64,000 nucleotides of DNA from Escherichia coli (GTDB lineage: Bacteria > Pseudomonadota > Gammaproteobacteria > Enterobacterales > Enterobacteriaceae): assembly GCF_024223415.1 (NCBI RefSeq), contig NZ_CP100500.1. The stretch is one strand, 5' to 3'. A model generated the notes under the pieces. The model had not been told where the DNA came from and did not search any database. It saw nothing but the letters and a program-made list of their open reading frames with translations. Below, in pieces: positions 1 through 64,000 of this stretch. Both the position numbers and the translations under genes were made by a program. Numbering within the stretch: position 1 is the first letter of the stretch; each line of letters begins with the position of its first letter.

Positions 1-794
1 TTTTCTGCCAGAACCGCGCGCTGGATATCCGGGTAATCATAACCCTTGAGATTCAACAGAATTAACGCTCCCTGCAACGGTGGCAGAGTCGGGTTGAATG
101 CGGCGTTTTCAGCGTAGCTGCCACTGAAAATACGACCGTCTTTACATTCCAGCGCGACACCGCTTGGCGACTTACTGTAAGGCATGTGCGAACGGTTTGC
201 CGCCGCAATCGCTGCCTGAGAAAGCGCATCACCCGTCAGCGCATAGCCGTGATCCTGTTCGTCCATCAGCAGCGTTTTAATCTCCAGATCTTTCGGCCCA
301 AAGGCATCTGGCAGATAGTCACGCAGCGCGTGTGCCTCGCGGCCCGGCAGATGAATACGCAGATCCAGACCGCTGTTCAGTTCATTCATAAACTGACGGC
401 AGTGACCACAAGGCGTGTAGTTAACGGTGATGGCTGCAAGCGCTTTTTCACCACTCAACCAGGCGTGGCTGATCGCGCTTTGTTCGGCATGAACGGTTTG
501 CTGCATTGTCGCACCAATAAATTCCATATTGGCACCGAAATACCAGGTTCCGCTCACACCGCGCGCAATTGCGCCAACATTAAAATTCGACAATGGCGTA
601 CGCGCACAGGCCGCCGCCAGCGGAAGTAGTGCGAATGCCAGCGCGTCTTCGTCCAGCCCCGTTGCGCTCTTCAGCGATGAGACTTGCTCCCCGGTCAACA
701 AAGCGGGGAAGTACTTGTCTGCCAGAATAGGTTCCAGTGCAGATTGCAAGTTATCCGCAAGTTGGGCAAAAGCGGTTTGAAAACGTGGATGCAT
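1..794 (-). CDS. cdd: cytidine deaminase, partial (3' end lies beyond window start)
   Basis: Reverse-strand translation begins [33 protein letters not shown]... and contains the Zn-binding [10 protein letters not shown] motif; matches E. coli Cdd from memory. Confidence 0.9.
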
Positions 795-923
795 GGCGTT
801 GCCTCATAATCATGTAATGGGATAACAGTTTACGAACCCGTTATGGCTTTATATGTGATCTGAATCTCATTAATTATGCAACGCGTGAAACATACATCAA
901 AAATGCGCGACGCATCGCAAATT

Positions 924-2050
<1,127 letters not shown>

Positions 2051-2252
2051 TTAATTCGTAAAACGTGCTACCGATCACATTAAGAAATCAGCGCTTATTT
2101 TTTCGCTCCCCGGCATTACGCAATGCGCAGCGAACTCAGGCATACATCAAGCATAGAGAGGGATTGCAGTTTGCAGCAATCCCTCTTTGCAGACCTTTAA
2201 TCCGCTGACCATAGGCGCTAACATAGCGCCTCATTTTTTTGCGGGTGATGAT

Positions 2253-3200
2253 ATGCGTGTGTTACTGGCACCGATGGAGGGAGTGCTTGACTCTCTGGTG
2301 CGTGAATTGCTGACCGAAGTTAACGACTACGATCTGTGCATCACCGAGTTTGTCCGCGTGGTGGATCAACTGCTGCCGGTAAAAGTCTTTCATCGCATTT
2401 GCCCTGAGCTACAAAACGCCAGCCGGACACCATCTGGTACGCTGGTGCGCGTGCAGTTGTTAGGTCAGTTCCCACAATGGCTGGCAGAGAACGCCGCCCG
2501 TGCGGTGGAGTTAGGTTCCTGGGGCGTGGATCTCAATTGCGGCTGCCCGTCGAAAACGGTTAACGGTAGCGGCGGCGGGGCGACGTTACTCAAAGATCCT
2601 GAACTCATCTACCAGGGTGCAAAAGCGATGCGTGAAGCTGTACCGGCGCATTTGCCCGTCAGCGTGAAAGTGCGTCTGGGCTGGGACAGCGGTGAGAAGA
2701 AATTTGAAATCGCCGATGCGGTTCAACAGGCTGGCGCTACGGAGCTGGTGGTGCATGGGCGGACGAAAGAGCAGGGTTACCGCGCGGAGCATATTGACTG
2801 GCAGGCGATTGGCGATATTCGCCAGCGGCTGAATATTCCGGTGATTGCCAACGGTGAAATCTGGGACTGGCAGAGCGCGCAACAATGCATGGCGATCAGC
2901 GGCTGCGACGCAGTGATGATTGGTCGCGGGGCGCTCAATATTCCCAACCTGAGCCGGGTGGTAAAATATAACGAACCGCGAATGCCGTGGCCGGAGGTGG
3001 TTGCTTTGCTGCAAAAATATACCCGTCTGGAAAAGCAGGGCGATACCGGGTTATATCACGTTGCGCGGATTAAACAGTGGTTGAGTTATTTGCGTAAAGA
3101 ATACGATGAAGCAACGGAATTATTTCAGCATGTTCGGGTGTTGAATAATTCCCCTGATATTGCAAGGGCTATTCAGGCAATTGATATCGAGAAACTCTAA
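2253..3200 (+). CDS. dusC: tRNA-dihydrouridine synthase C
   Basis: Track ORF 2187..3200; start taken at [13 protein letters not shown]...; Dus-family TIM-barrel motifs (LNCGCPS, VHGRT). Confidence 0.9.
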
Positions 3201-3241
3201 AAAACCATAGTGATGTTTTTTGACAATGTGTTAGCTCTTTA

Positions 3242-3502
3242 TCAATAGGCCGCACGGTTGTTTGGTGGCGTCAAAATTGCCGAGGCGTTCCCTGAAGGCC
3301 GGGGCAGCCCACATGGATGTGGGCTGAGGGCGCGTTTTACAGGGATGTTACCTCGCGCCCGACCCGGTAGCCGTAAGGGATAAGCCGAGGGCACCGCGCA
3401 GCGGCGATTTTGTTCGCCAGAGCCCGGGGGTGCAGGGGGCGGCGGCGATTGGCCGCCCCCTGCGCGCTCCTTGCGCCAGTGATTATATGAAGCAATGCAC
3501 AT
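3242..3502. repeat. GC-rich palindromic intergenic element (unclassified structured repeat)
   Basis: Very GC-rich stretch between dusC and yohP with a perfect 12-bp inverted repeat gcagggggcggc...gccgccccctgc and a second hairpin gcccacatggatgtgggc; the overlapping 86-aa Pro/Gly-rich ORF is not credible as coding. Confidence 0.4.
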
Positions 3503-3572
3503 GACAGGAGCGCAACAGGATGAGAGACTGAAATATTCTCGTTATTTTCGGACCTGATGACATTAATTAATT

Positions 3573-3656
3573 TTAAAATATCATCTTAAATACGCCAGTC
3601 ACCACCAGTAGCCCAATCAGGAAAATAATCAATACAGCCCAGAGTATAATTTTCAT
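3573..3656 (-). CDS. yohP: 27-aa small membrane protein
   Basis: Reverse-strand ORF MKIILWAVLIIFLIGLLVVTGVFKMIF; matches the K-12 small protein YohP from memory; too short for the ORF track. Confidence 0.7.
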   Translation of the reverse strand: MKIILWAVLIIFLIGLLVVTGVFKMIF

Positions 3657-3879
3657 TGGCGTTCCTTTATTTGTGAGTGCTGAATAAGTATAGGAAAAAA
3701 CGAAGCCCTTTGCCGTTATCCATAAACGATTAAGATAAATCGGAAGATATCATTCACTTAGTGTATATTTTTCTGGATATGTCGTTTTATTGCCACTGAT
3801 GTATTGCCACGCGAAACTAAAAAATATATCGCAACACACGGTAATCTCCGCGCACCTTTTCTTACCTGATTATTCCCCC

Positions 3880-5316
3880 ATGAATCGTGATTCCTTTTAT
3901 CCAGCCATCGCCTGTTTTCCGCTGTTACTGATGCTGGCCGGGTGTGCGCCTATGCATGAAACCCGCCAGGCGTTAAGCCAGCAAACGCCCGCTGCACAAG
4001 TTGACACCGCATTACCCACGGCGCTGAAAAATGGTTGGCCAGACAGCCAATGGTGGCTGGAGTATCACGATAATCAACTCACTTCCTTAATTAACAATGC
4101 ACTACAGAACGCACCGGATATGCAGGTGGCTGAACAGCGCATTCAGCTAGCTGAAGCCCAAGCGAAGGCAGTTGCCACTCAGGATGGTCCGCAGATCGAC
4201 TTTTCGGCGGATATGGAGCGGCAAAAAATGTCGGCAGAAGGCTTAATGGGGCCGTTTGCTCTGAACGATCCGGCCGCAGGTACGACCGGCCCGTGGTACA
4301 CCAACGGTACTTTTGGCTTAACGGCGGGCTGGCATCTCGATATCTGGGGAAAGAATCGGGCGGAGGTTACTGCCCGCCTGGGTACGGTTAAAGCACGGGC
4401 GGCGGAACGCGAGCAAACCCGCCAATTGCTGGCTGGCAGCGTAGCCCGCCTGTACTGGGAGTGGCAAACCCAGGCGGCGTTAAACACGGTCTTGCAGCAA
4501 ATAGAAAAAGAGCAGAACACCATTATCGCGACCGATCGCCAGCTATATCAGAACGGGATTACTTCTTCAGTTGAAGGTGTGGAAACCGATATTAATGCCA
4601 GCAAAACCCGGCAGCAGCTCAACGATGTCGCGGGGAAAATGAAAATTATTGAGGCACGGTTAAGCGCACTTACAAATAACCAGACAAAGTCATTGAAGCT
4701 TAAACCGGTCGCGTTGCCGAAAGTGGCAAGCCAGCTTCCTGATGAACTGGGGTACTCCTTACTGGCCCGGCGGGCAGATTTGCAGGCGGCGCACTGGTAC
4801 GTTGAGTCATCGCTAAGCACCATTGATGCGGCAAAAGCGGCATTTTATCCTGACATCAACCTGATGGCCTTCCTGCAACAGGATGCGTTGCACTTAAGCG
4901 ATCTGTTCCGTCATTCCGCGCAGCAAATGGGCGTTACGGCAGGCCTGACGCTACCCATTTTCGATAGTGGTCGTCTTAACGCCAATCTCGATATCGCAAA
5001 AGCCGAAAGCAACTTGTCTATCGCCAGCTACAACAAAGCGGTGGTTGAAGCGGTGAATGACGTGGCGCGGGCAGCCAGTCAGGTTCAGACACTGGCGGAG
5101 AAAAACCAGCATCAGGCGCAAATTGAGCGCGATGCCTTGCGTGTGGTAGGTCTTGCGCAGGCGCGCTTTAACGCGGGCATCATTGCTGGTTCCCGCGTCA
5201 GCGAAGCCAGAATCCCCGCGCTGCGTGAGCGGGCCAATGGCCTGTTATTGCAAGGGCAGTGGCTGGATGCCTCCATTCAACTCACTGGTGCGTTGGGCGG
5301 GGGTTACAAACGCTGA
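3880..5316 (+). CDS. mdtQ: outer membrane efflux lipoprotein (OMF family), apparently intact
   Basis: Track ORF 3790..5316; start taken at MNRDSFYPAIACFPLLLMLAGCAP (lipobox LAGC); OprM/TolC-like; uninterrupted 478-aa frame. Confidence 0.8.
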   Translation: MNRDSFYPAIACFPLLLMLAGCAPMHETRQALSQQTPAAQVDTALPTALKNGWPDSQWWLEYHDNQLTSLINNALQNAPDMQVAEQRIQLAEAQAKAVATQDGPQIDFSADMERQKMSAEGLMGPFALNDPAAGTTGPWYTNGTFGLTAGWHLDIWGKNRAEVTARLGTVKARAAEREQTRQLLAGSVARLYWEWQTQAALNTVLQQIEKEQNTIIATDRQLYQNGITSSVEGVETDINASKTRQQLNDVAGKMKIIEARLSALTNNQTKSLKLKPVALPKVASQLPDELGYSLLARRADLQAAHWYVESSLSTIDAAKAAFYPDINLMAFLQQDALHLSDLFRHSAQQMGVTAGLTLPIFDSGRLNANLDIAKAESNLSIASYNKAVVEAVNDVARAASQVQTLAEKNQHQAQIERDALRVVGLAQARFNAGIIAGSRVSEARIPALRERANGLLLQGQWLDASIQLTGALGGGYKR

Positions 5317-5368
5317 TGATATGCGCCTTCTATACTTAACGTTTATTCAGCGTTAAGTGGAGAACTCG

Positions 5369-6130
5369 ATGGCACAGGTTGCGATTATTACCGCCTCCGA
5401 TTCGGGGATCGGCAAAGAGTGCGCGTTATTACTGGCGCAGCAGGGGTTTGATATTGGTATTACCTGGAACTCAGATGAAGAAGGGGCAAAAGATACCGCG
5501 CGTGAGGTAGTTAGCCACGGCGTACGTGCGGAGATCGTGCAGCTGGATCTCGGTAAACTGCCAGAAGGTGCGCAGGCGCTGGAGAAACTCATTCAACGGC
5601 TGGGGCGTATTGATGTGCTGGTGAATAATGCGGGCGCAATGACCAAAGCGCCGTTTCTTGATATGGCTTTCGATGAGTGGCGCAAGATTTTTACCGTTGA
5701 TGTCGATGGTGCATTTTTATGCTCACAAATTGCGGCCCGCCAGATGGTGAAACAAGGGCAGGGCGGTCGCATCATCAACATTACGTCGGTACATGAACAT
5801 ACGCCGCTGCCGGATGCCAGCGCCTACACAGCCGCTAAACATGCGCTCGGTGGGTTAACCAAAGCGATGGCGCTGGAGCTGGTCAGGCATAAGATTTTGG
5901 TGAACGCAGTCGCGCCTGGGGCGATCGCCACGCCAATGAATGGCATGGATGACAGCGACGTGAAGCCCGACGCGGAGCCTTCGATTCCTCTGCGGCGTTT
6001 TGGCGCAACGCATGAGATTGCCAGCCTGGTAGCGTGGCTGTGCTCAGAGGGCGCAAATTACACCACCGGGCAGTCGTTGATAGTGGATGGCGGCTTTATG
6101 TTGGCGAATCCGCAGTTCAACCCAGAATAG
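5369..6130 (+). CDS. yohF: short-chain dehydrogenase/reductase
   Basis: MAQVAIITASDSGIGKE... Rossmann TASxxGIG motif, NNAG, YxxxK; RBS GTGGAG upstream. Confidence 0.9.
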   Translation: MAQVAIITASDSGIGKECALLLAQQGFDIGITWNSDEEGAKDTAREVVSHGVRAEIVQLDLGKLPEGAQALEKLIQRLGRIDVLVNNAGAMTKAPFLDMAFDEWRKIFTVDVDGAFLCSQIAARQMVKQGQGGRIINITSVHEHTPLPDASAYTAAKHALGGLTKAMALELVRHKILVNAVAPGAIATPMNGMDDSDVKPDAEPSIPLRRFGATHEIASLVAWLCSEGANYTTGQSLIVDGGFMLANPQFNPE

Positions 6131-6177
6131 CGCAGTGAGGTGCGTGGTTATTTCAATGGGTAAAATTTTGGTAGGCA

Positions 6178-6250
6178 TGATAAGACGCACAAGCGTCGCA
6201 TCAGGCATGGTGCACCGGATGTCGGATGCGGCGCGAACGCCTTACCCAGG
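6178..6250. repeat. REP/BIME-type palindromic repeats
   Basis: Intergenic gatgcgacgc / ggatgcggcg-type REP consensus copies between yohF and yohD. Confidence 0.55.
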
Positions 6251-6259
6251 GCAATGGTT

Positions 6260-6838
6260 TTACGCCTGATGATCCGGCTTTTTCTTCCCGCGCCGTTTCA
6301 GCCACCAGCGCACGCCTACCACCAGAACCACGACCAGAATCAACCAGACCCAGTGCTTCAAATGCTGGTCGAGAGTGTGCAACCACGGCGCAATCACCTG
6401 ACCACCAGCGTAACCGATAGTGGTAAAAATCAACGCCCAGGCAAATGCGCCGAGAATATTAAGCGGCAGAAAGATTTTCGGCGGCAGCTGGCTGGCACCA
6501 ATCAGCGTCGGGCCAATCACCCGAAAGCCATACATAAAGCGCGTACCAATGACAAACAGATACGGATGGCGTTGGATAAGTTTCTGCGCCCGCTCAATTT
6601 TATCCTGATGTTTCGAGAAACGGCGTAACAGCTTGCCGCCAAACCGCCGCCCGCACAGATAAAGCACCTGGTCGCCAATCATGCCGCCAAGCGCCACAGA
6701 AAGTACCACCAGCGGGAACTTTAATAGCCCCTGATGTGCCGCAACGCCTCCCAGCAAAGTCACGGTTTCACCTTCCGCCAGGCTACCGATCACCAGCGCG
6801 GCATAACCATATTGTGAGATGAGTGTATTGAGATCCAT
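6260..6838 (-). CDS. yohD: DedA-family inner membrane protein
   Basis: Track ORF 6260..6874; start taken at MDLNTLISQYGYAALVIGSLAEGETVTL... (192 aa). Confidence 0.85.
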   Translation of the reverse strand: MDLNTLISQYGYAALVIGSLAEGETVTLLGGVAAHQGLLKFPLVVLSVALGGMIGDQVLYLCGRRFGGKLLRRFSKHQDKIERAQKLIQRHPYLFVIGTRFMYGFRVIGPTLIGASQLPPKIFLPLNILGAFAWALIFTTIGYAGGQVIAPWLHTLDQHLKHWVWLILVVVLVVGVRWWLKRRGKKKPDHQA

Positions 6839-7007
6839 AGGCCAGTCTGTCTCCCTTTGGTTGCCTTTAAGCATACACCCTGGAAATCATTCACGCTGAA
6901 AAAGGACGTACATCAGACGGTGCAAATTACATGAGCGAACAAAAAATAATCACAAGCTGAATTATACTTGAACTGTCAGGTTCATGAACTCACAACAAGG
7001 GGGCGGT

Positions 7008-7595
7008 ATGAGCCATGTCTGGGGACTGTTTTCCCATCCCGATCGTGAAATGCAGGTGATTAATCGCGAAAACGAAACGATTTCTCACCATTACACCCAC
7101 CACGTTTTGCTGATGGCGGCGATTCCGGTGATTTGCGCCTTCATTGGCACTACACAGATTGGCTGGAATTTTGGCGATGGCACTATCCTGAAGTTATCCT
7201 GGTTTACCGGACTGGCGCTGGCTGTCCTGTTTTATGGCGTTATGCTGGCTGGGGTTGCGGTAATGGGGCGGGTCATCTGGTGGATGGCGCGTAATTATCC
7301 GCAGCGTCCGTCACTTGCGCACTGCATGGTCTTCGCGGGCTACGTTGCAACTCCGCTGTTTTTAAGCGGTCTGGTGGCGCTTTATCCACTGGTCTGGTTG
7401 TGTGCGCTGGTCGGCACGGTGGCGCTGTTTTACACCGGCTACCTGCTTTACCTTGGTATTCCGAGCTTCCTGAATATCAACAAAGAGGAAGGCCTTAGCT
7501 TCTCTAGTTCGACGCTGGCGATTGGCGTGCTGGTACTGGAAGTGCTGCTCGCCCTAACCGTTATACTATGGGGCTACGGTTATCGTTTGTTCTAG
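7008..7595 (+). CDS. yohC: inner membrane protein (Yip1-like)
   Basis: Track ORF 6984..7595; start taken at MSHVWGLFSHPDREMQ...; multi-TM. Confidence 0.85.
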   Translation: MSHVWGLFSHPDREMQVINRENETISHHYTHHVLLMAAIPVICAFIGTTQIGWNFGDGTILKLSWFTGLALAVLFYGVMLAGVAVMGRVIWWMARNYPQRPSLAHCMVFAGYVATPLFLSGLVALYPLVWLCALVGTVALFYTGYLLYLGIPSFLNINKEEGLSFSSSTLAIGVLVLEVLLALTVILWGYGYRLF

Positions 7596-7768
7596 AAAGT
7601 TCTTTGACGTTGCATTGCTGGCGTAAATGTCAGCAATGCAGCATTTCCTCACGATTCTCCTTTGACGATCGCACTTTTTGCTCGTTATGATGGCGTCGCT
7701 AGCCTCAGTAAATCCTTACTCCGGCGGTGCGCAACCCGTGCGCGTGAACCACTATCTGAATGCTCATC

Positions 7769-8701
7769 ATGCCGAAATTTCGAGTTTCTTTATTTAGCCT
7801 GGCCCTGATGCTGGCTGTGCCTTTGGCACCGCAGGCCGTTGCGAAAACGGCAGCCGCTACCACCGCTTCACAACCGGAAATTGCCTCCGGTAGCGCGATG
7901 ATTGTTGATCTGAATACCAACAAAGTGATCTATTCGAACCACCCGGATCTGGTGCGTCCGATTGCGTCTATCAGCAAATTAATGACCGCGATGGTTGTGC
8001 TGGATGCACGACTGCCGCTGGATGAAAAACTAAAAGTGGATATCAGCCAGACGCCGGAGATGAAAGGGGTCTATTCGCGCGTACGACTGAATAGCGAAAT
8101 CAGCCGTAAAGATATGCTGTTGCTGGCGCTGATGTCTTCAGAAAACCGCGCGGCGGCAAGCCTTGCGCACCATTATCCCGGTGGTTACAAAGCCTTTATT
8201 AAGGCAATGAATGCGAAAGCGAAATCGCTCGGAATGAACAACACGCGCTTTGTTGAACCTACCGGATTGTCGGTGCATAACGTTTCAACTGCCCGTGACT
8301 TAACCAAACTGCTCATTGCCAGCAAACAATATCCGTTGATCGGGCAGTTAAGTACTACCCGGGAAGATATGGCAACCTTCTCTAATCCGACGTATACGCT
8401 GCCGTTCCGCAATACTAATCATCTGGTGTATCGCGATAACTGGAATATTCAGTTAACCAAAACCGGCTTTACCAATGCGGCGGGCCATTGTCTGGTGATG
8501 CGTACGGTTATCAATAATAAACCGGTGGCGCTGGTAGTGATGGACGCGTTTGGCAAATATACCCATTTTGCCGATGCCAGCCGCCTGCGTACCTGGATTG
8601 AAACCGGTAAAGTGATGCCTGTGCCGGCAGCAGCGTTGAGCTATAAAAAACAAAAAGCCGCCCAAATGGCGGCGGCGGGGCAGACGGCACAGAACGATTA
8701 A
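7769..8701 (+). CDS. pbpG: D-alanyl-D-alanine endopeptidase (PBP7)
   Basis: [17 protein letters not shown]... signal peptide; SISKLMT (SxxK) active site motif. Confidence 0.9.
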
Positions 8702-8738
8702 GTGAATTCGGATGGCGATACTCTGCCATCCGTAATTT

Positions 8739-10454
8739 TTACTCCACTTCCTGCCAGTTTTTCCGTTTACTGGTTTTACCGATCCCCGGATTCATGCTGT
8801 TGGTCGGATCGTTCTCGCGATAGAACTTCTGCAACGTCTCCGGTGCTTTATACAAATGACCGACGTTATGCTCGGCAGGGTACTGCGCGCCGCGCTGCTG
8901 TAGCAGTTCCAGCATCTGTTCTTTTAACGCATGCACATCCACGCCTTTTTTCACTATGTAATCCTGATGGAAGACATAGCACATAAAATGGCCGTAATAG
9001 AGCTTGTGCACCAGCTGGCTGTCGATCTCCGGCGGTAAATGCTCATACCACTCGGTGTCGTTACGCCGCAGAGCGATATCCAACGCCAGAATGTCTTCGA
9101 CTTCATCGGAATGCACCGCCTGATAACGAATTGCTGCGCCCGCAGCGGCGAAACGGTGTAAAAACGCTTTGCTGCCTTCCTCCGGCGTACAGACAAAGAA
9201 ATCGCCTTCGGCCTGTTTGAAATAATCCACCAGCCACGATTTGGCTTCGCCCACGCCATCGCCCGCCATTTTTAACAGCAGATGATGCTCGTATTTATCG
9301 CGCCAGTTTTTCATGCGCGGCGGTAAATGGCTGGGGAACAGGTGACCGAATTTTTGCATCGCACGGTCAGTAAAATGCGGACGGAAGAATTTCACTTTCT
9401 CCAGCATCGCATCGGTGCGTCCCTTGAGATTAAAGAAGAACGGCATCTTGTCGGTGCCTAACTTATCAATCATCAGGAAGGTGTCTTTGCCGTATTTTTC
9501 CGCAATATCGTAGATATCCCGGTGCATATATTCCCCGGCAACCGGCAGATTTTCGAAGTTAGCCAGAATATGACGGCGGATTTCGGTCAGCACTTCCGGC
9601 TGGTTGGTGCCGATATAAAACACCTGCTGATTTTTTTCCGCTTCGAAGGTATCAAGACGTACTGCAAAGACCGCCAGCTTCCCGGCGCAACCAGAAGATT
9701 CAAATAACCGATCAGGATCGGCGTTATAACGTGCGGGCGTGTCGGCTTCAATATCACGAACGCGGTGGACATAGTCATAATCGTGGGCGTGACGACCATC
9801 GTGACGCACATCGTCATCTTTGATGCGATCATCATCCAGCTTGCTAAGGATCTGCTCCGGCGTTTCGCCCAGATCAATCCCCAGATGGTTCACCAGCGTC
9901 AGTTTGCCGTCTTCATTTATACGCGCGAATAACGACATTTCGGTATACGCCGGGCCACGTTGCACCAGCGAGCCGCCGGAGTTGTTACAAATACCGCCGA
10001 TGACCGATGCGCCTATACACGATGATCCAATCACTGAGTGCGGTTCGCGTCCCAGCGGTTTGAGGGCTTTTTCCAGCGAATAGAGCGTGGTGCCCGGATA
10101 GGCCAGCACCTGTTCGCCCTTGCCAAGAACGTGCAGCTTGTCGAGACGCAGGGTGCTGATGATCACGATATCGCGATCATAGCCGTTACCGTTTGGCGTC
10201 GATCCTTCGGTCAGGCCTGTATTGGCAGCCTGCATCAGAATAATTTTGTCGGCGGTGACGCAGGCTTTCAGCACCCGCCACAATTCCAGTAGTGAGCCAG
10301 GGAAAACGACAGCCAGCGCGTCGCCCTGACCAGAACGGAAGCCCTTGCGATAGCGGGCCGTTTTTGCGGGATCGGTGAGCAGGTGTGAATGACCGACCAG
10401 ACGGGCAAGTTCATTCAAAAAGGCTTTATTATCAGTTGTTGTCATGGAAGACAT
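8739..10454 (-). CDS. dld: FAD-dependent D-lactate dehydrogenase
   Basis: Track ORF 8739..10487; start taken at MSSMTTTDNKAFLNELARLVG... (571 aa); matches Dld from memory. Confidence 0.9.
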   Translation of the reverse strand: MSSMTTTDNKAFLNELARLVGHSHLLTDPAKTARYRKGFRSGQGDALAVVFPGSLLELWRVLKACVTADKIILMQAANTGLTEGSTPNGNGYDRDIVIISTLRLDKLHVLGKGEQVLAYPGTTLYSLEKALKPLGREPHSVIGSSCIGASVIGGICNNSGGSLVQRGPAYTEMSLFARINEDGKLTLVNHLGIDLGETPEQILSKLDDDRIKDDDVRHDGRHAHDYDYVHRVRDIEADTPARYNADPDRLFESSGCAGKLAVFAVRLDTFEAEKNQQVFYIGTNQPEVLTEIRRHILANFENLPVAGEYMHRDIYDIAEKYGKDTFLMIDKLGTDKMPFFFNLKGRTDAMLEKVKFFRPHFTDRAMQKFGHLFPSHLPPRMKNWRDKYEHHLLLKMAGDGVGEAKSWLVDYFKQAEGDFFVCTPEEGSKAFLHRFAAAGAAIRYQAVHSDEVEDILALDIALRRNDTEWYEHLPPEIDSQLVHKLYYGHFMCYVFHQDYIVKKGVDVHALKEQMLELLQQRGAQYPAEHNVGHLYKAPETLQKFYRENDPTNSMNPGIGKTSKRKNWQEVE

Positions 10455-10649
10455 TTTCCACTCCTTGTGGTGGCGAAAAAATATCACAAACTAGAATAGC
10501 GCCTTGTATGACAATTCAGCGAGTGAATATTTTGAAAATTCAGACAATAAACTGAGCATTCTTTTTCTCTCTCCATCATGCTTATGGCAAACTACGGTTT
10601 TTGCACCATTTTCGCTGCCTCGTCGGGCAACAGAGGAAGAAAAATCCAT

Positions 10650-12947
10650 ATGAAATGGCTATGTTCAGTAGGAATCGCGGTGAGTCTGGCCCTGCAGCCA
10701 GCACTGGCGGATGATTTATTCGGCAACCATCCATTAACGCCCGAAGCGCGGGATGCGTTCGTCACCGAACTGCTTAAGAAAATGACAGTTGATGAGAAAA
10801 TTGGTCAGCTGCGCTTAATCAGCGTCGGCCCGGATAACCCGAAAGAGGCGATCCGCGAGATGATCAAAGACGGTCAGGTTGGGGCGATTTTCAACACCGT
10901 AACCCGTCAGGATATCCGCGCCATGCAGGATCAGGTGATGGAATTAAGCCGCCTGAAAATTCCTCTTTTCTTTGCTTACGACGTGCTGCACGGTCAGCGC
11001 ACGGTGTTCCCGATTAGCCTCGGTCTGGCCTCGTCTTTTAACCTCGATGCAGTGAAAACGGTCGGACGTGTCTCTGCTTATGAAGCGGCAGATGATGGCC
11101 TGAATATGACCTGGGCACCGATGGTCGATGTCTCGCGCGATCCGCGCTGGGGACGTGCTTCCGAAGGTTTTGGCGAAGATACGTATCTCACCTCAACAAT
11201 GGGTAAAACCATGGTGGAAGCGATGCAGGGTAAAAGCCCGGCAGATCGCTACTCGGTGATGACCAGCGTCAAACACTTTGCCGCATACGGCGCGGTAGAA
11301 GGCGGTAAAGAGTACAACACCGTCGATATGAGTCCGCAGCGCCTGTTTAATGATTATATGCCGCCGTACAAAGCGGGGCTGGACGCAGGCAGCGGCGCGG
11401 TGATGGTGGCGCTGAACTCGCTGAACGGCACGCCAGCCACCTCCGATTCCTGGCTGCTGAAAGATGTTCTGCGCGACCAGTGGGGCTTTAAAGGCATCAC
11501 CGTTTCCGATCACGGTGCAATCAAAGAGCTGATTAAACATGGCACGGCGGCAGACCCGGAAGATGCGGTGCGCGTGGCGCTGAAATCCGGAATCAACATG
11601 AGCATGAGCGACGAGTACTACTCGAAGTATCTGCCTGGGTTGATTAAATCCGGCAAAGTGACGATGGCAGAGCTGGACGATGCTGCCCGCCATGTACTGA
11701 ACGTTAAATATGATATGGGGTTGTTTAACGACCCATACAGCCATTTGGGGCCGAAAGAGTCTGACCCGGTGGATACCAATGCCGAAAGCCGCCTGCACCG
11801 TAAAGAAGCGCGTGAAGTGGCGCGCGAAAGCTTGGTGTTGCTGAAAAACCGTCTCGAAACGTTACCGCTGAAAAAATCGGCCACCATTGCGGTGGTTGGG
11901 CCACTGGCGGACAGTAAACGTGACGTGATGGGCAGCTGGTCCGCAGCCGGTGTTGCCGATCAATCCGTGACCGTACTGACCGGGATTAAAAATGCCGTCG
12001 GTGAAAACGGTAAAGTGCTGTATGCCAAAGGGGCGAACGTTACCAGTGACAAAGGCATTATCGATTTCCTGAATCAGTATGAAGAAGCGGTCAAAGTCGA
12101 TCCGCGTTCGCCGCAAGAGATGATTGATGAAGCGGTGCAGACGGCGAAACAATCTGATGTGGTGGTGGCTGTAGTCGGTGAAGCACAGGGGATGGCGCAC
12201 GAAGCCTCCAGCCGGACCGATATCACTATTCCGCAAAGCCAACGTGACTTGATTGCGGCGCTGAAAGCCACCGGTAAACCGCTGGTGCTGGTGCTTATGA
12301 ACGGGCGTCCGCTGGCGCTGGTGAAAGAAGATCAGCAGGCTGATGCGATTCTGGAAACCTGGTTTGCGGGGACTGAAGGCGGTAATGCAATTGCCGATGT
12401 GTTGTTTGGCGATTACAACCCGTCCGGCAAGCTGCCGATGTCCTTCCCGCGTTCTGTCGGGCAGATCCCGGTGTACTACAGCCATCTGAACACCGGTCGT
12501 CCGTATAATGCCGACAAGCCGAACAAATACACTTCGCGTTATTTTGATGAAGCTAACGGGGCGCTTTATCCGTTCGGCTATGGTCTGAGCTATACCACTT
12601 TCACCGTCTCTGATGTGAAACTTTCTGCGCCGACCATGAAGCGTGACGGCAAAGTGACGGCCAGCGTGCAGGTGACGAACACCGGTAAGCGCGAGGGTGC
12701 CACGGTAGTGCAGATGTACTTGCAGGATGTGACGGCTTCCATGAGTCGCCCTGTGAAACAGCTGAAAGGCTTTGAGAAAATCACCCTGAAGCCGGGCGAA
12801 ACTCAGACCGTCAGCTTCCCGATTGATATTGAGGCGCTGAAGTTCTGGAATCAACAGATGAAATATGACGCCGAGCCTGGCAAGTTCAATGTCTTTATCG
12901 GCACTGATTCCGCACGCGTTAAGAAAGGCGAGTTTGAGTTGCTGTAA
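10650..12947 (+). CDS. bglX: periplasmic beta-glucosidase (GH3)
   Basis: Start MKWLCSVGIAVSLALQPALA (signal peptide) with GAGGAAG RBS; GH3 domain (765 aa). Confidence 0.9.
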   Translation: MKWLCSVGIAVSLALQPALADDLFGNHPLTPEARDAFVTELLKKMTVDEKIGQLRLISVGPDNPKEAIREMIKDGQVGAIFNTVTRQDIRAMQDQVMELSRLKIPLFFAYDVLHGQRTVFPISLGLASSFNLDAVKTVGRVSAYEAADDGLNMTWAPMVDVSRDPRWGRASEGFGEDTYLTSTMGKTMVEAMQGKSPADRYSVMTSVKHFAAYGAVEGGKEYNTVDMSPQRLFNDYMPPYKAGLDAGSGAVMVALNSLNGTPATSDSWLLKDVLRDQWGFKGITVSDHGAIKELIKHGTAADPEDAVRVALKSGINMSMSDEYYSKYLPGLIKSGKVTMAELDDAARHVLNVKYDMGLFNDPYSHLGPKESDPVDTNAESRLHRKEAREVARESLVLLKNRLETLPLKKSATIAVVGPLADSKRDVMGSWSAAGVADQSVTVLTGIKNAVGENGKVLYAKGANVTSDKGIIDFLNQYEEAVKVDPRSPQEMIDEAVQTAKQSDVVVAVVGEAQGMAHEASSRTDITIPQSQRDLIAALKATGKPLVLVLMNGRPLALVKEDQQADAILETWFAGTEGGNAIADVLFGDYNPSGKLPMSFPRSVGQIPVYYSHLNTGRPYNADKPNKYTSRYFDEANGALYPFGYGLSYTTFTVSDVKLSAPTMKRDGKVTASVQVTNTGKREGATVVQMYLQDVTASMSRPVKQLKGFEKITLKPGETQTVSFPIDIEALKFWNQQMKYDAEPGKFNVFIGTDSARVKKGEFELL

Positions 12948-12956
12948 TGCTTTTGT

Positions 12957-12980
12957 AAGGGCGCGACGTTTGCGCCCTTT
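12957..12980 (+). terminator. rho-independent terminator after bglX
   Basis: Hairpin gggcgcGACGTTtgcgccc followed by TTT directly after the bglX stop. Confidence 0.5.
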
Positions 12981-13022
12981 GCCTGATGTTCATATCTTAA
13001 CTTGCTGAATTTTCGCCCTTTG

Positions 13023-13060
13023 TAGGCCGGATAAGGCGCTCGCGCCGCATCCGGCAGGAA
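13023..13060. repeat. REP element
   Basis: gccggataaggcgctcgcgccgcatccggc matches the classic REP palindrome. Confidence 0.6.
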
Positions 13061-13198
13061 ACGCCGGACCGAATATGCCTCTTAAGTATTTATCTGATTC
13101 TGCAACTGAATCCTTCCGCTCAAGCTAACCCCGCCATTATCAACTATGCTTTTCTCTTAATTCGCTGAAAACAACAGTAAAAGAATGAGGAAAGCATC

Positions 13199-14116
13199 AT
13201 GCCACTCTTAAAGCTCTGGGCAGGTTCACTGGTTATGTTGGCAGCCGTGAGCCTGCCGCTACAGGCGGCTTCCCCCGTTAAAGTCGGTTCAAAAATCGAT
13301 ACCGAAGGTGCGCTACTCGGCAATATCATTTTGCAGGTGCTGGAAAGCCACGGCGTACCGACGGTGAATAAAGTGCAACTCGGAACGACTCCTGTGGTGC
13401 GCGGGGCGATTACTTCCGGTGAACTGGATATCTATCCGGAATATACCGGCAATGGCGCTTTCTTCTTTAAAGATGAAAACGATGCAGCGTGGAAAAACGC
13501 GCAGCAAGGTTACGAGAAAGTCAAAAAGCTCGATTCGGAGCACAACAAGTTAATCTGGCTGACGCCCGCGCCTGCAAATAACACCTGGACTATCGCCGTG
13601 CGTCAGGATGTGGCAGAGAAAAATAAACTCACTTCGCTTGCCGACCTGAGTCGTTATCTGCAAGAGGGCGGCACCTTCAAACTGGCAGCCTCGGCAGAGT
13701 TTATCGAACGCGCCGATGCGTTACCCGCGTTTGAAAAAGCCTATGGCTTTAAGCTCGGTCAGGATCAGTTGCTGTCACTGGCTGGTGGCGACACGGCGGT
13801 GACGATCAAAGCCGCTGCCCAGCAAACCTCTGGCGTTAATGCTGCAATGGCTTACGGCACTGACGGCCCGGTAGCGGCGCTGGGGCTGCAAACCTTAAGC
13901 GATCCGCAAGGTGTGCAACCTATCTACGCGCCTGCACCAGTGGTGCGTGAGTCGGTGTTGAGGGAGTATCCGCAAATGGCACAGTGGCTACAGCCAGTCT
14001 TCGCCAGCCTCGATGCAAAAACATTGCAGCAACTGAATGCCAGCATTGCTGTGGAAGGACTGGATGCCAAAAAAGTGGCTGCCGACTACCTGAAACAAAA
14101 AGGGTGGACGAAGTAA
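13199..14116 (+). CDS. osmF: glycine betaine ABC transporter periplasmic binding protein
   Basis: 305-aa ORF with signal peptide MPLLKLWAGSLVMLAAVSLPLQA; K-12 yehZ position. Confidence 0.9.
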   Translation: MPLLKLWAGSLVMLAAVSLPLQAASPVKVGSKIDTEGALLGNIILQVLESHGVPTVNKVQLGTTPVVRGAITSGELDIYPEYTGNGAFFFKDENDAAWKNAQQGYEKVKKLDSEHNKLIWLTPAPANNTWTIAVRQDVAEKNKLTSLADLSRYLQEGGTFKLAASAEFIERADALPAFEKAYGFKLGQDQLLSLAGGDTAVTIKAAAQQTSGVNAAMAYGTDGPVAALGLQTLSDPQGVQPIYAPAPVVRESVLREYPQMAQWLQPVFASLDAKTLQQLNASIAVEGLDAKKVAADYLKQKGWTK

Positions 14117-14122
14117 TTTCCC

Positions 14123-15280
14123 GTGACTTATTTCCGTATTAATCCTGTTCTGGCGCTGCTGCTGTTGCTGACGGCAATCGCAGCGGCGCTGCCGTTTATC
14201 AGTTACGCGCCTAATCGTTTAGTTTCGGGTGAGGGGCGTCATCTCTGGCAGCTGTGGCCGCAAACGATCTGGATGCTGGTGGGCGTTGGTTGCGCCTGGC
14301 TGACGGCCTGTTTTATTCCCGGTAAAAAAGGCAGCATTTGTGCACTCATTCTGGCGCAATTCGTCTTCGTATTGCTGGTGTGGGGAGCTGGAAAGGCGGC
14401 GACCCAACTGGCGCAAAATGGCAGTGCGCTGGCGCGTACCAGCCTCGGCAGTGGTTTCTGGCTGGCTGCGGCGCTGGCATTGCTGGCCTGTAGCGATGCC
14501 ATCCGCCGAATCTCCACGCATCCGCTGTGGCGCTGGTTGTTGCATATGCAGATTGCCATTATTCCGCTGTGGTTGCTGTACTCCGGCACGCTTAACGATC
14601 TCTCACTAATGAAAGAATACGCCAACCGTCAGGATGTGTTTGACGACGCGCTGGCACAACATCTGACGTTGCTGTTTGGTGCGGTGCTGCCTGCGTTAGT
14701 GATTGGTGTGCCGTTGGGCATCTGGTGCTACTTTTCCACTGCTCGGCAGGGGGCAATTTTTTCTCTGCTCAATGTCATTCAGACCGTGCCTTCGGTGGCG
14801 CTCTTTGGCCTGTTGATTGCGCCGCTTGCCGCGCTGGTGACGGCCTTTCCGTGGCTGGGGAAGCTCGGCATAGCAGGAACCGGAATGACACCCGCACTGA
14901 TTGCGCTGGTGCTCTATGCCTTGCTGCCGCTGGTGCGCGGCGTGGTAGTCGGCTTGAACCAGATCCCGCGCGATGTGCTGGAGAGCGCCAGAGCGATGGG
15001 CATGAGCGGGGCGCGGCGATTCCTGCATGTTCAGTTACCACTGGCGTTACCGGTATTTCTGCGCAGCCTGCGGGTGGTGATGGTGCAAACTGTAGGTATG
15101 GCGGTGATTGCGGCGTTAATCGGCGCAGGCGGTTTTGGTGCGCTGGTTTTCCAGGGGCTGCTAAGCAGCGCCATTGATTTAGTGTTGCTGGGGGTGATCC
15201 CGGTAATTGTTCTGGCGGTGCTTACCGACGCGCTGTTCGATTTGCTTATCGCACTGCTGAAGGTGAAACGTAATGATTGA
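14123..15280 (+). CDS. yehY: ABC transporter permease
   Basis: 385-aa multi-TM permease; overlaps the yehX start. Confidence 0.9.
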
Positions 15281-16199
15281 ATTTAGCCATGTCAGCAAAC
15301 TGTTCGGCGCACAAAAAGCCGTTAACGATCTCAATCTCAATTTTCAGGAAGGGAGTTTTTCGGTGCTGATTGGCACATCTGGCTCCGGCAAATCCACCAC
15401 CCTGAAAATGATTAACCGCCTGGTGGAGCATGACAGCGGAGTGATCCGCTTTGCCGGAGAAGAAATTCGCTCGCTGCCAGTACTGGAGTTGCGCCGCCGG
15501 ATGGGCTATGCCATTCAATCTATTGGCCTGTTCCCCCACTGGAGCGTGGCGCAAAACATCGCTACCGTGCCGCAATTACAAAAATGGTCGCGGGCGCGGA
15601 TTGACGATCGTATCGACGAATTAATGGCGCTACTGGGGCTGGAGTCAAATTTGCGTGAGCGTTATCCGCATCAGCTTTCCGGTGGTCAGCAGCAACGTGT
15701 GGGAGTGGCGCGTGCACTGGCTGCCGATCCGCAAGTCTTACTAATGGATGAACCTTTTGGCGCACTGGACCCGGTAACGCGCGGCGCGTTGCAACAAGAG
15801 ATGACGCGCATTCACCGTTTGCTGGGGCGTACCATTGTGCTGGTCACTCATGATATTGATGAGGCGCTACGGCTGGCAGAACATCTGGTATTGATGGATC
15901 ACGGTGAAGTAGTGCAGCAGGGCAATCCGCTGACGATGCTGACTCGTCCGGCGAATGATTTTGTCCGCCAGTTTTTTGGACGTAGTGAACTGGGTGTGCG
16001 CCTGCTTTCGTTACGTAGTGTGGCGGATTACGTGCGTCGCGAAGAACGAGCAGATGGTGAGGCACTGGCAGAAGAGATGACGCTACGCGATGCGCTCTCT
16101 CTGTTTGTTGCGCGGGGATGCGAGGTGCTGCCGGTGGTGAACATGCAGGGCCAGCCTTGCGGCACGCTGCATTTTCAGGATCTGCTGGTGGAGGCGTAA
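15273..16199 (+). CDS. yehX: ABC transporter ATP-binding protein
   Basis: Walker [13 protein letters not shown] signature LSGGQQQRV, Walker B LLMDEP. Confidence 0.92.
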
Positions 16200-16203
16200 G
16201 CGT

Positions 16204-16935
16204 ATGAAGATGTTGCGCGATCCGCTGTTCTGGCTCATTGCTCTGTTTGTGGCGCTGATTTTCTGGCTGCCTTACAGCCAGCCGCTGTTTGCTGCCTTGT
16301 TCCCACAACTGCCACGACCCGTTTATCAGCAAGAAAGTTTTGCAGCTCTGGCACTGGCTCATTTCTGGCTGGTGGGAATTTCGAGTTTGTTTGCGGTGAT
16401 CATTGGCACTGGTGCCGGAATTGCTGTCACTCGCCCGTGGGGCGCGGAATTTCGCCCACTGGTGGAAACTATTGCCGCCGTTGGACAGACTTTTCCGCCC
16501 GTCGCAGTGCTGGCGATCGCCGTTCCGGTGATCGGCTTTGGTCTGCAACCAGCGATTATCGCCTTGATCCTTTACGGTGTGCTGCCCGTCCTGCAGGCGA
16601 CACTTGCCGGGCTGGGAGCGATTGATGCCAGCGTGACAGAAGTTGCGAAAGGTATGGGAATGAGTCGTGGTCAGCGACTGCGTAAGGTCGAGCTACCGCT
16701 GGCGGCTCCGGTGATTCTGGCGGGCGTGCGAACTTCGGTGATTATCAACATTGGTACGGCGACGATCGCCTCAACGGTAGGGGCCAGCACGCTGGGTACG
16801 CCCATCATCATCGGGCTTAGCGGATTTAATACCGCGTATGTGATCCAGGGGGCGTTACTGGTGGCACTGGCGGCGATCATCGCAGACCGCCTGTTTGAAA
16901 GGCTGGTGCAGGCGCTTAGCCAGCACGCAAAATAA
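16204..16935 (+). CDS. yehW: ABC transporter permease
   Basis: 243-aa multi-TM permease completing the osmF-yehYXW operon. Confidence 0.9.
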
Positions 16936-17023
16936 AGGTATAACCTGCGAGCATGACGCCACCAATTCCGCCTAACGCCATAAACAGGAACAGGGCGATG
17001 ACCCCAATTTTAGCTATGCGCAT
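16916..17023 (-). CDS. yohO: 35-aa small membrane protein
   Basis: Reverse [38 protein letters not shown]; matches K-12 YohO from memory; overlaps the yehW 3' end. Confidence 0.65.
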
Positions 17024-17082
17024 AATGCACTCCTTATGTTAACGAAAGGATTGTACAGTAAAGCGCATTTGTTAACGAATCA

Positions 17083-17766
17083 TTAAATGCCGAGTGGGAA
17101 AATATCATGGCCTTGTTCTTGCCAACTGGTGAGTTGCTGCTGTTGGGCGGAGGTTCGATTTTCACCGCACCACACCAGCAATGTACGGCCTTCGAATAGT
17201 TCAGGGCGTAGTTGATTGAGCGAGTGGGCGAGGACATCAATGCGCCATCCTTGTTGACTGGCAATCCAGCCCTCCAGCCACAGACGGGTGGTATCCTGAA
17301 TATTCCAGCCAACCACCAGCGCATCTTTACCCTGTTTTTTACGTGCCGAAGCCAGACAAATGGCGATGTAGTTGATCAGTACGCCGTCGAGGATCGCCAG
17401 CAGCGCCTGGAGAGTCGGTTGTTGGCACTGAAGCCGTCGGCGCAGAGGAATAAACAGATGTGTGGTGAGTGTCTGGGCGGGGTAATCCTGACCGCGCTCT
17501 TTGATCCACGTTCGCAGGCTATGTAGATTGCCGCTTTGCAGGTAAGTCAGTAATGTTTCTTGCTGATCGCGCCAGCCGTTCTGCACATCAACATTTTCAT
17601 TACTGAGCAGCATTTTAACTTTGCTGACCTGCACGCCGTTGTCGATCCAGCGTTTGATCTCGCGGATCCGGTCAATATCGGCATCGTTGAACAGCCGATG
17701 ACCGCCGTCTGTCCGTTGCGGTTTCAGCAATCCGTAACGCCTCTGCCACGCGCGTAACGTGACAGG
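17083..17766 (-). pseudogene. mlrA: mlrA (yehV) 3' portion, separated from its 5' end by prophage insertion
   Basis: Reverse translation ...LKPQRTDGGHRLFNDADIDRIREIKRWIDNGVQVSKVKMLL... is the MerR-family curli regulator MlrA lacking its first ~22 codons, which lie at 63009..63074. Confidence 0.88.
17747..17766. repeat. attL core (direct repeat with 63007..63026)
   Basis: cacgcgcgtaacgtgacagg is identical at both prophage ends and lies inside the mlrA reading frame (encodes PVTLRAW). Confidence 0.8.
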
Positions 17767-17804
17767 GATTAAGGGTAAACTAACTGATTTTACAAGTTTT
17801 TATT

Positions 17805-19091
17805 TTACCCCACTTTCTTATGGGGCATACATGGGACACTTTCAGATAGTCTTTTGTTAAGGAGTTCTATCTGTTCGTGATTGTTGTCTTTCATCCATGC
17901 TCCGTAAACATTGAATACCATTTGTGCGTTTGTGTGGCCCATCTGGCTTGCGATAAAACTAGGATTAGCTCCAGCGGCAAGTGACCAGCATGCATAAGTA
18001 TGCCTGGATTGGTACGATTTTCTGTGTCTCAGACCTGCGCGTTTTAAGATACTTGTCCATGACTCCCTGATGGAGTCAACCTTATAGTGCGGTCCGGAAA
18101 ACTGCCGCTGTTTTATTACCTGAGGACTAAAAACAAAAGTGCATTTATGCACAGTACTTCTCCCATATTCCCTCTGCTTTACCTCTACAGAATGTTGCTT
18201 TCCAAGCATGGTCATTTCCGCCTGACTTTTAAGAGCATCAATAGCTGGTTGAACCAGATGAATTGTCCTTCCGGTGCCAGCATCGGTTTTTGGTGGAGTG
18301 AATTCGCCAAGTTTTGTATAATTCCTACGGATGGTTATAGTCCTTGCTTTAAGGTCTATATCTTCCCATGCCAGCGATACCAACTCCCCGTGACGAATAC
18401 CCGTGTATACAGCGAGAATCCACAGGTTTTTTGTTTGTTGATGACGGCAAGCCTCAATAAAACGAATAAATTCGTCACGGGTGAGAGGATCTGGTTTTAC
18501 CTTGGACTTTTTTAAGGGAGCCAGACCGTTAAATGGGTTTCCTGAGGTATAACCATTATCTGTTGCAAATTGAAACATTCCAGCTATGGTTGTCATATAG
18601 TAGTTTACCGTGACCACTGAGCGCCCTTTTATGGAAGAAGTCTTTCCATTAGAAAGCTTTTGGTAACCGGTCAACAAATCTCTCCTTACGAAAAGTAAAT
18701 CCTCTTTTGTTATGGATGAAACCAGTTTTTTTTCACCTAACATTGGTAACATGTTTTTAATTACTGACTGGTAACGGTTAAGTGCATTCGCACAAATCTC
18801 AATTTTCTTAAGGTCCAACCATTTTTCCGAAAGTGCCTTAACGGTTATCTCTCTTTTTCCCAGACCAAAGTGTTTCAGGTTAGGGGAATTAGGGAACTGC
18901 GCGGCGTAGTCGAAACTCCCCATTCTGATTGCAAAACAAACGGAAGTGCGAAGTTCACCTGCGATCTTCCGGTTTTTGGCGGTGTCAGGAACACCGAGGT
19001 TTTCTCTGACACGTTTGCCATTATAGTGAAACCATATACGGAGTGATCCTCCATGGTTTTCAACGCCTGTCGGGTATGATACGTTACTCAT
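17805..19091 (-). CDS. int: phage integrase (tyrosine recombinase)
   Basis: 428 aa; C-terminal catalytic region ...RHTYACWSLAAGANPSFIASQMGHTNAQMVFNVYGAWM; adjacent to attL. Confidence 0.9.
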   Translation of the reverse strand: MSNVSYPTGVENHGGSLRIWFHYNGKRVRENLGVPDTAKNRKIAGELRTSVCFAIRMGSFDYAAQFPNSPNLKHFGLGKREITVKALSEKWLDLKKIEICANALNRYQSVIKNMLPMLGEKKLVSSITKEDLLFVRRDLLTGYQKLSNGKTSSIKGRSVVTVNYYMTTIAGMFQFATDNGYTSGNPFNGLAPLKKSKVKPDPLTRDEFIRFIEACRHQQTKNLWILAVYTGIRHGELVSLAWEDIDLKARTITIRRNYTKLGEFTPPKTDAGTGRTIHLVQPAIDALKSQAEMTMLGKQHSVEVKQREYGRSTVHKCTFVFSPQVIKQRQFSGPHYKVDSIRESWTSILKRAGLRHRKSYQSRHTYACWSLAAGANPSFIASQMGHTNAQMVFNVYGAWMKDNNHEQIELLNKRLSESVPCMPHKKVG

Positions 19092-19124
19092 TAAACCTCC
19101 CAGACGTCCAGGAGCATTAACAGG

Positions 19125-19379
19125 TTAACCGGAACTTGCATTTTTGGCACCTGGTTGTTTCTGGTTTTCGATCCATCGCATAATTTCTTCGATGTTGTAC
19201 AGGCATTCACTGTAGTGCCCCGGATCACCTTCTACAGCGTAATGGCGGTATTCTTTTCCCTGCATCCATGACTTTCTTCTTGCCCGCTCAATGGTGCCAG
19301 GCTTTAGCCCTGTTGATGCAATGAGGACTCTCTCCGTACACCATTTGCTGGGGGTTATCTGATAGATGATTGTTTGCAT
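19125..19379 (-). CDS. excisionase-like protein (putative)
   Basis: 84-aa ORF immediately upstream of int on the same strand; assignment is by position and size only. Confidence 0.45.
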   Translation of the reverse strand: MQTIIYQITPSKWCTERVLIASTGLKPGTIERARRKSWMQGKEYRHYAVEGDPGHYSECLYNIEEIMRWIENQKQPGAKNASSG

Positions 19380-19535
19380 GCCAACCTCATAAAATTTTCA
19401 TCCACGGCAGTGGCACCACACATCAAACATTCGCTTCACAACTTCACGACAGTAGAAGCCGTCAACATCTCGCGTCAGGTCATAGCGATTGCCATAACGC
19501 TGGCGCACCCATAGTTCAAATGCTTTATTCATTCT

Positions 19536-19778
19536 TTACTTCCTTTTCATGGCCCGTAATTTTTTCAGATGAGCTTCCTGCTCTGTTTCTGCCAGAATTT
19601 GTCGGTATTCCTGGTGATCGAGCCGTTCAAACAGTTCATTAAAATCGTTTATTTTTACCGACTGTGTTCTCCCATCCATTCTTCTGTACAACACAGTGTT
19701 GTTTATGCAGCGAATAATTTTTACCGGGTAGCCAGCACTATCGGTGTATATCTGACCACGTTGAATCAGAGCGAACAT
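19536..19778 (-). CDS. hypothetical phage protein (80 aa)
   Basis: ORF in the leftward early operon; no family recognised. Confidence 0.4.
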   Translation of the reverse strand: MFALIQRGQIYTDSAGYPVKIIRCINNTVLYRRMDGRTQSVKINDFNELFERLDHQEYRQILAETEQEAHLKKLRAMKRK

Positions 19779-19865
19779 TCCTTTATCCCCAGCGGAAAAG
19801 CGAATACAGAATAAATGCCACCGCTATTGCAACTCCTACTGCGGTGAATGCTTCAGGCCAATTCA

Positions 19866-20495
19866 TCATTTCACCTCCACGCCGATCCCGGCAATAACAC
19901 AATCCCGTTTGATAGCTTCTTTCACCCAGCGTTTATAGGTTTCCGGATGGAATTTTGCGTTTTTTCCGGTACCGCTCCAGAATGCCTTTGATGTGATATC
20001 GGGCAGGGTGATGGTCAGGCCTTTCTTCTTGCTGCCTTCAGAACTTTTGCAAAAAGTTAATGCGTCGCGTAGTTCTTTAACACACGCATAGTTTTCTGCT
20101 TTCTCTGGGTCGCCGGTACGGTGTTCAGCTTCTTGTCTGCACCATTTGATGACTTTCTCTGCGGCTGCGTGGAGACGCTGACGTTGCCAGTCGTATGTGT
20201 CGACCAGCCCATATGCGTGATTCTTTGCTTTGCTTAATTCAGCGACGAGGCATTCGGAATCAATCAAATTATTTTCCGCAGCGGACAGCGCTTGTTTAAG
20301 TCGCTCGATTTCTTGAGCCATGTAGTAGCCGGTTTTACTCCAGGTATCGACATCATCGTCACTCATATCCAGTTCCATCGACGCCATCAGAACGGCGTCG
20401 TGATAGTTCTGGCTACCGCAGGTGATTGCAACGACGTAGGAGTCACTATTTTCTCGTTTATGGATAAGTACAACTGGGTTTTTGATCTTGCTCAT
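19866..20495 (-). CDS. hypothetical phage protein (209 aa)
   Basis: MSKIKNPVVLIHKREN...; RBS GAGGTG upstream; no family recognised. Confidence 0.5.
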   Translation of the reverse strand: MSKIKNPVVLIHKRENSDSYVVAITCGSQNYHDAVLMASMELDMSDDDVDTWSKTGYYMAQEIERLKQALSAAENNLIDSECLVAELSKAKNHAYGLVDTYDWQRQRLHAAAEKVIKWCRQEAEHRTGDPEKAENYACVKELRDALTFCKSSEGSKKKGLTITLPDITSKAFWSGTGKNAKFHPETYKRWVKEAIKRDCVIAGIGVEVK

Positions 20496-20503
20496 TCCGC
20501 ACC

Positions 20504-20599
20504 TCAGTAATTCATTAAAAATTTATATTCAATCAGCGCACCGAAAACGACGGACGCCAGCAGCAGACCAAACAGCATGGACAGGAGGAATGACTTCAT
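20504..20599 (-). CDS. candidate 31-aa hydrophobic peptide
   Basis: MKSFLLSMLFGLLLASVVFGALIEYKFLMNY; its start overlaps the stop of the upstream 74-aa gene (ATGA); below the track size cutoff. Confidence 0.3.
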   Translation of the reverse strand: MKSFLLSMLFGLLLASVVFGALIEYKFLMNY

Positions 20600-20820
20600 C
20601 GCTTTGCCTCCCGCTGTACGATTTTGTAGGCGCGCAGGATGTCGCGTGTTTTTCCTGACAACGATGACTTAACCCAGAAAAAGCCGCTGCGGTTTTCATA
20701 GATCCCCTGTACATTAAACAGCACCGCATCAACAACGCGGTTATGCTTTTGCAATGTCAGGCAGGAACTGGTGATCACGATGTTCGCTACGGCGCCATAG
20801 TCCTGGTATTGGATTTTCAT
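20596..20820 (-). CDS. hypothetical phage protein (74 aa)
   Basis: ORF abutting the upstream gene in the early-left operon. Confidence 0.4.
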   Translation of the reverse strand: MKIQYQDYGAVANIVITSSCLTLQKHNRVVDAVLFNVQGIYENRSGFFWVKSSLSGKTRDILRAYKIVQREAKR

Positions 20821-21159
20821 TTACATGTTCCCCATAACGGTATCGCTCATGTCGTTAACCATGCTCTGCCAGATTTCTTTGCCGCTTTGCGTCAGCTCGT
20901 TTCCACGAACGCATTTGCTTAACAGCTGAATACCAACGGCTTCCCATTGGGGGTAATTTTCTTTGATAGCCTTCAGAGCATAACCATCGATTAAATCCCT
21001 GATACCTTTAACCCCACCGATGATGTTTACTCGTATGGATTGCCCATTGACATTAATCATGAAATGATCTCCGTTGGTGGCGGATATGTGGTTGTGCAGT
21101 GCAGCCGCATACTGATTTGCCAGCGCATTGAGGCGGAAATTTTGTGTAATGAGTGGCAT
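20821..21159 (-). CDS. hypothetical phage protein (112 aa)
   Basis: MPLITQNFRLNALANQYAAALHN...; start overlaps the upstream stop. Confidence 0.45.
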   Translation of the reverse strand: MPLITQNFRLNALANQYAAALHNHISATNGDHFMINVNGQSIRVNIIGGVKGIRDLIDGYALKAIKENYPQWEAVGIQLLSKCVRGNELTQSGKEIWQSMVNDMSDTVMGNM

Positions 21160-21905
21160 TATTTACCCTCCCAACCAATCACCTGAAACAGCCCCATTTT
21201 CGGGTGATACCAGCGGGTACCGCGTGGCTCTGCCTCTGACATCATCTGATGAAATGCTTTCATGAACGGCTCAAGCTCCACGATAGCCCGGCGAGAAAGA
21301 AGACCATCTGGCGTCATAAATTCGTGCGTATCGGTTGGGATGCTGTAGGCATTGACCAGATTGCGGCACTTGGCATCAGTCATTCCGCTTTTGGCGACCA
21401 CCTGGCGATAACCGACATATCCGGCGCGCATATTTCCGCGTTTGATGTTCTCCACAGCTTTGGTGACCGTTTCGATCTTCTCTTCAACATGACTCAGGCG
21501 CTTCTGCTGGCGAACGGCATCGGCGGCCATTGCAGCGATCATCTCCATTTCCGTCAGCGGCGCGTGAGTTCGGAAATAGCTGTTAACCAGTTCGCGCTGA
21601 ACCTGCCATGCAAGAGTATCGTTAAAAGGCTTCGTCAACATCAGGTAACCAGACTCGAAAAGAATGATCCCTTTGGCAGTTCGCGCGGCAAAGGCATCAG
21701 AAAGTGACTCCGTACGTATTACGTCCGCAGTCATTTCAAGAAAATCCACCCCTTCGATAAAGTGAGAACGGTTGCGGTTAAACGCAGCACGGGCGGTACC
21801 TTCCGGGCGCTGGTGGACGTCATCAATCATTGCAAATGTCACAACACGCTGACCGCGATATTCGATTACCGGAAACTGTTTGTTGTTGATGGTTACAGTA
21901 TTCAT
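21159..21905 (-). CDS. ORF6N/KilA-N-like domain protein (antirepressor-like)
   Basis: Track ORF 21159..21980; start taken at MNTVTINNKQFPVIEYRGQRVVTFAMIDDV... with GGAG RBS; N-terminal region resembles the ORF6N/Bro-N DNA-binding fold. Confidence 0.5.
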   Translation of the reverse strand: MNTVTINNKQFPVIEYRGQRVVTFAMIDDVHQRPEGTARAAFNRNRSHFIEGVDFLEMTADVIRTESLSDAFAARTAKGIILFESGYLMLTKPFNDTLAWQVQRELVNSYFRTHAPLTEMEMIAAMAADAVRQQKRLSHVEEKIETVTKAVENIKRGNMRAGYVGYRQVVAKSGMTDAKCRNLVNAYSIPTDTHEFMTPDGLLSRRAIVELEPFMKAFHQMMSEAEPRGTRWYHPKMGLFQVIGWEGK

Positions 21906-21948
21906 TTTTATCTCCAGACAGCCCGGCGTGTAATACCGGGCATATGTA

Positions 21949-22776
21949 TTACTTAACCTGAATAAATGGTGTGTTGGCACCGCTGGTCATGTATTGCGGC
22001 AGTGTACCGTTCCACTTGTTGATGGCTTCCAGCTCCATAACGTTTGGGTTCTGGCGCAGAGCTTCACCGCGTAAACGAATAGCATCGGCTTCGGCCTGGG
22101 CTTTTGTGCGAATCGCATCTGCCTGTCCGGCAGCTTCCGCGCGCAACATGTTGGCTTCCGCTTCGCGCTGTTTTACTTCCTGCTCGCGTTGCAGGGTTTT
22201 CTGGTTGGCCGTGACTTTGGCATTAATGCTGTCGATAACGGTTGGCGGGTACTCCGGCTTACCCACATATGAGAGGCTCATTACCTGAATACCGATAGGT
22301 GTCATCTCTGCCTGAATGTCTTTAAGAGCTTCATCCAGCAGCTCAGACTTGCCGCCGTCGATAAATTTGTCAGTGGTCATTTTGCTGGCCAGTCGGTTGA
22401 GTGCGTCGGCGATCTTCTGGCGCAGGTCAGTGTCGGTAATGTCATCCACGCCTTTGCGGTAGGTCTGAAACACCGTGGTAACTTTGGATGGATCAACTTT
22501 GTAGGCCACGCCAATGTGATAGCCGATGGTTGTACCGTCACTCATCTGGAAACTGAACGGTTCATCGTAGGTCTTCATTTGTTTGAAGGTGGGGAAGATA
22601 TAAACTTCAGTATTCCAGCCAGTCCAGTAGCGACCAACACCGACCACCTCACCGACGCCTTTGTCGTCGCCCAGTTTATTTACCTTGATGCCAACATTAC
22701 CTGGTTCAACGCGATCGCAACCGACAAGGCCAATAGTCGGCAGAACAATGGCTAAAGCAAAAATAATTTTTTTCAT
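21949..22776 (-). CDS. SPFH/band-7 (prohibitin-like) domain lipoprotein
   Basis: MKKIIFALAIVLPTIGLVGC lipoprotein signal (lipobox LVGC); central SPFH-like domain and Ala/Glu/Gln-rich coiled coil (QREQEVKQREAEANMLRAEAAGQADAIR). Confidence 0.7.
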   Translation of the reverse strand: MKKIIFALAIVLPTIGLVGCDRVEPGNVGIKVNKLGDDKGVGEVVGVGRYWTGWNTEVYIFPTFKQMKTYDEPFSFQMSDGTTIGYHIGVAYKVDPSKVTTVFQTYRKGVDDITDTDLRQKIADALNRLASKMTTDKFIDGGKSELLDEALKDIQAEMTPIGIQVMSLSYVGKPEYPPTVIDSINAKVTANQKTLQREQEVKQREAEANMLRAEAAGQADAIRTKAQAEADAIRLRGEALRQNPNVMELEAINKWNGTLPQYMTSGANTPFIQVK

Positions 22777-22961
22777 CTTTTATCCTTAGTGAAAGAAAGA
22801 CCCTTGTAAATGGCATAAATGCAGGGCGGGGTCAGAAACGCCAGTGCAAAGCCAGAAATAACTGCTATCGTATCCTTCATGGATATAAGGAACGGAACGA
22901 TTAATCCGTAAATACATGTGATAATTGCCAGTGATATAACTATTCTGAAATAAATGTTCAT
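22773..22961 (-). CDS. small two-TM membrane protein (62 aa)
   Basis: MNIYFRIVISLAIITCIYGLIVPFLISMK...; its stop overlaps the start of the SPFH lipoprotein gene. Confidence 0.5.
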   Translation of the reverse strand: MNIYFRIVISLAIITCIYGLIVPFLISMKDTIAVISGFALAFLTPPCIYAIYKGLSFTKDKR

Positions 22962-23021
22962 GGTCCTCCTGATGTATTCGGCTTGCCTTATTTAATTGCG
23001 TCATAGTTAATTTCGTTTACG

Positions 23022-23267
23022 TCAGAATGGTTTTGTTGCCATCAGTTCGTAATATCCGGCGCTCCATGTGTCATATTTTCTGAACCATTTTTCTGTATAC
23101 TGTTTCCTGGCGATGAGTCTGCGCAGTCGTCTGATTGTTCGCTGGTGTGCGCGGGTATACTCTGTGGTTGATTCTCCACGTTTCCATATCTCATTCCTGT
23201 TGAAGATAAAACGCTTGTCAGGATAGCGTTGTCGGAATCCTGAACGTTCAAAAGCGCGGGTGGTCAT
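23022..23267 (-). CDS. hypothetical basic protein (81 aa), possibly a gene remnant
   Basis: Arg/Lys-rich ORF; upstream 23270..23420 holds an out-of-frame fragment (MIDNRTASAIDQALQKHDTPVGPLFFVTRHGR...) across an A8/T8 tract. Confidence 0.3.
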   Translation of the reverse strand: MTTRAFERSGFRQRYPDKRFIFNRNEIWKRGESTTEYTRAHQRTIRRLRRLIARKQYTEKWFRKYDTWSAGYYELMATKPF

Positions 23268-23601
23268 AAAGAATGCCAGGTAACGAATTGCCGTTTTTCG
23301 AGTGAGGCATTTTTTTTGTTCTTCCGTGGCGTGTTACAAAAAATAACGGGCCGACGGGTGTATCATGTTTCTGTAATGCCTGGTCAATGGCGCTGGCGGT
23401 GCGGTTGTCGATCATTTCTTTATTTCTCCCGAATAACGTTCATGACTCATTACTTCCCAGTTCCGGCCGTCGTCTTTCGATAACAGCCGCCAGCGACGGT
23501 TAACCTTCAGACTGAGATATCCGGTGCGCTGTATCCGATGCGGAAATATCCGTCGGCATCGGTACAACAACAGGACCTGCAATGCCTGCCGGTGGATCCG
23601 C

Positions 23602-23817
23602 TCAGGAATGCGTGTTGCTGTTAATGCCACCGGTTTCCTCCTGAGCAGGTGCTGTTATCTGATACCCCGCTCTTTCTGCCAGCCGTATGAATGTATCCAT
23701 GCTGGCAATCAGCTCGCCATCGCGGACTTTGCAGACACCTGTGACTTGGCCATTTTCAATTGTCATAACGATCTGCACTTTTTCGCGCACAACAGATACA
23801 GGGGATAAATTAGCCAT
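23602..23817 (-). CDS. hypothetical phage protein (71 aa)
   Basis: Start overlaps the upstream gene stop (ATGA). Confidence 0.35.
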   Translation of the reverse strand: MANLSPVSVVREKVQIVMTIENGQVTGVCKVRDGELIASMDTFIRLAERAGYQITAPAQEETGGINSNTHS

Positions 23818-24176
23818 CAGTTAATTCCTCCACTGGTATATTTTTCTTTTTCGTAATCAACAACCTCTTTTAAAAGGTTGTCTACAATTAACTTCCCCGA
23901 TTCAGTTAGATACTCAGTGTGTTGATTAATATTGATGGCATTGCGGTATGCGGCAAGTATTGCGGTCTCGCCATCCGTCCGTCCAAATTCAACACGGGTA
24001 AGACCTTCAAATCGTAATAACAGTTGTGTCATGAAGTGTTCCGTAATTTCGATGGTAGTTAACCCTCCGTCAGGAAGATTTACGATGAGAAGATTTCCTC
24101 CTGTTTTACGTTGCATCCGCTGTAATGCTGTTGTGACTATGCGGTGACGATATTTACCAATGATTTCATATGCCAT
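23817..24176 (-). CDS. hypothetical phage protein (119 aa)
   Basis: MAYEIIGKYRHRIVTTALQRMQRK...; no family recognised. Confidence 0.45.
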   Translation of the reverse strand: MAYEIIGKYRHRIVTTALQRMQRKTGGNLLIVNLPDGGLTTIEITEHFMTQLLLRFEGLTRVEFGRTDGETAILAAYRNAININQHTEYLTESGKLIVDNLLKEVVDYEKEKYTSGGIN

Positions 24177-24179
24177 TTG

Positions 24180-24278
24180 TTATTTCCCGTATGCTTTCCT
24201 AAGAAACAGTATTGCAACTGACCAGTATCCTGCATTAGCCATTAATAAGGCGGTTTTATAAGCGCTTCTATTTTTCAT
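24180..24278 (-). CDS. candidate 32-aa hydrophobic peptide
   Basis: MKNRSAYKTALLMANAGYWSVAILFLRKAYGK with GGTGA upstream; below the track cutoff. Confidence 0.3.
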   Translation of the reverse strand: MKNRSAYKTALLMANAGYWSVAILFLRKAYGK

Positions 24279-24360
24279 GTATCACCATTATTTTCTGGTT
24301 GTGAAAACTCCCGACCAGAGGCCGTCATGTTTTTATGTGTGATTTTTTATTGAGTATTCT

Positions 24361-24552
24361 TTATTCGTTACGTAGTGTTTCTATATACTCGTAAGCCATT
24401 TCACAGGTCTTATTCATGGACCTGATGAGACAACATAAATAATCGTCTAACTCTCCTGAGTCGGGCGAATTCTTAAATATAAATTCAAGCATTGATGTAT
24501 TCTCTTTTATTTGTGCCGCCACTTCCTCAAGAATATTTAATGGAGTTTTCAT
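24361..24552 (-). CDS. small acidic helical protein (63 aa), third gene of the module downstream of cI
   Basis: MKTPLNILEEVAAQIKENTSMLEF...; AAGGAG RBS; start overlaps the upstream stop (ATGA). Confidence 0.5.
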   Translation of the reverse strand: MKTPLNILEEVAAQIKENTSMLEFIFKNSPDSGELDDYLCCLIRSMNKTCEMAYEYIETLRNE

Positions 24553-24740
24553 GTTCTTTGCTCCTTTAATGTGTCTCTGGCGCTTCTGGCGTATTGTTGT
24601 GCAAGTAAAAAGATGTCATCCGAAAGTTCATCACATTCTTCATCACCTGAAGCCGAAATGATTAACCCCGCTTCAAGCAGTACGGCAATGTGATGAAAAG
24701 CTGTTTCCGGTTCGTTGGTGAGGCCTTTGAACATTTTCAT
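24549..24740 (-). CDS. small protein (62 aa) paralogous to the N-terminal domain of the adjacent HTH regulator
   Basis: MKMFKGLTNEPETAFHHIAVLLEAGLIISASGDEECDELSDDIFLLAQQYARSA aligns with residues ~8-60 of the 139-aa protein; AGGAGG RBS 9 nt upstream. Confidence 0.55.
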   Translation of the reverse strand: MKMFKGLTNEPETAFHHIAVLLEAGLIISASGDEECDELSDDIFLLAQQYARSARDTLKEQRT

Positions 24741-24741
24741 T

Positions 24742-25161
24742 TTATGCTTCCTCCTGATTTTGTTTATAAGCACCAGTCAGTAACCACATCGGATCACAGC
24801 CAAGAACATTAGCCAGAGGAATAATCTGGCTTGCCAGAGGCTCCCTCTTGCCACTTTCCCACTGGATGATAATTTCTTCATCGAGATTGAGCAGCCTGGC
24901 GAGTTCGGCGGTTGTTAAGCCGCAGTCTTCGCGTTGGGTGCGAATCCGATTCTGGGAATTAATAGCTAAATTTTGTTTGCATAAACGTGACGCGGTGAGG
25001 CTATATTTTTGAGTTACAGCCAGGATGGAGCTGGCAAGTTCAATTAACTCAGGGTTATTGCTGCTATACAGTAGTGCACCAGCCCCTACTAAGAGCTGAA
25101 TATTCTCAAGAGCATCGTGCTGATTTGTTGGTAACCCCATATACGATGACATTTTTCTCAT
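24742..25161 (-). CDS. XRE-family HTH regulator with an N-terminal helical domain (139 aa)
   Basis: C-terminal HTH CGLTTAELARLLNLDEEIIIQWESGKREPL; first gene after the promoter downstream of cI; GAGG RBS. Confidence 0.6.
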   Translation of the reverse strand: MRKMSSYMGLPTNQHDALENIQLLVGAGALLYSSNNPELIELASSILAVTQKYSLTASRLCKQNLAINSQNRIRTQREDCGLTTAELARLLNLDEEIIIQWESGKREPLASQIIPLANVLGCDPMWLLTGAYKQNQEEA

Positions 25162-25198
25162 CCTCTATAATTGCTTTGGTGAGTTCGATACCTATGTC

Positions 25199-25235
25199 AA
25201 GATAATAGGTTTACCGATTTCACCTGTCAATCGGT
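25199..25235 (-). promoter_or_regulatory. strong sigma70-type leftward promoter (pL-like) with overlapping inverted repeat
   Basis: Minus strand reads TTGACA-17 bp-TATTAT; inverted repeat ACCGAT(n11)ATCGGT overlaps the -35; TTATCG half-sites resemble the OR palindrome. Confidence 0.5.
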
Positions 25236-25250
25236 TTATCGATTTTTTCC

Positions 25251-25280
25251 AAAAAAAAGCCCACTTAAGAGTGGGCGGGT
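25251..25280 (-). terminator. rho-independent terminator downstream of cI
   Basis: Minus strand hairpin GCCCAC-tcttaa-GTGGGC followed by T8, 15 bp past the cI stop. Confidence 0.55.
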
Positions 25281-25294
25281 TAAATGATTTTTGC

Positions 25295-25987
25295 TTATGC
25301 AAAACGGTGTAGTGTCATAGGCCAACTGACAATTACTTTTCCGTCAATGTGAAGTTGTTCGAAGTCTTCCGGTTCGATAGCCCAATCCTTGTAAGCTGGG
25401 TTGTCAGATATCACCGTTAGAGTATCTTTGATTTTTTGAAGTCTTTTGATGTGCGATGTTCCAGAGTATGTAAAGGCGTATATACCATCACCATTAAATG
25501 TGCGAACTGATACATCTACAAATACCAAGTCTTCAGGGTCTATTGTGCCTTTCATACTGTCGCCGTGGGCGTTTATTGCTTTGATTGCTGATGCTGGTCT
25601 GCCGCCAAAAACTCTTGATGCGTATCCTGGCTCTATCGCTATAGATCTGACAATGTCAGGAAAATCAGAGTTATAACTACCAGGTCCGCAACTATATCTG
25701 ATGTCTAAAACATCCACGACATACGAATCAGTAACCCAATCTTCAGAAATGTTACGTATTTGGTGTGAGTCTGCAGAGGTCACGATTTCCATTGGGCCAA
25801 CACCCGATGCGAGCCATTCCGGGTTAACGCCCAAAACTTTTGCTATTTCGACTGTTTTTCTGGAACCGTTGGCTTTGTTAAGTAGTTGGTTAACACTGGA
25901 CTGAGCCATACCCACTTCTTTGGCCAGCCTACCTTGCGTAAATTTTGCGTTGCGCATAGCTAAATCAAGTCGTTCTGAAAATGTCAT
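25295..25987 (-). CDS. cI: CI-like repressor (HTH + S24 LexA-type peptidase domain)
   Basis: N-terminal HTH (FTQGRLAKEVGMAQSSVNQL) and C-terminal S24 autocleavage domain (AHGDSMKG...IKRL); divergent from the cro-like gene. Confidence 0.85.
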   Translation of the reverse strand: MTFSERLDLAMRNAKFTQGRLAKEVGMAQSSVNQLLNKANGSRKTVEIAKVLGVNPEWLASGVGPMEIVTSADSHQIRNISEDWVTDSYVVDVLDIRYSCGPGSYNSDFPDIVRSIAIEPGYASRVFGGRPASAIKAINAHGDSMKGTIDPEDLVFVDVSVRTFNGDGIYAFTYSGTSHIKRLQKIKDTLTVISDNPAYKDWAIEPEDFEQLHIDGKVIVSWPMTLHRFA

Positions 25988-26019
25988 TGCGATTTTCCTC
26001 CCCTCTCTATCTTGGCTAG

Positions 26020-26039
26020 TTTATCGGCTTTCCGATAAA
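26020..26039. promoter_or_regulatory. operator-like palindrome in the cI/cro intergenic region
   Basis: TTTATCGG-cttt-CCGATAAA perfect inverted repeat. Confidence 0.5.
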
Positions 26040-26055
26040 TATTCTAGGTTTAACG

Positions 26056-26084
26056 TTGAATATCGCTTTTCCTGTTGTTATTAT
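26056..26084 (+). promoter_or_regulatory. pR-like promoter
   Basis: TTGAAT-17 bp-TATTAT followed by AGGAGA RBS and the cro-like ATG at 26107. Confidence 0.45.
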
Positions 26085-26106
26085 GCGTTCAATAGGAGAT
26101 GCGATT

Positions 26107-26394
26107 ATGAAACATAAAGCCATAGAGAAAGCTATTGAGATTCTTGGAAGTCAGCAAGCCTTAGCCAAGCGATGCGGAAAGGCCCAGTCAACAGTCTGCG
26201 ATTGGTTGAACTGCAAGAACAAGATTTCACCAGAATTTGTGCCGTTATTGGTTGCAGCTGTCGACGGAAAGATCCAAGCGTATGAATTTCGTCCAGACCT
26301 ACCAGAGCTTTTTCCACATCCAAGCTTAGCGCGCACGGGGGAGGTGAAGGGCTTGTATGTCCCAGAATTACGTTCAGACAGAGATGCCATCTAG
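26107..26394 (+). CDS. Cro-like HTH regulator
   Basis: MKHKAIEKAIEILGSQQALAKRCGKAQSTVCDWLN... HTH; divergent from cI; track ORF 26056..26394 starts at an upstream alternative codon. Confidence 0.65.
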   Translation: MKHKAIEKAIEILGSQQALAKRCGKAQSTVCDWLNCKNKISPEFVPLLVAAVDGKIQAYEFRPDLPELFPHPSLARTGEVKGLYVPELRSDRDAI

Positions 26395-26650
26395 GTACTG
26401 CCAGGCAGACGAAGAGTGGATTCAGCAGCAGTTACAGAGGCTGCCTCCGTCACTGAGACGGAAGGTCGCCCTGAAATATGCGGAGGTATACGAAATCACT
26501 TTTGACGCTGAGCCTGTTTCATTCCGCAAGGAGAACAGAGCAAGGCACGAAGCAAACACAAGGCTCCGCCTGTTCGTGAGAAATCAGGGCAGAGCTTTAC
26601 AGGGGTATACAACTCAGCCGCCCCTGGCAGGAACGCAATCGCGCTCCTGA
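26357..26650 (+). CDS. hypothetical protein at the cII position
   Basis: 97-aa ORF overlapping the cro-like 3' end; start uncertain. Confidence 0.35.
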   Translation: MSQNYVQTEMPSRYCQADEEWIQQQLQRLPPSLRRKVALKYAEVYEITFDAEPVSFRKENRARHEANTRLRLFVRNQGRALQGYTTQPPLAGTQSRS

Positions 26651-26906
26651 TTGGTACCGGGCTTAAAGGTGTCCGGTGGCTGATTGAAAATGGTAAAAAT
26701 ATTTAGACGTCTATATGTCTGGATGTATTTACCACCCCCTAAATGTTTATGGGGGAAAGGGGGCGGTGTTGATCTTTTAGCGCGAAGCGCTGGAACAGGC
26801 TTTTCCAAGAAGACGGGTACATAGGTTAGGTAGATCTCTGTATAGGGAAATACCAGAAGACGCTCAGATGTTTAGACGTCCAGCCGTAAAGATTGGAGGT
26901 GATTTT

Positions 26907-27500
26907 ATGGTTAACAATTTTGCTGATGAAAAATGGATTCCGGTTCCTGTTGCTCCTTACGGCAACGCTTACCTCGTTAGTTCGGCTGGACGCATTCGCG
27001 GTGTTAATCGTGTAGCTGAATCAGAATTTTTTATTCGTCAAATCCGTGGAGTGATCCTCAAAGGGAGGGTGCGTCGGGATGGATATAAGACCGTTAACCT
27101 GAGCTACAAACGAAATCGTCAAACATTTGCCATTCATCGCCTGGTAGCGCTGGCTTTTTGCGACAACCCACACAATCACACTGAGGTTAATCACAAAGAC
27201 GGCAACAAACTAAATAACCACGCATCCAATCTGGAGTGGGTTAGCCACAAAGAAAATATTCAGCACTCAATTCTTACAGGACTCAATAAATCGCAGGGGG
27301 CTGACAACAAGCAATTTAAGGGCCTAATTGTCGCTACAAATCTTTCGACCGGGGAGGAGCAAACTTTTTGCGGGAAAAAGGCGCTAATTAGTGCTGGGTT
27401 TGATCACGGTAGTGTTTATGCGGTTATTGCTGGAAGAGTAAAGTCTCATCGTGGCCACTATTTCAAGCGCCTCCCACTGAACCATGAGGAGGCAGCTTAA
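26907..27500 (+). CDS. HNH endonuclease
   Basis: Start MVNNFADEKWIPV... with GGAGGTG RBS; HNH core EVNHKDGNKLNNHASNLEWVSHKEN. Confidence 0.7.
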   Translation: MVNNFADEKWIPVPVAPYGNAYLVSSAGRIRGVNRVAESEFFIRQIRGVILKGRVRRDGYKTVNLSYKRNRQTFAIHRLVALAFCDNPHNHTEVNHKDGNKLNNHASNLEWVSHKENIQHSILTGLNKSQGADNKQFKGLIVATNLSTGEEQTFCGKKALISAGFDHGSVYAVIAGRVKSHRGHYFKRLPLNHEEAA

Positions 27501-29155
27501 TGCTGAATATTGAACCGAATTTTGCACAGGAGCGAGCGCTAAACATGTTGCGCCGTGACTGGAAGGCAAACGACACCTTCATGGTGTATTCGCCAACCGG
27601 TAGCGGTAAAACGGGTCTGGCAGCCTTCATAGTTGCTGGTTTTGTCAGCCGTGGTATGCGCGTTCTGTTCTGTGTTCCGTACACCATCCTGATTGGTCAG
27701 ACGGCTAATCGGTTCGTGCAGTATGGTTTACCTGGAGATGAAATCGGTTATATCTGGGCGGATCACCCTAACTACGATCCGGACCGGAAAATTCAGATTG
27801 CCAGCGCTGACACGCTTATTCGTCGTGTTTTTCCTGAAAATATCGATCTGCTGATTATCGACGAAGCGCACCTGCGTAAAAAACGCATCCTGAAGGATAT
27901 CGAACGTCTGCGCGGCAAAGGCGTAAAGGTGATTGGCCTGTCGGGTACTCCGTTTTCTCCGTTCCTGGGCAAATACTATGACCGACTGATTAAGCCGACC
28001 ACCATCGGCGAGTTAATCCAGCGTGGCGATCTGAGTAAATACGAATTTTACGCGCCAACTAAGCCGGATCTGAAAGGTGTTAAAACCACATCTTCGCTTG
28101 AGTACGGCCGCGATTACAACGAAACACAGCTGGCTGAAATCATGTGCGGCTCTACGCTGGTGGGCGACATCGTACAGAACTGGCTGGAGAATGGTCGGGA
28201 TCTACCTACCATCGCTTTCTGCGTCAACGTAGCTCACGCCAATTATCTGACAATCCAGTTTAACCTGGCGGCTGTTAACGCTGAGGTAATGACCGCCGAC
28301 ACTCCGGTAGATGAGCACCAGACCATCATTCACCGCTTTGAAACCGGTGCAACGAAAATCATCGTTAGTGTGGGCGTTCTGGTAGCCGGATTCGATAGTG
28401 ACGTTCGTTGCATCATCTACGCCAGACCAACAAAAAGCGAAATTCGCTGGTTGCAGGCACTCGGGCGTGGACTTCGCACCGCACCGGGTAAAGAGTCCTG
28501 CCTTATCTTCGATCACAGCGGCACCGTGCACCGTCTGGGTTATCCGGATTCAATCGAGTACGACGATCTTCCCGGTAAGTCTGACGGCATGGAGGAAAGC
28601 ACGCGCCGCGCAGTTGAGGAACGGGCCGAAAAATTGCCACATGAATGCCCTCAATGCCACTACATGAAGCCAGCTGGCGTCTATGTTTGCCCGAAATGTG
28701 GACACAAGCCGCTGCGAGGTGAAGACGTTGATACTGACACTAGCCGCAAACTTAATAAGCTGGGTAAAAATCAGCATCAGTCCACGAAGGCAGAGAAACA
28801 GGCCTGGTGGAGTCAGATCAAATTTTATCAGCGCCAGCGTGCCTCACTGGGGCGTCCAGTCAGTGATGGATGGTGCGCTCACACTTTCAGGGAGAAATTC
28901 GGTGAATGGCCTGATGGGTTGAGTAGTTTCCCGATGGAAATAAGCCCAGAGGTAAGTAACTACATCAGACACAAGCTGATCCGGTTTGCTAAAGGTCGTG
29001 AACGGACACGGAGGATGACGAAAAACTCATCCGAAGTGCTTTCTCTGCCACTGGTTGTTGGTGGCCGGTATGTTCCACCGGAAGAAAGTGAGGCTTGGCG
29101 CATTATGCAGGCAAAGCAACAACTCCAGAAAAATATAAACAGTCTGAGTCAGTAA
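27500..29155 (+). CDS. SF2 DEAD/DEAH-type helicase (phage replication)
   Basis: Walker A SPTGSGKT, DEAH-like IIDEAH, motif VI QALGRGLR; C-terminal Cys4 (CPQCH...CPKCGH). Confidence 0.8.
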   Translation: MLNIEPNFAQERALNMLRRDWKANDTFMVYSPTGSGKTGLAAFIVAGFVSRGMRVLFCVPYTILIGQTANRFVQYGLPGDEIGYIWADHPNYDPDRKIQIASADTLIRRVFPENIDLLIIDEAHLRKKRILKDIERLRGKGVKVIGLSGTPFSPFLGKYYDRLIKPTTIGELIQRGDLSKYEFYAPTKPDLKGVKTTSSLEYGRDYNETQLAEIMCGSTLVGDIVQNWLENGRDLPTIAFCVNVAHANYLTIQFNLAAVNAEVMTADTPVDEHQTIIHRFETGATKIIVSVGVLVAGFDSDVRCIIYARPTKSEIRWLQALGRGLRTAPGKESCLIFDHSGTVHRLGYPDSIEYDDLPGKSDGMEESTRRAVEERAEKLPHECPQCHYMKPAGVYVCPKCGHKPLRGEDVDTDTSRKLNKLGKNQHQSTKAEKQAWWSQIKFYQRQRASLGRPVSDGWCAHTFREKFGEWPDGLSSFPMEISPEVSNYIRHKLIRFAKGRERTRRMTKNSSEVLSLPLVVGGRYVPPEESEAWRIMQAKQQLQKNINSLSQ

Positions 29156-29156
29156 G

Positions 29157-38168: not shown

Positions 38169-38675
38169 ATGGCCTTTTTATTGAATAAAAGTGATATGGC
38201 CTCCTCCATCGGTATCTCTGTTCAGGCATTTGATAAATGGGGCGTTCCTCCTGTCGAGCGTCGGGGGAGGGAAGTTTTTTATGACGTTAAAACTGTACTG
38301 GAGATAGATCGCGAGCGGCGACAACACAATCATAGAACACCTGATGACGGGGGCGATCTGGAGGAAAGGCTGCTTCGGGCCAGAGCTGAACTGACAGAAG
38401 AACAGGCCGTAGCTCAAAAACTTAAAAATCAGGTAACCGAAGGTAAGCTCATCGATTCAGACTTCTGCGTTTTCGCCCTCAGCAAGCTGGCAATGGCGTT
38501 ATCCAGTACGCTTGATTCCATCCCTTTATCCATGCAACGACAGTTTCCTGATTTAACACCGCGCCATCTTGACCATCTGAAAACCCTTATTGCGAAGGGG
38601 GCAAATCAGTGTGCGCGGGCAGGGGATAAATTACCGGATTTACTCGATGAATATATCAGAGCAACAACTGAATAA
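38169..38675 (+). CDS. nu1: terminase small subunit (Nu1-like)
   Basis: ...QAFDKWGVPPVERRG...FCVFALSKLAMALSSTLDSIPLSMQRQFPDLTPRHLDHLK resembles lambda Nu1; start codon uncertain (track ORF starts at 38064). Confidence 0.75.
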   Translation: MAFLLNKSDMASSIGISVQAFDKWGVPPVERRGREVFYDVKTVLEIDRERRQHNHRTPDDGGDLEERLLRARAELTEEQAVAQKLKNQVTEGKLIDSDFCVFALSKLAMALSSTLDSIPLSMQRQFPDLTPRHLDHLKTLIAKGANQCARAGDKLPDLLDEYIRATTE

Positions 38676-40575
38676 TATGATGAGTGCTGTCACAACAGCA
38701 TTACAGCCCCTGATAAGGGCATTGCCGGTGACGGCAGTTGAATGGGCTGACCAGTATTATTATCTGCCTAAAGAATCCTCATACGGTGACGGCGAATGGA
38801 AAACGCTGCCGTTCCAGATCGCCATCATGAACAGTATGGGTAATGACCTGATCCGCACTGTTAATCTGATTAAATCTGCCCGTATTGGTTATACAAAGAT
38901 GTTGCTGGGGGTGGTCGGGTATTTTATTGAGCATAAATCCCGAAACAGTCTGCTTTTTCAGCCCACGGATTCTGCCGCTGAAGATTTTATGAAGTCTCAC
39001 GTGGAGACGACGATTAGGGACGTGCCATGCCTGAAAGACCTTTCCCCATGGCTGGGTCGTAAACATCGTGATAATACCCTCACGCTGAAACGCTTTTCAT
39101 CGGGCGTCGGTTTCTGGTGCCTGGGCGGCGCTGCCGCCAAAAACTACCGTGAAAAATCCGTGGACGTGGTCTGCTATGACGAACTCTCATCGTTTGAACC
39201 TGATGTTGAAAAAGAGGGCTCGCCAACCCTGCTGGGGGATAAGCGTATTGAGGGCTCTGTATGGCCAAAATCCATTCGCGGCTCGACGCCTAAAATCAAA
39301 GGCTCCTGCCAGATCGAAAAAGCCGCTAACGAGTCGGCACATTTCATGCGTTTTTATGTGCCCTGTCCGCACTGTGGGGAGGAGCAGTATCTGAAATTTG
39401 GTGATGATGCCTCGGCTTTCGGTCTTAAGTGGGAGAAGAATAAGCCAGAAAGTGTTTTCTACCTTTGTGAGCATCATGGCTGTGTGATCCATCAGTCTGA
39501 GCTTGACCAGAGTAACGGGCGGTGGATCTGTGAAAACACGGGGATGTGGACCCGTGACGGTCTGACGTTTTTCAGCGCCCGGGGTGATGAAATTCCGCCG
39601 CCGCGCTCCATCACTTTCCATATCTGGACGGCGTACAGTCCGTTCACCACCTGGGTACAGATAGTCTATGACTGGCTGGATGCACTGAAAGATCCCAACG
39701 GCCTGAAAACCTTTGTGAACACCACGCTGGGCGAGACCTGGGAAGAGGCCGTGGGCGAAAAACTCGATCACCAGGTACTGATGGATAAGGTTGTGCGTTA
39801 CACGGCGGCGGTGCCTGCCCGGGTGGTTTATCTGACGGCGGGCATTGACTCGCAGCGAAACCGTTTTGAGATGTATGTCTGGGGATGGGCTCCGGGAGAG
39901 GAAGCCTTTCTGGTGGATAAAATCATCATTATGGGACGTCCCGATGAGGAAGAGACGCTGTTACGTGTGGATGCGGCGATCAACAAAAAATACTGCCATG
40001 CAGACGGAACCGAAATGACCATTTCCCGTGTCTGCTGGGACATCGGGGGGATCGATGGCGAAATCGTTTATCAGAGGTCAAAAAAACACGGTGTTTTCCG
40101 GGTGCTGCCGGTAAAAGGCGCATCTGTCTATGGCAAGCCGGTGATCACCATGCCAAAAACCCGCAATCAGCGGGGCGTGTATCTGTGTGAAGTGGGGACG
40201 GACACCGCAAAAGAAATTCTCTATGCCCGTATGAAAGCCGCTCCCACGCCTGCGGATGAATCCACGTCGTATGCCATCCGTTTTCCTGATGATCCGGAGA
40301 TTTTTTCGCAGACAGAGGCGCAGCAACTGGTCGCGGAAGAGCTTGTGGAGAAGTGGGAAAAAGGAAAGATGCGTCTGCTGTGGGATAACAAAAAGCGGCG
40401 TAACGAAGCGCTGGACTGCCTGGTGTATGCCTACGCGGCATTACGTGTGTCCGTGCAACGCTGGCAGCTTGATCTGGCTGTACTGGCAAAATCCCGGGAA
40501 GAAGAGACGACCCGGCCAACCCTTAAAGAACTGGCAGCGAAGCTGTCCGGAGGAGTGAATGGTTACAGTCGCTGA
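38647..40575 (+). CDS. A: terminase large subunit (gpA-like)
   Basis: MNISEQQLNN...; conserved blocks TAVEWAD, KNYREKSVDV, CPHCGEEQYLKFGD, YLTAGIDSQ, KRRNEALDC match lambda gpA. Confidence 0.9.
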   Translation: MNISEQQLNNMMSAVTTALQPLIRALPVTAVEWADQYYYLPKESSYGDGEWKTLPFQIAIMNSMGNDLIRTVNLIKSARIGYTKMLLGVVGYFIEHKSRNSLLFQPTDSAAEDFMKSHVETTIRDVPCLKDLSPWLGRKHRDNTLTLKRFSSGVGFWCLGGAAAKNYREKSVDVVCYDELSSFEPDVEKEGSPTLLGDKRIEGSVWPKSIRGSTPKIKGSCQIEKAANESAHFMRFYVPCPHCGEEQYLKFGDDASAFGLKWEKNKPESVFYLCEHHGCVIHQSELDQSNGRWICENTGMWTRDGLTFFSARGDEIPPPRSITFHIWTAYSPFTTWVQIVYDWLDALKDPNGLKTFVNTTLGETWEEAVGEKLDHQVLMDKVVRYTAAVPARVVYLTAGIDSQRNRFEMYVWGWAPGEEAFLVDKIIIMGRPDEEETLLRVDAAINKKYCHADGTEMTISRVCWDIGGIDGEIVYQRSKKHGVFRVLPVKGASVYGKPVITMPKTRNQRGVYLCEVGTDTAKEILYARMKAAPTPADESTSYAIRFPDDPEIFSQTEAQQLVAEELVEKWEKGKMRLLWDNKKRRNEALDCLVYAYAALRVSVQRWQLDLAVLAKSREEETTRPTLKELAAKLSGGVNGYSR

Positions 40576-40765
40576 ACTGCAGGCGCTGCGTCAGGCGCGC
40601 CTTGATTTATTAACCGGTAAACGGGTGGTGTCTGTCCAGAAAGATGGTCGCAGAATTGAATATACGGCGGCTTCTCTGGATGAGCTTAACCGGGCGATCA
40701 ATGATGCGGAGTCGGTACTGGGGACAACCCGACGTCGCCGTCGTCCGCTGGGAGTGAGGTTATGA
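40559..40765 (+). CDS. W: head-tail joining protein W
   Basis: 68 aa ...LTGKRVVSVQKDGRRIEYTAASLDELNRAI...; lambda gpW-like. Confidence 0.8.
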   Translation: MVTVAELQALRQARLDLLTGKRVVSVQKDGRRIEYTAASLDELNRAINDAESVLGTTRRRRRPLGVRL

Positions 40766-42354
40766 AAAGAACGCCTGTCCTGATTGATGTGAACGGCGTT
40801 CCGCTTCGTGAGAGTCTCAGCTACAACGGGGGCGGCGCAGGATTTGGCGGGCAAATGGCGGAGTGGTTGCCACCGGCGCAGAGTGTCGATGCGGCCCTGC
40901 TGCCCGCGTTGCGTCTGGGGAATGCCCGGGCAGATGATCTGGTGCGCAATAACGGAATAGCGGCTAATGCGGTGGCCCTGCATAAGGATCACATAGTCGG
41001 GCATATGTTTCTGATCAGCTACCGTCCGAACTGGCGCTGGCTGGGGATGCGGGAGACCGCAGCAAAAAGCTTTGTCGATGAGGTGGAGGCGGCCTGGTCG
41101 GAATACGCCGAAGGGATGTCTGGCGAGATCGACGTGGAAGGAAAACGCACGTTCACGGAATTTATCCGGGAAGGCGTGGGCGTTCATGCGTTTAACGGCG
41201 AAATCTTTGTGCAGCCGGTCTGGGATGCGGAGACTACGCAGCTGTTTCGTACGCGTTTTAAAGCCGTGAGTCCGAAACGGGTGGACACGCCAGGATACGG
41301 TTTGGGGAACCGCTTTCTGCGGGCCGGGGTGGAGGTCGATCGGCATGGACGGGCCGTTGCGTACCATATCTGTGAGGATGATTTTCCGCTCTCTGGTAGT
41401 GGACGATGGGAACGGATCCCGCGTGAACTTCCCACCGGGCGTCCGGCCATGCTGCATATTTTCGAGCCGGTTGAGGACGGGCAGACCCGTGGGGCTAATC
41501 AGTTTTACAGCGTCATGGAACGGCTGAAAATGCTCGATTCCCTGCAGGCAACACAGCTTCAGTCAGCCATAGTGAAGGCGATGTATGCAGCGACGATTGA
41601 AAGTGAACTTGATACCGAAAAGGCCTTTGAATATATCGCCGGTGCGCCGGAGGGGCAGAAGGATAATCCGCTTATTAATATTCTGGAGAAGTTCTCCAGC
41701 TGGTATGACACGAATAACGTGACACTGGGCGGTGTCAAAATTCCGCACCTTTTCCCCGGTGATGATCTGAAACTACAGACTGCGCAGGATTCAGACAATG
41801 GATTTTCTGCGCTTGAACAGGCGCTGCTGCGGTATATCGCCGCCGGTCTTGGCGTTTCCTACGAACAGTTGTCCCGTGATTACTCGAAGGTCAGCTATTC
41901 AAGTGCCCGCGCCTCCGCCAATGAGTCGTGGCGCTATTTTATGGGGCGGCGAAAATTTATTGCGGCCCGGCTGGCCACGCAGATGTTTTCCTGCTGGCTG
42001 GAAGAGGCTCTTCTGCGGGGGATTATTCGTCCGCCACGGGCGCGTTTTGATTTTTATCAGGCGCGTTCATCCTGGTCACGGGCAGAGTGGATTGGAGCCG
42101 GAAGAATGGCCATTGACGGGCTCAAGGAGGTCCAGGAATCGGTGATGCGCATTGAGGCCGGACTGAGCACGTATGAGAAAGAGCTGGCGCTGATGGGTGA
42201 GGATTATCAGGACATTTTCCGCCAGCAGGTCAGGGAATCTGCAGAGCGGGAAAAAGCCGGACTCTCACGTCCGGTGTGGATAGCGCAGGCGTATCAGCAG
42301 CAGATAGCGGCGAGTCGCAGGCCGGAAGAGGAGACAACACCACGTGAGACGTAA
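40762..42354 (+). CDS. B: portal protein (gpB-like)
   Basis: MKRTPVLIDVNGVPLRESLSYNGGGAGFGGQMAEWLPPAQ...; lambda gpB-like, 530 aa. Confidence 0.9.
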   Translation: MKRTPVLIDVNGVPLRESLSYNGGGAGFGGQMAEWLPPAQSVDAALLPALRLGNARADDLVRNNGIAANAVALHKDHIVGHMFLISYRPNWRWLGMRETAAKSFVDEVEAAWSEYAEGMSGEIDVEGKRTFTEFIREGVGVHAFNGEIFVQPVWDAETTQLFRTRFKAVSPKRVDTPGYGLGNRFLRAGVEVDRHGRAVAYHICEDDFPLSGSGRWERIPRELPTGRPAMLHIFEPVEDGQTRGANQFYSVMERLKMLDSLQATQLQSAIVKAMYAATIESELDTEKAFEYIAGAPEGQKDNPLINILEKFSSWYDTNNVTLGGVKIPHLFPGDDLKLQTAQDSDNGFSALEQALLRYIAAGLGVSYEQLSRDYSKVSYSSARASANESWRYFMGRRKFIAARLATQMFSCWLEEALLRGIIRPPRARFDFYQARSSWSRAEWIGAGRMAIDGLKEVQESVMRIEAGLSTYEKELALMGEDYQDIFRQQVRESAEREKAGLSRPVWIAQAYQQQIAASRRPEEETTPRET

Positions 42355-43849
42355 TCTTTCACACATTATTGCCGCAGCATTCAATGAACCGCTGCTTCTG
42401 GAGCCCGCCTATGCGCGGGTTTTCTTTTGCGCGCTCGGGCGCGAGATGGGGGCAGCAAGTCTTTCGGTACCACAACAGCAGGTACAGCTTGATGCTCCCG
42501 GAATGCTGGCTGAAACGGACGAGTACATGGCCGGAGGTAAACGACCGGCCCGTGTTTACCGGGTGGTGAACGGTATTGCTGTACTGCCGGTGACCGGCAT
42601 GCTGGTGCACCGGCTGGGTGGTATGCGGCCATTTTCCGGAATGACAGGCTATGACGGCATTGTCGCCTGTCTTCAGCAGGCAATGGCGGACACCGCTGTC
42701 CGGGGCGTACTGCTGGACATTGACAGTCCGGGCGGGCAGGTCGCAGGCGCGTTTGACTGCGCTGACATGATTTACCGCCTCCGTCAGCAGAAGCCGGTCT
42801 GGGCACTGTGCAATGACACGGCCTGTTCTGCAGCCATGCTGCTGGCGTCGGCCTGCTCCCGACGGCTGGTTACCCAGACATCCCGTATCGGCTCCATTGG
42901 CGTGATGATGAGCCATCTCAGCTATGCCGGTCATCTGGCGCAGGCCGGTGTGGATATCACGCTGATTTATGCCGGGGCGCACAAGGTGGATGGCAATCAG
43001 TTTGAAGCCTTACCGGAAGAGGTGCGTCAGGACATGCAGCAGCGCATTGATGCGGCACACCGGATGTTTGCCGAAAAAGTGGCGATGTATACCGGGCTGT
43101 CTGTGGATGTGGTCACGGGAACAGAGGCCGCCGTTTTTGAAGGTCAGTCCGGCATTGAGGCCGGGCTGGCGGATGAATTAGTCAATGCGTCGGATGCCAT
43201 CAGTGTGATGACCACGGCGCTGTACACACATGATACAGGAGGCACTATGCCGCAATTAACTGCAACGGAAGCCGCCGCGCAGGAGAACCAGCGAGTGATG
43301 GGGATCCTGACGAGTAAGGAAGCGAAAGGACGTGAACAGCTTGCCACGATGCTGGCGGGACAACAGGGCATGAGCGTTGAACAGGCCCGGGAGATCCTGG
43401 CCGCGGCGGCACCACAGCAGCCGGTGGCATCCGCGCAGAGTGAAGCCGATCGCATTATGGCGTGTGAAGAGGCGAAAGGTCGTGAACAACTGGCGGCAAC
43501 GCTGGCGGCGATGCCGGAGATGACGGTGGAAAAAGCCCGCCCGATCCTGGCAGCTTCACCGCAGGCGGATGCCGGACCATCACTCCGTGATCAGATCATG
43601 GCCCTGGATGAGGCAAAAGGGGCTGAGGCGCAGGCTGAACAGCTGGCTGCCTGCCCGGGAATGACCGTGGAGAACGCCCGGGCTGTGCTGGCTGCGGGAT
43701 CAGGTAAGGCAGAACCGGTCTCTGCATCCACAACCGCCATGTTTGAACATTTCATGGCGAACCATTCACCGGCAGCGGTACAGGGTGGCGTGCCACAGAC
43801 GTCAGCAGACGGTGATGCGGACGTGAAAATGCTCATGGCCATGCCATGA
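42344..43849 (+). CDS. C: head protease/scaffold (gpC-like, S49 peptidase) with C-terminal tandem repeats
   Basis: ...AAFNEPLLLEPAYARVFFCALG..., S49 block GSIGVMMSH; C-terminal part carries three ~35-aa repeats (EAKGREQLA...MSVEQAREILAA). Confidence 0.85.
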   Translation: MRRNLSHIIAAAFNEPLLLEPAYARVFFCALGREMGAASLSVPQQQVQLDAPGMLAETDEYMAGGKRPARVYRVVNGIAVLPVTGMLVHRLGGMRPFSGMTGYDGIVACLQQAMADTAVRGVLLDIDSPGGQVAGAFDCADMIYRLRQQKPVWALCNDTACSAAMLLASACSRRLVTQTSRIGSIGVMMSHLSYAGHLAQAGVDITLIYAGAHKVDGNQFEALPEEVRQDMQQRIDAAHRMFAEKVAMYTGLSVDVVTGTEAAVFEGQSGIEAGLADELVNASDAISVMTTALYTHDTGGTMPQLTATEAAAQENQRVMGILTSKEAKGREQLATMLAGQQGMSVEQAREILAAAAPQQPVASAQSEADRIMACEEAKGREQLAATLAAMPEMTVEKARPILAASPQADAGPSLRDQIMALDEAKGAEAQAEQLAACPGMTVENARAVLAAGSGKAEPVSASTTAMFEHFMANHSPAAVQGGVPQTSADGDADVKMLMAMP

Positions 43850-43885
43850 AGCCAGTGCTGACCATCAATAGGAGGTTTTTACAAT

Positions 43886-44233
43886 ATGGTAACGAAAACC
43901 ATCACTGAACAGCGTGCGGAAGTACGTATTTTTGCCGGTAATGATCCGGCTCATACCGCCACAGGCAGCAGCGGGATTTCCTCGCCAACACCGGCACTGA
44001 CGCCCCTGATGCTGGATGAAGCCACCGGGAAACTGGTGGTCTGGGACGGACAGAAAGCCGGTAGTGCGGTTGGCATACTGGTACTGCCGCTTGAAGGCAC
44101 AGAGACGGTGCTGACGTATTACAAGTCGGGAACCTTTGCGACGGAGGCAATCCGCTGGCCTGACAGTGTGGATGAACACAAAAAGGCCAACGCCTTTGCC
44201 GGTAGTGCCCTGAGTCACGCGGCGCTGCCGTAA
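43886..44233 (+). CDS. D: head decoration protein D
   Basis: ...DPAHTATGSSGISSPTPALTPLMLDEATGKLVVWDG...YKSGTF... lambda gpD-like. Confidence 0.85.
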   Translation: MVTKTITEQRAEVRIFAGNDPAHTATGSSGISSPTPALTPLMLDEATGKLVVWDGQKAGSAVGILVLPLEGTETVLTYYKSGTFATEAIRWPDSVDEHKKANAFAGSALSHAALP

Positions 44234-44290
44234 CACGTTATCAGGCCACCGCGGTGGCCTGACTGATTTCTGAATGAAAGGAACTGATTT

Positions 44291-45318
44291 ATGGGATTGT
44301 TTACGACCCGCCAGTTACTCGGTTATACCGAACAAAAAGTGAAATTTCGTGCGCTGTTTCTGGAGCTGTTTTTCCGTCGTACGGTGAATTTCCATACCGA
44401 AGAGGTGATGCTGGACAAAATTACCGGAAAAACGCCGGTGGCGGCCTATGTCTCCCCGGTTGTTGAAGGAAAAGTGCTGCGTCATCGTGGTGGTGAAACC
44501 CGCGTGTTGCGTCCGGGCTACGTCAAGCCGAAACACGAATTTAATTCCCGGCAGGCGGTTGAGCGCCTTCCTGGTGAAGATCCGGCTCAACTGAACGATC
44601 CGGCTTACCGCCGTCTGCGTATCATTACCGATAACCTCAAACAGGAAGAGCACGCGATTGTCCAGGTGGAAGAAATGCAGGCGGTAAATGCCGTGCTGTA
44701 TGGCAAATACACCATGGAAGGAGACCAGTTCGAGAAAATTGAGGTCGATTTTGGCAGGTCGACGAAGAATAACATTACGCAGGCCAGTGGTAAAAAATGG
44801 TCTGAGCACGATCGTGACACGTTCGATCCTGCGCATGATATTGACCTCTACTGCGACCAGGCCAGCGGCCTTGTGAATATTGCCATTATGGACGGTACCG
44901 TCTGGCGTCTGCTGAATGGTTTTAAGCTGTTCCGCGAAAAACTGGATACCCGTCGCGGTTCAAATTCGCAACTCGAAACGGCAGTGAAAGACCTGGGGGC
45001 GGTGGTGTCTTTCAAAGGGTATTACGGTGATCTGGCCATTGTGGTGGCGAAAACGTCTTATGTGGCAGAGGACGGTACCGAAAAACGTTATCTGCCAGAC
45101 GGCACGCTGGTCCTGGGGAATACTGCTGCAGATGGGATCCGTTGTTACGGTGCCATTCAGGATGCACAGGCGTTGTCTGAAGGAGTGGTGCCTCTTCCCG
45201 TTATCCGAAACACTGGCTGACGGTGGGGGATCCCGCCCGTGAATTTACCATGACGCAGTCCGCGCCGCTGATGGTGTTGCCGGACCCGGATGAGTTTGTG
45301 GTGGTACAGGTGAAATAA
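44291..45318 (+). pseudogene. E: major capsid protein (gpE-like), frameshifted near the 3' end
   Basis: Main frame ends ...EGVVPLPVIRNTG* at 45220; the conserved gpE C-terminus (YPKHWLTVGDPAREFTMTQSAPLMVLPDPDEFVVVQVK) continues in another frame from about 45200 to a stop at 45316..45318; shift sits at a CCC run 45197..45199. Confidence 0.8.
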
Positions 45319-45369
45319 TCCGTGAGCGGGGGCGAAATGCCCCCGTGTCTTTTTTCACAGGGGGCTGAT

Positions 45370-45732
45370 ATGGCAACGAAAGAGCAAAATCTGAAACGGC
45401 TTGATGAACTGGCCCTGATTCTGGGGCGTGAGCCGGATATATCCGGGAGTGCCGCAGAGATAGCGCAGCGGGTGGCGGAATGGGAAGAGGAAGCAGAGGA
45501 CAAAAACCAGGAGAGTGATGAGAACGAAAGGCATTTGATGACGTATAGCCACTCCACTGGCGGGGATGAAATGAGCACTGTTCGTGTACTCAAAACCCTG
45601 CATGTGGCGGGAAAACATCCGCATGATGACAGTGATATGGAGATTGTTGTTACAGGTATGACTGTCAGAGTTGATCCAGTGAATGTTGCGGAACTTGTCC
45701 TGGAGGGGCTTGTTACAGATGAAAGTTATTAA
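45370..45732 (+). CDS. DNA packaging protein FI-like (tentative)
   Basis: MATKEQNLKRLDELALILG...; acidic; called by position between E and FII. Confidence 0.5.
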   Translation: MATKEQNLKRLDELALILGREPDISGSAAEIAQRVAEWEEEAEDKNQESDENERHLMTYSHSTGGDEMSTVRVLKTLHVAGKHPHDDSDMEIVVTGMTVRVDPVNVAELVLEGLVTDESY

Positions 45733-46081
45733 TATCAGGGATAACGGTTTTGATACAGCCATTGCCCGGGCTGATGAAACGATACGCGGGCATATGGGAA
45801 CGTCAGCCACCATTACATCCGGTGAGCAGCCCGGCGCAGTAATACGTGGTGTTTTTGATGACCCTGAAAATATCAGCTATGCCGGACAGGGCGTGCGCGT
45901 TGAAGGCTCCAGCCCGTCCCTGTTTGTCCGGACTGATGATGTGCGGCAACTGCGGCGTGGAGACACGCTGACCATCGGTGAGGAAAACTTCTGGATAGAC
46001 CGGGTTTCGCCGGATGATGGCGGAAGCTGTCATCTCTGGCTTGGGCGGGGCGTACCGCCTGCCGTTAATCGTCGCCGCTGA
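45719..46081 (+). CDS. FII: head-tail connector FII
   Basis: ...FDTAIARADETIRGHMGTSATITSGEQPGAVIRGVFDDPENISYAGQGVRVEGSSPSLFVRTDDVRQLRRGDT... near-identical to lambda FII. Confidence 0.88.
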   Translation: MKVINIRDNGFDTAIARADETIRGHMGTSATITSGEQPGAVIRGVFDDPENISYAGQGVRVEGSSPSLFVRTDDVRQLRRGDTLTIGEENFWIDRVSPDDGGSCHLWLGRGVPPAVNRRR

Positions 46082-46092
46082 AAGGGGGATGT

Positions 46093-46668
46093 ATGGCCAT
46101 ACAGGGTCTTGAGCAGGCCGTTGAAAACCTCAGCCGTATCAGCAGAACGGCGGTGCCTGGTGCCGCCGCAATGGCCATTAACCGCGTGGCCACAACGGCG
46201 ATTAATCAGTCTTCGTCTCAGGTCGCCCGTGAAACCCGGGTGCCGAGAAAACTTGTTAAAGAGCGATCCAGACTGAAACGGGCTACGGTCAGAAATCCGA
46301 ACGCAAAAATTATCGTTAACCGCGGCGATCTTCCTGTGATTAAGCTGGGGATCAGGATGCTGGGACGTCGCCCGAACAGCATACTCAAAGCCGGTCAGCA
46401 TCGTTATCAGCGGGCATTCATCCAGCGACTGAATAATGGGCGCTGGCATGTTATGCAACGTCTGCCAGAAGCCAGGTATGCGAAGGGCAATGACGATAAG
46501 GGAAGGAAAAAGCGTAATCGTCTTCCCATTCAGGTGGTGAAAATTCCGATGTCGGCCCCACTGAAACAGGCTTTTGATGAGAACGTTAACCGTATCCGAC
46601 GCGAACGTCTGCCAAAAGAACTGAGCTATGCGCTGAAACAACAACTGAGGATTGTGATAAAGCGATGA
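46093..46668 (+). CDS. Z: tail completion protein Z
   Basis: MAIQGLEQAVENLSRISRTAVPGAAAMAINRVA... lambda gpZ-like. Confidence 0.85.
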   Translation: MAIQGLEQAVENLSRISRTAVPGAAAMAINRVATTAINQSSSQVARETRVPRKLVKERSRLKRATVRNPNAKIIVNRGDLPVIKLGIRMLGRRPNSILKAGQHRYQRAFIQRLNNGRWHVMQRLPEARYAKGNDDKGRKKRNRLPIQVVKIPMSAPLKQAFDENVNRIRRERLPKELSYALKQQLRIVIKR

Positions 46669-47060
46669 AAAATACTGATATCCGTACAGCCGTACTGGAT
46701 GCACTGGAGAAGCATGACACCGGGGCGACGTTTTTTGATGGTCGCCCCGCTGTTTTTGATGAGGCGGATTTTCCGGCAGTTGCCGTTTATCTCACCGGCG
46801 CTGAATACACGGGCGAAGAGCTGGACAGCGATACCTGGCAGGCGGAGCTGCATATTGAAGTTTTCCTGCCTGCTCAGGTGCCGGATTCAGAGCTGGATTC
46901 GTGGATGGAGTCCCGGATTTATCCGGTGATGAGCGATATCCCGGCACTGTCAGATTTGATCACCAGTATGGTGGCCAGTGGCTATGACTACCGGCGCGAC
47001 GATGATGCGGGCCTGTGGAGTTCAGCCGATCTGACTTATGTCATTACCTATGAAATGTGA
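46665..47060 (+). CDS. U: tail terminator protein U
   Basis: 131-aa ORF ATGA-coupled to Z; lambda gpU position and size. Confidence 0.8.
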
Positions 47061-47067
47061 GGACGAT

Positions 47068-47808
47068 ATGCCAACACCAAATCCTCTGGCACCGGTGAAA
47101 GGGGCCGGGACCACACTGTGGGTTTATAAGGGGAACGGTGACCCTTATGCGAACCCGCTTTCAGACAATGACTGGTCGCGTCTGGCTAAAGTTAAAGACC
47201 TGACGCCCGGCGAACTGACCGCAGATTTCTATGACGACAGCTATCTCGATGATGAAGATTCGGACTGGGCCGCGACCGGACAGGGGCAGAAATCCGCCGG
47301 AGATACCAGCTTCACGCTGGCGTGGATGCCCGGAGAGCAGGGGCAGCAGGCGCTGCTGGCGTGGTTTAATGAAGGTGATACCCGTGCCTATAAAATCCGC
47401 TTCCCGAACGGCACGGTCGATGTGTTCCGCGGCTGGGTCAGCAGCATCGGTAAGGCGGTGACAGCGAAGGAAGTGATCACCCGCACGGTGAAAGTCACCA
47501 ACGTGGGACGTCCGTCGATGGCAGAAGATCGCAGCACGCTAACAGCGGCAACCGGCATGACCGTGACGCCTGCCAGCACCTCGGTGGTGAAAGGGCAGAG
47601 CACCACGCTGACCGTGGCATTCCAGCCGGAAGGCGCAACCGACAAGAGCTTCCGTGCGGTGTCTGCGGATAAAACAAAAGCCACCGTGTCGGTCAGTGGT
47701 ATGACCATCACCGTGAAGGGCGTTGCTGCAGGCAGGGTCAACATTCCGGTCGTATCCGGTAATGGTGAACTTGCTGCGGTTGCAGAAATCAACGTCACCG
47801 CCAGTTAA
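47068..47808 (+). CDS. V: major tail protein V
   Basis: [33 protein letters not shown]... with C-terminal Ig-like domain; near-identical to lambda gpV. Confidence 0.9.
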
Positions 47809-47823
47809 TCCGGAGAGTCAGCG

Positions 47824-48246
47824 ATGTTCCTGAAAAACGAATCATTTGAACATAACGGCGTGACCGTCACGCTTTCTGAACTGTCAGCCCTGCAGCGTAT
47901 TGAGCATCTTGCCTGGTTGAAAGAGCAGGAAAAAAAGGCTGAATCCAGTGGCAACCTGCAGGTGTCTGTAGAGGATCTTATCAGAGGCGGGGCGTTTCTG
48001 GTGGCGATGTCTCTGTGGCATAACCATCCGCAGAAGACAAAGCTGCTGCCCATGAATGAAGCCATTACGCAGATTGAGCAGGAAGTGCTTACCACCTGGC
48101 CCACGGAGGCAATTGCTCAGGCTGAAAACGTGGTGTTACGTCTGTCCGGAATGTCTGAGTTTGTTGTGAATAATGCCCCTGAACAGGCAGATGACGCCGG
48201 GCCTGCAGAGCCTGTTTCTGCGGGAAAGTGTTCGACGGTGAGCTGA
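47824..48246 (+). CDS. G: tail assembly chaperone G
   Basis: MFLKNESFEHNGVTVTLSELSALQRIEHLAW...; ends just after the slippery heptamer. Confidence 0.85.
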   Translation: MFLKNESFEHNGVTVTLSELSALQRIEHLAWLKEQEKKAESSGNLQVSVEDLIRGGAFLVAMSLWHNHPQKTKLLPMNEAITQIEQEVLTTWPTEAIAQAENVVLRLSGMSEFVVNNAPEQADDAGPAEPVSAGKCSTVS

Positions 48247-48662
48247 GTTTTGCCCTGAAACTGGCGCGTGAGATGGGGCGACCCGACTGGCGCGCCATGC
48301 TTGCCGGGATGTCATCCACGGAGTATGCCGACTGGCACCGCTTTTACAGTACCCATTATTTTCATGATGTTCTGCTGGATATGCACTTTTCCGGGCTGAC
48401 GTACACCGTGCTCAGCCTGTTTTTCAGCGATCCGGATATGCATCCGCTGGATTTCAGTCTGCTGAACCGGCGCGAGGCTGACGAAGAGCCTGAAGATGAT
48501 GTGCTGATGCAGAAAGCGGCAGGGCTTGCCGGAGGCGTCCGCTTTGGCCCGGACGGGAATGAAGTTATCCCTGCATCCCCGGATGTGGCGGACATGACGG
48601 AGGATGACGTAATGCTGATGACAGTATCAGAAGGGATCGCAGGAGGAGTCCGGTATGGCTGA
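47824..48662 (+). CDS. GT: G-T fusion product via programmed -1 frameshift
   Basis: Slippery GGGAAAG at 48222..48228; the -1 frame continues as track ORF 48228..48662 (T). Confidence 0.7.
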
Positions 48663-51216
48663 ACCGGTAGGCGATCTGGTCGTTGATTTAAGTCTGGATG
48701 CGGCCAGGTTTGACGAGCAGATGGCCAGAGTCAGGCGTCATTTTTCCGGTACGGAAAGTGATGCGAAAAAAACAGCGGCAGTCGTTGAACAGTCAATGAA
48801 CCGGCAGGCGCTGGCTGCACAGAAAGCGGGGATTTCCGTCGGACAGTATAAAGCCGCCATGCGTATGCTGCCTGCACAGTTCACCGACGTGGCCACACAG
48901 CTTGCAGGCGGGCAGAGTCCGTGGCTGATCCTGCTGCAACAGGGTGGTCAGGTGAAGGACTCCTTCGGCGGGATGATCCCCATGTTCAGGGGGCTTGCCG
49001 GTGCGATCACCCTGCCGATGGTCGGGGCCACCTCGCTGGCGGTGGCGACCGGTGCGCTGGCGTATGCCTGGTATCAGGGCAACTCAACCCTGTCCGATTT
49101 CAACAAAACGCTGGTCCTTTCCGGCAATCAGGCGGGACTGACGGCAGATCGTATGCTGGTCCTGTCCAGAGCCGGGCAGGCGGCAGGGCTGACGTTTAAC
49201 CAGACCAGCGAGTCACTCAGCGCACTGGTTAAGGCGGGGGTAAGCGGTGAGGCTCAGATTGCGTCCATCAGCCAGAGTGTGGCGCGTTTCTCCTCTGCAT
49301 CCGGCGTGGAGGTGGACAAGGTCGCTGAAGCCTTCGGGAAGCTGACCACAGACCCGACGTCGGGGCTGACGGCGATGGCGCGCCAGTTCCATAACGTGAC
49401 GGCGGAGCAGATTGCGTATGTTGCTCAGTTGCAGCGTTCCGGCGATGAGGCAGGGGCATTGCAGGCGGCGAACGAGGCCGCAACGAAAGGGTTTGATGAC
49501 CAGACCCGCCGCCTGAAAGAGAACATGGGCACGCTGGAAACCTGGGCAGACAGGACAGCACGGGCATTCAAATCCATGTGGGATGCGGTGCTGGATACTG
49601 GTCGTCCTGATACCGCGCAGGAGATGCTGATTAAGGCAGAGGCCGCGTTTAAGAAAGCGGACGATATCTGGAATCTGCGCAAGGATGATTATTTTGTTAA
49701 CGATGAAGCGCGGGCGCGTTACTGGGATGATCGTGAAAAGGCCCGTCTTGCGCTTGAAGCCGCCCGAAAGAAGGCTGAGCAGCAGAGTCAACAGGACAAA
49801 AATGCGCAGCAGCAGAGCGATACCGAAGCGTCACGGCTGAAATATACCGAAGAGGCGCAGAAGGCTTACGAACGCCTGCAGACACCGCTGGAGAAATATA
49901 CCGCCCGTCAGGAAGAACTGAACAAGGCACTGAAAGACGGAAAAATCCTGCAGGCAGATTACAACACGCTGATGGCGGCGGCGAAAAAGGATTATGAAGC
50001 GACGCTGAAAAAGCCGAAACAGTCCGGCGTGAAGGTGTCTGCGGGCGATCGTCAGGAAGACAGTGCTCATGCCGCCCTGCTGACGCTTCAGGCAGAACTC
50101 CGGACGCTGGAGAAGCATGCCGGAGCAAATGAGAAAATCAGCCAGCAGCGCCGGGATTTGTGGAAGGCGGAGAGTCAGTTCGCGGTACTGGAGGAGGCGG
50201 CGCAACGTCGCCAGCTGTCTGCACAGGAGAAATCCCTGCTGGCGCATAAAGATGAGACGCTGGAGTACAAACGCCAGCTGGCTGCACTTGGCGACAAGGT
50301 TACGTATCAGGAGCGCCTGAACGCGCTGGCGCAGCAGGCGGATAAATTCGCACAGCAGCAACGGGCAAAACGGGCCGCCATTGATGCGAAAAGCCGGGGG
50401 CTGACTGACCGGCAGACAGAACGGGAAGCCACGGAACAGCGCCTGAAGGAACAGTATGGCGATAATCCGCTGGCGCTGAATAACGTCATGTCAGAGCAGA
50501 AAAAGACCTGGGCGGCTGAAGACCAGCTTCGCGGGAACTGGATGGCAGGCCTGAAGTCCGGCTGGAGTGAGTGGGAAGAGAGCGCCACGGACAGTATGTC
50601 GCAGGTAAAAAGTGCAGCCACGCAGACCTTTGATGGAATTGCACAGAATATGGCGGCGATGCTGACCGGCAGTGAGCAGAACTGGCGCAGCTTCACCCGT
50701 TCCGTGCTGTCCATGATGACAGAAATTCTGCTTAAGCAGGCAATGGTGGGGATTGTCGGGAGTATCGGCAGCGTCATTGGCGGTGCTGCCGGTGGTGGCG
50801 CATCAGTGTCAGGCGGTACAGCCATTCAGGCTGCTGCGGCAAAATTCCATTTTGCGACCGGGGGATTTACGGGAACCGGCGGCAAATATGAGCCAGCGGG
50901 GATTGTTCACCGTGGTGAGTTTGTCTTCACGAAGGAGGCAACCAGCCGGATTGGCGTGGGAAATCTCTACCGGCTGATGCGCGGCTATGCCACTGGTGGT
51001 TATGTCGGTGGCACCGGAAGTCCGGCACAAATGCGGCGTTCAGAGGGTATCAGGTTTGAGCAGAACAACAACGTGGTGATTCAGAACGACGGTACGAATG
51101 GTCTGCCAGGTCCACAGATGCTGAAGGCGGTGTATGACATGGCCCGCAAGGGTGCCCGTGATGAAATTCAGACACAGATGCGTGATGGTGGTCTGTTCTC
51201 CGGAGGTGGACGATGA
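48655..51216 (+). CDS. H: tail tape measure protein H
   Basis: 853-aa alpha-helical protein in the gpH position. Confidence 0.9.
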   Translation: MAEPVGDLVVDLSLDAARFDEQMARVRRHFSGTESDAKKTAAVVEQSMNRQALAAQKAGISVGQYKAAMRMLPAQFTDVATQLAGGQSPWLILLQQGGQVKDSFGGMIPMFRGLAGAITLPMVGATSLAVATGALAYAWYQGNSTLSDFNKTLVLSGNQAGLTADRMLVLSRAGQAAGLTFNQTSESLSALVKAGVSGEAQIASISQSVARFSSASGVEVDKVAEAFGKLTTDPTSGLTAMARQFHNVTAEQIAYVAQLQRSGDEAGALQAANEAATKGFDDQTRRLKENMGTLETWADRTARAFKSMWDAVLDTGRPDTAQEMLIKAEAAFKKADDIWNLRKDDYFVNDEARARYWDDREKARLALEAARKKAEQQSQQDKNAQQQSDTEASRLKYTEEAQKAYERLQTPLEKYTARQEELNKALKDGKILQADYNTLMAAAKKDYEATLKKPKQSGVKVSAGDRQEDSAHAALLTLQAELRTLEKHAGANEKISQQRRDLWKAESQFAVLEEAAQRRQLSAQEKSLLAHKDETLEYKRQLAALGDKVTYQERLNALAQQADKFAQQQRAKRAAIDAKSRGLTDRQTEREATEQRLKEQYGDNPLALNNVMSEQKKTWAAEDQLRGNWMAGLKSGWSEWEESATDSMSQVKSAATQTFDGIAQNMAAMLTGSEQNWRSFTRSVLSMMTEILLKQAMVGIVGSIGSVIGGAAGGGASVSGGTAIQAAAAKFHFATGGFTGTGGKYEPAGIVHRGEFVFTKEATSRIGVGNLYRLMRGYATGGYVGGTGSPAQMRRSEGIRFEQNNNVVIQNDGTNGLPGPQMLKAVYDMARKGARDEIQTQMRDGGLFSGGGR

Positions 51217-51542
51217 AAACCTTCCGCTGGAAAGTGAAACCCGGTATGGATGTGGCTTCGGTCCCTTCTGTAAGAAAGGTGCGCTTTGGTGATGGCTATT
51301 CCCAGCGAGCGCCTGCCGGGCTGAATGCCAACCTGAAAACGTACAGCGTGACGCTTTCTGTCCCCCGTGAGGAGGCCACGGTACTGGAGTCGTTTCTGGA
51401 AGAGCACGGGGGCTGGAAATCCTTTCTGTGGACGCCGCCTTATGAGTGGCGGCAGATAAAGGTGACCTGCGCAAAATGGTCGTCGCGGGTCAGTATGCTG
51501 CGTGTTGAGTTCAGCGCAGAGTTTGAACAGGTGGTGAACTGA
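51213..51542 (+). CDS. M: minor tail protein M
   Basis: 109 aa, ATGA-coupled to H; lambda gpM-like. Confidence 0.85.
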   Translation: MKTFRWKVKPGMDVASVPSVRKVRFGDGYSQRAPAGLNANLKTYSVTLSVPREEATVLESFLEEHGGWKSFLWTPPYEWRQIKVTCAKWSSRVSMLRVEFSAEFEQVVN

Positions 51543-52240
51543 TGCAGGATATCCGGCAGGAAACACTGAATGAATGCACCCGTGCGGAGCAGTCGGCCAG
51601 CGTGGTGCTCTGGGAAATCGATCTGACAGAGGTCGGTGGAGAACGTTATTTTTTCTGTAATGAGCAGAACGAAAAAGGTGAGCCGGTCACCTGGCAGGGG
51701 CGACAGTATCAGCCGTATCCCATTCAGGGGAGTGGTTTTGAACTGAATGGCAAAGGCACCAGTACGCGCCCCACGCTGACGGTTTCTAACCTGTACGGTA
51801 TGGTCACCGGTATGGTGGAAGATATGCAGAGTCTGGTCGGCGGAACGGTGGTCCGGCGTAAAGTTTATGCCCGTTTTCTGGATGCGGTGAACTTCGTCAA
51901 CGGAAACAGTGACGCCGATCCGGAGCAGGAGGTTATCAGCCGCTGGCGCATCGAGCAGTGCAGTGATTTGACAGCGGTCAGCGCGACCTTTGTACTGGCC
52001 ACGCCGACGGAAACGGACGGCGCTGTTTTTCCGGGACGTATCATGCTGGCCAACACCTGCACCTGGACCTATCGCGGCGATGAGTGCGGTTATAGCGGTC
52101 CGGCTGTCGCGGATGAATATGACCAGCCAACGTCCGATATCACGAAGGATAAATGCAGCAAATGCCTGAGTGGCTGTAAGTTCCGCAATAACGTCGGCAA
52201 CTTTGGCGGTTTTCTTTCCATTCACAAACTTTCGCAGTAA
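51542..52240 (+). CDS. L: minor tail protein L
   Basis: 232 aa with C-terminal Cys cluster (CTWTYRGDECGY...CSKCLSGC); lambda gpL-like. Confidence 0.85.
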   Translation: MQDIRQETLNECTRAEQSASVVLWEIDLTEVGGERYFFCNEQNEKGEPVTWQGRQYQPYPIQGSGFELNGKGTSTRPTLTVSNLYGMVTGMVEDMQSLVGGTVVRRKVYARFLDAVNFVNGNSDADPEQEVISRWRIEQCSDLTAVSATFVLATPTETDGAVFPGRIMLANTCTWTYRGDECGYSGPAVADEYDQPTSDITKDKCSKCLSGCKFRNNVGNFGGFLSIHKLSQ

Positions 52241-52244
52241 TTCC

Positions 52245-52988
52245 ATGACAGAGACAGAATCAGCGATTCTGGCGCACGCCCGGCGATGTGCGCCAGCGGA
52301 GTCGTGCGGCTTCGTGGTGAGAGCGCCGGAGGGGGAAAGATATTTCCCCTGCGTGAATATCTCCGGTGAGCCGGAGGCGTATTTCCGGATGTCGCCGGAG
52401 GACTGGCTGCAGGCAGAGATGCAGGGTGAGATTGTGGCGCTGGTCCACAGTCACCCCGGTGGTCTGCCCTGGCTGAGTGAGGCCGACCGGCGGCTGCAGG
52501 TGCAGAGTGATTTGCCGTGGTGGCTGGTCTGCCGGGGGGCGATTCACAAGTTCCGCTGTGTGCCGCATCTCACCGGGCGGTGCTTTGAGCACGGGGTGAC
52601 GGACTGTTACACGCTGTTCCGGGATGCTTACCATCTGGCGGGAATTGAGATGCCGGATTTTCATCGCGGGGATGACTGGTGGCGTAACGGTCAGAATCTC
52701 TATCTTGACAATATGGAGGCGACTGGTTTTTACCGTGTCGCACTGACAGAGGCGCAGCCCGGCGACGTGCTGCTGTGCTGTTTTGGTTCATCGGTGCCGA
52801 ATCATGCCGCCATTTACTGCGGCGACGGCGGGCTGCTGCACCATATTCCTGAACAACTGAGCAAACGAGAGAGGTATACCGACAAATGGCAGCGACGCAC
52901 ACACTCCCTCTGGCGTCACCGGGCATGGCACGCATCTGCCTTTACGGGGATTTGCAACGATTTGGCCGCCGCATCGACCTTCGTGTGA
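52245..52988 (+). CDS. K: tail assembly protein K (JAB/MPN + NlpC/P60-like)
   Basis: MTETESAILAHARRCAPAESCGFVV...HSHPGG (JAMM-like motif); lambda gpK-like. Confidence 0.85.
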   Translation: MTETESAILAHARRCAPAESCGFVVRAPEGERYFPCVNISGEPEAYFRMSPEDWLQAEMQGEIVALVHSHPGGLPWLSEADRRLQVQSDLPWWLVCRGAIHKFRCVPHLTGRCFEHGVTDCYTLFRDAYHLAGIEMPDFHRGDDWWRNGQNLYLDNMEATGFYRVALTEAQPGDVLLCCFGSSVPNHAAIYCGDGGLLHHIPEQLSKRERYTDKWQRRTHSLWRHRAWHASAFTGICNDLAAASTFV

Positions 52989-53533
52989 AAACGGGAGCCG
53001 AAGCCATCCGGGCGCTGGCCACGCAGCTCCCTGCGTTTCGTCAGAAACTGAGCGACGGCTGGTATCAGGTGCGTATTGCCGGGCGTGATACAGGCGAAAA
53101 CGAATTATCAGCCCGTCTTAATGAACCGCTGGCAAATGGTGCCGTGATCCACATCGTGCCGCGTCTGGCGGGAGCCAAACGTGGTGGTGTGTTTCAGGCA
53201 GTGCTGGGCGCGGCGCTGATTGCGGTGGCATGGTGGAACCCTGCAGGCTGGCTGGGGGCTGCGGCTTTATCGGGCATGTATGCGGCAGGGGCCAGTATGG
53301 TGCTCGGTGGTGTGGCGCAGATGCTGGCACCGAAAGCCAAAACCCCCCGCACACAGACAACGGATAACGGCAAACAGAACACCTATTTTTCTTCACTGGA
53401 TAACATGGTTGCCCAGGGGAATGCTCTGCCCGTTCTGTACGGTGAAATGCGCGTGGGGTCACGGGTAATTTCGCAGGAGATCAGCACAGCGGATGAGGGG
53501 GATGGCGTCCGGGTTGTGGTGATTGGTCGCTGA
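52886..53533 (+). CDS. I: tail assembly protein I
   Basis: MAATHTLPLASPGMARICLYGDLQRFGRRIDLRVKTG...; lambda gpI-like; overlaps the K 3' end. Confidence 0.85.
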   Translation: MAATHTLPLASPGMARICLYGDLQRFGRRIDLRVKTGAEAIRALATQLPAFRQKLSDGWYQVRIAGRDTGENELSARLNEPLANGAVIHIVPRLAGAKRGGVFQAVLGAALIAVAWWNPAGWLGAAALSGMYAAGASMVLGGVAQMLAPKAKTPRTQTTDNGKQNTYFSSLDNMVAQGNALPVLYGEMRVGSRVISQEISTADEGDGVRVVVIGR

Positions 53534-53593
53534 TGAAAAACGTTTTATGTGAAACCGCCTCCGGGCGGTTTTGTCGTTTATGGAGCGTGAGGA

Positions 53594-56500
53594 ATGGGTA
53601 AAGGCAGCAGTAAGGGGCATACCCCGCGCGAAGCGAAGGACAACCTGAAGTCCACGCAGTTGCTGAGTGTGATCGATGTCATCAGCGAAGGGCCGATACA
53701 AGGACCGGTGGATGGATTAAAAAGCGTGCTGCTGAACGGTACGCCGGTGCTGGACAGTGAGGGGAATACCAATATATCCGGCGTCACGGTGGTATTCCGG
53801 GCCGGTGAGCAGGAGCAGACGCCGCCGGAGGGATTTGAATCCTCCGGCTCCGAGACGGTGCTGGGTACGGAAGTGAAGTACGACACGCCGATTACCCGGA
53901 CCATCACGTCGGCAAACATCGACCGTCTGCGCCTGACCTTCGGTGTGCAGGCACTGGTGGAAACCACCTCAAAGGGGGACCGGAATCCGTCGGAAGTCCG
54001 CCTGCTGGTTCAGATACAGCGTAACGGTCGCTGGTTAACGGAAAAAGACATCACCATTAAGGGCAAAACCACTTCACAGTATCTGGCTTCGGTGGTGGTG
54101 GATAACCTGCCGCCGCGCCCGTTCAGTATCCGGATGCGCAGGATGACACCGGACAGCACCACAGACCAGCTGCAGAACAAAACGCTCTGGTCGTCATACA
54201 CCGAAATCATCGATGTGAAACAGTGCTACCCGAACACGGCACTGGTCGGTGTGCAGGTGGATTCGGAGGAGTTCGGCAGCCAGCAGGTGAGCCGTAATTA
54301 TCATTTTCGCGGGCGCATTCTGCAGGTGCCGTCGAACTATAACCCGCAGACGCGGCAATACAGCGGTATCTGGGACGGAACGTTTAAACCGGCATACAGC
54401 GATAACCCGGCCTGGTGTCTGTGGGATATGCTGACCCACCCGCGCTACGGCATGGGGAAACGTGTTGGCGCAGCGGATGTGGACAAATGGGCGCTGTATG
54501 TCATCGGCCAGTACTGCGACCAGTCGGTGCCGGACGGCTCTGGTGGCACGGAGCCGCGCATCACCTGTAATGCCTGGCTGACCAGGCAGCGTAAGGCGTG
54601 GGATGTGCTCAGTGATTTCTGCTCGGCGATGCGCTGTATGCCGGTATGGAACGGGCAGACGCTGACGTTCGTGCAGGACCGACCGTCGGATAAGGTGTGG
54701 ACCTATAACCGCAGTAATGTGGTGATGCCGGATGATGGCGCGCCGTTCCGCTACAGCTTCAGCGCCCTGAAGGACCGCCATAATGCCGTTGAGGTGAACT
54801 GGAGTGACCCGGATAACGGCCAGGAGACGGCGACAGAGCTTGTGGAGGACACGCAGGCCATTGCCCGTTACGGTCGTAACGTCACGAAGATGGATGCCTT
54901 TGGCTGTACCAGCCGGGGGCAGGCACACCGCGCCGGGCTGTGGCTGATTAAAACGGAGCTGCTGGAAACGCAGACCGTGGACTTCAGCGTGGGTGCCGAA
55001 GGGCTTCGCCATGTGCCGGGCGATGTCATTGAAATCTGTGATGATGACTATGCCGGTATCAGCACCGGTGGGCGCGTGCTGGCGGTGAACAGCCAGACCC
55101 GGACGCTGACGCTCGATCGTGAAATCACGCTGCCATCCTCCGGTACCACGCTGATAAGCCTGGTTGACGGAAGTGGCAATCCGGTCAGCGTGGAGGTTCA
55201 GTCCGTCACTGACGGCGTGAAGGTGAAAGTGAGCAGTGTTCCTGACGGCGTTGCTGAATACAGCGTGTGGGGGCTGAAGCTGCCGACGCTGCGCCAGCGC
55301 CTGTTCCGCTGCGTGAGTATCCGTGAGAACGACGACGGCACGTATGCCATCACTGCCGTGCAGCATGTACCGGAAAAAGAGGCCATCGTGGATAACGGGG
55401 CGCACTTTGACGGCGACCAGAGCGGAACGGTGAATGGTGTCACGCCGCCAGCGGTGCAGCACCTGACCGCAGAAGTCACCGCAGACAGCGGGGAATATCA
55501 GGTGCTGGCGCGCTGGGACACGCCGAAGGTGGTGAAGGGCGTGAGCTTCCTGCTTCGCCTGACCGTGGCAGCGGATGACGGCAGTGAGCGGCTGGTCAGC
55601 ACGGCCCGGACGACGGAAACCACATACCGCTTCAGGCAACTGGCGCTGGGGCGTTACACGCTGACGGTCCGGGCGGTAAATGCCCGGGGGCAGCAGGGAG
55701 ACCCGGCGTCGGTATCGTTCCGGATTGCCGCACCGGCAGCGCCGTCGCGGATTGAGCTGACGCCGGGCTATTTTCAGATAACCGCCACGCCGCATCTTGC
55801 GGTTTACGATCCGACGGTACAGTTTGAGTTCTGGTTTTCGGAAAAGCGGATTACCGATATCAGGCAGGTTGAAACCACAGCCCGTTATCTTGGTACCGGA
55901 AGGCAGTGGCTTGTCTCCGGCCAGAATATTAAACCTGGCCATGATTATTACTTTTATATCCGCAGTGTTAACACTGTCGGTAAATCGGCATTCGTGGAGG
56001 CAGTCGGTCGGGCGAGTAATGATCCTGCCGGTTACCTTAATTTTTTCAGGGGGGCGATAAATAAAACGCATCTGGGACGGGAGATCAATGAACGCATTGA
56101 TGCCTCTGCACGGCGCACTGAAGTTGAGCAACTGGAGAATGCGATTAACCGCGAAATGACGCAGCTGGAGAAAGATGTGAGGCAGCGTGCGGAGCGTGAT
56201 ATCGCAGAGGTGACGAAAAAAATCACGGCGTCTGAAAACAGCATAACGGAACTGGTGGCGAAAAAGAGCGGTGAACAGTCAATGGCCATTGCGGAAGTTG
56301 ACAGAAAAGTTGACAGGATGGGAAGCGAAATCCGGCAGACAGTAAGCAGGAGCACGGAGGAGAACAGCCGACAGATAGCGCAGATCAGACAGTATGTTGA
56401 TGATAAGGGAAGTCAGATCACACAGAGCACGGATAAAAAACTGGGATCCTGGAATGCCAGCATTGAGCAGATACAGAAAGTTCAGGAGGACACGCGCCGG

Positions 56501-57325
56501 AACCTGAACAGCATGTGGGCTGTGAAGCTGCAGCAGACACGGGATGGACGTCTCTATATTGCAGGTATTGGTGCCGGAATCGAAAATACGTCTGACGGAA
56601 TTCAGAGTCAGATCCTGATGCAGGCAGATCGTATTGCGATGATTAACCCGGAAAATGGCAATACAACACCTTTGTTTGTAGCTCAGGGTGATCAGCTGTT
56701 CATGAATGATGTTTTCATGAAGCGACTGTTTGCGGTGAGTATCACCTCATCCGGCAATCCCCCGGCATTTTCCCTGACACCGGACGGGCGTCTGACGGCG
56801 AAAAATGTCGATATCAGTGGTAACGTGAATGCGAATTCGGGCTCGCTCAACAACGTCACGATTAACGAGAACTGTCGGGTTCTGGGAAAACTGTCTGCAA
56901 ACCAGATTGAAGGCGATCTCGTTAAAACAGTGGGTAAGGCTTTCCCCCGTGACTCCCGTGCACCGGAGACGTGGCCATCAGGGACCATTACCGTCAGGGT
57001 TTATGACGATCAGCCGTTTGACCGGCAAATTGTTATTCCAGCGGTGGCTTTCAGGGGGGCCAGACATCCGCGGAAGGATAAGGAGCCTTATTCGTCATGC
57101 CGCCTGATAGTGAAGAAAAACGGGGCTGAAATTTATAACCGAACGGCTCTGGATAATACGCTGATATACACGGGTGTTATTGATATGCCTGCAGGCAGTG
57201 GCGTAATGACACTGGAGTTTTCGGTATCAGCATGGTGGGTAAATGGCTGGTATCCCTCAGCAAGTATCAGCGATTTGCTGGTTGTTGTGATGAAGAAAGC
57301 CACTGCAGGCATCACGATTAGCTGA
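53594..57325 (+). CDS. J: host specificity / central tail fibre protein J
   Basis: [37 protein letters not shown]...; 1243 aa; lambda gpJ-like over most of its length, with a divergent coiled-coil segment near residues ~820-1000. Confidence 0.9.
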
Positions 57326-57383
57326 ATTTTATAACCCAGATACGGGCGCCAGAAATGGCGCCTTTTTTATTTGTGGAGCGAGT

Positions 57384-59198
57384 ATGGCGGCTGTAAAAAT
57401 TTCAGGCGTGCTGAGGGACGGAACCGGAAAACCGGTACCGGGATGCATTATTGAGCTGAAAGCGAAGAGAACCAGCGAGACAGTCATCGCCACGACAGTG
57501 GCTTATGGCATGCCGGAAGAGACGGGGAGTTACAGTATGGATGTGGAGCCAGGAATATACAGGGTGACACTCAATACAGAAGGTTACCGTCCTTCGTATG
57601 TGGGAGATATCGTGGTCAGGGAGGATTCTTCACCGGGAACACTGAATAAATTTCTGATGGAGATGGAAGATGCTCCTTATTATCCGAAGGCGTTGTCAGA
57701 GCTGGAGGCTGTGGTGCAGTCCATACTGCACAGAGCAGAGTCCGCGGCATCTGAGGCGGAGGAAGCCCGGAAACGAGCTGCATCTGCCCGGGGACCACGA
57801 GGAGAGAAAGGGGATACTGGTGCTCGTGGTGAAAGAGGCATTACCGGGCCACAGGGGCCAAAAGGTGAAACAGGAGCACGTGGCCCGGCAGGACCACAGG
57901 GACCAAAAGGTGAAACAGGTGAACGCGGTCCGGCAGGTCCACAGGGACTAAAGGGCGATACAGGTGAACGCGGCCCGGCAGGTCCACAGGGACCAAAGGG
58001 TGAAACAGGTGCACGCGGCCCGGCAGGTCCACAGGGAGCAAAGGGCGAAACAGGTGAACGCGGCCCGGCAGGTCCACAGGGAGCAAAGGGCGAAACAGGT
58101 GCACGTGGTCCGGAAGGCCCTCAGGGTCTGAAGGGAGAAAAGGGTGAGCGAGGAGAAAAAGGCCCTAAGGGGGATAAAGGAGATCCGGGAGGTCCACAGG
58201 GACCAAAGGGGGATACAGGTGAACGCGGCCCGGCAGGTCCACAGGGATCAAAGGGCGATACAGGTGAACGTGGCCCGGCAGGTCCTCAGGGACCAAAGGG
58301 GGATACAGGTGAACGTGGCCCGGAAGGTCCACAGGGAGCAAAGGGTGAAACAGGTGAACGCGGCCCGGCAGGACCACAGGGACCAAAAGGTGAAACAGGT
58401 GAACGCGGTCCGACAGGTCCACAGGGAGCAAAAGGTGAAACAGGAGCACGCGGTCCGGCAGGTCCTCAGGGACCAAGAGGAGAGTCAGCCCGTGGACAAC
58501 TGCTGAATGGTGATCTGAACCGACTGGGACGAGTGACCGATCAGGGTGATTATTATCAGCCATCAGACAGTGGGGCTACACGAGAAAATAATTATCCGAT
58601 TCAGAGAGCGGGTTATCTTCAGGTAAGAGTTGGTGCATGGGGATATTGCCAGCATGAATATACAACCTGGAACCCACCACGAAAGTTCGTAAGAACTGTT
58701 ACTGGTAATTTTACCGGTAATGGCCCCTGGTCTGAATGGAAAGAGCTGGGAGCCCAGGGGGAGCGTGGTCCACAGGGACCAAAAGGTGAAACAGGTGCAC
58801 GCGGTCCGGCAGGTCCACAGGGGCCAAGAGGGTATACAGGTGAACGCGGGCAGACAGGTCTACAGGGGCCAAGAGGGTATACAGGTGAACGCGGTCCGGC
58901 AGGTCCACAGGGGCCAAGAGGAGAAGCGGGGCGGCCAGCGAGCGTCGGAAGTGTTTATTCCGTGGGGTCTTATGTTCTGGGGATCATAGAACGAAATCAT
59001 GAGATAACAAATACCCGTCAAATACCCGGGTATCGTATCAGACAGGCCGTTATTGTGTCGTCGTCATCGGATAAACTTACAGATATCCGCTTTTTATTTG
59101 GCAATCCTATGCTTGGTACATGGATGTTATGCACAACTAACATGACGGTGAATAATATCATTGGGACGATTTGGGGCCTGTTTCAGAGAATACGGTGA
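57384..59198 (+). CDS. side tail fibre protein with collagen-like Gly-X-Y repeats
   Basis: Phage tail-fibre-like N-terminus then long (GxxGPxGxK/R)n collagen-like tracts ([16 protein letters not shown]...). Confidence 0.8.
57780..58930 (+). repeat. tandem DNA repeats encoding collagen-like triplets
   Basis: Repeated ~45-bp units (ggtgaaacaggtgaacgcggcccggcaggtccacagggaccaaaggg and variants). Confidence 0.75.
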
Positions 59199-59212
59199 CA
59201 GGGGAGAAATGA

Positions 59213-59788
59213 ATGAAGGTCGATAAAATCACGTCACCAGTGTGGGCTGACAGGGGTCATACGACCATAAACTGTATAGTGAAGTTTTCAGACGCGGAAA
59301 CAGAATGTGTATTTACAGCAAGTGCGGATGATCCTGAGTCTTACGGTCGTGAAATATTTGAAGCCTGCATAAGAGGTGATGCAGGGCCGGTAGGTGAGTA
59401 CCGGGCAAATGATGATATGGCTGTGGAAGAAGCACGCAGGATGAAAAACGCGGAGATAAATGCCTGGCGTGATGCGATGGAGGCGTCAGGGTATGTTTTT
59501 GAGCACAGAGGACGGAAATGGGATTATGGAAAGGAAACCATGACACGTCTTGGAATGTCGGCATCAGCGGCCAGAGGCGGTGTGTTGCCGGAAGGATTTT
59601 TCTGGACGGACGCAGAGAATAATGATGTACCGATGACGGCAGATGAACTGATATCCCTGAGTGATGCTGCTGGTAAAGCGATGTTCAGGAAAGGCCTTGA
59701 AATACATATAAGGCAAAGGGAGATGAAAAAGGCAATAGCAGAACTGAGTGACAGTGAAACCATTCTGGCGTACAGGGTTGGATGGTGA
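59213..59788 (+). CDS. hypothetical tail-fibre-associated protein (191 aa)
   Basis: ORF directly after the tail fibre gene with a GGAG-type RBS; not recognisably a lambda Tfa. Confidence 0.4.
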   Translation: MKVDKITSPVWADRGHTTINCIVKFSDAETECVFTASADDPESYGREIFEACIRGDAGPVGEYRANDDMAVEEARRMKNAEINAWRDAMEASGYVFEHRGRKWDYGKETMTRLGMSASAARGGVLPEGFFWTDAENNDVPMTADELISLSDAAGKAMFRKGLEIHIRQREMKKAIAELSDSETILAYRVGW

Positions 59789-60534
59789 AACTGATAAAAA
59801 AACCCCTCTGAAAATTCTGTCAGAGGGGGGCAAGGATCTATATTTATTATGCAGTAATGCTTTCACTCCGGTAATTAATTTCCGTGATTAACTGCTTTCG
59901 ATCAATAAAGGAATTGCAAAAAGGTGATCTTGTTCACGACATCGTGGATGATAATATGCCTGATGTCTGAATCCGGAAACAGTGATCTGGCGGGTTTCAT
60001 GTGAAGTTGACGGATAAAAAAATCCGCACGACCAGACAGACGTGCGGTTTACGAAATTCGTAACAAGAGGCTTTTCTACGGATCACGTGGTGCGTGCCAC
60101 GTGAAATTTTTGTAGCGCAAAATGTGTAATGTGTAAATACAAGGAAGGAAAAAGTTAAATCGGTGGAAGTCCATGCCTGCCACATGTATGTCTGCATTCC
60201 TCGTTTTGAACAGAATTCTCACCAGACATCGTGAATTTCTCATTCAATCATCAGAGATATTAACCAGGATTTTTATTGTTTTGTGATATCAGCAGTGCAG
60301 GTATACAGACATTAAAGTAATCAGGTTTATTATAACCACCTTTACAAAGTTGTATGTGTTTATAATTTAAGGATTTTAATCCCAGTCGTTTTCTGCTGCT
60401 TAAATTGAGGGCGCATATTATACACAATAATATTCCTGGCATTATTAAATTAATAAAAGAGGATTCTTATCACTGTATTTTTGCTCCGCACTACCGTTCT
60501 GGCTGGTGAAGTAATAATACAGGAGAATAACAGA

Positions 60535-64000: not shown

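What the first reader, a model, noticed from the sequence alone, without database searches (positions are those of the whole stretch)
3242..3502. Unusually GC-rich, highly structured intergenic element between dusC and yohP
About 260 bp of very GC-rich sequence carries a perfect 12-bp-stem inverted repeat (gcagggggcggc / gccgccccctgc) and further hairpins. It has no credible coding potential and does not match the REP consensus seen elsewhere in the window. It may be a different repeat family (BoxC/RSA-like), a structured ncRNA, or an insertion relic.
Basis: seen in the sequence. Interest (0 to 1): 0.35.

Follow-up and report, generated by a model that had tools for sequence, protein, structure and literature searches.

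The report
TRIP1c repeat: a conserved structured RNA
The GC-rich hairpin-filled stretch after dusC is TRIP1c, a copy of an E. coli repeat family known since 1999. New here: the family spans many enterobacteria, is under selection to fold as an RNA, and resembles the orphan TwoAYGGAY RNA motif.

Summary
Window 3244-3516 is about 64% G+C, holds a perfect 12-bp hairpin stem that no shuffle reproduced, and folds far better than shuffles. It is already known: it is 100% identical to K-12 2229122-2229394, which is TRIP1c of the TRIP1 repeat family (Rudd 1999; Li et al. 2024, PMC10888264). That work reports 0-5 copies per E. coli genome, variable direction, and copies that act as inversion substrates. 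No function is known.

New findings:
- The family occurs in at least 10 enterobacterial genera, 49-97% identical to this copy.
- A 77-pair fold is kept by compensatory changes in 57 pairs. G-U pairs outnumber A-C mismatches, and G·A pairs are strand-specific. Both point to selection on an RNA of the dusC-sense strand.
- The core (a long closing stem plus two hairpins with CA(N)GGAYG loops 27-29 nt apart) matches Rfam TwoAYGGAY. E. coli copies score below threshold (about 30 vs 43 bits); a partner copy in Pseudocitrobacter scores above it (49.2 bits).
- The loops fit the CsrA binding consensus, but published E. coli CsrA CLIP-seq and Term-seq show nothing here.

The most likely role is a protein-binding structured RNA, possibly binding CsrA. 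This is unproven.

The parts
3244..3516 (+). Whole element: TRIP1c (K-12 NC_000913.3 2229394-2229122). It starts 43 bp after the dusC (yohI) stop codon.
   Evidence: Window 3240-3525 is 100% identical to L005 7399-7114, which is K-12 2229398-2229113. Li et al. 2024 give TRIP1c as 2229122-2229394, 43-44 bp downstream of yohI.
3256..3516 (+). Match to the family covariance model R1 (259 positions, 77 base pairs).
   Evidence: 242.3 bits, E 1.2e-65, full length. It is the only hit in the 64-kb window.
3258..3409 (+). TwoAYGGAY-like core domain (sub-threshold Rfam RF01731 match).
   Evidence: cmscan gives 30.9 bits against a gathering score of 43, E 0.011, covering model positions 1-168 of 168.
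3264..3288 (+). 5' arm of the long closing stem P1. It pairs with 3396-3424.
   Evidence: Minimum-free-energy fold. In family alignment A2, helices 1-2 have changes on both sides in 15 of 19 pairs.
3396..3424 (+). 3' arm of closing stem P1.
3289..3303 (+). 5' arms of the inner stems: UCCCU pairs with AGGGA (3376-3380), and GGCCGGG pairs with 3363-3372. Together they form the junction that carries the two hairpins.
   Evidence: In A2, helix 4 has 4 of 5, helix 5 has 2 of 4 and helix 6 has 1 of 4 pairs with changes on both sides; G·A/A·G cells at several positions.
3305..3326 (+). Hairpin 1: stem CAGCCCAC / GUGGGCUG with loop AUGGAU (GGA at 3315-3317).
   Evidence: Perfect 10-bp inverted repeat. 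In A2 helix 7, 8 of 9 pairs show compensatory change. The loop CA(N)GGAYG is conserved in 117 of 120 copies.
3328..3360 (+). Hairpin 2: stem GGGCGCG / CGCGCCC with an inner AC/GU closure and loop AGGGAU (GGA at 3343-3345). UUACAGGGAUGU matches 11 of 12 positions of the CsrA SELEX consensus RUACARGGAUGU.
   Evidence: In A2 helix 8, 9 of 13 pairs show compensatory change. Loop statistics are and the consensus is taken from PMC7652899.
3426..3470 (+). GC-rich hairpin.
   Evidence: In A2 helix 10, 9 of 12 pairs show compensatory change, for example GC to AU and CG to UA.
3465..3512 (+). Terminal stem CGCUCCU (3465-3471) / AGGAGCG (3506-3512). It encloses a ~34-nt loop (3472-3505) whose sequence varies between copies. 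The 3' tail is CAAC (3513-3516).
   Evidence: RNAalifold pairs in columns 254-260 / 300-306 switch between UA and CG and between AU and CG. In A2 helix 11, 6 of 7 pairs show compensatory change and 99.1% of cells are paired. In this copy alone the minimum-free-energy fold prefers the alternative register UUGCGC / GCGCAA.

Best explanation
The region is TRIP1c, one copy of the TRIP1 interspersed repeat family of E. coli.

Shown here:
- TRIP1 is not specific to E. coli. It is a family of about 260-nt units found across Enterobacteriaceae.
- The sequence is under selection to keep one RNA secondary structure on the strand that is sense to dusC.
- The fold has a long closing stem and a junction carrying two hairpins. 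Their hexaloops read A-N-G-G-A-Y, are closed by a C-G pair, and their GGA motifs are 27-29 nt apart. Then come a GC-rich hairpin and a terminal stem around a variable loop.
- This architecture is that of the orphan Rfam motif TwoAYGGAY.

Inferred:
- The element is transcribed, either by read-through from dusC or from a weak promoter-like segment that travels with it.
- It acts as a stable RNA that binds a protein. The two GGA loops form a bidentate site for a dimeric protein specific for such loops. CsrA is the most likely candidate, at roughly 30%.

At the DNA level the copies also serve as substrates for homologous recombination that inverts chromosome segments (Li et al. 2024).

Confidence by step: identity as TRIP1c about 0.98; selection on the RNA about 0.8; same class as TwoAYGGAY about 0.8; binding of CsrA about 0.3. 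The overall figure of 0.55 is for the statement as a whole (identity, RNA-level selection and a protein-binding RNA role).
For: Identity: the window element is 100% identical to K-12 coordinates that contain TRIP1c. Copies lie at aqpZ-lysO, alx-sstT and dusC-yohP, as published.

Spread: copies were found in Klebsiella, Citrobacter, Enterobacter, Leclercia, Kluyvera, Silvania, Atlantibacter, Pseudocitrobacter, Raoultella and Escherichia species. There are 111 distinct full-length copies, 49-97% identical to this one.

Structure:
- On a plain MAFFT alignment, RNAalifold predicts 38 pairs, 26 of them with compensatory changes.
- On the alignment fitted to the covariance model, 90.3% of cells are paired against 75.6% in shuffles and 36-43% when the partners are slid.
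- 57 of 77 pairs have changes on both sides, and 0 of 500 shuffles reach the observed values on all five measures.

Strand:
- G-U cells outnumber A-C cells by 404 to 185. Without the loop-closing position the count is 404 to 119.
- 23 pair positions have 3 or more G-U cells, against 8 with 3 or more A-C cells.
- On the structure-independent alignment the count is 48 to 13 (my count from the pair table).
- Tandem G·A/A·G cells in the hairpin 1 stem match the tandem-GA feature reported for TwoAYGGAY.

TwoAYGGAY:
- E. coli copies score 29.9-30.9 bits. A head-to-head partner copy in Pseudocitrobacter scores 49.2 bits, above the threshold of 43.
- The Psychromonas members of the 2010 alignment carry the same ACAUGGAUGU and ACAGGGACGU loops and a long P1 stem.

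CsrA-like sites: 117 of 120 copies carry two or more CA(N)GGAYG motifs, and the GGA-GGA spacing is 27-29 nt in 114 of those 117. The SELEX consensus RUACARGGAUGU, the hexaloop closed by AC/GU, and dimer bridging of sites 10-63 nt apart are from PMC7652899.
Against: - No transcript has been shown. Term-seq lists no 3' end at K-12 2,229,000-2,229,499.
- No sigma-70 promoter or intrinsic terminator is predicted in or beside the copies scanned.
- The published E. coli CsrA CLIP-seq has no peak with these coordinates or sequences. Reads from repeats may have been discarded, so this is weak negative evidence.
- The hairpin stems are long and GC-rich. High-affinity SELEX ligands mostly had stems of 4 bp or fewer.
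- The first A of the ACA motif, invariant in SELEX, is replaced by G or C in most copies, where it covaries as a base pair.
- E. coli copies fall below Rfam's gathering score.
- The covariance-model alignment is fitted to the structure and leans towards it.
- Many of the sequences are related copies, so cell counts overstate the number of independent events.
Confidence: 0.55

Rival explanations
1. TRIP1 is a purely DNA-level repeat with no RNA function. On this view it is a selfish or neutral palindromic element (cruciform-forming, as Rudd proposed). It persists in gene-poor slots at 3' ends and matters only as a recombination substrate.
For: - Presence, copy number and orientation vary between strains, and the copies mediate inversions.
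- Copies sit mostly between convergent genes (43) and rarely between divergent genes (6). Between co-directional neighbours there is no orientation bias (21 against 19) (a crude ORF heuristic).
- Copies often lie next to REP or boxC repeats, in slots that other repeats can also occupy.
- No promoter, terminator, CLIP peak or Term-seq 3' end was found.
Against: - Watson-Crick palindromes would be equally good on both strands. Yet G-U is favoured over A-C by 404 to 119-185, and strand-specific G·A pairs recur.
- The unpaired loop sequences CA(N)GGAYG are conserved even between copies only about 50% identical, while the stems covary freely.
- A relative passes the threshold of an RNA family model.
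- No terminal inverted repeats or target-site duplications were seen at filled against empty sites.
Confidence: 0.2
2. TRIP1 is a structured RNA element that acts in cis within the 3' UTR of the upstream gene (here dusC). It would work as a stabiliser against 3' exonucleases, a transcription roadblock, or an insulator between convergent genes, as REP/BIME elements do.
For: - In the window the RNA strand is sense to dusC and begins 43 nt after its stop codon.
- 72 of the 101 copies with an upstream ORF call have that ORF on the same strand.
- The fold is very stable, at -137.6 kcal/mol.
Against: - Between co-directional genes the element is antisense as often as sense (19 against 21).
- At aqpZ-lysO, dusC-yohP, alx-sstT and yegH-asmA both orientations occur in Escherichia.
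- K-12 TRIP1a is antisense to aqpZ and lysO.
- Conserved loop sequences are not needed for a simple stability element.
Confidence: 0.15
3. TRIP1 is a functional structured RNA whose partner is not CsrA. The partner could be another protein specific for GGA loops, or another RNA. The variable loop in the terminal stem could serve as a copy-specific recognition segment.
For: - All the structural evidence above applies.
- The ~34-nt loop inside the strictly conserved terminal stem differs between copies.
- There is no CsrA CLIP-seq signal.
- The stems are longer than those typical of CsrA sites.
Against: - No candidate partner has been identified.
- No protein gene is consistently adjacent.
- The loops fit the CsrA consensus better than any other motif I know of (my own knowledge).
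Confidence: 0.2

Closest known systems
TRIP1 repeats of E. coli (TRIP1a-e; Rudd 1999; Li et al. 2024, PMC10888264)
   Same: It is the same object. The coordinates, the distance from yohI/dusC, the length (273 bp), the 62-65% G+C, the predicted stable 'double-Y' RNA fold, the variable direction and the multi-locus distribution all agree.
   Different: Nothing differs for this copy. What is added here, and is absent from that paper, is the occurrence outside E. coli, the covariation and strand evidence, the link to TwoAYGGAY, the CsrA-like loops, and a diverged subfamily at yegH-asmA.
TwoAYGGAY RNA motif (Rfam RF01731; Weinberg et al. 2010)
   Same: - A long closing P1 stem.
- Two adjacent hairpins with A-Y/R-G-G-A-Y loops.
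- A purine linker between the hairpins.
- Tandem G·A pairs in a stem.
- Several copies per genome in a gamma-proteobacterium (Psychromonas).
- A partner-type copy in Pseudocitrobacter that passes the gathering score.
   Different: - E. coli copies score about 30 bits, below the 43-bit threshold.
- The second loop is usually AGGGAY rather than AYGGAY.
- The enterobacterial units carry about 100 further conserved nucleotides at the 3' end (a GC hairpin and a terminal stem) that are outside the Rfam model.
- No enterobacterial accession was seen in the stored part of the 2010 alignment.
CsrB/CsrC-type CsrA-sequestering small RNAs
   Same: GGA motifs are presented in hairpin loops within CA(N)GGAYG, close to the CAGGAUG repeats of CsrB and to the SELEX consensus. 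The spacing is compatible with bridging by one CsrA dimer.
   Different: - There are only two loop sites per unit, not the 13-22 of CsrB/CsrC (range quoted in the abstract of PMC6546359).
- The stems are long and stable.
- No terminator is predicted.
- No CLIP-seq peak is reported.
- No sequence homology exists; Rfam CsrB/CsrC models did not match.
REP/BIME, boxC, ERIC and RSA intergenic repeats of enterobacteria
   Same: All are interspersed and intergenic, able to form hairpins, polymorphic between strains, often placed at 3' ends of genes, and often next to one another.
   Different: - TRIP1 has no REP core.
- The sequence differs from the boxC-like palindromes of the K-12 alx-sstT spacer.
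- The unit is much longer, the copy number much lower, and the multi-helix fold is complex with conserved loops.
- RSA (150/151 bp, 6 copies) could not be compared.

Membership tests
TRIP1 repeat family | Sequence identity with K-12 TRIP1c (NC_000913.3 2229122-2229394). | tested here: met
   Window 3240-3525 is 100% identical to K-12 2229398-2229113, so TRIP1c corresponds to window 3244-3516.
TRIP1 repeat family | Position 43-44 bp downstream of the yohI (dusC) stop codon, in the spacer towards yohP/yohG (mdtQ). | tested here: met
   The dusC ORF ends at 3200 and the element starts at 3244. yohP is at 3573-3656 on the - strand.
TRIP1 repeat family | Paralogous copies at aqpZ-ybjE(lysO), alx-sstT and putP-ycdN(efeU). 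| tested here: met
   Copies L001/L004/L134 lie at aqpZ-lysO and L002 at alx-sstT. K-12 TRIP1b, with its internal deletion, aligns.
TwoAYGGAY RNA (RF01731) | Score at or above the Rfam gathering threshold (43 bits). | tested here: not met
   The window scores 30.9 bits, L001 30.6 and L002 29.9. A homologous partner-type copy, L030 2218-2281, scores 49.2 bits.
TwoAYGGAY RNA (RF01731) | Two terminal hairpin loops containing AYGGAY. | tested here: inconclusive
   Loop 1 is AUGGAU, which fits. Loop 2 is AGGGAU, with R in place of Y. The Psychromonas sequences in the 2010 alignment also have CAGGGAC loops.
TwoAYGGAY RNA (RF01731) | A closing P1 stem, often very long (for example 24 bp). | tested here: met
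   3264-3288 pairs with 3396-3424, about 22 pairs with bulges. The stem covaries.
CsrA-sequestering sRNA (CsrB/CsrC class) | CsrA binding in vivo. | tested here: not met
   The CLIP-seq table of Potts et al. 2017 has no peak with these coordinates or sequences. Handling of multi-mapping reads is unknown, so the negative result is weak.
CsrA-sequestering sRNA (CsrB/CsrC class) | Many (13-22) GGA sites per RNA, a discrete transcript, and an intrinsic terminator. | tested here: not met
   There are two loop GGA sites, and four GGA triplets in all. No terminator-like site is predicted. No Term-seq 3' end is listed.
REP/BIME | The REP consensus core (GCC[GT]GATG[CA]G[GA]CG). | tested here: not met
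   Cores are found at window 6194 and 13043 only, and none lies within 3201-3572.
MITE / non-autonomous transposon | Terminal inverted repeats, and a target-site duplication at filled against empty sites. | tested here: not met
   Comparison of empty, filled and inverted alleles at yegH-asmA and alx-sstT shows replacement of a spacer segment, without a clean duplication or terminal repeats. The two ends of the unit (..CCGCAC / ..GCGCAAC) are not inverted repeats.
RSA repeat | A 150/151-bp unit present in 6 copies in K-12. | not testable with these tools
   Only the length and copy number were found. No RSA sequence or coordinates are held, and the RefSeq table shows no repeat features, even where a REP is visible.

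The most novel reading that the evidence does not exclude
TRIP1 repeats are the enterobacterial members of the orphan TwoAYGGAY RNA class. They would encode a functional RNA that captures a CsrA dimer, or another protein specific for GGA loops, through its two hairpin loops. That would give E. coli K-12 three or four unannotated loci of a regulatory RNA, and the variable terminal loop could add copy-specific specificity.
Probability: 0.3. Interest if true: 0.65.

Novelty: already known. Interest (0 to 1): 0.4.

Why it matters
As first described, the element is a catalogued repeat (TRIP1c), so the finding itself is not new.

What could matter is the connection made here. TwoAYGGAY has been an orphan motif since 2010, with no function and no tractable host. 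TRIP1 has been treated only as a DNA repeat of E. coli. If the two are the same thing, the motif can be studied in E. coli K-12. K-12 has three TRIP1 copies plus one truncated copy of a diverged subfamily, so all of them can be deleted. The CsrA-binding hypothesis published for TwoAYGGAY also becomes directly testable.

There is a practical point as well. These repeats cause apparent intermediate-frequency 'mutations' in resequencing data and large inversions, so annotating them would help the analysis of genome data.

Tried and rejected
- Coding: the ORFs have no Pfam match, the frames are not conserved, and copy lengths differ by non-multiples of three.
- Other Rfam families: nothing but TwoAYGGAY scored better than chance-level hits. 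AgvB scored 22.9 bits against a threshold of 56, and the microRNA hits come from the GC hairpin.
- Phage origin: no match among 50,697 phage records.
- True plasmid carriage: most 'plasmid' hits are chromosomes or chromosome fragments filed as plasmids, for example records of 4.9-5.4 Mb.
- Intrinsic terminator or sigma-70 promoter: none is predicted inside or next to the element in the window or in four other loci. The conserved upstream segment in Enterobacter, Leclercia and Silvania copies reads TTAAAG-17-AATAAT at best. That is 8 of 12 positions, below the scan threshold.
- In-place inversion as the cause of the two orientations at dusC-yohP: rejected as a recent event. The two alleles are only 87% identical and their spacers are not homologous in either orientation (z at most 1.9).
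- An ancestral head-to-head pair followed by loss of one member: Citrobacter youngae does have such a pair at dusC-yohP. However, pair members are heterotypic, about 60% identical in Citrobacter and about 50% in Kluyvera and Pseudocitrobacter. The two E. coli alleles are 87% identical, and no spacer homology was found. The idea is therefore not supported in its simple form.
- MITE-type transposition: no terminal repeats or target duplications.
- CsrA CLIP-seq and Term-seq look-ups: negative.
- RSA identity: could not be tested.

Full report
**Observation.** The window is E. coli DNA. dusC is on the + strand and ends at 3200, and yohP is on the - strand at 3573-3656. Between them, G+C rises to 0.61-0.72, against 0.35-0.45 in the flanks. 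The perfect 12-bp inverted repeat is at 3432-3443 / 3452-3463. A perfect 10-bp repeat is at 3305-3314 / 3317-3326, and a 16-nt outer repeat is at 3272-3287 / 3397-3412. None of 1000 shuffles of the region reached a 12-bp perfect stem. The + strand folds as RNA to -137.6 kcal/mol, z = -5.2. The ORFs in the region have no Pfam match and are not conserved among relatives. The true limits are 3244-3516.

**It is a repeat.** Megablast against 5,426 complete E. coli genomes found the sequence in all but one, with a median of 3 and up to 8-10 places per genome. Other copies lie between aqpZ and lysO (ybjE) and between alx and sstT. In about 2,100 genomes the dusC-yohP spacer carries the element in the opposite orientation. 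There the element is only about 89% identical, although the flanking genes are 97-100% identical.

**Identity.** A literature search on the neighbouring genes found Li et al. 2024 (PMC10888264).
- The E. coli K-12 genome holds three TRIP1 repeats, first described by Rudd in 1999.
- TRIP1c is NC_000913.3 2229122-2229394, 43-44 bp downstream of yohI (now dusC).
- The window element is 100% identical to K-12 2229113-2229398, so TRIP1c is window 3244-3516.
- The paper reports 62-65% G+C, a predicted stable 'double-Y' RNA fold, and 0-5 copies in 6,725 genomes at five loci.
- It reports both directions at the TRIP1a and TRIP1c loci, and 156 rearrangements, including a 1.3-Mb inversion between TRIP1a and TRIP1c.
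- It gives no function. It does not mention other genera, covariation, Rfam or CsrA. No paper in the library that mentions TwoAYGGAY is about TRIP1.
- RefSeq annotates nothing under any copy examined.

**Beyond E. coli.** Distant BLAST against the plasmid collection, which includes mis-filed chromosomes, and one pattern scan of species-representative genomes found copies in ten enterobacterial genera. These are Klebsiella (up to 13 places in one genome), Raoultella, Citrobacter, Enterobacter, Leclercia, Kluyvera, Silvania, Atlantibacter, Pseudocitrobacter and Escherichia (E. coli, E. albertii, E. whittamii and unnamed Escherichia species). No phage record matched. There are 111 distinct full-length units of about 257-260 nt, 49-97% identical to the window copy. 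Copies are often arranged head to head as heterotypic pairs (Citrobacter, Kluyvera, Pseudocitrobacter, Leclercia, Atlantibacter), and sometimes in tandem (Klebsiella L006). Citrobacter youngae has such a pair at the dusC-yohP-mdtQ locus itself.

**Structure.**
- On a plain MAFFT alignment of the 111 units, RNAalifold predicts 38 pairs, 26 of them with compensatory double changes.
- I derived a 77-pair consensus from the individual folds, built a covariance model (R1) and realigned 135 matches (A2).
- On A2, 90.3% of cells are paired, against 75.6% after shuffling and 36-43% when the partners are slid. 57 of 77 pairs have changes on both sides. No shuffle out of 500 reaches the observed values on any of the five measures.
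- This alignment is fitted to the structure and many rows are related, so the numbers are upper bounds. The structure-independent result points the same way.

**Modules in the window**.
- The closing stem P1 pairs 3264-3288 with 3396-3424.
- Inner stems form a junction.
- Hairpin 1 is at 3305-3326, with loop AUGGAU.
- Hairpin 2 is at 3328-3360, with loop AGGGAU.
- The GC hairpin is at 3426-3470.
- The terminal stem pairs 3465-3471 with 3506-3512. It encloses a ~34-nt loop that differs between copies.
- The 3' tail is CAAC.

**Strand and molecule.** In the paired columns of A2, G-U cells outnumber A-C cells by 404 to 185, or 404 to 119 without the loop-closing position. 23 pair positions have at least 3 G-U cells, against 8 with at least 3 A-C cells. 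On the MAFFT/RNAalifold pairs the count is 48 to 13 (my count from the pair table). Tandem G·A/A·G cells recur in the hairpin 1 stem. This is a feature reported for TwoAYGGAY. A DNA palindrome would not distinguish the strands, so selection appears to act on an RNA of the + strand, the strand sense to dusC here.

**Relation to TwoAYGGAY.** cmscan aligns window 3258-3409 to the whole of RF01731 at 30.9 bits (E 0.011). This is below the gathering score of 43, and other E. coli copies score about the same. In Pseudocitrobacter faecalis, the head-to-head partner of a TRIP1-like copy scores 49.2 bits on the two-hairpin core, which is above threshold. That partner has the same module order and the same terminal stem sequence (CGTTCAC...GTGAACGGAAC) as the Citrobacter and Enterobacter subfamily, which BLAST links to TRIP1. 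The Psychromonas members of the 2010 alignment are multi-copy, have a long P1, and have loops ACAUGGAUGU and ACAGGGACGU. I conclude that TRIP1 belongs to, or is a close sister of, the TwoAYGGAY class. Formal Rfam membership of this copy is not met.

**Loops and CsrA.** 117 of 120 full-length units have at least two CA(N)GGAYG motifs, and in 114 of those 117 the GGA motifs are 27-29 nt apart. The CsrA SELEX consensus is RUACARGGAUGU, with GGA in a hexaloop closed by AC/GU. One dimer can bridge sites 10-63 nt apart. Hairpin 2 of the window (UUACAGGGAUGU) matches 11 of 12 positions. The RMfam paper had already proposed that TwoAYGGAY binds CsrA.

Several points count against this idea:
- The stems are much longer than in SELEX ligands.
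- The first A of ACA covaries as a base pair rather than being conserved.
- The E. coli CsrA CLIP-seq table has no peak at these coordinates or with these sequences.
- Term-seq lists no 3' end in the K-12 element.
- No promoter or terminator passes the scan.
- In Enterobacter, Leclercia and Silvania copies, about 60 nt upstream and about 80 nt downstream also travel with the unit. The upstream part is weakly promoter-like (TTAAAG-17-AATAAT) and the downstream part contains a boxC-like hairpin.

**Genomic behaviour.** At alx-sstT, K-12 has boxC-like palindromes where other strains have TRIP1d, and E. whittamii has the element inverted.

At yegH-asmA a diverged subfamily, about 72% identical to TRIP1c, occurs in several states. 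It is absent with only a REP present (L130), full length in the + orientation (ST131, L132), full length inverted between inverted REPs (L133, L035), or 5'-truncated (K-12, L131). This locus is not among the five in the 2024 paper.

The orientation alleles at one locus are no more alike than copies at different loci, at 86-93%, and their spacers are unrelated. They are therefore distinct old haplotypes rather than recent flips. Their origin is unexplained.

A crude ORF-based count gives 43 copies between convergent genes and 6 between divergent genes. Between co-directional genes, 21 are in the sense orientation and 19 antisense.

**Verdict.** The finding is real and is an already described repeat, TRIP1c. 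The naming (BoxC/RSA-like) and the 'insertion relic' option are not supported. The added value is evidence that TRIP1 is a conserved structured RNA of the TwoAYGGAY type across Enterobacteriaceae. It has CsrA-like loops, and neither expression nor function has yet been demonstrated.

Noticed in passing
L131 529-785 (K-12 yegH-asmA spacer); L132 704-963 (+); L133 697-956 (-); L130 (empty site): A diverged TRIP1-like subfamily (about 72% identical to TRIP1c, ending in GTGAACGGAAC) occupies the yegH-asmA spacer. It is 5'-truncated in K-12, full length in ST131, inverted between inverted REPs in other strains, and absent (REP only) in some. This locus is not among the five TRIP1 loci in Li et al. 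2024.
   Followed up: partly
window 3201-3572 compared with L003 2430-2830: The two orientation alleles of the dusC-yohP spacer are 87-89% identical in the element and have unrelated spacers. In the inverted allele, dusC ends ...IDIDKLR* instead of ...IDIEKL*, and it runs into a hairpin (AAGCTGCGAT...ATCGCAGCTT). How opposite orientations arose at four Escherichia loci is unexplained.
   Followed up: partly
L045 623-880 (-) and 961-1217 (+); also L008, L015, L030, L031, L089, L127 and others: Head-to-head heterotypic pairs, with the left ends 45-210 nt apart, are common outside Escherichia. Citrobacter youngae has such a pair at the orthologous dusC-yohP-mdtQ locus.
   Followed up: partly
L135 1590-1710 (K-12 alx-sstT spacer): K-12 has two boxC-like palindromes (CCCTCTCCC...GGGAGAGGG with GGGGTGAGGG) in the slot where other strains carry TRIP1d. 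Similar boxC-like hairpins directly follow the unit in Enterobacter, Leclercia and Silvania copies.
   Followed up: partly
L072 downstream of 2347 and of 2970; L073, L081, L082, L083: Atlantibacter copies are followed by a run of roughly 17-18-nt tandem repeats. Each repeat contains (C)GAACGGAAC, the 3' terminal motif of the unit, which itself holds a GGA.
   Followed up: no
L085 8477-8811, L078 6396-6729, L080 1339-1672: Three copies are about 334 nt long because part of the core is duplicated internally over about 75 nt. The nhmmer hits overlap at model positions of about 96-155.
   Followed up: no
K-12 915,226 and 2,229,177 / 2,229,205 (window about 3461 and 3433): A resequencing study (PMC11510482) lists intermediate-frequency 'mutations' at these positions, which lie inside TRIP1a and TRIP1c. 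They are probably read cross-mapping or gene conversion between the copies, not adaptive changes.
   Followed up: no
window 3880-5316: mdtQ (yohG) is an intact 478-codon ORF in the window, but a pseudogene split into two pieces in MG1655. The window therefore comes from an E. coli strain other than MG1655, although the TRIP1c spacer is identical.
   Followed up: no
hits H31 and H67 (dusC-yohP spacer); H149-H153 (yegH-asmA spacer): Some strains carry an IS1 inserted in the dusC-yohP spacer. Others carry a RelE/ParE toxin-antitoxin pair inserted in the yegH-asmA spacer. These repeat-bearing spacers appear to be general insertion hot spots.
   Followed up: no
window 3490-3550 (-): There is a weak match to the Rfam AgvB (anti-GcvB) sRNA model, at 22.9 bits against a gathering score of 56 (E 0.079). 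It overlaps the 3' end of the element on the opposite strand and is probably due to chance.
   Followed up: no
L021 863-949 (+): A C4 antisense RNA (RF01695; 55.3 bits, above threshold) lies about 215 nt from a TRIP1-like copy (392-648) in an Enterobacter metagenome-assembled genome.
   Followed up: no

What the first reader, a model, noticed from the sequence alone, without database searches (positions are those of the whole stretch)
3880..5316. mdtQ appears intact here
The OMF-family efflux lipoprotein gene reads as an uninterrupted 478-aa frame with a lipoprotein signal. From memory, the K-12 allele of this gene is annotated as a pseudogene, so this strain may retain a functional outer membrane channel.
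Basis: partly seen in the sequence, partly recalled or inferred. Interest (0 to 1): 0.3.

Follow-up and report, generated by a model that had tools for sequence, protein, structure and literature searches.

The report
Intact wild-type mdtQ efflux channel gene
This E. coli strain carries the normal, uninterrupted version of the outer-membrane efflux channel gene mdtQ; only the K-12 laboratory lineage has it broken by a one-base deletion, so the finding is correct but ordinary and already documented.

Summary
Window 3880-5316 (+) is an uninterrupted 478-codon ORF with a lipoprotein signal (lipobox LAGC, Cys22). It matches the NCBIfam MdtQ equivalog model end to end (1024 bits, cutoff 650). The fact recalled from memory is also right: K-12 MG1655 mdtQ (b2139) is annotated as a pseudogene. 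K-12 differs from the window allele by three positions: a 1-bp deletion in the A5 run at 4027-4031 (stop after 69 aa) and two synonymous substitutions. The intact state is the species norm, not a peculiarity of this strain. The locus is present in 5423 of 5426 complete E. coli genomes. The K-12 A4 allele occurs in 355 genomes, and all 60 that were listed are K-12 laboratory strains. Ten of ten sampled non-K-12 alleles are intact, with dN/dS of about 0.08. Orthologues of 478-479 aa occur in E. albertii, Salmonella and Citrobacter, and Salmonella keeps the same synteny. [quoted passage not shown] The gene is an orphan: no pump gene lies next to it. Its closest non-orthologous relatives sit in FUSC/AaeAB-type or MFS/EmrAB-type operons, never RND, which hints at the type of partner. 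Low interest; already known.

The parts
3880..5316 (+). mdtQ (yohG) coding sequence, 478 aa plus stop; intact outer membrane factor (OMF) lipoprotein gene
   Evidence: ORF and translation. NF008524 MdtQ at 1024.4 bits, 1-478/478. Pfam OEP x2. Protein identical to ATCC 8739 WP_001078139.1.
3880..3945 (+). Lipoprotein signal peptide: residues 1-22, lipobox LAGC with Cys22 (TGT at 3943-3945); residue +2 is Ala
   Evidence: Read directly from the translation. By the established +2 rule, the absence of Asp at +2 predicts Lol-dependent sorting to the outer membrane; this is an inference.
4027..4031 (+). A5 homopolymer (codons K50 AAA and N51 AAT). K-12 has A4 here, the frameshift that makes b2139 a pseudogene
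   Evidence: Pairwise alignment with NC_000913.3 2227323-2228758. The A4 80-mer is exact in 355 genomes, and all 60 listed are K-12 laboratory strains.
4161..4161 (+). Synonymous difference from K-12 (A here, G in K-12; third position of codon 94)
5304..5304 (+). Synonymous difference from K-12 (T here, G in K-12; third position of codon 475)
3573..3656 (-). yohP, a small membrane protein gene and the divergent upstream neighbour of mdtQ (context, not part of mdtQ)
   Evidence: Coordinates transferred from the ATCC 8739 annotation at 99.9% identity, offset -301. The same neighbour is present in Salmonella.
5369..6130 (+). yohF, an SDR oxidoreductase gene 52 nt downstream on the same strand (context; no efflux partner is encoded nearby)
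   Evidence: Annotation transfer and ORF list. The same neighbour is present in Salmonella and in the 60%-identical relative P0121.

Best explanation
Window 3880-5316 is the ordinary, functional wild-type allele of mdtQ (formerly yohG). It is an orphan gene for a NodT-type outer-membrane-factor lipoprotein. SHOWN: the frame is intact and full length. It carries a lipobox signal. It is the syntenic orthologue of K-12 b2139 and differs from it only by K-12's 1-bp deletion in an A5 run plus two synonymous changes. The frameshift is confined to the K-12 laboratory lineage. Intact alleles across E. coli phylogroups evolve under strong purifying selection. INFERRED from family knowledge: after signal peptidase II cleavage and acylation at Cys22, the protein is sorted to the outer membrane. 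There it trimerises into a TolC/OprM-like channel (a 12-strand beta-barrel plus an alpha-helical periplasmic tunnel) that serves as the exit duct of a tripartite efflux pump, docking with a periplasmic adaptor and an inner-membrane transporter encoded elsewhere in the genome. INFERRED from the contexts of its relatives: the partner is more likely an AaeA/EmrA-type adaptor with a FUSC (AaeB/MdtO-type) or MFS transporter than an RND pump. Because K-12 lacks MdtQ, K-12-based efflux genetics cannot reveal this partner.
For: Intact ORF and signal peptide. MdtQ equivalog at 1024 bits over 1-478/478, and OMF subfamily above its cutoff. Two OEP repeats. End-to-end alignment to the solved OMF channels VceC (1e-39), OprM, CmeC, SilC and CusC. 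K-12 pseudogene annotation and exact lesion. Locus present in 5423/5426 genomes. Window-type 81-mer exact in 3046 genomes. K-12 A4 80-mer exact in 355 genomes, all 60 listed being K-12 laboratory strains; every other listed hit spans 81 nt. Ten of ten sampled non-K-12 alleles intact, mean dN/dS 0.078. Orthologues of 478-479 aa in E. albertii, Salmonella and Citrobacter. Conserved orphan synteny in Salmonella. Closest non-orthologous relatives (35-42% identity) lie in YtcA / AaeA-like adaptor / FUSC / OMF operons or in an MFS / OMF / EmrA-like operon, and none lies next to RND genes. [quoted passage not shown]
Against: There is no direct evidence of expression. The region upstream of the ATG has no obvious Shine-Dalgarno sequence. 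The promoter scan found no more sites than in shuffled sequence: 2 found, 2.1 expected. No partner pump is encoded nearby, so the efflux role is inferred by homology only. The published null-mutant phenotype (slightly raised sensitivity to puromycin, acriflavine and tetraphenylarsonium; Sulavik 2001, as cited) could not be checked because the paper is not held. If it was measured in a K-12 background, it would concern an already frameshifted gene. Independent truncations in some Salmonella Typhi and Paratyphi A isolates (PMC9241588) show that the gene is dispensable in some niches. The partner inference rests on only seven context look-ups of paralogous clades.
Confidence: 0.88

Rival explanations
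1. The frame is intact but the gene is cryptic or silent: an open but effectively unexpressed relic, so the intact-versus-pseudogene difference has no phenotypic consequence.
For: No recognisable Shine-Dalgarno sequence before the ATG. Promoter-like sites are no more frequent than in shuffles. The review states that the mdtQ promoter has not been experimentally confirmed and the function is not elucidated. K-12 grows well without the gene. Truncations recur in some Salmonella isolates.
Against: A dN/dS of about 0.08 across phylogroups, with dS up to about 0.1, is not expected for an unexpressed relic. Length and synteny are conserved across four genera. All sampled natural alleles are intact.
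Confidence: 0.08
2. MdtQ functions as an alternative exit duct for RND pumps (a TolC substitute), rather than for FUSC- or MFS-type pumps.
For: It belongs to the same OMF superfamily as OprM, CusC and AdeK, which serve RND pumps. It is named a 'multidrug resistance' protein in annotation.
Against: Its closest solved relative is VceC, from the MFS-type VceCAB pump, at 1e-39 against 1e-23 or weaker for RND-linked OMFs. Its best non-self family is MdtP at 356 bits. All informative contexts of its nearest relatives are FUSC or MFS with AaeA/EmrA-like adaptors, and none is RND.
Confidence: 0.12
3. The K-12 'pseudogene' is a sequencing or annotation artefact, or K-12 shows the ancestral state and the window allele is a secondary repair.
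For: Homopolymer length errors are common in some sequencing technologies.
Against: The A4 allele is reproduced in 355 independently assembled K-12-lineage genomes. The A5 state is found in all other E. coli sampled and is implied by the full-length 478-479 aa orthologues in E. albertii, Salmonella and Citrobacter. Downstream of the lesion, K-12 still encodes exactly the same residues, which fits a very recent loss.
Confidence: 0.01

Closest known systems
MdtQ (YohG) of E. coli, e.g. ATCC 8739 WP_001078139.1 and O157:H7 Q8X659
   Same: Identical protein to ATCC 8739 (0 differences). 1-9 substitutions relative to other phylogroups. Same length, lipobox and dusC-yohP-mdtQ-yohF synteny.
   Different: Nothing of note; this is the same gene.
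K-12 MG1655 mdtQ pseudogene (b2139; originally split as yohG/yohH)
   Same: Same locus and synteny. 1434 of 1437 positions are identical, and the encoded residues downstream of the lesion are identical.
   Different: K-12 has A4 instead of A5 at window 4027-4031, so translation ends after 69 aa. The window allele is intact.
MdtP (YjcP), the OMF of the E. coli ytcA-mdtNOP operon
   Same: Best-scoring non-self NCBIfam family (356 bits). NodT-type lipoprotein OMF. The nearest non-orthologous relatives of MdtQ sit in the same YtcA / adaptor / FUSC / OMF operon type.
   Different: The score is below the MdtP equivalog cutoff (597), so this is a paralogue. MdtQ is encoded alone, without an adaptor or transporter gene.
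VceC of Vibrio cholerae (PDB 1YC9), the OMF of the MFS-type VceCAB pump
   Same: Closest solved structure by sequence (E = 1e-39). Aligned over residues 51-477, including the WP..WW N-terminal motif and the C-terminal ALGGG motif.
   Different: Distant paralogue in another genus. vceC is encoded in an operon with its pump.
TolC, OprM, CusC (canonical OMF channels)
   Different: Low sequence identity: 12% to TolC according to the review. TolC is not a lipoprotein. The partners of those channels are known, and MdtQ's is not.

Membership tests
MdtQ equivalog (NCBIfam NF008524) | Whole-protein score at or above the curated cutoff (650 bits), with full-length model coverage | tested here: met
   1024.4 bits, protein 1-478 aligned to model 1-478/478
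MdtQ equivalog (NCBIfam NF008524) | Orthologous chromosomal position (dusC-yohP-mdtQ-yohF-yohD) | tested here: met
   Collinear with K-12 2219658-2232637. Same neighbours in ATCC 8739, GF60 and Salmonella.
NodT-type outer membrane factor lipoproteins (TIGR01845; Pfam OEP PF02321) | Subfamily HMM above cutoff, and two tandem OEP repeats | tested here: met
   TIGR01845 at 274 bits (cutoff 210.05). PF02321 at 106.6 bits with 2 stretches.
NodT-type outer membrane factor lipoproteins (TIGR01845; Pfam OEP PF02321) | N-terminal lipoprotein signal with a lipobox cysteine | tested here: met
   MNRDSFYPAIACFPLLLMLAG|C: lipobox LAGC with Cys22, and Ala at +2 (translation). Judged by the motif rule, not by a dedicated predictor.
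NodT-type outer membrane factor lipoproteins (TIGR01845; Pfam OEP PF02321) | Trimeric channel-tunnel fold (beta-barrel plus alpha-helical tunnel) | not tested
NodT-type outer membrane factor lipoproteins (TIGR01845; Pfam OEP PF02321) | Acylation, outer-membrane localisation and channel activity | not testable with these tools
   Requires biochemistry.
Tripartite efflux system (OMF + periplasmic adaptor + inner-membrane transporter) | Adaptor and transporter genes encoded with the OMF gene | tested here: not met
   The neighbours are dusC, yohP, yohF, yohD, yohC and pbpG, with no adaptor or pump gene within the collinear 17.7 kb. The same orphan arrangement is seen in Salmonella. This does not exclude a partner encoded elsewhere, as for TolC.
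K-12-type mdtQ pseudogene | A4 instead of A5 at gene nt 148-152, giving a frameshift and a stop after codon 69 | tested here: not met
   The window has A5 (4027-4031) and an open 478-codon frame.

The most novel reading that the evidence does not exclude
Intact MdtQ is the missing outer-membrane exit duct of a FUSC-type (AaeAB-like) or EmrAB-like pump in natural E. coli. That tripartite system would have escaped decades of efflux genetics because the reference K-12 lineage carries a dead allele. Wild strains such as this one would then have an efflux capacity, for example for aromatic acids or hydrophobic cations, that K-12 lacks.
Probability: 0.15. Interest if true: 0.45.

Novelty: already known. 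Interest (0 to 1): 0.1.

Why it matters
It matters mainly as a caution. K-12 is atypical at this locus, so conclusions about E. coli outer-membrane channels drawn from K-12 (four OMFs, of which only TolC, CusC and MdtP can be functional there) do not transfer automatically to natural isolates, which keep mdtQ under purifying selection. The context analysis gives a concrete and testable hint: look for FUSC/AaeAB-type or MFS/EmrAB-type partners in a strain with an intact allele. As a genome-scan finding, however, this is the expected wild-type state of a core gene, and it is already noted in the literature.

Tried and rejected
1. The upstream TTG start at 3790 (508 aa) was rejected. The MdtQ model and all PGAP annotations begin at the ATG at 3880, and the lipoprotein signal sits at that N-terminus.
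2. A sequencing error in K-12 was rejected, because the allele is reproduced in 355 genomes.
3. Phase variation or recoding at the A run was considered. A4/A5 is too short for efficient slippage, there is no X XXY YYZ heptamer, and A4 is seen only in the K-12 lineage. It was rejected by inference, without a direct test.
4. Reading Sulavik et al. 2001 (PMC90435) to learn the strain background of the yohG null phenotype failed, because the paper is not held.
5. The Chem Rev tripartite-pump review does not mention MdtQ, YohG or MdtP in the 300,000 characters that are held.
6. The first look-up of encoding contigs attempts failed because the server did not answer; the Salmonella look-up (P0033) later succeeded, and the Citrobacter look-up (P0101) was not repeated.
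7. The search for homologous proteins returned only close orthologues in its top 120, so distant relatives were taken from the 50%-clustered search.
8. The contexts of P0121 and P0126 were on contigs too short to be informative beyond a yohF-like gene (P0121) and a TetR gene (P0126).
9. No structure prediction was run. It was judged unnecessary given the end-to-end alignments to solved OMFs and the published AlphaFold comparison.

Full report
OBSERVATION. Window 3880-5316 (+) is an uninterrupted ORF that starts at ATG and ends at TGA: 1437 nt, 478 aa. The mechanical ORF list extends the frame to an upstream TTG at 3790. However, the curated MdtQ model aligns residues 1-478 to model positions 1-478, and PGAP annotates the 1437-nt form in every intact genome inspected. 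The N-terminus MNRDSFYPAIACFPLLLMLAGCAPM carries a classical lipoprotein signal with lipobox LAGC, Cys22 (TGT at 3943-3945) and Ala at +2. [quoted passage not shown] It scores 274 bits against the NodT-type OMF subfamily TIGR01845 (cutoff 210), and it has two Pfam OEP repeats. It aligns essentially end to end with solved OMF channels: VceC 1YC9 residues 19-438 of 442 (E = 1e-39) and OprM residues 37-451 of 474, through the C-terminal ALGGG motif. It is therefore not truncated relative to functional homologues.

THE K-12 COMPARISON. In NC_000913.3, mdtQ (b2139) is annotated as a pseudogene spanning 2227323-2228758, which is 1436 bp. A global alignment shows only three differences from the window allele. 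First, K-12 lacks one A of the A5 run at window 4027-4031 (codons K50 and N51), so its frame reads K50-MVGQ... and stops after 69 aa. Second and third, there are third-position substitutions at 4161 and 5304. Downstream of the lesion, K-12's shifted frame still encodes exactly the same residues as the window, which indicates a very recent loss.

HOW UNUSUAL IS AN INTACT ALLELE? It is not unusual.
- The 1.8-kb region is present in 5423 of 5426 complete E. coli genomes at 95% identity or more.
- An 81-nt probe centred on the A run is matched exactly in 3046 genomes.
- The corresponding K-12 80-mer is matched exactly in only 355 genomes. All 60 of those that were listed are K-12 laboratory strains or derivatives, including MG1655, C600, J53, DH5alpha, DH1, NCM3722, AG100 and RR1.
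- Every other listed hit spans 81 nt in its record, which is the A5 state.
- Two further frameshifted alleles that I fetched (ATCC BAA-196 and T142A) are identical to K-12's.
- Ten of ten non-K-12 alleles from diverse backgrounds are intact at 478 aa: the window, ATCC 8739, GF60, Nissle 1917, O157:H7, E2865, SCU-116, Ecol_732, MS15236 and YZMc3-1.
- The window protein is identical to that of ATCC 8739. Pairwise Nei-Gojobori dN/dS is 0.035-0.10 in the 11 listed comparisons that have measurable divergence (the window and ATCC 8739 alleles differ by one synonymous site only, giving 0), and the ratio of mean dN to mean dS over all 45 pairs is 0.078, with dS up to about 0.1. That is strong purifying selection.
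- Orthologues of 478-479 aa at 80-94% identity occur in E. albertii, Salmonella and Citrobacter. Salmonella keeps the dusC-yohP-mdtQ-yohF-yohD-yohC-pbpG-dld-bglX synteny.
[quoted passage not shown] Another paper refers to 'the mdtQ pseudogene' next to yohP in K-12 (PMC12719787).
The finding is therefore correct but already known.

WHAT IT IS AND HOW IT PROBABLY WORKS. What is shown is an intact, conserved and selectively maintained gene for a NodT-type OMF lipoprotein. The rest is inferred from established knowledge of the OMF family. The protein would be cleaved by signal peptidase II and acylated at Cys22, then sorted by Lol to the outer membrane (no Asp at +2). It would trimerise into a TolC/OprM-like channel-tunnel that serves as the exit duct of a tripartite pump. 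The gene is an orphan: no adaptor or transporter gene lies in the 17.7 kb that is collinear with K-12, nor in Salmonella.

To get a hint of the partner type, I examined the gene neighbourhoods of the closest non-orthologous relatives, which have 35-42% identity.
- P0127, P0128 and P0129 lie in YtcA / AaeA-like adaptor / FUSC / OMF operons.
- P0125 and P0130 are immediately preceded by a FUSC-family gene on short contigs.
- P0131 lies between an MFS transporter and an EmrA-like adaptor.
- None is next to RND genes.
- The 60%-identical P0121 is followed by a yohF-like SDR gene, which is the orthologous context.
This agrees with two other results: MdtP (from ytcA-mdtNOP) is the best non-self family at 356 bits, and VceC (from the MFS-type VceCAB pump) is the closest solved structure. 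The most likely partner is therefore a FUSC/AaeB-type or MFS/EmrB-type transporter with an AaeA/EmrA-type adaptor encoded elsewhere. This is an inference from seven context look-ups, not a demonstration.

CAVEATS.
- There is no evidence of expression. No clear Shine-Dalgarno sequence precedes the ATG, and promoter-like sites are no more frequent than in shuffled sequence.
- The cited null-mutant phenotype (slightly raised sensitivity to puromycin, acriflavine and tetraphenylarsonium; Sulavik 2001) could not be checked, because the paper is not held. If it was obtained in K-12, it concerns an already dead allele.
- Independent truncations in some S. Typhi and Paratyphi A isolates show that the gene is dispensable in some niches (PMC9241588).

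SURROUNDINGS. The window is collinear with K-12 for positions 1-17772 at 99.4-99.7% identity. It then carries about 45.2 kb that this K-12 region lacks, and it rejoins K-12 at 63007. The insert is a lambdoid prophage integrated in the 5' end of mlrA (yehV).
- A 20-bp att core, CACGCGCGTAACGTGACAGG, lies at 17747-17766 and at 63007-63026.
- A tyrosine integrase lies at 17805-19091 (-).
- The same junction is present in 408 of 5426 genomes.
- The prophage is mosaic relative to known phages: the best hit reaches 93.6% identity over only 33% of the 24.3-kb stretch queried (window 17700-42000).
- No stx gene is annotated in the part of the closest genome's counterpart that was inspected, which runs from the integrase to the large terminase gene.
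- Its cargo includes a porin gene, three tRNA genes and a gene for a protein with a YadA-type anchor.
These features are unrelated to mdtQ and are listed as observations made in passing.

VERDICT. However, the allele is simply the wild-type state of a core gene, and K-12's frameshift is a documented peculiarity of that lineage. Novelty: already known. Interest: low (0.1). The only forward-looking element is the hint about partner type, together with the reminder that K-12-based efflux genetics is blind to MdtQ.

Noticed in passing
window 17747-63026: A lambdoid prophage of about 45 kb is integrated in the 5' end of mlrA (yehV), flanked by a 20-bp exact att core (CACGCGCGTAACGTGACAGG at 17747-17766 and 63007-63026). 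The integrase is at 17805-19091 (-). This K-12 region has no counterpart to the insert; the same junction is present in 408 of 5426 complete genomes. The prophage is mosaic: the best phage hit reaches 93.6% identity over only 33% of the 24.3-kb stretch queried (window 17700-42000). No stx gene is annotated in the part of the closest genome's counterpart that was inspected (integrase to large terminase).
   Followed up: partly
window 17083-17790 (-) and 63027-63075 (-): The prophage splits mlrA. The first 16 or so codons (MALYTIGEVALLCDIN, the start of the MerR-type HTH) are separated from the rest by 45 kb. The curli and biofilm regulator MlrA is therefore probably inactive or altered, as reported for prophage insertions at this site in O157:H7 (that report is from my own knowledge and was not checked). 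PGAP still calls a 228-aa 'MlrA' in GF60.
   Followed up: partly
window 32075-33178 (-): A prophage-borne general porin gene (Pfam Porin_1, 425 bits; 366 aa) lies just upstream of the tRNA cluster and the lysis genes. In the GF60 counterpart, the matching porin gene lies between the Q antiterminator gene and the tRNA and lysis genes.
   Followed up: partly
window 33777-34009 (+): A cluster of three prophage tRNA genes: Met (CAT), Arg (TCT) and Thr (TGT). The related GF60 prophage has a different pair, Ile and Lys, at the equivalent place.
   Followed up: no
window 60481-61644 (+): A 387-aa protein with a C-terminal YadA-like membrane anchor (a trimeric autotransporter adhesin, possibly Eib-like) is encoded near the right end of the prophage, after the tail-fibre genes. 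It is followed by a small protein with a Sigma70_r4_2 / HTH domain at 61705-62160.
   Followed up: no
window 57384-59198 (+): A prophage tail-fibre protein has an N-terminal phage_tail_N domain and five stretches of collagen triple-helix repeats.
   Followed up: no
window 7684-7764 (+): An Rfam Peptidase-S11 RNA motif (RF03039; 72.8 bits, gathering score 34.8) lies in the 5' leader of pbpG.
   Followed up: no
window ~12982-13022: There is an indel of about 41 bp relative to K-12 in the bglX-osmF intergenic region, flanked by a short direct repeat (GCGCCCTTTG).
   Followed up: no
L007 (E. coli Nissle 1917) 1670-1801: In Nissle 1917, the neighbouring gene yohF is annotated as a pseudogene (internal stop) while mdtQ is intact. 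This is the opposite pattern to K-12.
   Followed up: no

Follow-up and report, generated by a model that had tools for sequence, protein, structure and literature searches.

The window, the whole 64,000-nucleotide stretch of Escherichia coli DNA analysed here, holds a lambdoid prophage integrated beside mlrA. The left arm of the prophage is 98.8% identical to that of E. coli GF60, in which the immunity region differs, and there is 97.8% identity over 601 bp to phi467, a Stx2f-converting phage (PMC5189129, PMC7366253). The genes from 25161 down to 17805 are all on the minus strand and form an unbroken string, with the excisionase and integrase genes at its far end. Within this string a 31-codon open reading frame (the small gene) lies between genes for proteins of 74 and 209 amino acids. 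The features of the region, from right to left, are as follows.

25295–25987: cI-like repressor gene (HTH and S24 peptidase domains); a divergent cro-like gene comes next
25259–25276: terminator-like hairpin, just below the cI-like gene
25202..25230, minus strand: promoter-like sequence TTGACA—17 bp—TATTAT (11/12), the likely early-left promoter by consensus scan
20596..20820, minus strand: upstream gene for the 74-aa protein (PHROG 1001, function unknown, E 4.9e-33)
20607..20612, minus strand: Shine-Dalgarno sequence GGGAGG, 7 nt before the small-gene ATG and within the 3′ end of the 74-aa gene
20596..20599, minus strand: ATGA start/stop overlap of the small gene with the 74-aa gene
20504..20599, minus strand: the 31-codon small gene encoding MKSFLLSMLFGLLLASVVFGALIEYKFLMNY (ATG 20599–20597, TGA 20506–20504)
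20531..20593, minus strand: predicted transmembrane helix, codons 3–23 (Kyte-Doolittle and AlphaFold2)
20516..20542, minus strand: near-invariant motif G-A-L-I-E-Y-K-F-L, codons 20–28 (35–47 distinct proteins)
20500..20505, minus strand: ribosome-binding site GAGGTG of the 209-aa gene, overlapping the stop codon of the small gene
19866..20495, minus strand: downstream gene for the 209-aa protein (PHROG 492, function unknown)
19125–19379, minus strand: excisionase gene
17805–19091, minus strand: integrase gene

An earlier note on this DNA had placed a short reading frame between the 74-aa and 209-aa genes with its start overlapping the upstream stop; its position, the ATGA overlap and the translation (MKSFLLSMLFGLLLASVVFGALIEYKFLMNY) are the same here. 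Translational coupling had also been proposed, and the small gene is indeed packed start-to-stop between its neighbours, the layout that coupling would give. At the downstream side the TGA is part of the sequence TGAGGTG, 8 nt ahead of the ATG of the 209-aa gene (20495). The predicted structure of the 74-aa protein (AlphaFold2, pLDDT 47) is uninformative for function. Chance reading frames are plentiful in this region, with 100 of at least 25 aa overlapping the surrounding 6.5 kb, and a frame of 31 codons is by itself not beyond chance; the case for a gene therefore rests on comparison across sequences.

Homologous loci were collected by a motif-guided scan of IMG/VR (81 confirmed relatives, 80 retained), and from E. 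coli genomes and GTDB representative genomes. The resulting 84 loci were extended by eight further enterobacterial genomes to 92; many are closely related prophages, so that independent events are fewer than the sequence counts imply. The frame is intact in all 92 loci, with lengths of 28 to 34 codons. Its 84-nt core occurs in 46 distinct versions, or 47 if a fusion (L083) is included, that diverge to as little as 63% nucleotide identity, and there are no insertions or deletions across the 28 core codons among the distinct versions. The small-gene frame is open in 46/46 distinct cores and both other sense frames carry stops in 46/46. The ratio dN/dS (Nei-Gojobori) is 0.22 in frame compared with 0.54 and 3.14 in the shifted frames, and the entropies of the three codon positions are 0.59, 0.21 and 0.69, with position 2 varying least. 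Pairwise ratios are mostly 0.03–0.46, approaching 1 in a few comparisons across the two helix types that differ most; an example is provided by loci L003 and L054, which have 12 synonymous and two nonsynonymous differences.

The same pattern is seen at finer scale in codons 20–28, where the alternative states among the 46 distinct sequences are 12 synonymous and three nonsynonymous. The motif is written with GGT, GGC or GGG, with GCG, GCA or GCC, with CTG, TTG, CTA or CTT, with GAA or GAG, with TAT or TAC, and with AAA or AAG. Because synonymous states dominate in the codons for G20–L28, the constraint acts on the protein and not on the DNA or RNA. The comparison strongly supports the interpretation that the 31-codon frame is a genuine protein-coding gene whose product is under purifying selection. 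The earlier note would have abandoned its candidate if the frame were not conserved as coding in homologous regions, a check that it passes with the frame open in every distinct core and a dN/dS of 0.22.

A different explanation is that the conserved sequence is not a sense protein gene at all and corresponds to an antisense gene or RNA, as in type I toxin-antitoxin systems, or to an element of the DNA or RNA. In its favour are an antisense frame that is also open in 46/46 sequences and a weak terminator-like hairpin on the plus strand (20630–20647). However, this antisense frame and the sense frame have their wobble position in common, and position 2 of the antisense frame falls on position 1 of the sense frame, where variation is high (entropy 0.59); the antisense dN/dS is 0.47, compared with 0.22 in the sense frame. 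Simple consensus matching from 19000 to 25400 finds no promoter-like site on the plus strand, the plus-strand RNA folds no better than shuffled sequences (z +1.49, with −1.34 for the sense RNA), Rfam gives no match at E values up to 1, and the putative antisense flanks differ by context. On dN/dS, promoter, Rfam and folding grounds an antisense gene or RNA of the type I kind was rejected, and the explanation as a whole is the least probable of those considered here.

The small gene has strong translation signals. The predicted duplex of its Shine-Dalgarno sequence with the anti-Shine-Dalgarno has an energy of −10.3 kcal/mol in the window, and values of −4 kcal/mol or below are found in 31 of 32 distinct upstream contexts (mean −8.3), compared with 26% of background ATG codons at the same loci (mean −2.5). 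The upstream gene comes from at least five unrelated families, which encode the 74-aa protein of PHROG 1001 and proteins of 135, 73, 193 and 146 aa, and a strong Shine-Dalgarno sequence is retained despite these changes of neighbour. On these sequence grounds the small gene is very probably translated. Two more elaborate devices were considered and set aside. A hairpin that occludes the Shine-Dalgarno sequence and could act in coupling is predicted in the window mRNA, yet the fold has a z score of only −1.34, and pairing between the Shine-Dalgarno sequence and the reading frame over 47 contexts is 0.61, compared with 0.62 after codon shuffling; this pairing is a by-product of the pyrimidine-rich Phe, Leu and Ser codons. 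A programmed frameshift from the 74-aa gene is not needed, given an ATG and Shine-Dalgarno sequence of the small gene's own behind unrelated genes, and no slippery heptamer is visible.

The neighbours of the small gene change from locus to locus. The 74-aa gene is the commonest but not an obligatory neighbour: it lies directly upstream at 48 of 84 loci, and 53 of the 92 contain it; the 209-aa gene is one of eight unrelated downstream families. The commonest upstream junction is a 4-nt start/stop overlap, with nearly all others having a 1-nt overlap or a gap of 4–19 nt, and the downstream gene usually starts 2–16 nt past the small-gene stop. Homology blocks identified by BLAST in other E. coli prophages stop within ~5 nt of that stop codon, with blocks finishing at query position 220 or 222 and new ones beginning at 221 or 231. 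Fels-1 contains the 74-aa gene and lacks the small frame. The changing neighbours, the block ends near the stop codon and the absence from Fels-1 show that the small gene behaves as an independent mosaic module, as is usual for phage genes. Clustering of plus-strand reading frames in the fetched flanks of at least 3 kb at the 92 loci revealed no obligatory partner gene, the most frequent cluster being present in 74/92.

This tight packing raises the question of whether the frame is simply a translational relay, in which the passage of ribosomes over 96 nt is what matters and the peptide has no function. As such a relay would predict, the frame abuts both neighbours start-to-stop and ends inside the next ribosome-binding site. 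However, a relay would put no constraint on amino acids, whereas the observed dN/dS is 0.22 and only three of the 15 variant states in the motif change the amino acid; moreover the sequence is kept before eight unrelated downstream genes, and neighbouring genes of the operon join directly with no such spacer. A pure relay is contradicted by the constraint at the amino acid level and we regard it as extremely unlikely.

The small gene was described in the earlier note as part of an early-left operon. The genes run leftwards on one strand from a strong promoter-like site to xis and int, and within a consensus scan, which is an insensitive method, the minus strand has no further promoter-like site from 24739 down to 19000, a span that includes at least 4 kb upstream of the small gene. 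The leftward minus-strand string and the single promoter-like site below the cI-like gene make early-left a reasonable label. By the same consensus scan, the site at 25202..25230 would be the promoter that drives the operon containing the small gene. One gene downstream of the small gene in the same operon is a second coupled micro-ORF, whose family (MNWPEAF followed by a helix) is widespread.

The product is predicted to be a hydrophobic single-pass membrane peptide, as had been suggested from its sequence. The Kyte-Doolittle maximum for a 19-residue window is 2.54 (residues 5–23), and AlphaFold2 with 35 family sequences predicts one helix spanning residues 2–28 with a mean pLDDT of 93. Conservation is unevenly distributed along this helix. 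Residues M1, L22, E24 and F27 are invariant among 35–47 distinct proteins, and conservation is 90% or higher at K2, L13, L14, G20, I23, Y25 and K26. Entropy per position is ~0–0.25 at L22, I23, E24, Y25, K26 and F27 and 1–2.9 bits at most positions from 3 to 19, the majority of which swap among hydrophobic residues. In every variant the N-terminal flank has a charge of +1 to +2 and the C-terminal flank 0 to −2; by the positive-inside rule the N-terminus is probably cytoplasmic and the C-terminus outside, with E-Y-K-F at the periplasmic interface. A near-invariant nine-residue C-terminal motif with a variable hydrophobic N-terminal half is better suited to a specific binding surface than to a generic membrane disruptor, as far as the conservation pattern suggests.

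V-x-G is a permitted −3/−1 pair for signal peptidase, and the same layout could alternatively be that of a leader and its cargo. In such an arrangement residues 1–20 would act as a cleavable signal peptide, with cleavage after V18-F19-G20 freeing a conserved C-terminal peptide of 8–14 residues, beginning ALIEYKFL, to serve as a signal or effector in the periplasm or the medium. The contrast between a variable, hydrophobic N-terminal portion and a near-invariant C-terminal one fits this, as does the V-x-G sequence. For a family member that is 90% identical, Phobius reports a signal peptide, but SignalP 6 is negative and the transmembrane field is 'nonTM' (PMC11188072 Table S2). Against cleavage, the hydrophobic stretch of ~20 residues passes through the putative site with no polar c-region, the AlphaFold2 helix is uninterrupted through residue 28, and F4, S7, L13 and L14 are more conserved than is usual in the h-region of a signal peptide. 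There is also no linked receptor-like gene, none of the upstream families (at least five) or the eight downstream families being universal; likewise no receptor of the kind that accompanies an arbitrium AimP-like peptide is found next door, where gene families vary across loci. Cleavage is highly improbable, and the more specific proposal that the pre-peptide releases ALIEYKFL with two to six variable residues as a diffusible phage signal or effector, a Gram-negative counterpart of peptide phage communication, is slimmer still.

The family is small and narrowly distributed. A search of 1.84 billion representative proteins with a three-sequence profile gave 14 matches, of which ~12 are real; these are 30–45 aa long except for an 85-aa fusion (P0003), where a source is named it is E. 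coli, Enterobacter, Citrobacter or Pseudocitrobacter, and no distant relatives were found among the representative proteins. The family is present in nine of 100,044 species-representative genomes (Citrobacter, Enterobacter, Pseudocitrobacter and Trabulsiella), and the small gene in ~18 of 5,426 complete E. coli genomes. A tblastn search of 50,697 phage records with the peptide identified phi467 alone, in a procedure whose low-complexity filtering penalizes hydrophobic queries. By these searches the family is rare and confined to prophages of the Enterobacteriaceae. The octapeptide GALIEYKF also occurs in SecF-like proteins of Patescibacteria, for which neither homology nor mimicry was accepted; in the motif-directed scan of 298 Gb, ten non-enterobacterial matches were seen and ~13 were estimated by chance.

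Members of the family are already in public records. GenBank submitters label them 'hypothetical protein' (e.g. CUW01254.1 in phi467), and one is included in the Entero67K catalogue of predicted microproteins ('The Cryptic Bacterial Microproteome') as cluster Citrobacter_76875, represented by an intergenic small reading frame under purifying selection (PMC11188072 Table S2). The catalogue sequence, MKPFLLSMLFGLLLVAVVFGALIEYKFLMNY, is 90% identical (28/31) to the window peptide and recurs in loci L046–L053 and L104. The three RefSeq records of GF60, 25-07338 and UMNK88 all lack an annotation of the small gene. Searches of Pfam, NCBIfam, PHROG and PADLOC give no model match, including none to a toxin, holin or defence family, with best E values of 0.06–0.3 and none reaching curated cut-offs, Rfam is negative at E values up to 1, and no mention of GALIEYKFL, ALIEYKF or MNWPEAF was found in the full text of the literature searched. 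The sequence itself is not new, since the family is already deposited as an anonymous hypothetical protein and catalogue entry. The catalogue entry belongs to the same family and carries no function, context, topology or expression data, and its 'nonTM' field differs from the Kyte-Doolittle and AlphaFold2 predictions here; purifying selection is confirmed independently here by the dN/dS of 0.22 and by the predominance of synonymous states in the motif codons.

Several groups of small proteins resemble the product of the small gene. The bacterial membrane microproteins MgtS (31 aa), MgtR (30 aa), MgrB (47 aa) and AcrZ (49 aa) are likewise ~30–50 aa with a single transmembrane helix, and members of the class, such as MgtS, MgrB and AcrZ, are like the small gene often missed by genome annotation. 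They function by contacts with a larger membrane protein (PMC12648545). With 31 aa and one helix the product falls within the size range of the class (single-pass, no more than 50 aa), which is a functional class and not a sequence family. It has no sequence similarity to MgtS, MgtR, MgrB or AcrZ (NCBIfam and Pfam negative), and it differs from the class in being phage-borne and embedded in an operon with no regulated promoter of its own, and in the C-terminal, interfacial position of its conserved residues.

Type I toxins (Hok/Gef, TisB, DinQ, Ibs, Ldr and ShoB) are also short hydrophobic helical peptides and are sometimes prophage-borne (PMC12648545), and the product is a small hydrophobic membrane peptide by its Kyte-Doolittle value of 2.54 and single helix. 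Unlike these toxins it has no antisense RNA or promoter detected by consensus scan, Rfam or folding, no family match, and a helix without the polar or charged face that pore formers typically have; and because its start overlaps the upstream stop, it has no 5′ UTR of its own. A holin or lysis-cassette peptide would be encoded beside the endolysin and spanin genes downstream of Q, a location that does not apply here, the lysozyme homologue being at ~35.5–36.0 kb in the window, ~15 kb away and on the other strand. Among phage proteins, the CIII (54 aa, an FtsH inhibitor) and Kil (an inhibitor of the FtsZ ring) proteins of lambda are small accessory products of the leftward early operon. Both act on host machinery only after derepression, CIII at the membrane protease FtsH, and neither is transmembrane, CIII being an amphipathic, peripherally associated helix and Kil a soluble protein. 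Neither has homology to the small peptide, and the comparison draws on established knowledge of lambda.

Lambda-type phages hold host-shutoff genes such as kil in the early-left operon, and the main rival interpretation, which takes up the host-killing role suggested in the earlier note, is a 'kil'-type toxin that oligomerises in the inner membrane and collapses the proton-motive force or blocks a divisome component, arresting the host during lytic growth. The peptide is small and very hydrophobic with one helix, it is encoded where lambda-type phages keep such genes, and the small-residue spacings G11-x3-A15 and S16-x3-G20 could support packing of helices. Set against this, Pfam, NCBIfam and PADLOC yield no toxin family match, the helix differs from TisB- or Hok-type peptides in lacking a face of charged or polar residues, and constraint is strongest in a short interfacial motif and does not extend with equal force over the entire helix. 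Since conserved residues are found in type I toxins too, conservation of the motif is compatible with a membrane-damaging role, and the intactness of the frame in 92/92 loci, with the prophage state set aside, counts neither for nor against toxicity. A toxin of this type is unlikely, at roughly one chance in a handful or a little better. Exclusion exerted in the lysogen, as by superinfection-exclusion proteins of the Sie, Imm or Cor type expressed from a promoter of their own, looks less likely, since the insensitive consensus scan identified no promoter-like site of the small gene's own over 4 kb upstream on the coding strand.

The interpretation that we prefer, tentatively and at a little under even chances, is that the small gene encodes a single-pass inner-membrane microprotein that is made on derepression and docks on a conserved host membrane protein through its juxtamembrane motif. 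Probably lacking a promoter of its own, the small gene would be read from the long leftward transcript on derepression or infection. Ribosomes could enter it by reinitiation at the ATGA or by binding directly to its strong Shine-Dalgarno sequence, and termination would then hand them to the ribosome-binding site of the next gene. The peptide would be inserted with Lys2 in the cytoplasm and its short C-terminus at the periplasmic face, the hydrophobic N-terminal half serving as an anchor that tolerates many conservative substitutions and the juxtamembrane motif G20-A-L-I-E-Y-K-F-L28 as the working surface. This surface would dock on a conserved enterobacterial inner-membrane protein, or less likely one of the phage, and modulate it during early lytic development. 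Expression timing, topology and the existence of a specific protein target are the parts of this model that we infer. Small membrane proteins commonly work by binding larger membrane proteins (PMC12648545), and no partner gene co-varying with the small gene was found across the 92 loci. A broader proposal, in which the family is the first of a new class of phage 'micro-effectors' with a conserved interfacial motif that targets one specific conserved inner-membrane protein of the Enterobacteriaceae, is put forward more tentatively again.

The small gene is an ordinary kind of phage accessory gene, from the familiar class of small hydrophobic products encoded in temperate-phage early operons, and is well verified. 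Here comparative genomics alone validates a 31-codon reading frame: purifying selection is specific to the frame, the ribosome-binding site persists downstream of unrelated genes, and the ends of the frame coincide with mosaic boundaries. The value of the small gene, of modest interest, is as a clean candidate that is amenable to experiment and whose motif is sharply defined: the near-invariant GALIEYKFL, found only in lambdoid prophages of enterobacteria including a Stx2f-converting phage, is a compact experimental target. Were the motif to bind one particular membrane protein of the host, it would represent a new point of contact between phage and host and a minimal peptide tool against that protein. 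Together with the micro-ORF downstream, the small gene suggests that such peptides may be a systematic, under-annotated part of phage early operons.

The early-left operon carries a second micro-ORF one gene downstream of the 31-codon gene that encodes a predicted one-helix membrane peptide, the two being separated by the 209-aa gene.

19783-19869, minus strand: second micro-ORF, 28 aa, MMNWPEAFTAVGVAIAVAFILYSLFRWG
19866-20495, minus strand: 209-aa gene, with a counterpart in Escherichia coli GF60 (loci L003 and L086 of the homologue scans)

The second micro-ORF is predicted to be translationally coupled: its ATG and the stop codon of the 209-aa gene share the four bases ATGA, GGAGGTG lies upstream of its start, and after its TAA comes AGGAATG, within which the DUF4222 gene has its ATG. 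The micro-ORF is annotated neither in the Stx2f-converting phage phi467 nor in GF60, and a PHROG search with it gave no significant match (best E 0.0065). A pattern scan with MNWPEAF hit over 120 viral contigs, which carry ~30 different sequences between them. Almost all of these are 22-31 aa long, the motif being followed by a hydrophobic helix, and they sit in many differing genomic contexts. Because of this number of contigs, the consistent sizes, the helix and the varied contexts, these ORFs look like a widespread phage microprotein family.

For the 209-aa gene, the RefSeq/PGAP annotation of GF60 shows no more than a 159-nt pseudogene fragment ('missing N-terminus'), and ~570 nt of a densely coding operon are therefore left featureless. 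The full 630-nt ORF is intact in GF60, and the phi467 record annotates it. On alignment the prophages of the window and of GF60 (window 22965-26348 versus GF60) are related in mosaic fashion, with a left arm that is 98.8% identical, replication and morphogenesis regions that are ~97.6% identical, and unrelated immunity regions. The GF60 tail genes are split by IS3 and IS21 elements, neither of which aligns to the window. The window prophage and phi467 also have the early-left region in common.

Two natural rearrangements unite the 74-aa gene, the upstream neighbour of the 31-codon gene, with the latter.

L083 2971-3057: in-frame deletion fusion, MKIQHQDYGAVAAVVFGALIEYKFLIGF, in which codons 1-11 of the 74-aa gene lead straight into the 31-codon gene at its codon ~15
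P0003 (from the profile search): 85-aa prediction truncated by its contig; the C-terminal portion of the 74-aa protein reads on, in frame, into the 31-codon gene (...REAKL-MKPFLL...)

The read-through in P0003 apparently arose when the ATGA junction was altered by 1 nt. Both fusions could be sequencing errors, or they could hint that the two products are functionally linked.

The exact octapeptide GALIEYKF, found near the C-terminus of the 31-codon product, is also present in ~294-aa proteins from three Patescibacteria genomes (L087, L093 and L097), in the context GIDF(T/I)GGALIEYKF soon after the first N-terminal hydrophobic segment. Judged by the SecF motif, these proteins look like SecF; E. 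coli SecF has GLDFTGGTVIEITL at the corresponding position. This sharing was dismissed as coincidence, since the 10 non-enterobacterial matches in the motif scan are close to the ~13 estimated to occur by chance.

The early-left operon that holds the 31-codon gene also includes a pair of overlapping genes.

21949-22776, minus strand: SPFH/Band-7 protein, 275 aa (Pfam E 3e-31); its N-terminus (...LVGC) resembles that of a lipoprotein
22773-22961, minus strand: hydrophobic protein, 62 aa, apparently with two hydrophobic segments, overlapping and preceding the SPFH/Band-7 gene

The SPFH/Band-7 gene showed no consistent co-occurrence with the 31-codon gene across the compared loci. SPFH proteins (HflK/C, QmcA) act as modulators of FtsH, the protease that governs the choice between lysis and lysogeny in lambda, which makes a phage-borne SPFH copy noteworthy.

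Follow-up and report, generated by a model that had tools for sequence, protein, structure and literature searches.

The gene pair at positions 21949–22961 of the window (the whole 64,000-nucleotide stretch of Escherichia coli DNA analyzed here) is, with a probability that we put at roughly 0.55, one instance of a module, widespread among phages, for a split SPFH membrane scaffold that acts in the lytic phase. One gene encodes a 275-residue lipoprotein with an SPFH (Band 7) domain, and the other encodes a 62-residue partner with two transmembrane (TM) helices. The window copy itself is ordinary, as it is nearly identical to genes of phage phiP27 that were sequenced more than 20 years ago and belongs to a large phage family. 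The importance lies in that family, in which an SPFH scaffold with a dedicated and sometimes fused two-TM partner occurs in about 1.5% of phage genomes and crosses very different lifestyles and hosts. Our analysis defines the two-gene unit, including the partner ORF that many records leave unannotated, predicts its topology and its location at the periplasmic face of the inner membrane, leads us to expect that the pair acts in lytic growth rather than in the lysogen, and corrects a recurring "serine protease" annotation. The features of the pair, all on the minus strand, are as follows.

22965–22970, minus strand: AGGAGG Shine-Dalgarno sequence lying 3 nt ahead of the partner ATG (sequence reading)
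22773–22961, minus strand: gene for the predicted inner-membrane hairpin partner (PHROG 1130), 62 aa (ORF)
22773–22776, minus strand: ATGA overlap of the partner TGA stop and the SPFH ATG start (sequence reading)
21949–22776, minus strand: SPFH/Band 7 lipoprotein gene (PHROG 200), 275 aa (ORF)
22717–22776, minus strand: predicted lipoprotein signal peptide, residues 1–20 (pattern match and conservation of Cys20)
22153–22713, minus strand: SPFH domain, residues 22–208 (Pfam PF01145 envelope and the AlphaFold2 beta-sheet/helix pattern)
22051–22245, minus strand: long Ala/Glu/Gln/Arg-rich helix, residues 178–242 (AlphaFold2 secondary structure)
21952–22050, minus strand: conserved C-terminal tail, residues 243–275 (invariant columns of the family alignment)

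Both ORFs are real genes and not chance ORFs, since all 79 informative close relatives carry the partner, dN/dS values are 0.04 (SPFH gene) and 0.35 (partner), and each protein matches a PHROG profile: phrog_200, annotated "lipoprotein", at 6.8e-115 for the larger protein and phrog_1130 at 2.2e-23 for the smaller. With both profiles matched by adjacent genes, the window pair is an instance of the PHROG 1130 + PHROG 200 module; the two families are also adjacent in N4 and VEc25, and SSE121 has a 54-aa ORF between them. The Shine-Dalgarno sequence of the partner gene is perfect, and an AAGGA is found upstream of the ATG of the SPFH gene. The ATGA overlap at 22773–22776 implies translational coupling of the two genes, as the initial annotation had proposed, and in the other phages examined small upstream ORFs likewise overlap or abut the SPFH gene.

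The 275-residue protein matches Pfam Band_7 with E = 3e-31 and 109 bits over residues 22–208, a match that spans model positions 2–176 of 176 and is the only significant Pfam domain in the protein. Its AlphaFold2 model has a mean pLDDT of 91.4 and contains the alpha/beta domain, long helix, and C-terminal segment seen in solved cage subunits. A Foldseek search with this model returns HflC first (7vhq_G, 6.9e-14), followed by PHB1/2, HflK, and erlin, and the probability is 1.00 for HflC, HflK, PHB1/2, erlin, stomatin, and flotillin over 240–300 aligned columns; a profile of the SPFH family searched against the PDB recovers prohibitin (2e-10), HflC, HflK, and QmcA. The prohibitin/stomatin-like domain named in the initial annotation is thus borne out by both profile and fold, and the coiled coil that it mentioned appears in the model as a continuous helix of about 65 residues (178–242). 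This helix aligns with helical regions of HflK, HflC, and prohibitin, and in the model it would correspond to the "wall" helix of SPFH cages. The tail that follows carries the signature KW[ND]G-x-LP, in which Trp255 and Gly257 do not vary and Pro260 is kept in at least 90% of the family alignment; by analogy, residues 243–275 are presumed to be the ring-closing, or cap, segment. The mature lipoprotein is therefore a complete SPFH protein, with domain, helix of about 65 residues, and conserved tail, and we infer from the model, that of a monomer, that it may assemble into an oligomer or cage.

The N-terminus of the SPFH protein has the pattern of a bacterial lipoprotein, with an MKK n-region, a hydrophobic core, and the sequence IVLPTIGLVG immediately before Cys20, followed by Asp-Arg at positions +2 and +3. 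The lipobox (LVG before the Cys) conforms to the PROSITE PS51257-type lipoprotein signal, [LVI][ASTVI][GAS]C with the Cys between positions 15 and 35, preceded by an uncharged h-region, and Cys20 is kept in at least 90% of 59 diverse SPFH family members. The protein is accordingly a predicted lipoprotein, lipidated at Cys20, in agreement with the earlier description. The Asp at +2 would favor retention in the inner membrane, and an Arg at +3 may weaken such retention (Lol avoidance). Because many SPFH homologues have Ser or Thr at +2 of the lipobox, the inner-membrane location is argued mainly from natural fusions of the two proteins.

The 62-residue partner consists of two hydrophobic segments, predicted TM helices, joined by a short turn, as the initial annotation had recognized. 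The turn carries the motif P-x-L-I-S-x-x-D-T, in which Pro23 is invariant and Ser27 nearly so in the family. Summed over 24 family members, the N-terminal tail has 27 Lys and Arg residues, the loop 12, and the C-terminal tail 69, a distribution that indicates an N-in/C-in topology with the turn in the periplasm. A search of the partner-family alignment against Pfam gave no family at E ≤ 0.001, with NfeD absent even among the weak matches, and the family profile found no solved relative in the PDB, YbbJ included. NCBIfam gave no match for the partner or for ten neighboring ORFs.

In about 11% of cluster representatives (roughly 1 in 9), partner and SPFH protein occur as one natural fusion polypeptide. 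The relationship holds in both directions: an HMM built from free-standing partners alone matches the N-terminal extensions that 15 longer SPFH representatives carry, and an HMM built from the fusion extensions alone matches the 62-residue window protein at 1e-18. One fusion, P0003, which is 91% identical to the window SPFH protein, is present in two independent assemblies. The fusions are laid out as hairpin, positively charged linker, signal-like TM segment, and SPFH part, an order consistent with a hairpin of N-in/C-in topology and with an SPFH domain in the periplasm. As a side possibility, the fused forms may be polyproteins cut by signal peptidase II at the internal lipobox. Among 20 diverse loci, picked manually from the phage collection and from encoding contigs, the gene immediately preceding the SPFH gene belongs to the partner family in 13, a different small TM ORF takes that place in a further 4, and 3 have no small TM partner.

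Within the prophage, the pair lies between int/xis (17805–19379) and the gene for a CI-like repressor (25295–25987), on the same strand as int and downstream of a pL-like promoter:

25202–25230, minus strand: pL-like promoter, TTGACA-17-TATTAT, 11 of 12 matches (promoter scan)
25209–25221 and 25234–25246: operator-like repeats around the pL-like promoter, with a third copy at 26019–26031 in the cI–cro intergenic region

As the promoter scan gave no promoter-like or terminator-like site flanking the pair, the promoter at 25202–25230 most likely drives the leftward operon that contains it, and the assignment to an early-left operon in the initial annotation holds. The operator-like repeats are common to this promoter and the cI–cro region, so the pair should, judging from the sequence, be silent in the lysogen, apart perhaps from low-level expression, and made in lytic growth. 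A CII-like regulator (phrog_4836, 5e-47) is another product of this early-left operon.

The initial annotation considered such proteins unusual for phage early operons, a view that the distribution of the module contradicts. Of 5426 complete E. coli genomes, 392 (7%) carry the pair, and SPFH relatives are present in 743 of 50,697 phage records from many families, among them the virulent N4, T4-like, Kuttervirus, and jumbo phages. The phiP27 protein L05 (NP_543057, named "lipoprotein" or "putative serine protease") is 99.6% identical in amino acid sequence to the window SPFH protein, and the phiP27 partner, an ORF left unannotated there and in Stx2-phage records, is 90% identical. The pair is also found in Stx2 phages and ETEC strains, and the module is part of the early operon of the P2-like phage P88 (gp11–gp12), whose partner has diverged. 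The copies in phiP27, Stx2 phages, and P88 share with the window the gene order, the position near int, and the leftward early region, but their flanking genes are unlike those of the window, which marks the pair as a mosaic module. The module is also found in gene blocks of virulent N4, Schitoviridae, Vequintavirinae, jumbo, and T4-like phages, and more distant SPFH genes are present in haloarchaeal viruses. The edges of the module are visible among 80 close relatives (97–100% identical, obtained with a 12-sequence alignment query and used for module boundaries, not for diversity), where the shared block ends 0–34 nt upstream of the pair in 52 and 13–29 nt downstream in 65. The pair thus travels as a bare two-ORF mosaic block without a promoter or terminator of its own.

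Cellular SPFH systems provide the closest structural precedents. HflK/HflC and PHB1/PHB2 share with the window SPFH protein the fold, the long wall helix, and the C-terminal cap segment, and prohibitin is also close in size (272 versus 275 aa). All have an N-terminal anchor, and HflK/HflC and PHB1/PHB2 sit on the non-cytoplasmic face of an energy-transducing membrane, as is predicted for the window protein. Sequence identity, however, is only 14–20%, and the window protein has a lipid anchor, is encoded by a single gene with its own two-TM partner, and is phage-borne, whereas HflK and HflC are a heteromeric pair with TM anchors. The matches in NCBIfam, solely to HflC, HflK, and FloT, are all sub-threshold, with 26.5 bits for HflC (TIGR01932) against a cut-off of 134.4 and 23.2 bits for HflK (TIGR01933) against 159.4. 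Given these scores, the single SPFH gene, and the lipobox anchor, we reject membership of the HflK/HflC families.

The gene arrangement has its own parallels. QmcA-YbbJ (8z5g), YqiK-YqiJ, and archaeal stomatin-NfeD share with the window pair a small membrane gene that immediately precedes the SPFH gene on the same strand and is coupled to it, and by analogy with SPFH-NfeD systems we expect the SPFH ring to enclose the partner. NfeD proteins (PF01957), however, carry a C-terminal OB-fold, with or without a ClpP-type protease domain, for which the 62 residues of the window partner leave no room; with only two TM helices and no relation to Pfam NfeD or to YbbJ, the partner is not an NfeD protein. 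QmcA faces the cytoplasm, unlike the window SPFH protein, which is predicted to be exported. In Staphylococcus Kayvirus, MbpV-MbpS also places a small membrane gene directly upstream of an overlapping SPFH gene, with about 25% identity between the SPFH proteins, but MbpV has one TM segment and belongs to a separate family (phrog_3667), MbpS has a TM anchor and is no lipoprotein, and that pair lies in the lysis region.

These precedents suggest how a split SPFH scaffold might work. Upon prophage induction or infection, the repressor-controlled leftward operon would be transcribed, and the hairpin would insert in the inner membrane with its N- and C-terminal ends in the cytoplasm. The SPFH protein would be exported, lipidated at Cys20, and held on the periplasmic face of the inner membrane via Asp+2. 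There, as in HflK/C, prohibitin, and erlin, the SPFH domains would lie on the membrane, with many copies linked into a ring or cage through their long helices and C-terminal tails. Such a cage would fence a patch of membrane containing the hairpin subunits, which would replace the N-terminal TM anchors of cellular SPFH proteins.

What the fenced patch is for is a more tentative matter. Authors writing on phage SPFH proteins call their role unclear, and in the literature that we searched we found no experimental study of this family, only speculation in genome notes. We hypothesize, with less assurance than we attach to the scaffold itself, that the patch may protect or insulate the host inner membrane during lytic development, as a form of host takeover or envelope protection that may let the cell exclude superinfecting phages at DNA entry or tolerate membrane damage. 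Our first guess for the role is envelope protection or exclusion, and a superinfection-exclusion-type function in lytic growth, rather than in the lysogen, is among the leading guesses. T4 Imm and Sp are made early in infection and act at the inner membrane or periplasm, where incoming DNA crosses. Together with P22 SieA and HK97 gp15 they are small phage envelope exclusion proteins, but the analogy to the window pair is functional only, as none is an SPFH protein and none has sequence or fold kinship to either member. Neighboring genes give hints by association: in N4 and Kuttervirus PhiSH19, a gene of phrog_1510, annotated "superinfection exclusion", lies directly upstream of the small-TM and SPFH pair; the window has no phrog_1510 gene. 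At a handful of other loci the neighbors of the pair are Tad2-like, Acb2/Tad1, RtcB, and NADAR genes, which mark accessory or counter-defense regions. In its most specific form, which we consider unlikely but worth stating, the proposal is that a phage-specific split SPFH cage made early blocks the entry of rival phages or blunts membrane-targeting abortive-infection effectors. If true, the split cage would be a general counter-defense or exclusion device of a new mechanistic type, common to hundreds of phages, both virulent and temperate, that infect Gram-negative bacteria.

The main rival for the role is modulation of FtsH, a guess that other authors have also made and one that we regard as unlikely. 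Here the pair would be functionally analogous to HflK/C or lambda CIII, with ring and hairpin trapping or shielding host FtsH so that CII-like regulators, Xis, and phage membrane proteins are stabilized and the choice of a temperate phage between lysis and lysogeny is biased. The closest solved relatives, prohibitin and HflC/HflK, do lie on the same non-cytoplasmic side and partner FtsH-type AAA proteases, and HflC and HflK are the only NCBIfam matches named in support of the idea. The leftward early operon, with its CII-like gene, also fits. In lambda, cIII is located in the leftward early operon, and both CIII and SpoVM are small membrane peptides that inhibit FtsH. Against this, the HflC and HflK scores fall far under the curated cut-offs at 17–20% identity, and there is one SPFH gene rather than a K/C pair. 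The module is also common in strictly virulent phages, which make no lysogeny decision, and distant SPFH genes occur in haloarchaeal viruses. Envelope protection by a lytic-phase scaffold remains our preferred guess.

The initial annotation pointed to superinfection exclusion or abortive infection, and if the pair served these ends from the lysogen, it would be a moron-type defense guarding its host. We consider such lysogen-expressed defense improbable. The envelope location predicted for both proteins, their place in an accessory region, the frequency of the pair in E. coli prophages, and the PHROG category of the partner ("moron, auxiliary metabolic gene and host takeover") all speak for it, but a search of PADLOC-DB 2.0.0 with both proteins and two neighbors gave no defense model at E ≤ 0.1. 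The block has no promoter or terminator of its own and lies behind a pL-like promoter bracketed by operator-like repeats, the P88 pair lies in an early lytic operon outside known defense hotspots, and the module is widespread in virulent phages. Moron status is rejected on the same grounds, as no promoter or terminator flanks the pair and the mobile block reaches only 0–34 nt upstream and 13–29 nt downstream. The idea of a defense system expressed by the lysogen is thus not supported, and our favored reading, a module for lytic growth, sets it aside.

A role in lysis timing, with a holin- or antiholin-like partner and an SPFH ring that confines it or aids export of lytic enzymes, appears less probable still. 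N4 is known for long-delayed lysis. In Kayvirus, MbpV-MbpS lies between the endolysin gene lysK and tgl/holA, and its authors proposed a role in Sec-dependent export of Tgl. The MbpV family differs from that of the window partner, however, and in the window about 13 kb separate the pair from the lysis genes (endolysin, 35498–36031; Rz-like, 36569–37051), which belong to a different operon; nor do the N4-like, P2-like, and T4-like copies adjoin lysis genes.

We give very little weight to a function in lysogenic conversion or virulence, by which the lipoprotein would leave the cell in vesicles and be detected by TLR2 of the host. The precedent is PM0222, a prophage-encoded HflK/C-like protein of Pasteurella multocida for which vesicle release and TLR2 sensing are described (PMC9872710), and which is likened to the window SPFH protein by description only. 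Occurrence of the pair in Stx2 phages and ETEC strains would agree with such a role, but expression in the lysogen is unlikely, and the presence of the module in virulent environmental phages speaks against a function in the host animal.

The weakest candidate, a serine protease, draws on database names alone (phiP27, Stx2-phage, Erwinia S6, and Kosakonia records) and can be dismissed, as Pfam shows no protease domain and the whole chain fits the SPFH scaffold fold in Foldseek. The name presumably derives from the old COG label "membrane protease subunits, stomatin/prohibitin homologs".

The module consists of two minus-strand genes, the first preceded by its own ribosome-binding site:

22965-22970, minus: perfect Shine-Dalgarno sequence (AGGAGG) of the partner gene, read from the sequence
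22773-22961, minus: partner gene, 62-aa ORF in the window
21949-22776, minus: SPFH gene, 275-aa ORF in the window

Both ORFs are real genes. Their junction reads ...TAAGGATAAAAGATGAAAAAA... on the minus strand, where the TGA stop of the partner overlaps the SPFH ATG. The partner protein has two hydrophobic segments with a short turn between them, and the N-terminus of the SPFH protein consists of MKK, then a hydrophobic core, then the lipobox LVG|C (Cys20) with Asp-Arg after it. Residues 22–208 match the Pfam Band_7/SPFH domain (3e-31), and a confident AlphaFold2 model built on 59 diverse relatives (mean pLDDT 91.4) contains an SPFH beta/alpha domain, one continuous helix (178–242) and a less ordered tail. 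The coordinates, two-TM partner, stop/start overlap, lipoprotein signal and SPFH domain proposed by the initial annotation are thus all present, and its coiled coil corresponds to the continuous helix. The larger protein is a member of the SPFH superfamily and falls in phrog_200 ('lipoprotein', 6.8e-115), the partner in phrog_1130 ('membrane protein', 2.2e-23); together they constitute the PHROG 1130 + PHROG 200 phage module. Among 80 close relatives from IMG/VR, the partner ORF is intact in all 79 loci with upstream sequence, and dN/dS measured against the window alleles comes to 0.04 in the SPFH gene (53 distinct alleles) and 0.35 in the partner (27 alleles).

In profile comparisons with solved proteins, the SPFH protein comes closest to prohibitin 1 (2e-10), prohibitin 2, HflC and HflK, with QmcA further off; in fold comparisons, HflC, PHB1/2, HflK and erlin rank first, followed by stomatin, flotillin and major vault protein. 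All of these form membrane rings or cages, those of the first group on the non-cytoplasmic side, as the lipoprotein signal implies for the window protein. Conservation across the family peaks at the lipobox Cys, at the SPFH-domain motifs GRYW and FPTF, and at a C-terminal KW[ND]G-x-LP motif in which Trp255 and Gly257 are invariant. Because a C-terminal segment closes the ring in known cages, we read this last peak as pointing to oligomerisation. The closest working likeness would be a prohibitin- or HflK/C-type cage, with the difference that in the pair the membrane anchor would be split off as a separate subunit. Similarity to HflK/C lies far below the family thresholds, and the protein is neither of the two.

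The partner is closely tied to the SPFH gene. In the proteobacterial phage loci first examined, the SPFH gene is directly preceded by a small membrane ORF that overlaps it or adjoins it, except in SSE121, where a 54-aa ORF intervenes. Most of these partners form one family with two TM helices and a turn containing an invariant Pro and a near-invariant Ser (G-x-x-x-P-x-[LM]-[IV]-S-x-x-[DS]-[ST]). This family is found at 13 of 20 diverse loci; a different small TM protein takes its position at four (TL gp11, Magneto gp179, Kayvirus MbpV and an unannotated 72-aa ORF of Salmonella phage PhiSH19), and three have no small TM partner. The two-TM PhiSH19 ORF (2432-2650, minus) lies between a 'superinfection exclusion' gene and the SPFH gene, whose start it overlaps; it belongs to a different family from the window partner, and the strong basic charge of its loop points to the reverse topology. 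Profile searches with the partner matched neither a Pfam family nor any solved structure, ruling it out as an NfeD protein, and strictly speaking the pair is not of the SPFH-NfeD type.

Many SPFH representatives are 320–390 aa long, their N-terminal extension being the partner hairpin. An HMM made from nothing but seven free-standing partners detected the extension in 15 representatives, plus a C-terminal copy in one more, and an HMM made from nothing but extensions recovered the window 62-aa protein at 1e-18. One fusion, P0003, is 91% identical to the window SPFH protein and was found in two independent assemblies; others include P0125, P0129, P0132, P0137, P0141, P0143, P0147, P0148 and P0160. 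Such natural fusions argue strongly for a physical cooperation of the two proteins. Lys and Arg, summed over 24 family members, number 27, 12 and 69 in the N-tail, loop and C-tail of the partner, which predicts a hairpin with both ends cytoplasmic, and the fusion order (hairpin, basic linker, signal-peptide-like helix with retained lipobox, SPFH) agrees with this and with an SPFH domain outside. The lipobox Cys is kept at the junction in 17 of 18 natural hairpin-SPFH fusions, raising the question of whether lipidation and cleavage there would split a polyprotein. Representative P0134 instead carries a partner-like hairpin C-terminally (residues 283–336), with an apparent start before it (MKKEII...), and could stem from the reverse gene order with readthrough of a stop codon that was lost or recoded.

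The window pair is practically identical to the phiP27 genes (97% in DNA; L05 and the window SPFH protein are 99.6% identical) and belongs to a known kind. Its DNA matches a set of Stx2-converting phages at 93% and, for the SPFH gene only, the P2-like phage P88 at 91%. The initial annotation was wrong to regard phage genes of this sort as unusual, because relatives are common: 392 of 5426 complete E. coli genomes carry the DNA of the pair, some on plasmids, and 743 of 50,697 phage records contain SPFH relatives by tblastn. These range over Staphylococcus Kayviruses (MbpS), Enterococcus, Pseudomonas, Burkholderia and Caulobacter phages, haloarchaeal viruses, a crAss-like phage and Lak megaphages. 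Proteins of 75–90% identity occur in Salmonella, Klebsiella, Enterobacter and Citrobacter and in Erwinia and Klebsiella phages, and strictly virulent phages hold members of 40–70% identity, namely N4 (VEc25, species Enquatrovirus N4), other Schitoviridae, Vequintavirinae, a 337-kb jumbo phage and T4-like metagenomic contigs. An exhaustive search gave 3072 representatives of 50%-identity clusters at E <= 1e-3. The searchable literature mentions phage SPFH genes in passing only and calls their role unclear. While the instance in the window is of low surprise, the family is an attractive uncharacterised target, of moderate value as a defined module with fusions, a topology and predicted lytic-phase expression. 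In phiP27 the 62-aa partner ORF (3307-3492) lacks annotation, as it does in all the Stx2-converting phage GenBank records (H98–H108); the name 'serine protease' given to the SPFH gene in these phages is an annotation artefact.

The window covers part of an E. coli chromosome (yehW/X/Y-osmF-mlrA, 99.9% identity; 13000-17800) with a lambdoid prophage from about 17805 adjoining mlrA (yehV), a known Stx-phage integration site; no stx genes were found among the tested ORFs. Its main features are:

17805-19091: integrase, with an excisionase-like gene beside it
between these genes and the repressor: leftward block of small accessory genes, including the pair
25230..25202, minus: near-consensus leftward promoter-like site (TTGACA-17-TATTAT), directly after the repressor terminator
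25276..25259: hairpin-plus-T8 terminator ending the repressor gene
25295-25987: CI-like repressor
31457-31891: Q-like antiterminator, in a rightward series with HNH endonuclease, helicase, primase, endolysin and Rz-like genes
rightward as far as about 61.6 kb: large ORFs (up to 1,243 aa), taken as putative head/tail genes

The early-left accessory placement of the pair therefore holds. The promoter-like site is the only strong one on its strand in the leftward block, and it is flanked by two copies of a 13-nt motif (GTTTAYCGRYTTY), a third lying in the cI-cro intergenic region (25199-25280; 26019-26055). These repeats are candidate OL/OR operators of the phage's immunity type, and because they look like repressor operators we infer that the leftward operon is off in the lysogen. 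A site scan found no promoter-like or terminator-like site beside the pair, and colinear DNA homology with the window stops 0–34 nt upstream of the partner start in 52 of 80 close relatives and 13–29 nt past the SPFH stop in 65 of 80. Judged by these borders and the missing flanking sites, the pair is a bare two-ORF mosaic block dependent on the operon it lands in, the opposite of a moron, which has its own regulatory signals.

On the established ground of two coupled genes, a hairpin partner, a cage-type SPFH lipoprotein, co-inheritance and natural fusion, we propose with fair confidence the following assembly. After induction or infection, the hairpin would insert in the inner membrane and the SPFH protein would be lipidated and kept on the periplasmic face of that membrane, given that Asp occupies +2 and that the fusions leave room for an inner-membrane location only. 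Together they would build a ring enclosing a membrane patch, the hairpins standing in for the TM anchors of HflK/C or prohibitin.

The purpose we tentatively favor, at a probability of about 0.35, is envelope protection or exclusion during lytic growth. Expression would be early in temperate and virulent phages alike, the predicted location is the one at which phage DNA enters and many abortive-infection effectors operate, and two unrelated virulent lineages have a phrog_1510 gene immediately upstream of their small-TM + SPFH pair:

1907-2221 in N4/VEc25: phrog_1510 gene
2638-2958 in PhiSH19 (Kuttervirus): phrog_1510 gene

These arguments are associations and serve as a hint. The two copies match at E = 2e-34; phrog_1510 (annotated 'superinfection exclusion', WHIPQVPG motif) is soluble, acidic and about 105 aa long. 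Other contigs have Tad2-like, Acb2/Tad1-hairpin, RtcB (twice) and NADAR (twice) genes near SPFH modules (L099 5729-6304; L101 218-520; L102 3701-4924; L010 3657-4889; L105 7202-7759; L107 1714-2151), neighborhoods that look typical of accessory or counter-defence genes and would add a further hint of such a role. If true, a counter-defence or exclusion reading would make the family far more interesting.

The most serious rival, which we consider unlikely, is that the pair modulates FtsH: its closest relatives are FtsH or m-AAA partners, its leftward operon encodes a CII-like regulator, and lambda keeps cIII at the same position, but the similarity to HflK/C is sub-threshold and virulent phages carry the module too. 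Defence expressed in the lysogen is less probable still, as the promoter is flanked by operator-like repeats, the pair has no regulatory signals of its own, and PADLOC gives no match, so that it is no catalogued defence system. A role in lysis timing, for which the Kayvirus context is the sole basis, is improbable, and a virulence lipoprotein, suggested by a single Pasteurella paper, is very improbable.

Several neighbors of the pair merit mention. The 'CII-like regulator' (phrog_4836, 5e-47) is a 139-aa HTH protein (24742-25161, minus) encoded first in the leftward operon, a position that by comparison with lambda is unusual for a CII-type gene. Immediately upstream of the pair, overlapping 81-aa and 55-aa ORFs (23022-23267 and 23248-23415, minus) match positions 50–130 (C-terminal) and 1–36 (N-terminal) of the 135-position phrog_1886, and look like a frameshifted or split gene, whether pseudogene, sequencing error or programmed frameshift. 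Downstream, the listed GTG start (21980) of an anti-repressor-like gene (21159-21980, minus; phrog_1726, 1.6e-69) overlaps the end of the SPFH gene; its family match begins near residue 26–29, and the true start is probably the ATG at 21905, which has a GGAG ribosome-binding site and would leave a 43-nt gap past the SPFH stop. Finally, between the Q-like antiterminator and the lysis genes, the opposite strand carries a 367-aa ORF (32075-33178, minus; phrog_410, 5e-164), in a slot that in lambdoid phages often holds cargo such as stx.

Follow-up and report, generated by a model that had tools for sequence, protein, structure and literature searches.

The SinI/SinR and AimX/AimC pairs provide the precedent for antagonism of XRE-type regulators by small proteins, and in the latter pair, from arbitrium Bacillus phages, a small helical antirepressor blocks oligomerization of the XRE-type repressor (bioRxiv 10.1101/2025.11.23.689978). 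Here, we analyze a module of three minus-strand genes in a 64,000-nucleotide stretch of Escherichia coli DNA (hereafter "the window"), in which gene A, encoding a predicted alpha-hairpin domain fused to an XRE-type helix–turn–helix (HTH) domain, is followed by b and c, two genes for small acidic proteins. A first-pass annotation of this DNA did not recognize the module as a described system; we likewise found no characterized member of the regulator/hairpin family in the open-access literature, and the reviewed O157 island regulators yielded no match. RgdR was considered as a described member and was dropped, as it lies on cryptic prophage CP-933C, a different element.

The best explanation of the locus, to which we give slightly less than an even chance, is that the window carries a phiP27/phi467-like lambdoid prophage with no recognized N homolog, that the module forms the promoter-proximal end of its cI-repressed early-left (PL) operon, and that the hairpin-HTH regulator encoded there is tuned or antagonized by free-standing hairpins.

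Operon layout, promoter, and prophage setting

The three genes are as tightly coupled as the first-pass annotation proposed. A single base separates the TAA stop codon of A (24744–24742) from the ATG of b at 24740, and the stop codon of b overlaps the start codon of c as ATGA (24552–24549). Gene A would encode 139 aa from its first ATG (25161) and 136 aa from its second (25152); the latter is most likely the true start, because it has the better-placed Shine–Dalgarno sequence and because RefSeq relatives are 136 aa long. Downstream of c lies a 184-nt spacer, in which our scan detected no terminator-like or promoter-like site, and Rfam and tRNA scans detected no RNA element in either the module or the spacer. 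Beyond it, the same-strand array runs on to the integrase gene (17805–19091) in the window and to xis and int in E. coli relatives.

Table 1. Features of the module and its surroundings, in window coordinates.
Feature	Position	Strand	Basis or remark
OR, putative cI operator ATCGGCTTTCCGAT	26023..26036		perfect palindrome between cI and divergent cro-like gene
cI-type repressor gene	25295..25987	-	230 aa, HTH + S24 peptidase (LexA-like); ORF list; upstream same-strand neighbor
Terminator-like stem-loop + T-run, end of cI transcript	25259..25276	-	7-bp stem, 5 GC pairs, then TTTTTTTT
OL-b, putative cI operator ATCGGTTTATCGAT	25230..25243		abuts -35 hexamer, sharing one base
PL-type promoter TTGACA-17-TATTAT	25202..25230	-	consensus matches 11/12
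OL-a, putative cI operator ATAGGTTTACCGAT	25205..25218		overlaps -10 hexamer; 1 mismatch to ATCGG-N4-CCGAT
Gene A, N-terminal alpha-hairpin domain + linker (type A)	24946..25161	-	AlphaFold2 helices; homology to b
Gene A, conserved XRE HTH core + C-terminal tail AYKQNQEEA	24742..24945	-	Pfam HTH_3
Gene b, acidic free-standing alpha-hairpin	24549..24740	-	63 aa; phrog_4587, unannotated function
Gene c, acidic free-standing helical protein	24361..24552	-	63 aa; phrog_6882, unannotated function
Next same-strand gene	23817..24176	-	119 aa; phrog_1737, unannotated function

Upstream of A, we find the cI terminator, the near-consensus promoter, and, overlapping that promoter, the inverted repeat ACCGAT...ATCGGT, all as described in the first-pass annotation. 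The annotation had also taken the repeat as a site for the 139-aa protein itself, a reading that we do not retain. The repeat is made up of the inner halves of OL-a and OL-b, which are 14-bp direct repeats situated 25 bp apart, and because the same motif is present at OR, it is better explained by its sequence as two tandem putative cI operators than as a site of the gene A product. Specifically, ATCGG-N4-CCGAT with at most one mismatch occurs at five sites in the 64 kb, three of which fall in the cI–A and cI–cro intergenic regions. In five other immunity types, the cI–cro and cI–regulator intergenic regions also have short words in common, which are specific to each type and clearest in three of them. 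Because the ATCGG-N4-CCGAT motif of the promoter also sits between cI and cro, the promoter of the module is, as judged from these motifs, a cI-repressed PL. (The counterpart of cI is annotated as a "LexA family transcriptional regulator" in E. coli relatives.) Given their position past the cI terminator and behind a promoter with cI-operator motifs, A, b, and c are therefore placed among the lytic early-left operon genes.

This placement bears on another proposal of the first-pass annotation, namely that the module is exclusion or defense cargo, expressed in the lysogen from a slot like that of rexAB in lambda. Such a role would suit small proteins without annotated function encoded next to cI, and yet it is highly improbable: the module lies past the cI terminator, its promoter is overlapped by cI-operator motifs, it belongs to an array running toward int, and its PADLOC match is to the HTH only. 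The distant relative L092 does have a true moron slot at the cI–regulator position: inserted there, on the opposite strand, is a gene for a 293-aa protein with a weak BRCT match (1962–2843 of that locus). Since the array runs toward int and the promoter carries cI-operator motifs, the module occupies the place of N in lambda rather than that of rexAB. The first-pass annotation saw no N-like antiterminator, and our PHROGs scan of the left-operon and cro-proximal early genes agrees, having recognized no N, CII, or CIII family. Eru1 Stx phages are reported to be likewise without N, CII, and CIII (PMC8044961).

Several other features of the prophage were recorded. The integrase gene abuts an ORF resembling an N-terminally truncated MerR-family gene (17083–19091 for the pair), which by eye we take to be mlrA (yehV). 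The mlrA/yehV gene is a classic insertion site of Stx phages; no stx-like ORF was noticed by eye among ORFs of at least 80 aa downstream of the tRNA cluster, which comprises tRNA-Met, tRNA-Arg(tct), and tRNA-Thr genes in the late-regulatory region (33777–34009, plus strand). The same late-regulatory region contains a 367-aa ORF with the appearance of an OmpC/NmpC-type porin (32075–33178, minus strand). In the early-left operon, a gene for a 275-aa lipoprotein (phrog_200; 21949–22961, minus strand), SPFH/band-7-like by eye, is preceded by one for a 62-aa membrane protein (phrog_1130, moron category), and two overlapping ORFs of 55 and 81 aa (23022–23415, minus strand) match the first and second parts of phrog_1886 and probably represent one frameshifted gene of that operon. 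On the other side of cI, a 210-aa HNH endonuclease ORF (phrog_59, E = 1e-39; 26868–27500, plus strand) lies between the cro-proximal genes and a DEAD-box helicase gene. The E. coli relative L002 has no gene annotated at this position, and because its gap of only ~410 bp is too short to contain the HNH ORF, the comparison suggests a mobile insertion. In the host flank, an Rfam Peptidase-S11 RNA motif (7684–7764, plus strand; 72.8 bits) is unrelated to the module.

Hairpin homology and a proposed pairing mechanism

The architecture first assigned to the product of A, a helical N-terminal domain followed by an XRE-type HTH, is upheld, although its length is most likely 136 rather than 139 aa. AlphaFold2 predicts an antiparallel N-terminal hairpin (helices at residues 14–32 and 37–70; pLDDT of 81–92), a flexible linker, and the HTH, which matches Pfam HTH_3 at residues 73–127 (E = 2.3e-9) and, in a PDB search, the DNA-binding domains of the P22 C2 and 434 repressors. 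PHROGs places A in phrog_4836, labeled "CII-like regulator" (a name only). Other searches returned little: the hairpins had no Pfam match, whether queried as A, as the hairpin alignment, or as c; NCBIfam and PADLOC gave a generic HTH match for A only, with no PADLOC match for b or c; and a PDB sequence search with the hairpin profile retrieved only designed helical repeat proteins and no natural solved structure. Nor did PHROG and Pfam show an arginine-rich motif or an N-family match for A.

BLASTP comparisons of A with b, A with c, and b with c yielded nothing useful, and phmmer and profile methods were therefore needed. With phmmer, b aligns to the hairpin of A over ~58 residues without gaps and at 27 per cent identity (20.7 bits, E = 3e-7 in a set of 14 sequences), and the PHROG profile of the b family matches residues 3–58 of A (E = 2.6e-7). 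The homology of b to the N-terminal domain of A, claimed in the first-pass annotation for a 62-aa protein, is thus supported for a protein that is in fact 63 aa long, and we regard b (pI 4.6), on these alignments, as a genuine free-standing homolog of the hairpin domain of A. Its similarity to the type-B hairpin found in ASU11-like regulators (E = 6e-9) is slightly closer than that to the type-A hairpin of its neighbor. The third protein was thought to be a similar small acidic paralog. It is indeed small and acidic (pI 4.45), but similarity to the hairpin of A or to b was not detectable by BLASTP or phmmer, and its relative is instead the hairpin/N-terminal domain of a regulator allele of type G (P0086; E = 1.4e-9). 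Similarly, a 66-aa protein from other loci matches type-C hairpins (~E = 1e-8). A comparison by hhalign of a profile of b, type A, and type B with a profile of c, type G, type D, and type E gave a probability of 0.3 and so does not establish that the hairpins form one superfamily.

When the hairpin of A and b were joined by a covalent linker and modeled by AlphaFold2, with no control and no PAE, the five models agreed (pLDDT of 85.5, pTM of 0.79), and the nearest folds to the fused model were four-helix bundles. Given this predicted bundle together with the homology, pairing between hairpins would be the most economical mechanism. Under the explanation that we prefer, A would be an early regulator of two modules, a fast-evolving hairpin, part of the immunity block (cro, cI, and OL), and a conserved XRE HTH, while b and c would be free-standing acidic hairpins drawn from the same domain pool as the regulator hairpins. 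The hairpins would pair into four-helix bundles; A would dimerize via its hairpin and thereby bind a conserved DNA target; and b, possibly also c, would form heterodimers with one HTH or none. Once PL fires, these heterodimers would tune or antagonize the regulator, as SinI acts on SinR or AimX on AimC, and by analogy antagonism like that of SinR/SinI or AimC/AimX is the most likely form of regulation. In this scheme, we infer the oligomerization, the DNA target, and the direction of regulation. When perfect palindromes shared by every immunity type were sought as a target for the conserved HTH, nothing convincing emerged, which counts against the scheme.

Assortment and selection of hairpins across related loci

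We compared 87 loci, consisting of 80 IMG/VR contigs, 6 annotated records (5 phages and 1 E. coli prophage), and the window. Co-occurrence of the three genes next to cI, a question raised by the first-pass annotation, is confirmed for the regulator, which directly follows cI on the same strand in all 87 loci, but the b+c cassette is not tied to type-A regulators. Three distant contexts likewise have an S24 repressor gene or a different HTH gene ahead of the regulator. In homologs of A, a highly conserved HTH, present in one or more copies, is joined to N-terminal hairpins of at least nine types that are unrelated or barely related to one another. Between immunity types, mean identity is 27 per cent for cI and 24 per cent for the hairpin, versus ~94 per cent for the HTH core, and the similarity of phi467 to the window begins at ~24945, exactly at the hairpin/HTH boundary of A. 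Additionally, the AYKQNQEEA tail of A co-occurs strictly with the b cassette. These sequence patterns point to three mosaic blocks: cro-cI-OL-hairpin, HTH core, and tail-b-c.

Each hairpin type goes with a single cI type and vice versa, with no discordant pair among 6 types, 52 unique combinations, and 87 loci. This strict correspondence, and a mosaic junction placed exactly between hairpin and HTH, might indicate that the hairpin is an immunity-specific partner-binding module, which might, for example, act as an anti-repressor or commitment factor by binding the cognate cI or Cro, with the free hairpins targeting other repressors. We rejected the linkage as proof of a functional connection: only ~70–150 bp of non-homologous DNA separate cI from the hairpin, and because physical adjacency alone predicts linkage, the correspondence does not discriminate between the alternatives. 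As a partner-binding role also leaves the conserved HTH unexplained, we consider it distinctly improbable.

The cassettes downstream of the regulator behave differently from its hairpin. The b+c cassette is found with hairpin types A, B, C, D, and F, whereas type-A regulators more often lack b and carry a different cassette, with a gene for an L08-like protein of 121 aa that ends in a type-C-like hairpin. Across these loci, the small hairpin genes assort freely with respect to the hairpin type of the regulator, which argues against a dedicated cognate pair. The SinR/SinI logic invoked in the first-pass annotation is therefore retained in part: the homology of b and the packing predicted by AlphaFold2 make it a reasonable mechanism, but a dedicated pair is not supported, given a cassette that accompanies five hairpin types.

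Free assortment would also be expected if b and c had no regulatory link to A and were independent small early proteins, active in host takeover or anti-defense, whose shared ancestry with regulator N-terminal domains merely reflects the shuffling of domains within a mosaic region. Small acidic early proteins are typical anti-defense factors, and the presence of the hairpin at the C-terminus of the otherwise unrelated L08-like proteins fits such shuffling. Nevertheless, 82 of the 87 loci contain one or more additional hairpin ORFs downstream of the regulator, translation of b and c is coupled to that of A, and AlphaFold2 confidently predicts a bundle of two hairpins, all of which make the absence of a link unlikely.

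Querying 1.84 billion representative proteins with the hairpin profile yielded 39 members. Many are stand-alone proteins of ~63 aa (MKTFKGLSLxP...), and others are fusions of an N-terminal hairpin to several tandem XRE HTH domains, as in P0143, P0151, and P0155, the last and longest of which has at least three HTH copies behind one hairpin. From their sequence, the single-HTH forms appear to have arisen by deletion between the repeated "CDPxxLLTG" ends. The tandem-HTH relatives retain the hairpin although it would not be needed there for dimerization, and this counts against the preferred explanation, as do the failure of the small hairpins to co-vary with the regulator hairpin, the greater proximity of b to type-B hairpins than to the hairpin of its neighbor, and the lack of detectable similarity between c and A. 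Simple titration by a cognate partner is accordingly weakened by free assortment, by a protein c that is unrelated to A, and by the retention of the hairpin in multi-HTH proteins.

Both small genes, whose conservation had been in question, retain intact reading frames without variation in length. Their pN/pS is 0.19 for b (12 alleles) and 0.14 for c (9 alleles), and they are under purifying selection. In the type-C lineage, pS is equally saturated in cI, the hairpin, and the HTH (0.6–0.78), while pN is 0.03–0.09 in cI, 0.02–0.09 in the HTH, and 0.21–0.28 in the hairpin. Given the low pN of the HTH at saturated pS, the HTH is therefore strongly purified and the hairpin evolves several-fold faster.

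Such rates, three- to nine-fold faster at the protein level than in the flanking cI and HTH, are expected in conflict, and the free hairpins might accordingly serve in interference between phages, mimicking the hairpins of other immunity types and, instead of regulating their own neighbor, poisoning the early regulators of related co-resident or co-infecting phages as dominant-negative heterodimers. Each free hairpin does have a homolog among regulator hairpins elsewhere (b closer to type B than to type A, c to type G, and the 66-aa protein to type C), and the cassettes show free assortment with respect to regulator type. However, the free hairpins are only ~30 per cent identical to their supposed targets, the free hairpin and the regulator are of one type at some loci (the 66-aa protein alongside type C), a cI-repressed promoter would confine the action of these genes to lytic growth, and pN/pS remains below 1. 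We therefore regard interference as unlikely. A broader version is in our estimation quite unlikely; in it, the hypervariable, immunity-linked hairpins of the early regulators would be the specificity determinants of conflict among related temperate phages, and free hairpins would act in polylysogens, such as Shiga-toxin-producing E. coli, as portable dominant-negative mimics or trans-acting anti-repressors against the regulators or repressors of heteroimmune competitors.

The database names raise one more alternative, in which A is an unstable activator of lysogeny establishment in a phage without cII, and the free hairpins protect it as decoys or inhibitors of a host protease that recognizes the hairpin. 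In lambda, CIII is a small helical inhibitor of FtsH encoded in PL. The PHROGs label of A and the ASU11 annotation "putative CII repressor" are in keeping with this arrangement, the scanned early genes contain no recognized N, CII, or CIII family, and free assortment would fit a generic protease decoy. The names are annotation only, though: no Pfam CII or CIII family is among the matches of A, the hairpins, or c. Moreover, no PRE-like or Pint-like target was identified, and the diversity of hairpins is left unexplained, so that we give this alternative little credence.

The locus matters beyond the window. Phages that carry the family include Stx1a-, Stx2a-, Stx2d-, and Stx2e-converting (phiP27) phages, and the regulator family thus holds the position of lambda N in lambdoid phages, some of them Stx-converting, with no recognized N, CII, or CIII. 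A regulator with a swappable, fast-evolving hairpin and free paralogs offers a concrete and directly testable hypothesis for the circuit that sets lytic commitment, and hence toxin release, in these phages. Free hairpins may also provide a route of cross-talk between co-resident prophages.

Comparison with described systems

Among lambda regulators, A resembles N in being the product of the first gene of PL and in that its specificity-determining N-terminal part would be inherited with the immunity block, but differs from it as an HTH DNA-binding protein for which neither an N-family match nor an arginine-rich motif was found. With CII and CIII, the module shares the combination of an early regulator and a small helical accessory protein encoded in PL, along with the "CII-like" name given to A by databases. 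It has no sequence membership in either family, and lambda CII is encoded in the PR operon.

The AimC/AimX pair is similar in that a small helical protein and an XRE-type regulator operate in the lysis–lysogeny circuit of a phage. In contrast to AimC, A is not the prophage repressor, a role for which a separate S24-type cI is present; no peptide signaling system was seen; the hosts are Enterobacteriaceae; and the hairpin alleles are hypervariable.

The SinR/SinI pair of Bacillus subtilis (and SlrR/SlrA) differs from the module in several respects. The domain order is reversed, the hairpin of A being N-terminal; the hairpins match no Pfam family, those of the SinI/SinR type included; the small proteins show no covariation with their regulators, as b+c occur with five hairpin types; one of the two, c, is unrelated to the domain of its neighbor A; and the module is located in an early-lytic phage operon. 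What the two have in common is an XRE HTH regulator with a two-helix domain and a small homologous helical protein (b in the module) with the potential to form a heterodimer in which it contributes no HTH. By this analogy, we consider it plausible that the module is an uncharacterized member of the regulator-plus-small-hairpin arrangements that SinR/SinI exemplifies.

What the first reader, a model, noticed from the sequence alone, without database searches (positions are those of the whole stretch)
25988..26106. Immunity-region operator and promoter architecture
The cI/cro intergenic region contains a perfect 20-bp palindrome (TTTATCGG-cttt-CCGATAAA) and a pR-like promoter (TTGAAT-17-TATTAT). 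Related TTATCG half-sites recur at the leftward promoter at 25199..25235. This supports a lambda-like CI OL/OR circuit and defines the immunity specificity of this prophage.
Basis: seen in the sequence. Interest (0 to 1): 0.3.

Follow-up and report, generated by a model that had tools for sequence, protein, structure and literature searches.

The report
Prophage repressor operators, 14-bp ATCG dyads
The palindrome between the prophage's repressor gene (cI) and its cro gene is very probably a real repressor-binding site, part of an ordinary lambda-style lysogeny switch, but the working unit is a 14-bp ATCG-N6-CGAT dyad, and this immunity type has not been described before.

Summary
The palindrome is two 8-bp arms around a non-symmetric CTTT centre, so it is not a perfect 20-mer. 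The TTATCG hexamer is too common in the window to carry weight.

The conserved unit is a 14-bp dyad, ATCG-N6-CGAT:
- It occurs exactly once in OR (26023-26036) and once in OL (25230-25243). A 7/8 copy sits 25 bp away (25205-25218), over a near-consensus leftward promoter.
- A position-weight matrix (PWM) built only from unalignable Klebsiella-phage operators ranks these sites 1st, 2nd and 5th among about 64,000 window positions.
- Those Klebsiella phages share CI's recognition helix (QSSVNQ).
- Relatives with a QPTIWR helix carry ATA(C/G)-N6-(C/G)TAT instead, and the Cro helices change in parallel.

CI has an HTH plus S24 peptidase and most resembles the 434 repressor. Cro belongs to the YdaS family. 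The lambda-like OL/OR reading is supported. It is a new member of a known kind: 24 of 5,426 complete E. coli genomes carry it and no sequenced phage does.

One oddity: the only consensus-strength OR site lies at the presumed pRM, not over pR. Protein binding is inferred, not shown. Interest is low.

The parts
25295..25987 (-). cI repressor gene, 230 aa. It has an N-terminal HTH with recognition helix AQSSVNQLLN and a C-terminal S24 LexA-like autopeptidase. A Cys100-Gly101 putative cleavage site, Ser144 (GDSM) and Lys181 (KRL) are present.
   Evidence: ORF. Pfam Peptidase_S24 7.5e-17 plus weak HTH hits. PHROG 4 transcriptional repressor 1.4e-53. Invariant S/K motifs in the alignment with Klebsiella homologues. 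Closest solved N-terminal domain is the 434 repressor, E 4e-4.
26020..26039 (.). The conserved 14-bp operator core, site a (OR3-like), is ATCGGCTTTCCGAT at 26023-26036.
   Evidence: (I21). The core is invariant in 12 of 13 unique relatives and 7/8 in L029. It ranks 2nd of about 64,000 positions with a PWM built only from Klebsiella-clade sites.
26044..26057 (.). Candidate site b (OR2-like), CTAGGTTTAACGTT, 5/8 core match. It lies between and overlaps the back-to-back hexamers TAGAAT (minus strand) and TTGAAT (plus strand), 21 bp from site a.
   Evidence: It corresponds in position to the Klebsiella site ATCGCATAGGCGAT, which abuts the pR -35. Its outer blocks are unchanged in L029 while its centre changes. 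It sits at the centre of the 25-bp palindrome I8. It is not significant by match count alone.
26062..26075 (.). Candidate site c (OR1-like), ATCGCTTTTCCTGT, 6/8 core match, filling the pR -35/-10 spacer.
   Evidence: It occupies the same position as the Klebsiella-clade site c, for example ATCGCTAAAGTGAT. Between the window and L029, 0 of 8 outer positions change against 4 of 6 centre positions. A G-to-A change in three unique relative sequences (L001, L004, L028) raises it to 7/8. PWM rank 14.
26092..26105 (.). Possible site d, ATAGGAGATGCGAT, 7/8 core match. It lies at about +1 to +14 of pR and overlaps the cro Shine-Dalgarno sequence.
   Evidence: PWM rank 8 in the window. It is nearly invariant in the E. 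coli clade, with one centre-position change in L002. About 0.04 sites of 7/8 or better are expected per 120 bp. The conservation could equally reflect the ribosome-binding site.
26056..26084 (+). pR: TTGAAT, 17 bp, TATTAT, with TG upstream of the -10.
   Evidence: Promoter scan, 9 of 12. An equivalent promoter, TTGACA-17-CATAAT (11 of 12), sits at the same place in phage Mulock. The hexamers are retained across relatives.
26018..26046 (-). Putative pRM: TAGAAT (26046-26041), 17 bp, TAAACT (26023-26018), with site a filling the spacer. This is an inference.
   Evidence: It is below the scan threshold in the window. The same geometry in Mulock is detected as TTGCCA-17-TAGGAT with site a in the spacer. 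The T of CGAT is the first T of the -10 in both clades.
26107..26394 (+). cro analogue, 95 aa, YdaS family, recognition helix AQSTVCDWLN.
   Evidence: Pfam YdaS_toxin PF15943, 54.5 bits against a cut-off of 30. PHROG 35 transcriptional repressor. It is 71% identical to Mulock Cro. Closest solved structures are the Cro protein 3bd1 and XPH1 5w8y. YdaS acts as a Cro analogue in CP-933P (PMC8630535).
25230..25243 (.). OL2, ATCGGTTTATCGAT, 8/8 core match. It abuts and overlaps the upstream edge of the pL -35.
   Evidence: exact match. PWM rank 1 in the window. Conserved in 19 unique relatives.
25205..25218 (.). OL1, ATAGGTTTACCGAT, 7/8 core match. It covers the pL spacer and part of the -10, 25 bp from OL2.
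   Evidence: D2, 17-bp direct repeats 25 bp apart; rank 5. The 6 bp between OL1 and OL2 are hypervariable while the sites are conserved. Mulock has the same 25-bp spacing and the same ATAG...CGAT form.
25202..25230 (-). pL: TTGACA, 17 bp, TATTAT.
   Evidence: Promoter scan, 11 of 12. The Mulock equivalent is TTGACC-17-TATTAT.
25259..25276 (-). Intrinsic terminator of cI (GCCCAC...GTGGGC followed by a T run), separating cI from pL.
   Evidence: Terminator scan. Retained in relatives, with compensatory stem changes in UMNF18.
24742..25161 (-). First gene of the pL operon, 139 aa, with a C-terminal HTH_3 (DicA-like) domain.
   Evidence: Pfam HTH_3 1.3e-9. PHROG 4836 'CII-like regulator'. NCBIfam DicA, below cut-off. 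It is absent from the equivalent position in Mulock, which still has the dyads.

Best explanation
This is the immunity switch of an E. coli lambdoid prophage of an uncharacterised immunity type.

Shown by sequence and comparison:
- A LexA-like CI (434-type HTH plus S24 autopeptidase) and a YdaS-family Cro are transcribed divergently.
- A 14-bp dyad, ATCG-N6-CGAT, marks both control regions. The outer 4+4 bp are conserved and the 6-bp centre is free to vary.
- At OL, two dyads 25 bp apart (25205-25218 and 25230-25243) cover the -10, spacer and -35 edge of a near-consensus pL.
Degenerate copies overlap the pR -35 (26044-26057), the pR spacer (26062-26075) and perhaps the start of the cro transcript (26092-26105).

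Inferred:
- CI dimers bind these dyads through helix 3 (QSSVNQ) and shut off pL and pR in the lysogen.
- The weak sites b and c are probably filled cooperatively from the strong site a, which is 21 bp from b. Site b is 18 bp from c.
- Occupancy of site a, which fills the spacer of the presumed pRM (TAGAAT-17-TAAACT), limits cI transcription.
- Cro, whose recognition helix (QSTVC) co-varies with CI's, binds the same dyads. After SOS-triggered self-cleavage of CI at Cys100-Gly101, Cro shuts pRM.
For: 1. Gene content. CI has Peptidase_S24 plus an HTH, and Cro matches PF15943 above its cut-off. The A/C-G cleavage site and the Ser/Lys catalytic residues are invariant against 52%-identical homologues.
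2. Dyad statistics in the window. There are three exact ATCG-N6-CGAT copies in 64 kb, two of them in the two cI-flanking intergenic regions, plus a 7/8 copy at OL.
3. Independent test. A PWM built only from Klebsiella-clade operators, whose DNA cannot be aligned with the window's, ranks OL2 1st, the OR palindrome 2nd, OL1 5th, site d 8th and site c 14th among about 64,000 positions. The rank-3 hit lies inside a tRNA-Met gene.
4. Unbiased enumeration of all 4-Ng-4 dyads in 14 OR representatives puts ATCG-N6-CGAT first, with 21 hits in 13 of 14 representatives. The best dyad in 200 shuffles reached 5.
5. Footprint-like conservation. The core is invariant in 12 of 13 unique ORs. The spacer between the OL sites is hypervariable. 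Between the window and L029, 1 of 24 outer positions changes against 7 of 18 centre positions (Fisher p = 0.013).
6. Covariation of protein and DNA. All 88 loci with helix MAQSSVN(Q/K)LL use ATCG...CGAT. Relatives with helix QPTIWR (RAH1, 4A7, BTP1, SaltyDalty) carry ATA(C/G)-N6-(C/G)TAT, and their Cro helix changes in parallel from QST to QPT or QPS.
7. Geometry. The closest solved homologue is the 434 repressor. From established knowledge, its operator is also a 14-bp 4-N6-4 dyad.
8. Promoters. pL scores 11 of 12 and pR 9 of 12. In Mulock, pR, pRM and pL are all detected with dyads in the same relative positions.
9. Precedent. In CP-933P a YdaS protein footprints over the same operators as the repressor and closes PRM first (PMC8630535).
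Against: - No binding data exist. Everything about occupancy, order of filling, cooperativity and activation is inference.
- Sites b (5/8) and c (6/8) are no better than chance by match count, with 2.9 and 0.45 expected per 120 bp. They rest on positional homology and on one informative relative, L029.
- Site d overlaps the cro ribosome-binding site, which could explain its conservation.
- pRM in the window is below the scan threshold. TAGAAT could instead be a -10 element.
- The only consensus site in OR lies at pRM rather than over pR. This is the reverse of lambda's affinity order and is not explained.
- CI and Cro co-occur in every locus examined, so comparison cannot say which of them reads the dyad.
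- The relatives are phylogenetically non-independent, so the counts overstate the number of independent observations.
Confidence: 0.78

Rival explanations
1. The palindrome is chiefly Cro's site rather than CI's. The YdaS-family Cro binds the consensus dyad in pRM with highest affinity to shut off cI, as lambda Cro does at OR3. CI's biologically decisive sites would then be those over pR and pL.
For: The only 8/8 site in OR sits at the pRM-proximal position. In CP-933P, YdaS binds the PRM side first (PMC8630535). Cro's helix co-varies with the dyad as well as CI's does.
Against: The same consensus dyad occurs at OL2, where a repressor function is expected. CI's helix is the better conserved of the two across the clades sharing the dyad. 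In lambda-type switches both proteins bind all sites, so this rival changes the emphasis rather than replacing the main explanation.
Confidence: 0.15
2. The inverted repeat acts as an RNA hairpin in the 5' leader of the cI transcript, affecting stability or translation, rather than as a protein-binding DNA site.
For: The minus-strand RNA folds the 8-bp stem at -9.9 kcal/mol. If TAGAAT were the pRM -10, the hairpin would lie at the 5' end of the leader.
Against: The fold is not exceptional: z = -1.64, and 12 of 200 shuffles fold as well. The variants at 26021 and 26037 are not compensatory. The same dyad recurs at OL over promoter elements and in the opposite transcriptional context, and it tracks the HTH recognition helix. 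None of these follows from an RNA role.
Confidence: 0.03
3. The dyads are read by another regulator: the 139-aa HTH protein encoded first in the pL operon, or host LexA.
For: The 139-aa protein has a clear HTH_3 domain and is conserved alongside OL in the E. coli relatives examined.
Against: The two Klebsiella phages whose annotation was inspected (Mulock and ST11-VIM1phi8.1) lack this gene at the equivalent position yet carry the same dyads at OR and OL. There is no LexA box (CTGT-N8-ACAG, up to 1 mismatch) anywhere in 25100-26200.
Confidence: 0.03
4. It is a chance palindrome with no function.
For: Perfect 8-bp-arm inverted repeats are common in the window, 39 in all, and TTATCG is frequent.
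Against: Independent PWM ranking, the unbiased dyad enumeration, conservation in all relatives and helix/operator covariation.
Confidence: 0.01

Closest known systems
Phage 434 repressor/Cro with OR and OL (14-bp operators ACAA-N6-TTGT)
   Same: The CI N-terminal domain is the closest sequence match among solved structures. The operator geometry is identical: 14 bp, conserved outer 4+4, variable 6-bp centre. The residues aligned with 434 Gln17, Gln28, Ser30 and Gln33 are conserved, and operator position 1 is A in both. The alignment comes; the contact roles come from established structural knowledge. Both have several sites overlapping divergent promoters.
   Different: The outer bases are ATCG rather than ACAA, and the residue aligned with 434 Gln29 is Ser here. 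Cro is a YdaS-family protein, not a 434-Cro homologue. OL has two sites, not three. The consensus OR site is next to cI rather than over pR. Homology to 434 is weak (E 4e-4), so this is a resemblance and not membership of the 434 immunity group.
Phage lambda CI/Cro OR-OL switch
   Same: Divergent cI and cro genes. A CI with an S24 self-cleaving C-terminal domain. Operators at both OR and OL overlapping pR, pL and the presumed pRM. A site (b) between back-to-back -35 hexamers, like OR2. A cI terminator before pL.
   Different: Operators are 14 bp rather than 17 bp and differ in sequence. The strongest OR site is in the OR3-like rather than the OR1-like position. OL and OR are about 0.8 kb apart rather than 2.4 kb (lambda value from general knowledge). 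The first pL gene is an HTH protein rather than N. Cro belongs to a different family.
CP-933P PaaR2 / YdaS / YdaT switch of E. coli O157:H7 (Jurenas et al. 2021, PMC8630535)
   Same: It is a lambdoid immunity region in which a YdaS-family protein is the Cro analogue. YdaS binds operators overlapping those of the repressor at PRM and PR and also regulates a PL. A ParE-family toxin gene lies in the leftward region of both.
   Different: The repressor there is PaaR2, not a LexA-like S24 CI. Its operators are 18-bp repeats with half-site consensus GTTTAGTAA, unrelated to ATCG-N6-CGAT. No YdaT homologue was seen next to cro here.
Immunity regions of Klebsiella phages Mulock, ST13-OXA48phi12.5, ST11-VIM1phi8.1 and about 58 IMG/VR relatives
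   Same: The CI recognition helix is identical (MAQSSVN-LL). Cro is 71% identical. They use the same ATCG-N6-CGAT dyads in the same positions relative to pR, pRM and pL, and have the same 25-bp OL1-OL2 spacing.
   Different: CI is only 52% identical overall. The intergenic DNA cannot be aligned. The dyad centres differ (GCCAAGGC-type against GGCTTTCC). OR spacings are 27 and 19 bp against 21 and 18 bp. They have three good OR sites and three OL sites, against one good OR site and two OL sites here. The downstream modules differ (lambda-type cII/O/P there; helicase-primase here). Their operators are not described in the literature either.

Membership tests
Lambdoid CI/Cro immunity switch (OL/OR type) | Divergently transcribed repressor (HTH plus LexA-like S24 domain) and cro genes flanking a short intergenic control region | tested here: met
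   cI 25295-25987 (minus strand), cro 26107-26394 (plus strand), 119-bp intergenic region. Pfam and PHROG assignments.
Lambdoid CI/Cro immunity switch (OL/OR type) | Several related dyad-symmetric operator sites in OR overlapping pR and pRM | tested here: inconclusive
   One consensus site (a) is solid. Sites b (5/8), c (6/8) and d (7/8) are supported by positional homology and by the L029 comparison, not by match statistics. pRM is inferred only.
Lambdoid CI/Cro immunity switch (OL/OR type) | A second cluster of the same operators (OL) over a leftward promoter on the far side of cI | tested here: met
   OL1 at 25205-25218 and OL2 at 25230-25243 lie over pL, which scores 11 of 12. PWM ranks 5 and 1. 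Conserved in 19 unique relatives.
Lambdoid CI/Cro immunity switch (OL/OR type) | CI and Cro bind the same operators with opposite order of preference | not testable with these tools
   Only indirect support: the CI and Cro recognition helices co-vary with the dyad, and there is precedent in CP-933P.
Lambdoid CI/Cro immunity switch (OL/OR type) | RecA-stimulated self-cleavage machinery (Ala/Cys-Gly site, catalytic Ser and Lys) | tested here: met
   Cys100-Gly101 (Ala-Gly in Mulock), GDSM Ser144 and KRL Lys181 are invariant. Peptidase_S24 7.5e-17. Cleavage activity itself is untested.
434-type repressor/operator | N-terminal domain homologous to 434 R1-69 | tested here: met
   phmmer E 3.6e-4 to 4e-4 over residues 4-64. 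The homology is weak but is the best among solved structures.
434-type repressor/operator | 14-bp operator with conserved outer 4 bp on each side and a variable 6-bp centre | tested here: met
   Top dyad ATCG-N6-CGAT. Centres vary while the outer blocks are kept.
434-type repressor/operator | Operator sequence ACAA-N6-TTGT (434 immunity) | tested here: not met
   The sites are ATCG-N6-CGAT, so this is not the 434 immunity group.
YdaS / Cro-analogue family (PF15943) | Match to the family model above the curated cut-off | tested here: met
   54.5 bits against a cut-off of 30, residues 6-65.
Host LexA-controlled promoter (SOS box) | CTGT-N8-ACAG box in the control region | tested here: not met
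   No match with up to 1 mismatch between 25100 and 26200.

The most novel reading that the evidence does not exclude
The switch may be wired differently from lambda. In this E. coli clade the only consensus-strength OR dyad lies in the spacer of the presumed pRM, and the sites over pR are degenerate. That is the reverse of lambda's OR1 > OR2 > OR3 order. Either CI repression of pR depends wholly on cooperative recruitment from a site that also throttles cI (a built-in tight negative autoregulation), or site a is essentially Cro's lock on pRM.

In addition, E. coli and Klebsiella prophages share an identical CI recognition helix and the same operator half-sites. Immunity could therefore cross genus boundaries, with specificity set only by the 6-bp centres and the spacing.
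Probability: 0.2. Interest if true: 0.4.

Novelty: new member of a known kind. Interest (0 to 1): 0.2.

Why it matters
The result gives a concrete, testable operator definition (ATCG-N6-CGAT, with six mapped sites) for a prophage immunity type. That type is carried by about 0.4% of complete E. coli genomes and, in a sister form, by many Klebsiella prophages, and none has been characterised.

The natural series of helix and operator pairs is a ready-made case for studying how 434-like repressors and their partner Cro proteins change specificity together:
- QSS helix with ATCG
- QPT helix with ATA(C/G)
- QAA helix with ACAACC-type sites

In practice it helps predict superinfection immunity and cross-repression among co-resident prophages. 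It does not change how such switches are understood to work.

Tried and rejected
- TTATCG as the repeat unit: rejected. It has 41 copies in the window, and at OL the exact hexamer falls in a different register from the OR half-site.
- DNA search of sequenced phages found no record carrying this immunity region. The only hit was 56 bp downstream of cro.
- RNA hairpin reading: the fold is unexceptional and the variants are not compensatory.
- LexA box: absent.
- The rank-3 PWM hit at 33811-33830, considered as a possible extra operator, lies inside tRNA-Met, so it is a chance match.
- The 139-aa HTH protein as reader of the dyad: rejected, because the Klebsiella phages inspected lack it yet keep the dyads.
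- Literature search for the four operator sequences found no paper. General searches returned only the CP-933P and Rac YdaS work, which has unrelated operators.
Every locus with this CI helix also has the YdaS-type Cro.
- NCBIfam gave no equivalog for CI or Cro.

Full report
**Observation**

TTTATCGG (26020-26027), CTTT, CCGATAAA (26032-26039) is an inverted repeat with perfect 8-bp arms. The pattern TTATCGG-N4-CCGATAA is unique in the 64-kb window. TTGAAT-17-TATTAT lies at 26056-26084, 22 nt before the cro ATG at 26107. cI (25295-25987, minus strand) begins at 25987, so the stated interval is exactly the cI/cro intergenic region.

Three details need correcting:
- The centre CTTT is not self-complementary, so this is not a perfect 20-bp palindrome.
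- Inside 25199-25235 there is only TTACCG (25211-25216). The exact TTATCG is at 25236-25241.
- TTATCG occurs 41 times in the window, and perfect 8-bp-arm inverted repeats with short spacers occur 39 times. Neither is significant alone.

**What the recurring unit is**

Repeat analysis found a direct-repeat family, GTTTAYCG..TTT, shared by OR and OL. It also found two 17-bp direct repeats 25 bp apart at OL (D1 and D2). Read as dyads, these are ATCG-N6-CGAT:
- Exact copies lie at 26023-26036 (OR) and 25230-25243 (OL).
- A 7/8 copy lies at 25205-25218 (OL).
- Only one other exact copy exists in 64 kb.

The leftward promoter is near-consensus: TTGACA-17-TATTAT on the minus strand, 25230-25202, 11 of 12 matches. 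OL1 covers its spacer and part of the -10. OL2 abuts its -35. A good intrinsic terminator for cI (25276-25259) lies between cI and pL.

**The proteins**

CI is 230 aa with an N-terminal HTH and a C-terminal Peptidase_S24 domain. Cys100-Gly101, Ser144 (GDSM) and Lys181 (KRL) are present and invariant against 52%-identical homologues, in which the cleavage site reads Ala-Gly. CI therefore has the parts needed for SOS-triggered self-cleavage.

Cro is 95 aa and belongs to the YdaS family (PF15943, 54.5 bits against a cut-off of 30). Its nearest solved relatives are the PDB entries 3bd1 ('Cro protein') and 5w8y ('protein XPH1'). A YdaS protein has been shown experimentally to be the Cro analogue of the cryptic lambdoid prophage CP-933P. 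There it footprints over the same operators as the repressor and closes PRM first, although those operators are unrelated 18-bp repeats (PMC8630535).

**Distribution**

No record in the phage collection carries this immunity region. Twenty-four of 5,426 complete E. coli genomes do, at 91.7-99.9% identity and always on the chromosome. IMG/VR adds 22 more loci of the same clade.

Across 13 unique OR sequences, the core TATCGGCTTTCCGAT is invariant except in L029, which has ATAGGCATTCCGAT. The outermost palindrome positions vary: T26021 to C in 5 of 13, and A26037 to G in 2 of 13. The 'perfect' 8-bp arms therefore belong to a sub-lineage and are not the selected unit.

At OL the two dyads are conserved, while the 6 bp between them are the most variable columns of the whole region.

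**Independent evidence from distant relatives**

The nearest sequenced phages are Klebsiella phages (Mulock, ST13-OXA48phi12.5 and others). Their CI is 52% and their Cro 71% identical to the window's. Their intergenic DNA cannot be aligned with the window's. However, the CI HTH region is nearly identical (TQGRLAKEVGMAQSSVN-LLN), as it is in all 58 further IMG/VR relatives.

Their OR reads ATCGCCAAGGCGAT, then ATCGCATAGGCGAT abutting the pR -35, then ATCTCTTTTGCGAT in the pR spacer. Their OL reads ATAGCCAAGGCGAT, 25 bp on ATCGCTAAAACGAT, 21 bp on ATCGCATAAGTGAT.

Three analyses follow from this:
- An unbiased count of every 4-Ng-4 dyad (g = 0-12) in 14 OR representatives puts ATCG-N6-CGAT first, with 21 hits in 13 of 14. 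The best dyad in 200 shuffles reached 5.
The third-ranked hit is inside a tRNA-Met gene.
- Two more hits fall in OR: 26089-26108 (rank 8) and 26059-26078 (rank 14).

**Protein/DNA covariation**

Four CI homologues at about 47% identity (Klebsiella phage RAH1, E. coli phages 4A7 and SaltyDalty, Salmonella phage BTP1) have the recognition helix QPTIWR instead of QSSVNQ. Their OR regions carry ATACGCTTGCGTAT, ATACGCATTGCTAT, ATAGCAATTGCTAT and the like. The geometry is the same 4-N6-4, but the outer block changes from ATCG to ATA(C/G). Their Cro helices change in parallel (QPTVW or QPSVS, against QSTVC here). A third helix type (QAAIQK in PhiR26_1) goes with ACAACC-type sites.

CI and Cro within each phage thus carry matched helices that track the operator. 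This is the best available argument that both read the dyad.

The closest solved structure to the CI N-terminal domain is the 434 repressor. From established knowledge, its operator is likewise a 14-bp ACAA-N6-TTGT dyad with contacted outer bases and an uncontacted centre. In the alignment, the residues matching 434 Gln17, Gln28, Ser30 and Gln33 are conserved, and the one matching Gln29 is Ser here.

**Architecture of OR (part shown, part inferred)**

The site centres are:

| Site | Centre | Core match |
|---|---|---|
| a | 26029.5 | 8/8 |
| b | 26050.5 | 5/8 |
| c | 26068.5 | 6/8 |
| d | 26098.5 | 7/8 |

By match count alone, b and c are no better than chance: 2.9 and 0.45 sites expected per 120 bp. 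Three things support them:
- They correspond in position to the clear Klebsiella sites. Site b lies against the pR -35 and site c fills the pR spacer.
- In L029 the outer blocks of a, b and c are kept (1 change in 24 positions) while the centres change (7 in 18; Fisher p = 0.013).
- A G-to-A variant in three unique relative sequences (L001, L004, L028) raises c to 7/8.

Site b sits at the centre of a 25-bp palindrome, ATATTCTAGGTT-T-AACGTTGAATAT (I8). This places TAGAAT (minus strand) and TTGAAT (plus strand) back to back.

In Mulock the promoter scan detects pR (11 of 12), pL (10 of 12) and a leftward TTGCCA-17-TAGGAT (9 of 12) with site a exactly in its spacer. The same geometry in the window gives TAGAAT-17-TAAACT (26046-26018). 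I take this as pRM, although it is below the scan threshold.

On this reading, site a corresponds to OR3, b to OR2 and c to OR1. The only strong site is then the pRM-proximal one, the opposite of lambda. I cannot explain that from sequence. It is the one mildly unusual feature.

**Rivals**

- An RNA-hairpin role is weak: -9.9 kcal/mol, z = -1.64, and no compensatory changes.
- There is no LexA box in the region.
- Chance is excluded.
- It remains open whether site a is primarily CI's or Cro's.

**Comparison and novelty**

The system works like the 434 and lambda switches. It meets the testable defining features of a lambdoid OL/OR immunity region. It does not belong to the 434 immunity group, because its operator sequence differs. 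Neither these operator sequences nor those of the Klebsiella sister clade appear in the searchable literature.

It is therefore a new member of a known kind: a well-formed but ordinary immunity region.

Noticed in passing
window 23412-23630 (-), with 23602-23817 (-) upstream: A ParE-like toxin gene (PF24732, 3.3e-17) lies in the leftward early region. It is preceded by an overlapping 71-aa ORF with no family match that could be its antitoxin. CP-933P also has a ParE toxin system in its immunity region.
   Followed up: partly
window 26907-27500 (+): A NUMOD4/HNH_3 homing-endonuclease-like gene sits between the small gene after cro and the helicase-primase replication module. It is present in strain Ch1. 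Other carriers of the same immunity region have Rha, bssS or ash modules there instead.
   Followed up: partly
window about 26344-26394, and 26357-26650 (+): There is a mosaic joint inside the 3' end of cro. Similarity to most relatives stops at about 26345-26350, and cro is 95 aa here against 80-81 aa in them. A 97-aa ORF (PHROG 852, unknown function) overlaps the cro end by 38 nt in another frame.
   Followed up: partly
window 26039-26063: A second, imperfect 25-bp palindrome, ATATTCTAGGTT-T-AACGTTGAATAT (10 of 12 arm positions), places TAGAAT and the pR -35 TTGAAT symmetrically back to back around candidate site b.
   Followed up: partly
window 26092-26105: ATAGGAGATGCGAT is a 7/8 match to the operator dyad. 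It lies over the cro Shine-Dalgarno sequence and the first bases of the pR transcript, and is nearly invariant in the E. coli clade (one centre-position change in L002). It could be a fourth operator, or only a conserved ribosome-binding site.
   Followed up: partly
window 24742-25161 (-): The first gene downstream of pL, where lambda has N, encodes a 139-aa protein with a C-terminal HTH_3 (DicA-like) domain and an uncharacterised N-terminal half. PHROGs labels it 'CII-like regulator'. Two 63-aa genes of unknown function follow it.
   Followed up: partly
window 33777-34009 (+): A phage-borne tRNA cluster (Met-CAT, Arg-TCT, Thr-TGT) lies just downstream of a 367-aa ORF (32075-33178, minus strand) whose translation looks like an OmpC/NmpC-type porin. 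The porin call is by eye only.
   Followed up: partly
L011 and L012 (IMGVR_UViG_2681813321_000026); NZ_CP039404.1: One 24-kb IMG/VR contig holds two copies of this immunity region about 10 kb apart, and one E. coli chromosome has two matching places. These could be tandem or double lysogeny, or an assembly artefact.
   Followed up: no
window 21949-22776 (-): An SPFH/Band 7 family protein (PF01145, 3e-31) with a lipoprotein-like N-terminus is encoded in the leftward region of the prophage. It may be a cargo or exclusion gene.
   Followed up: no
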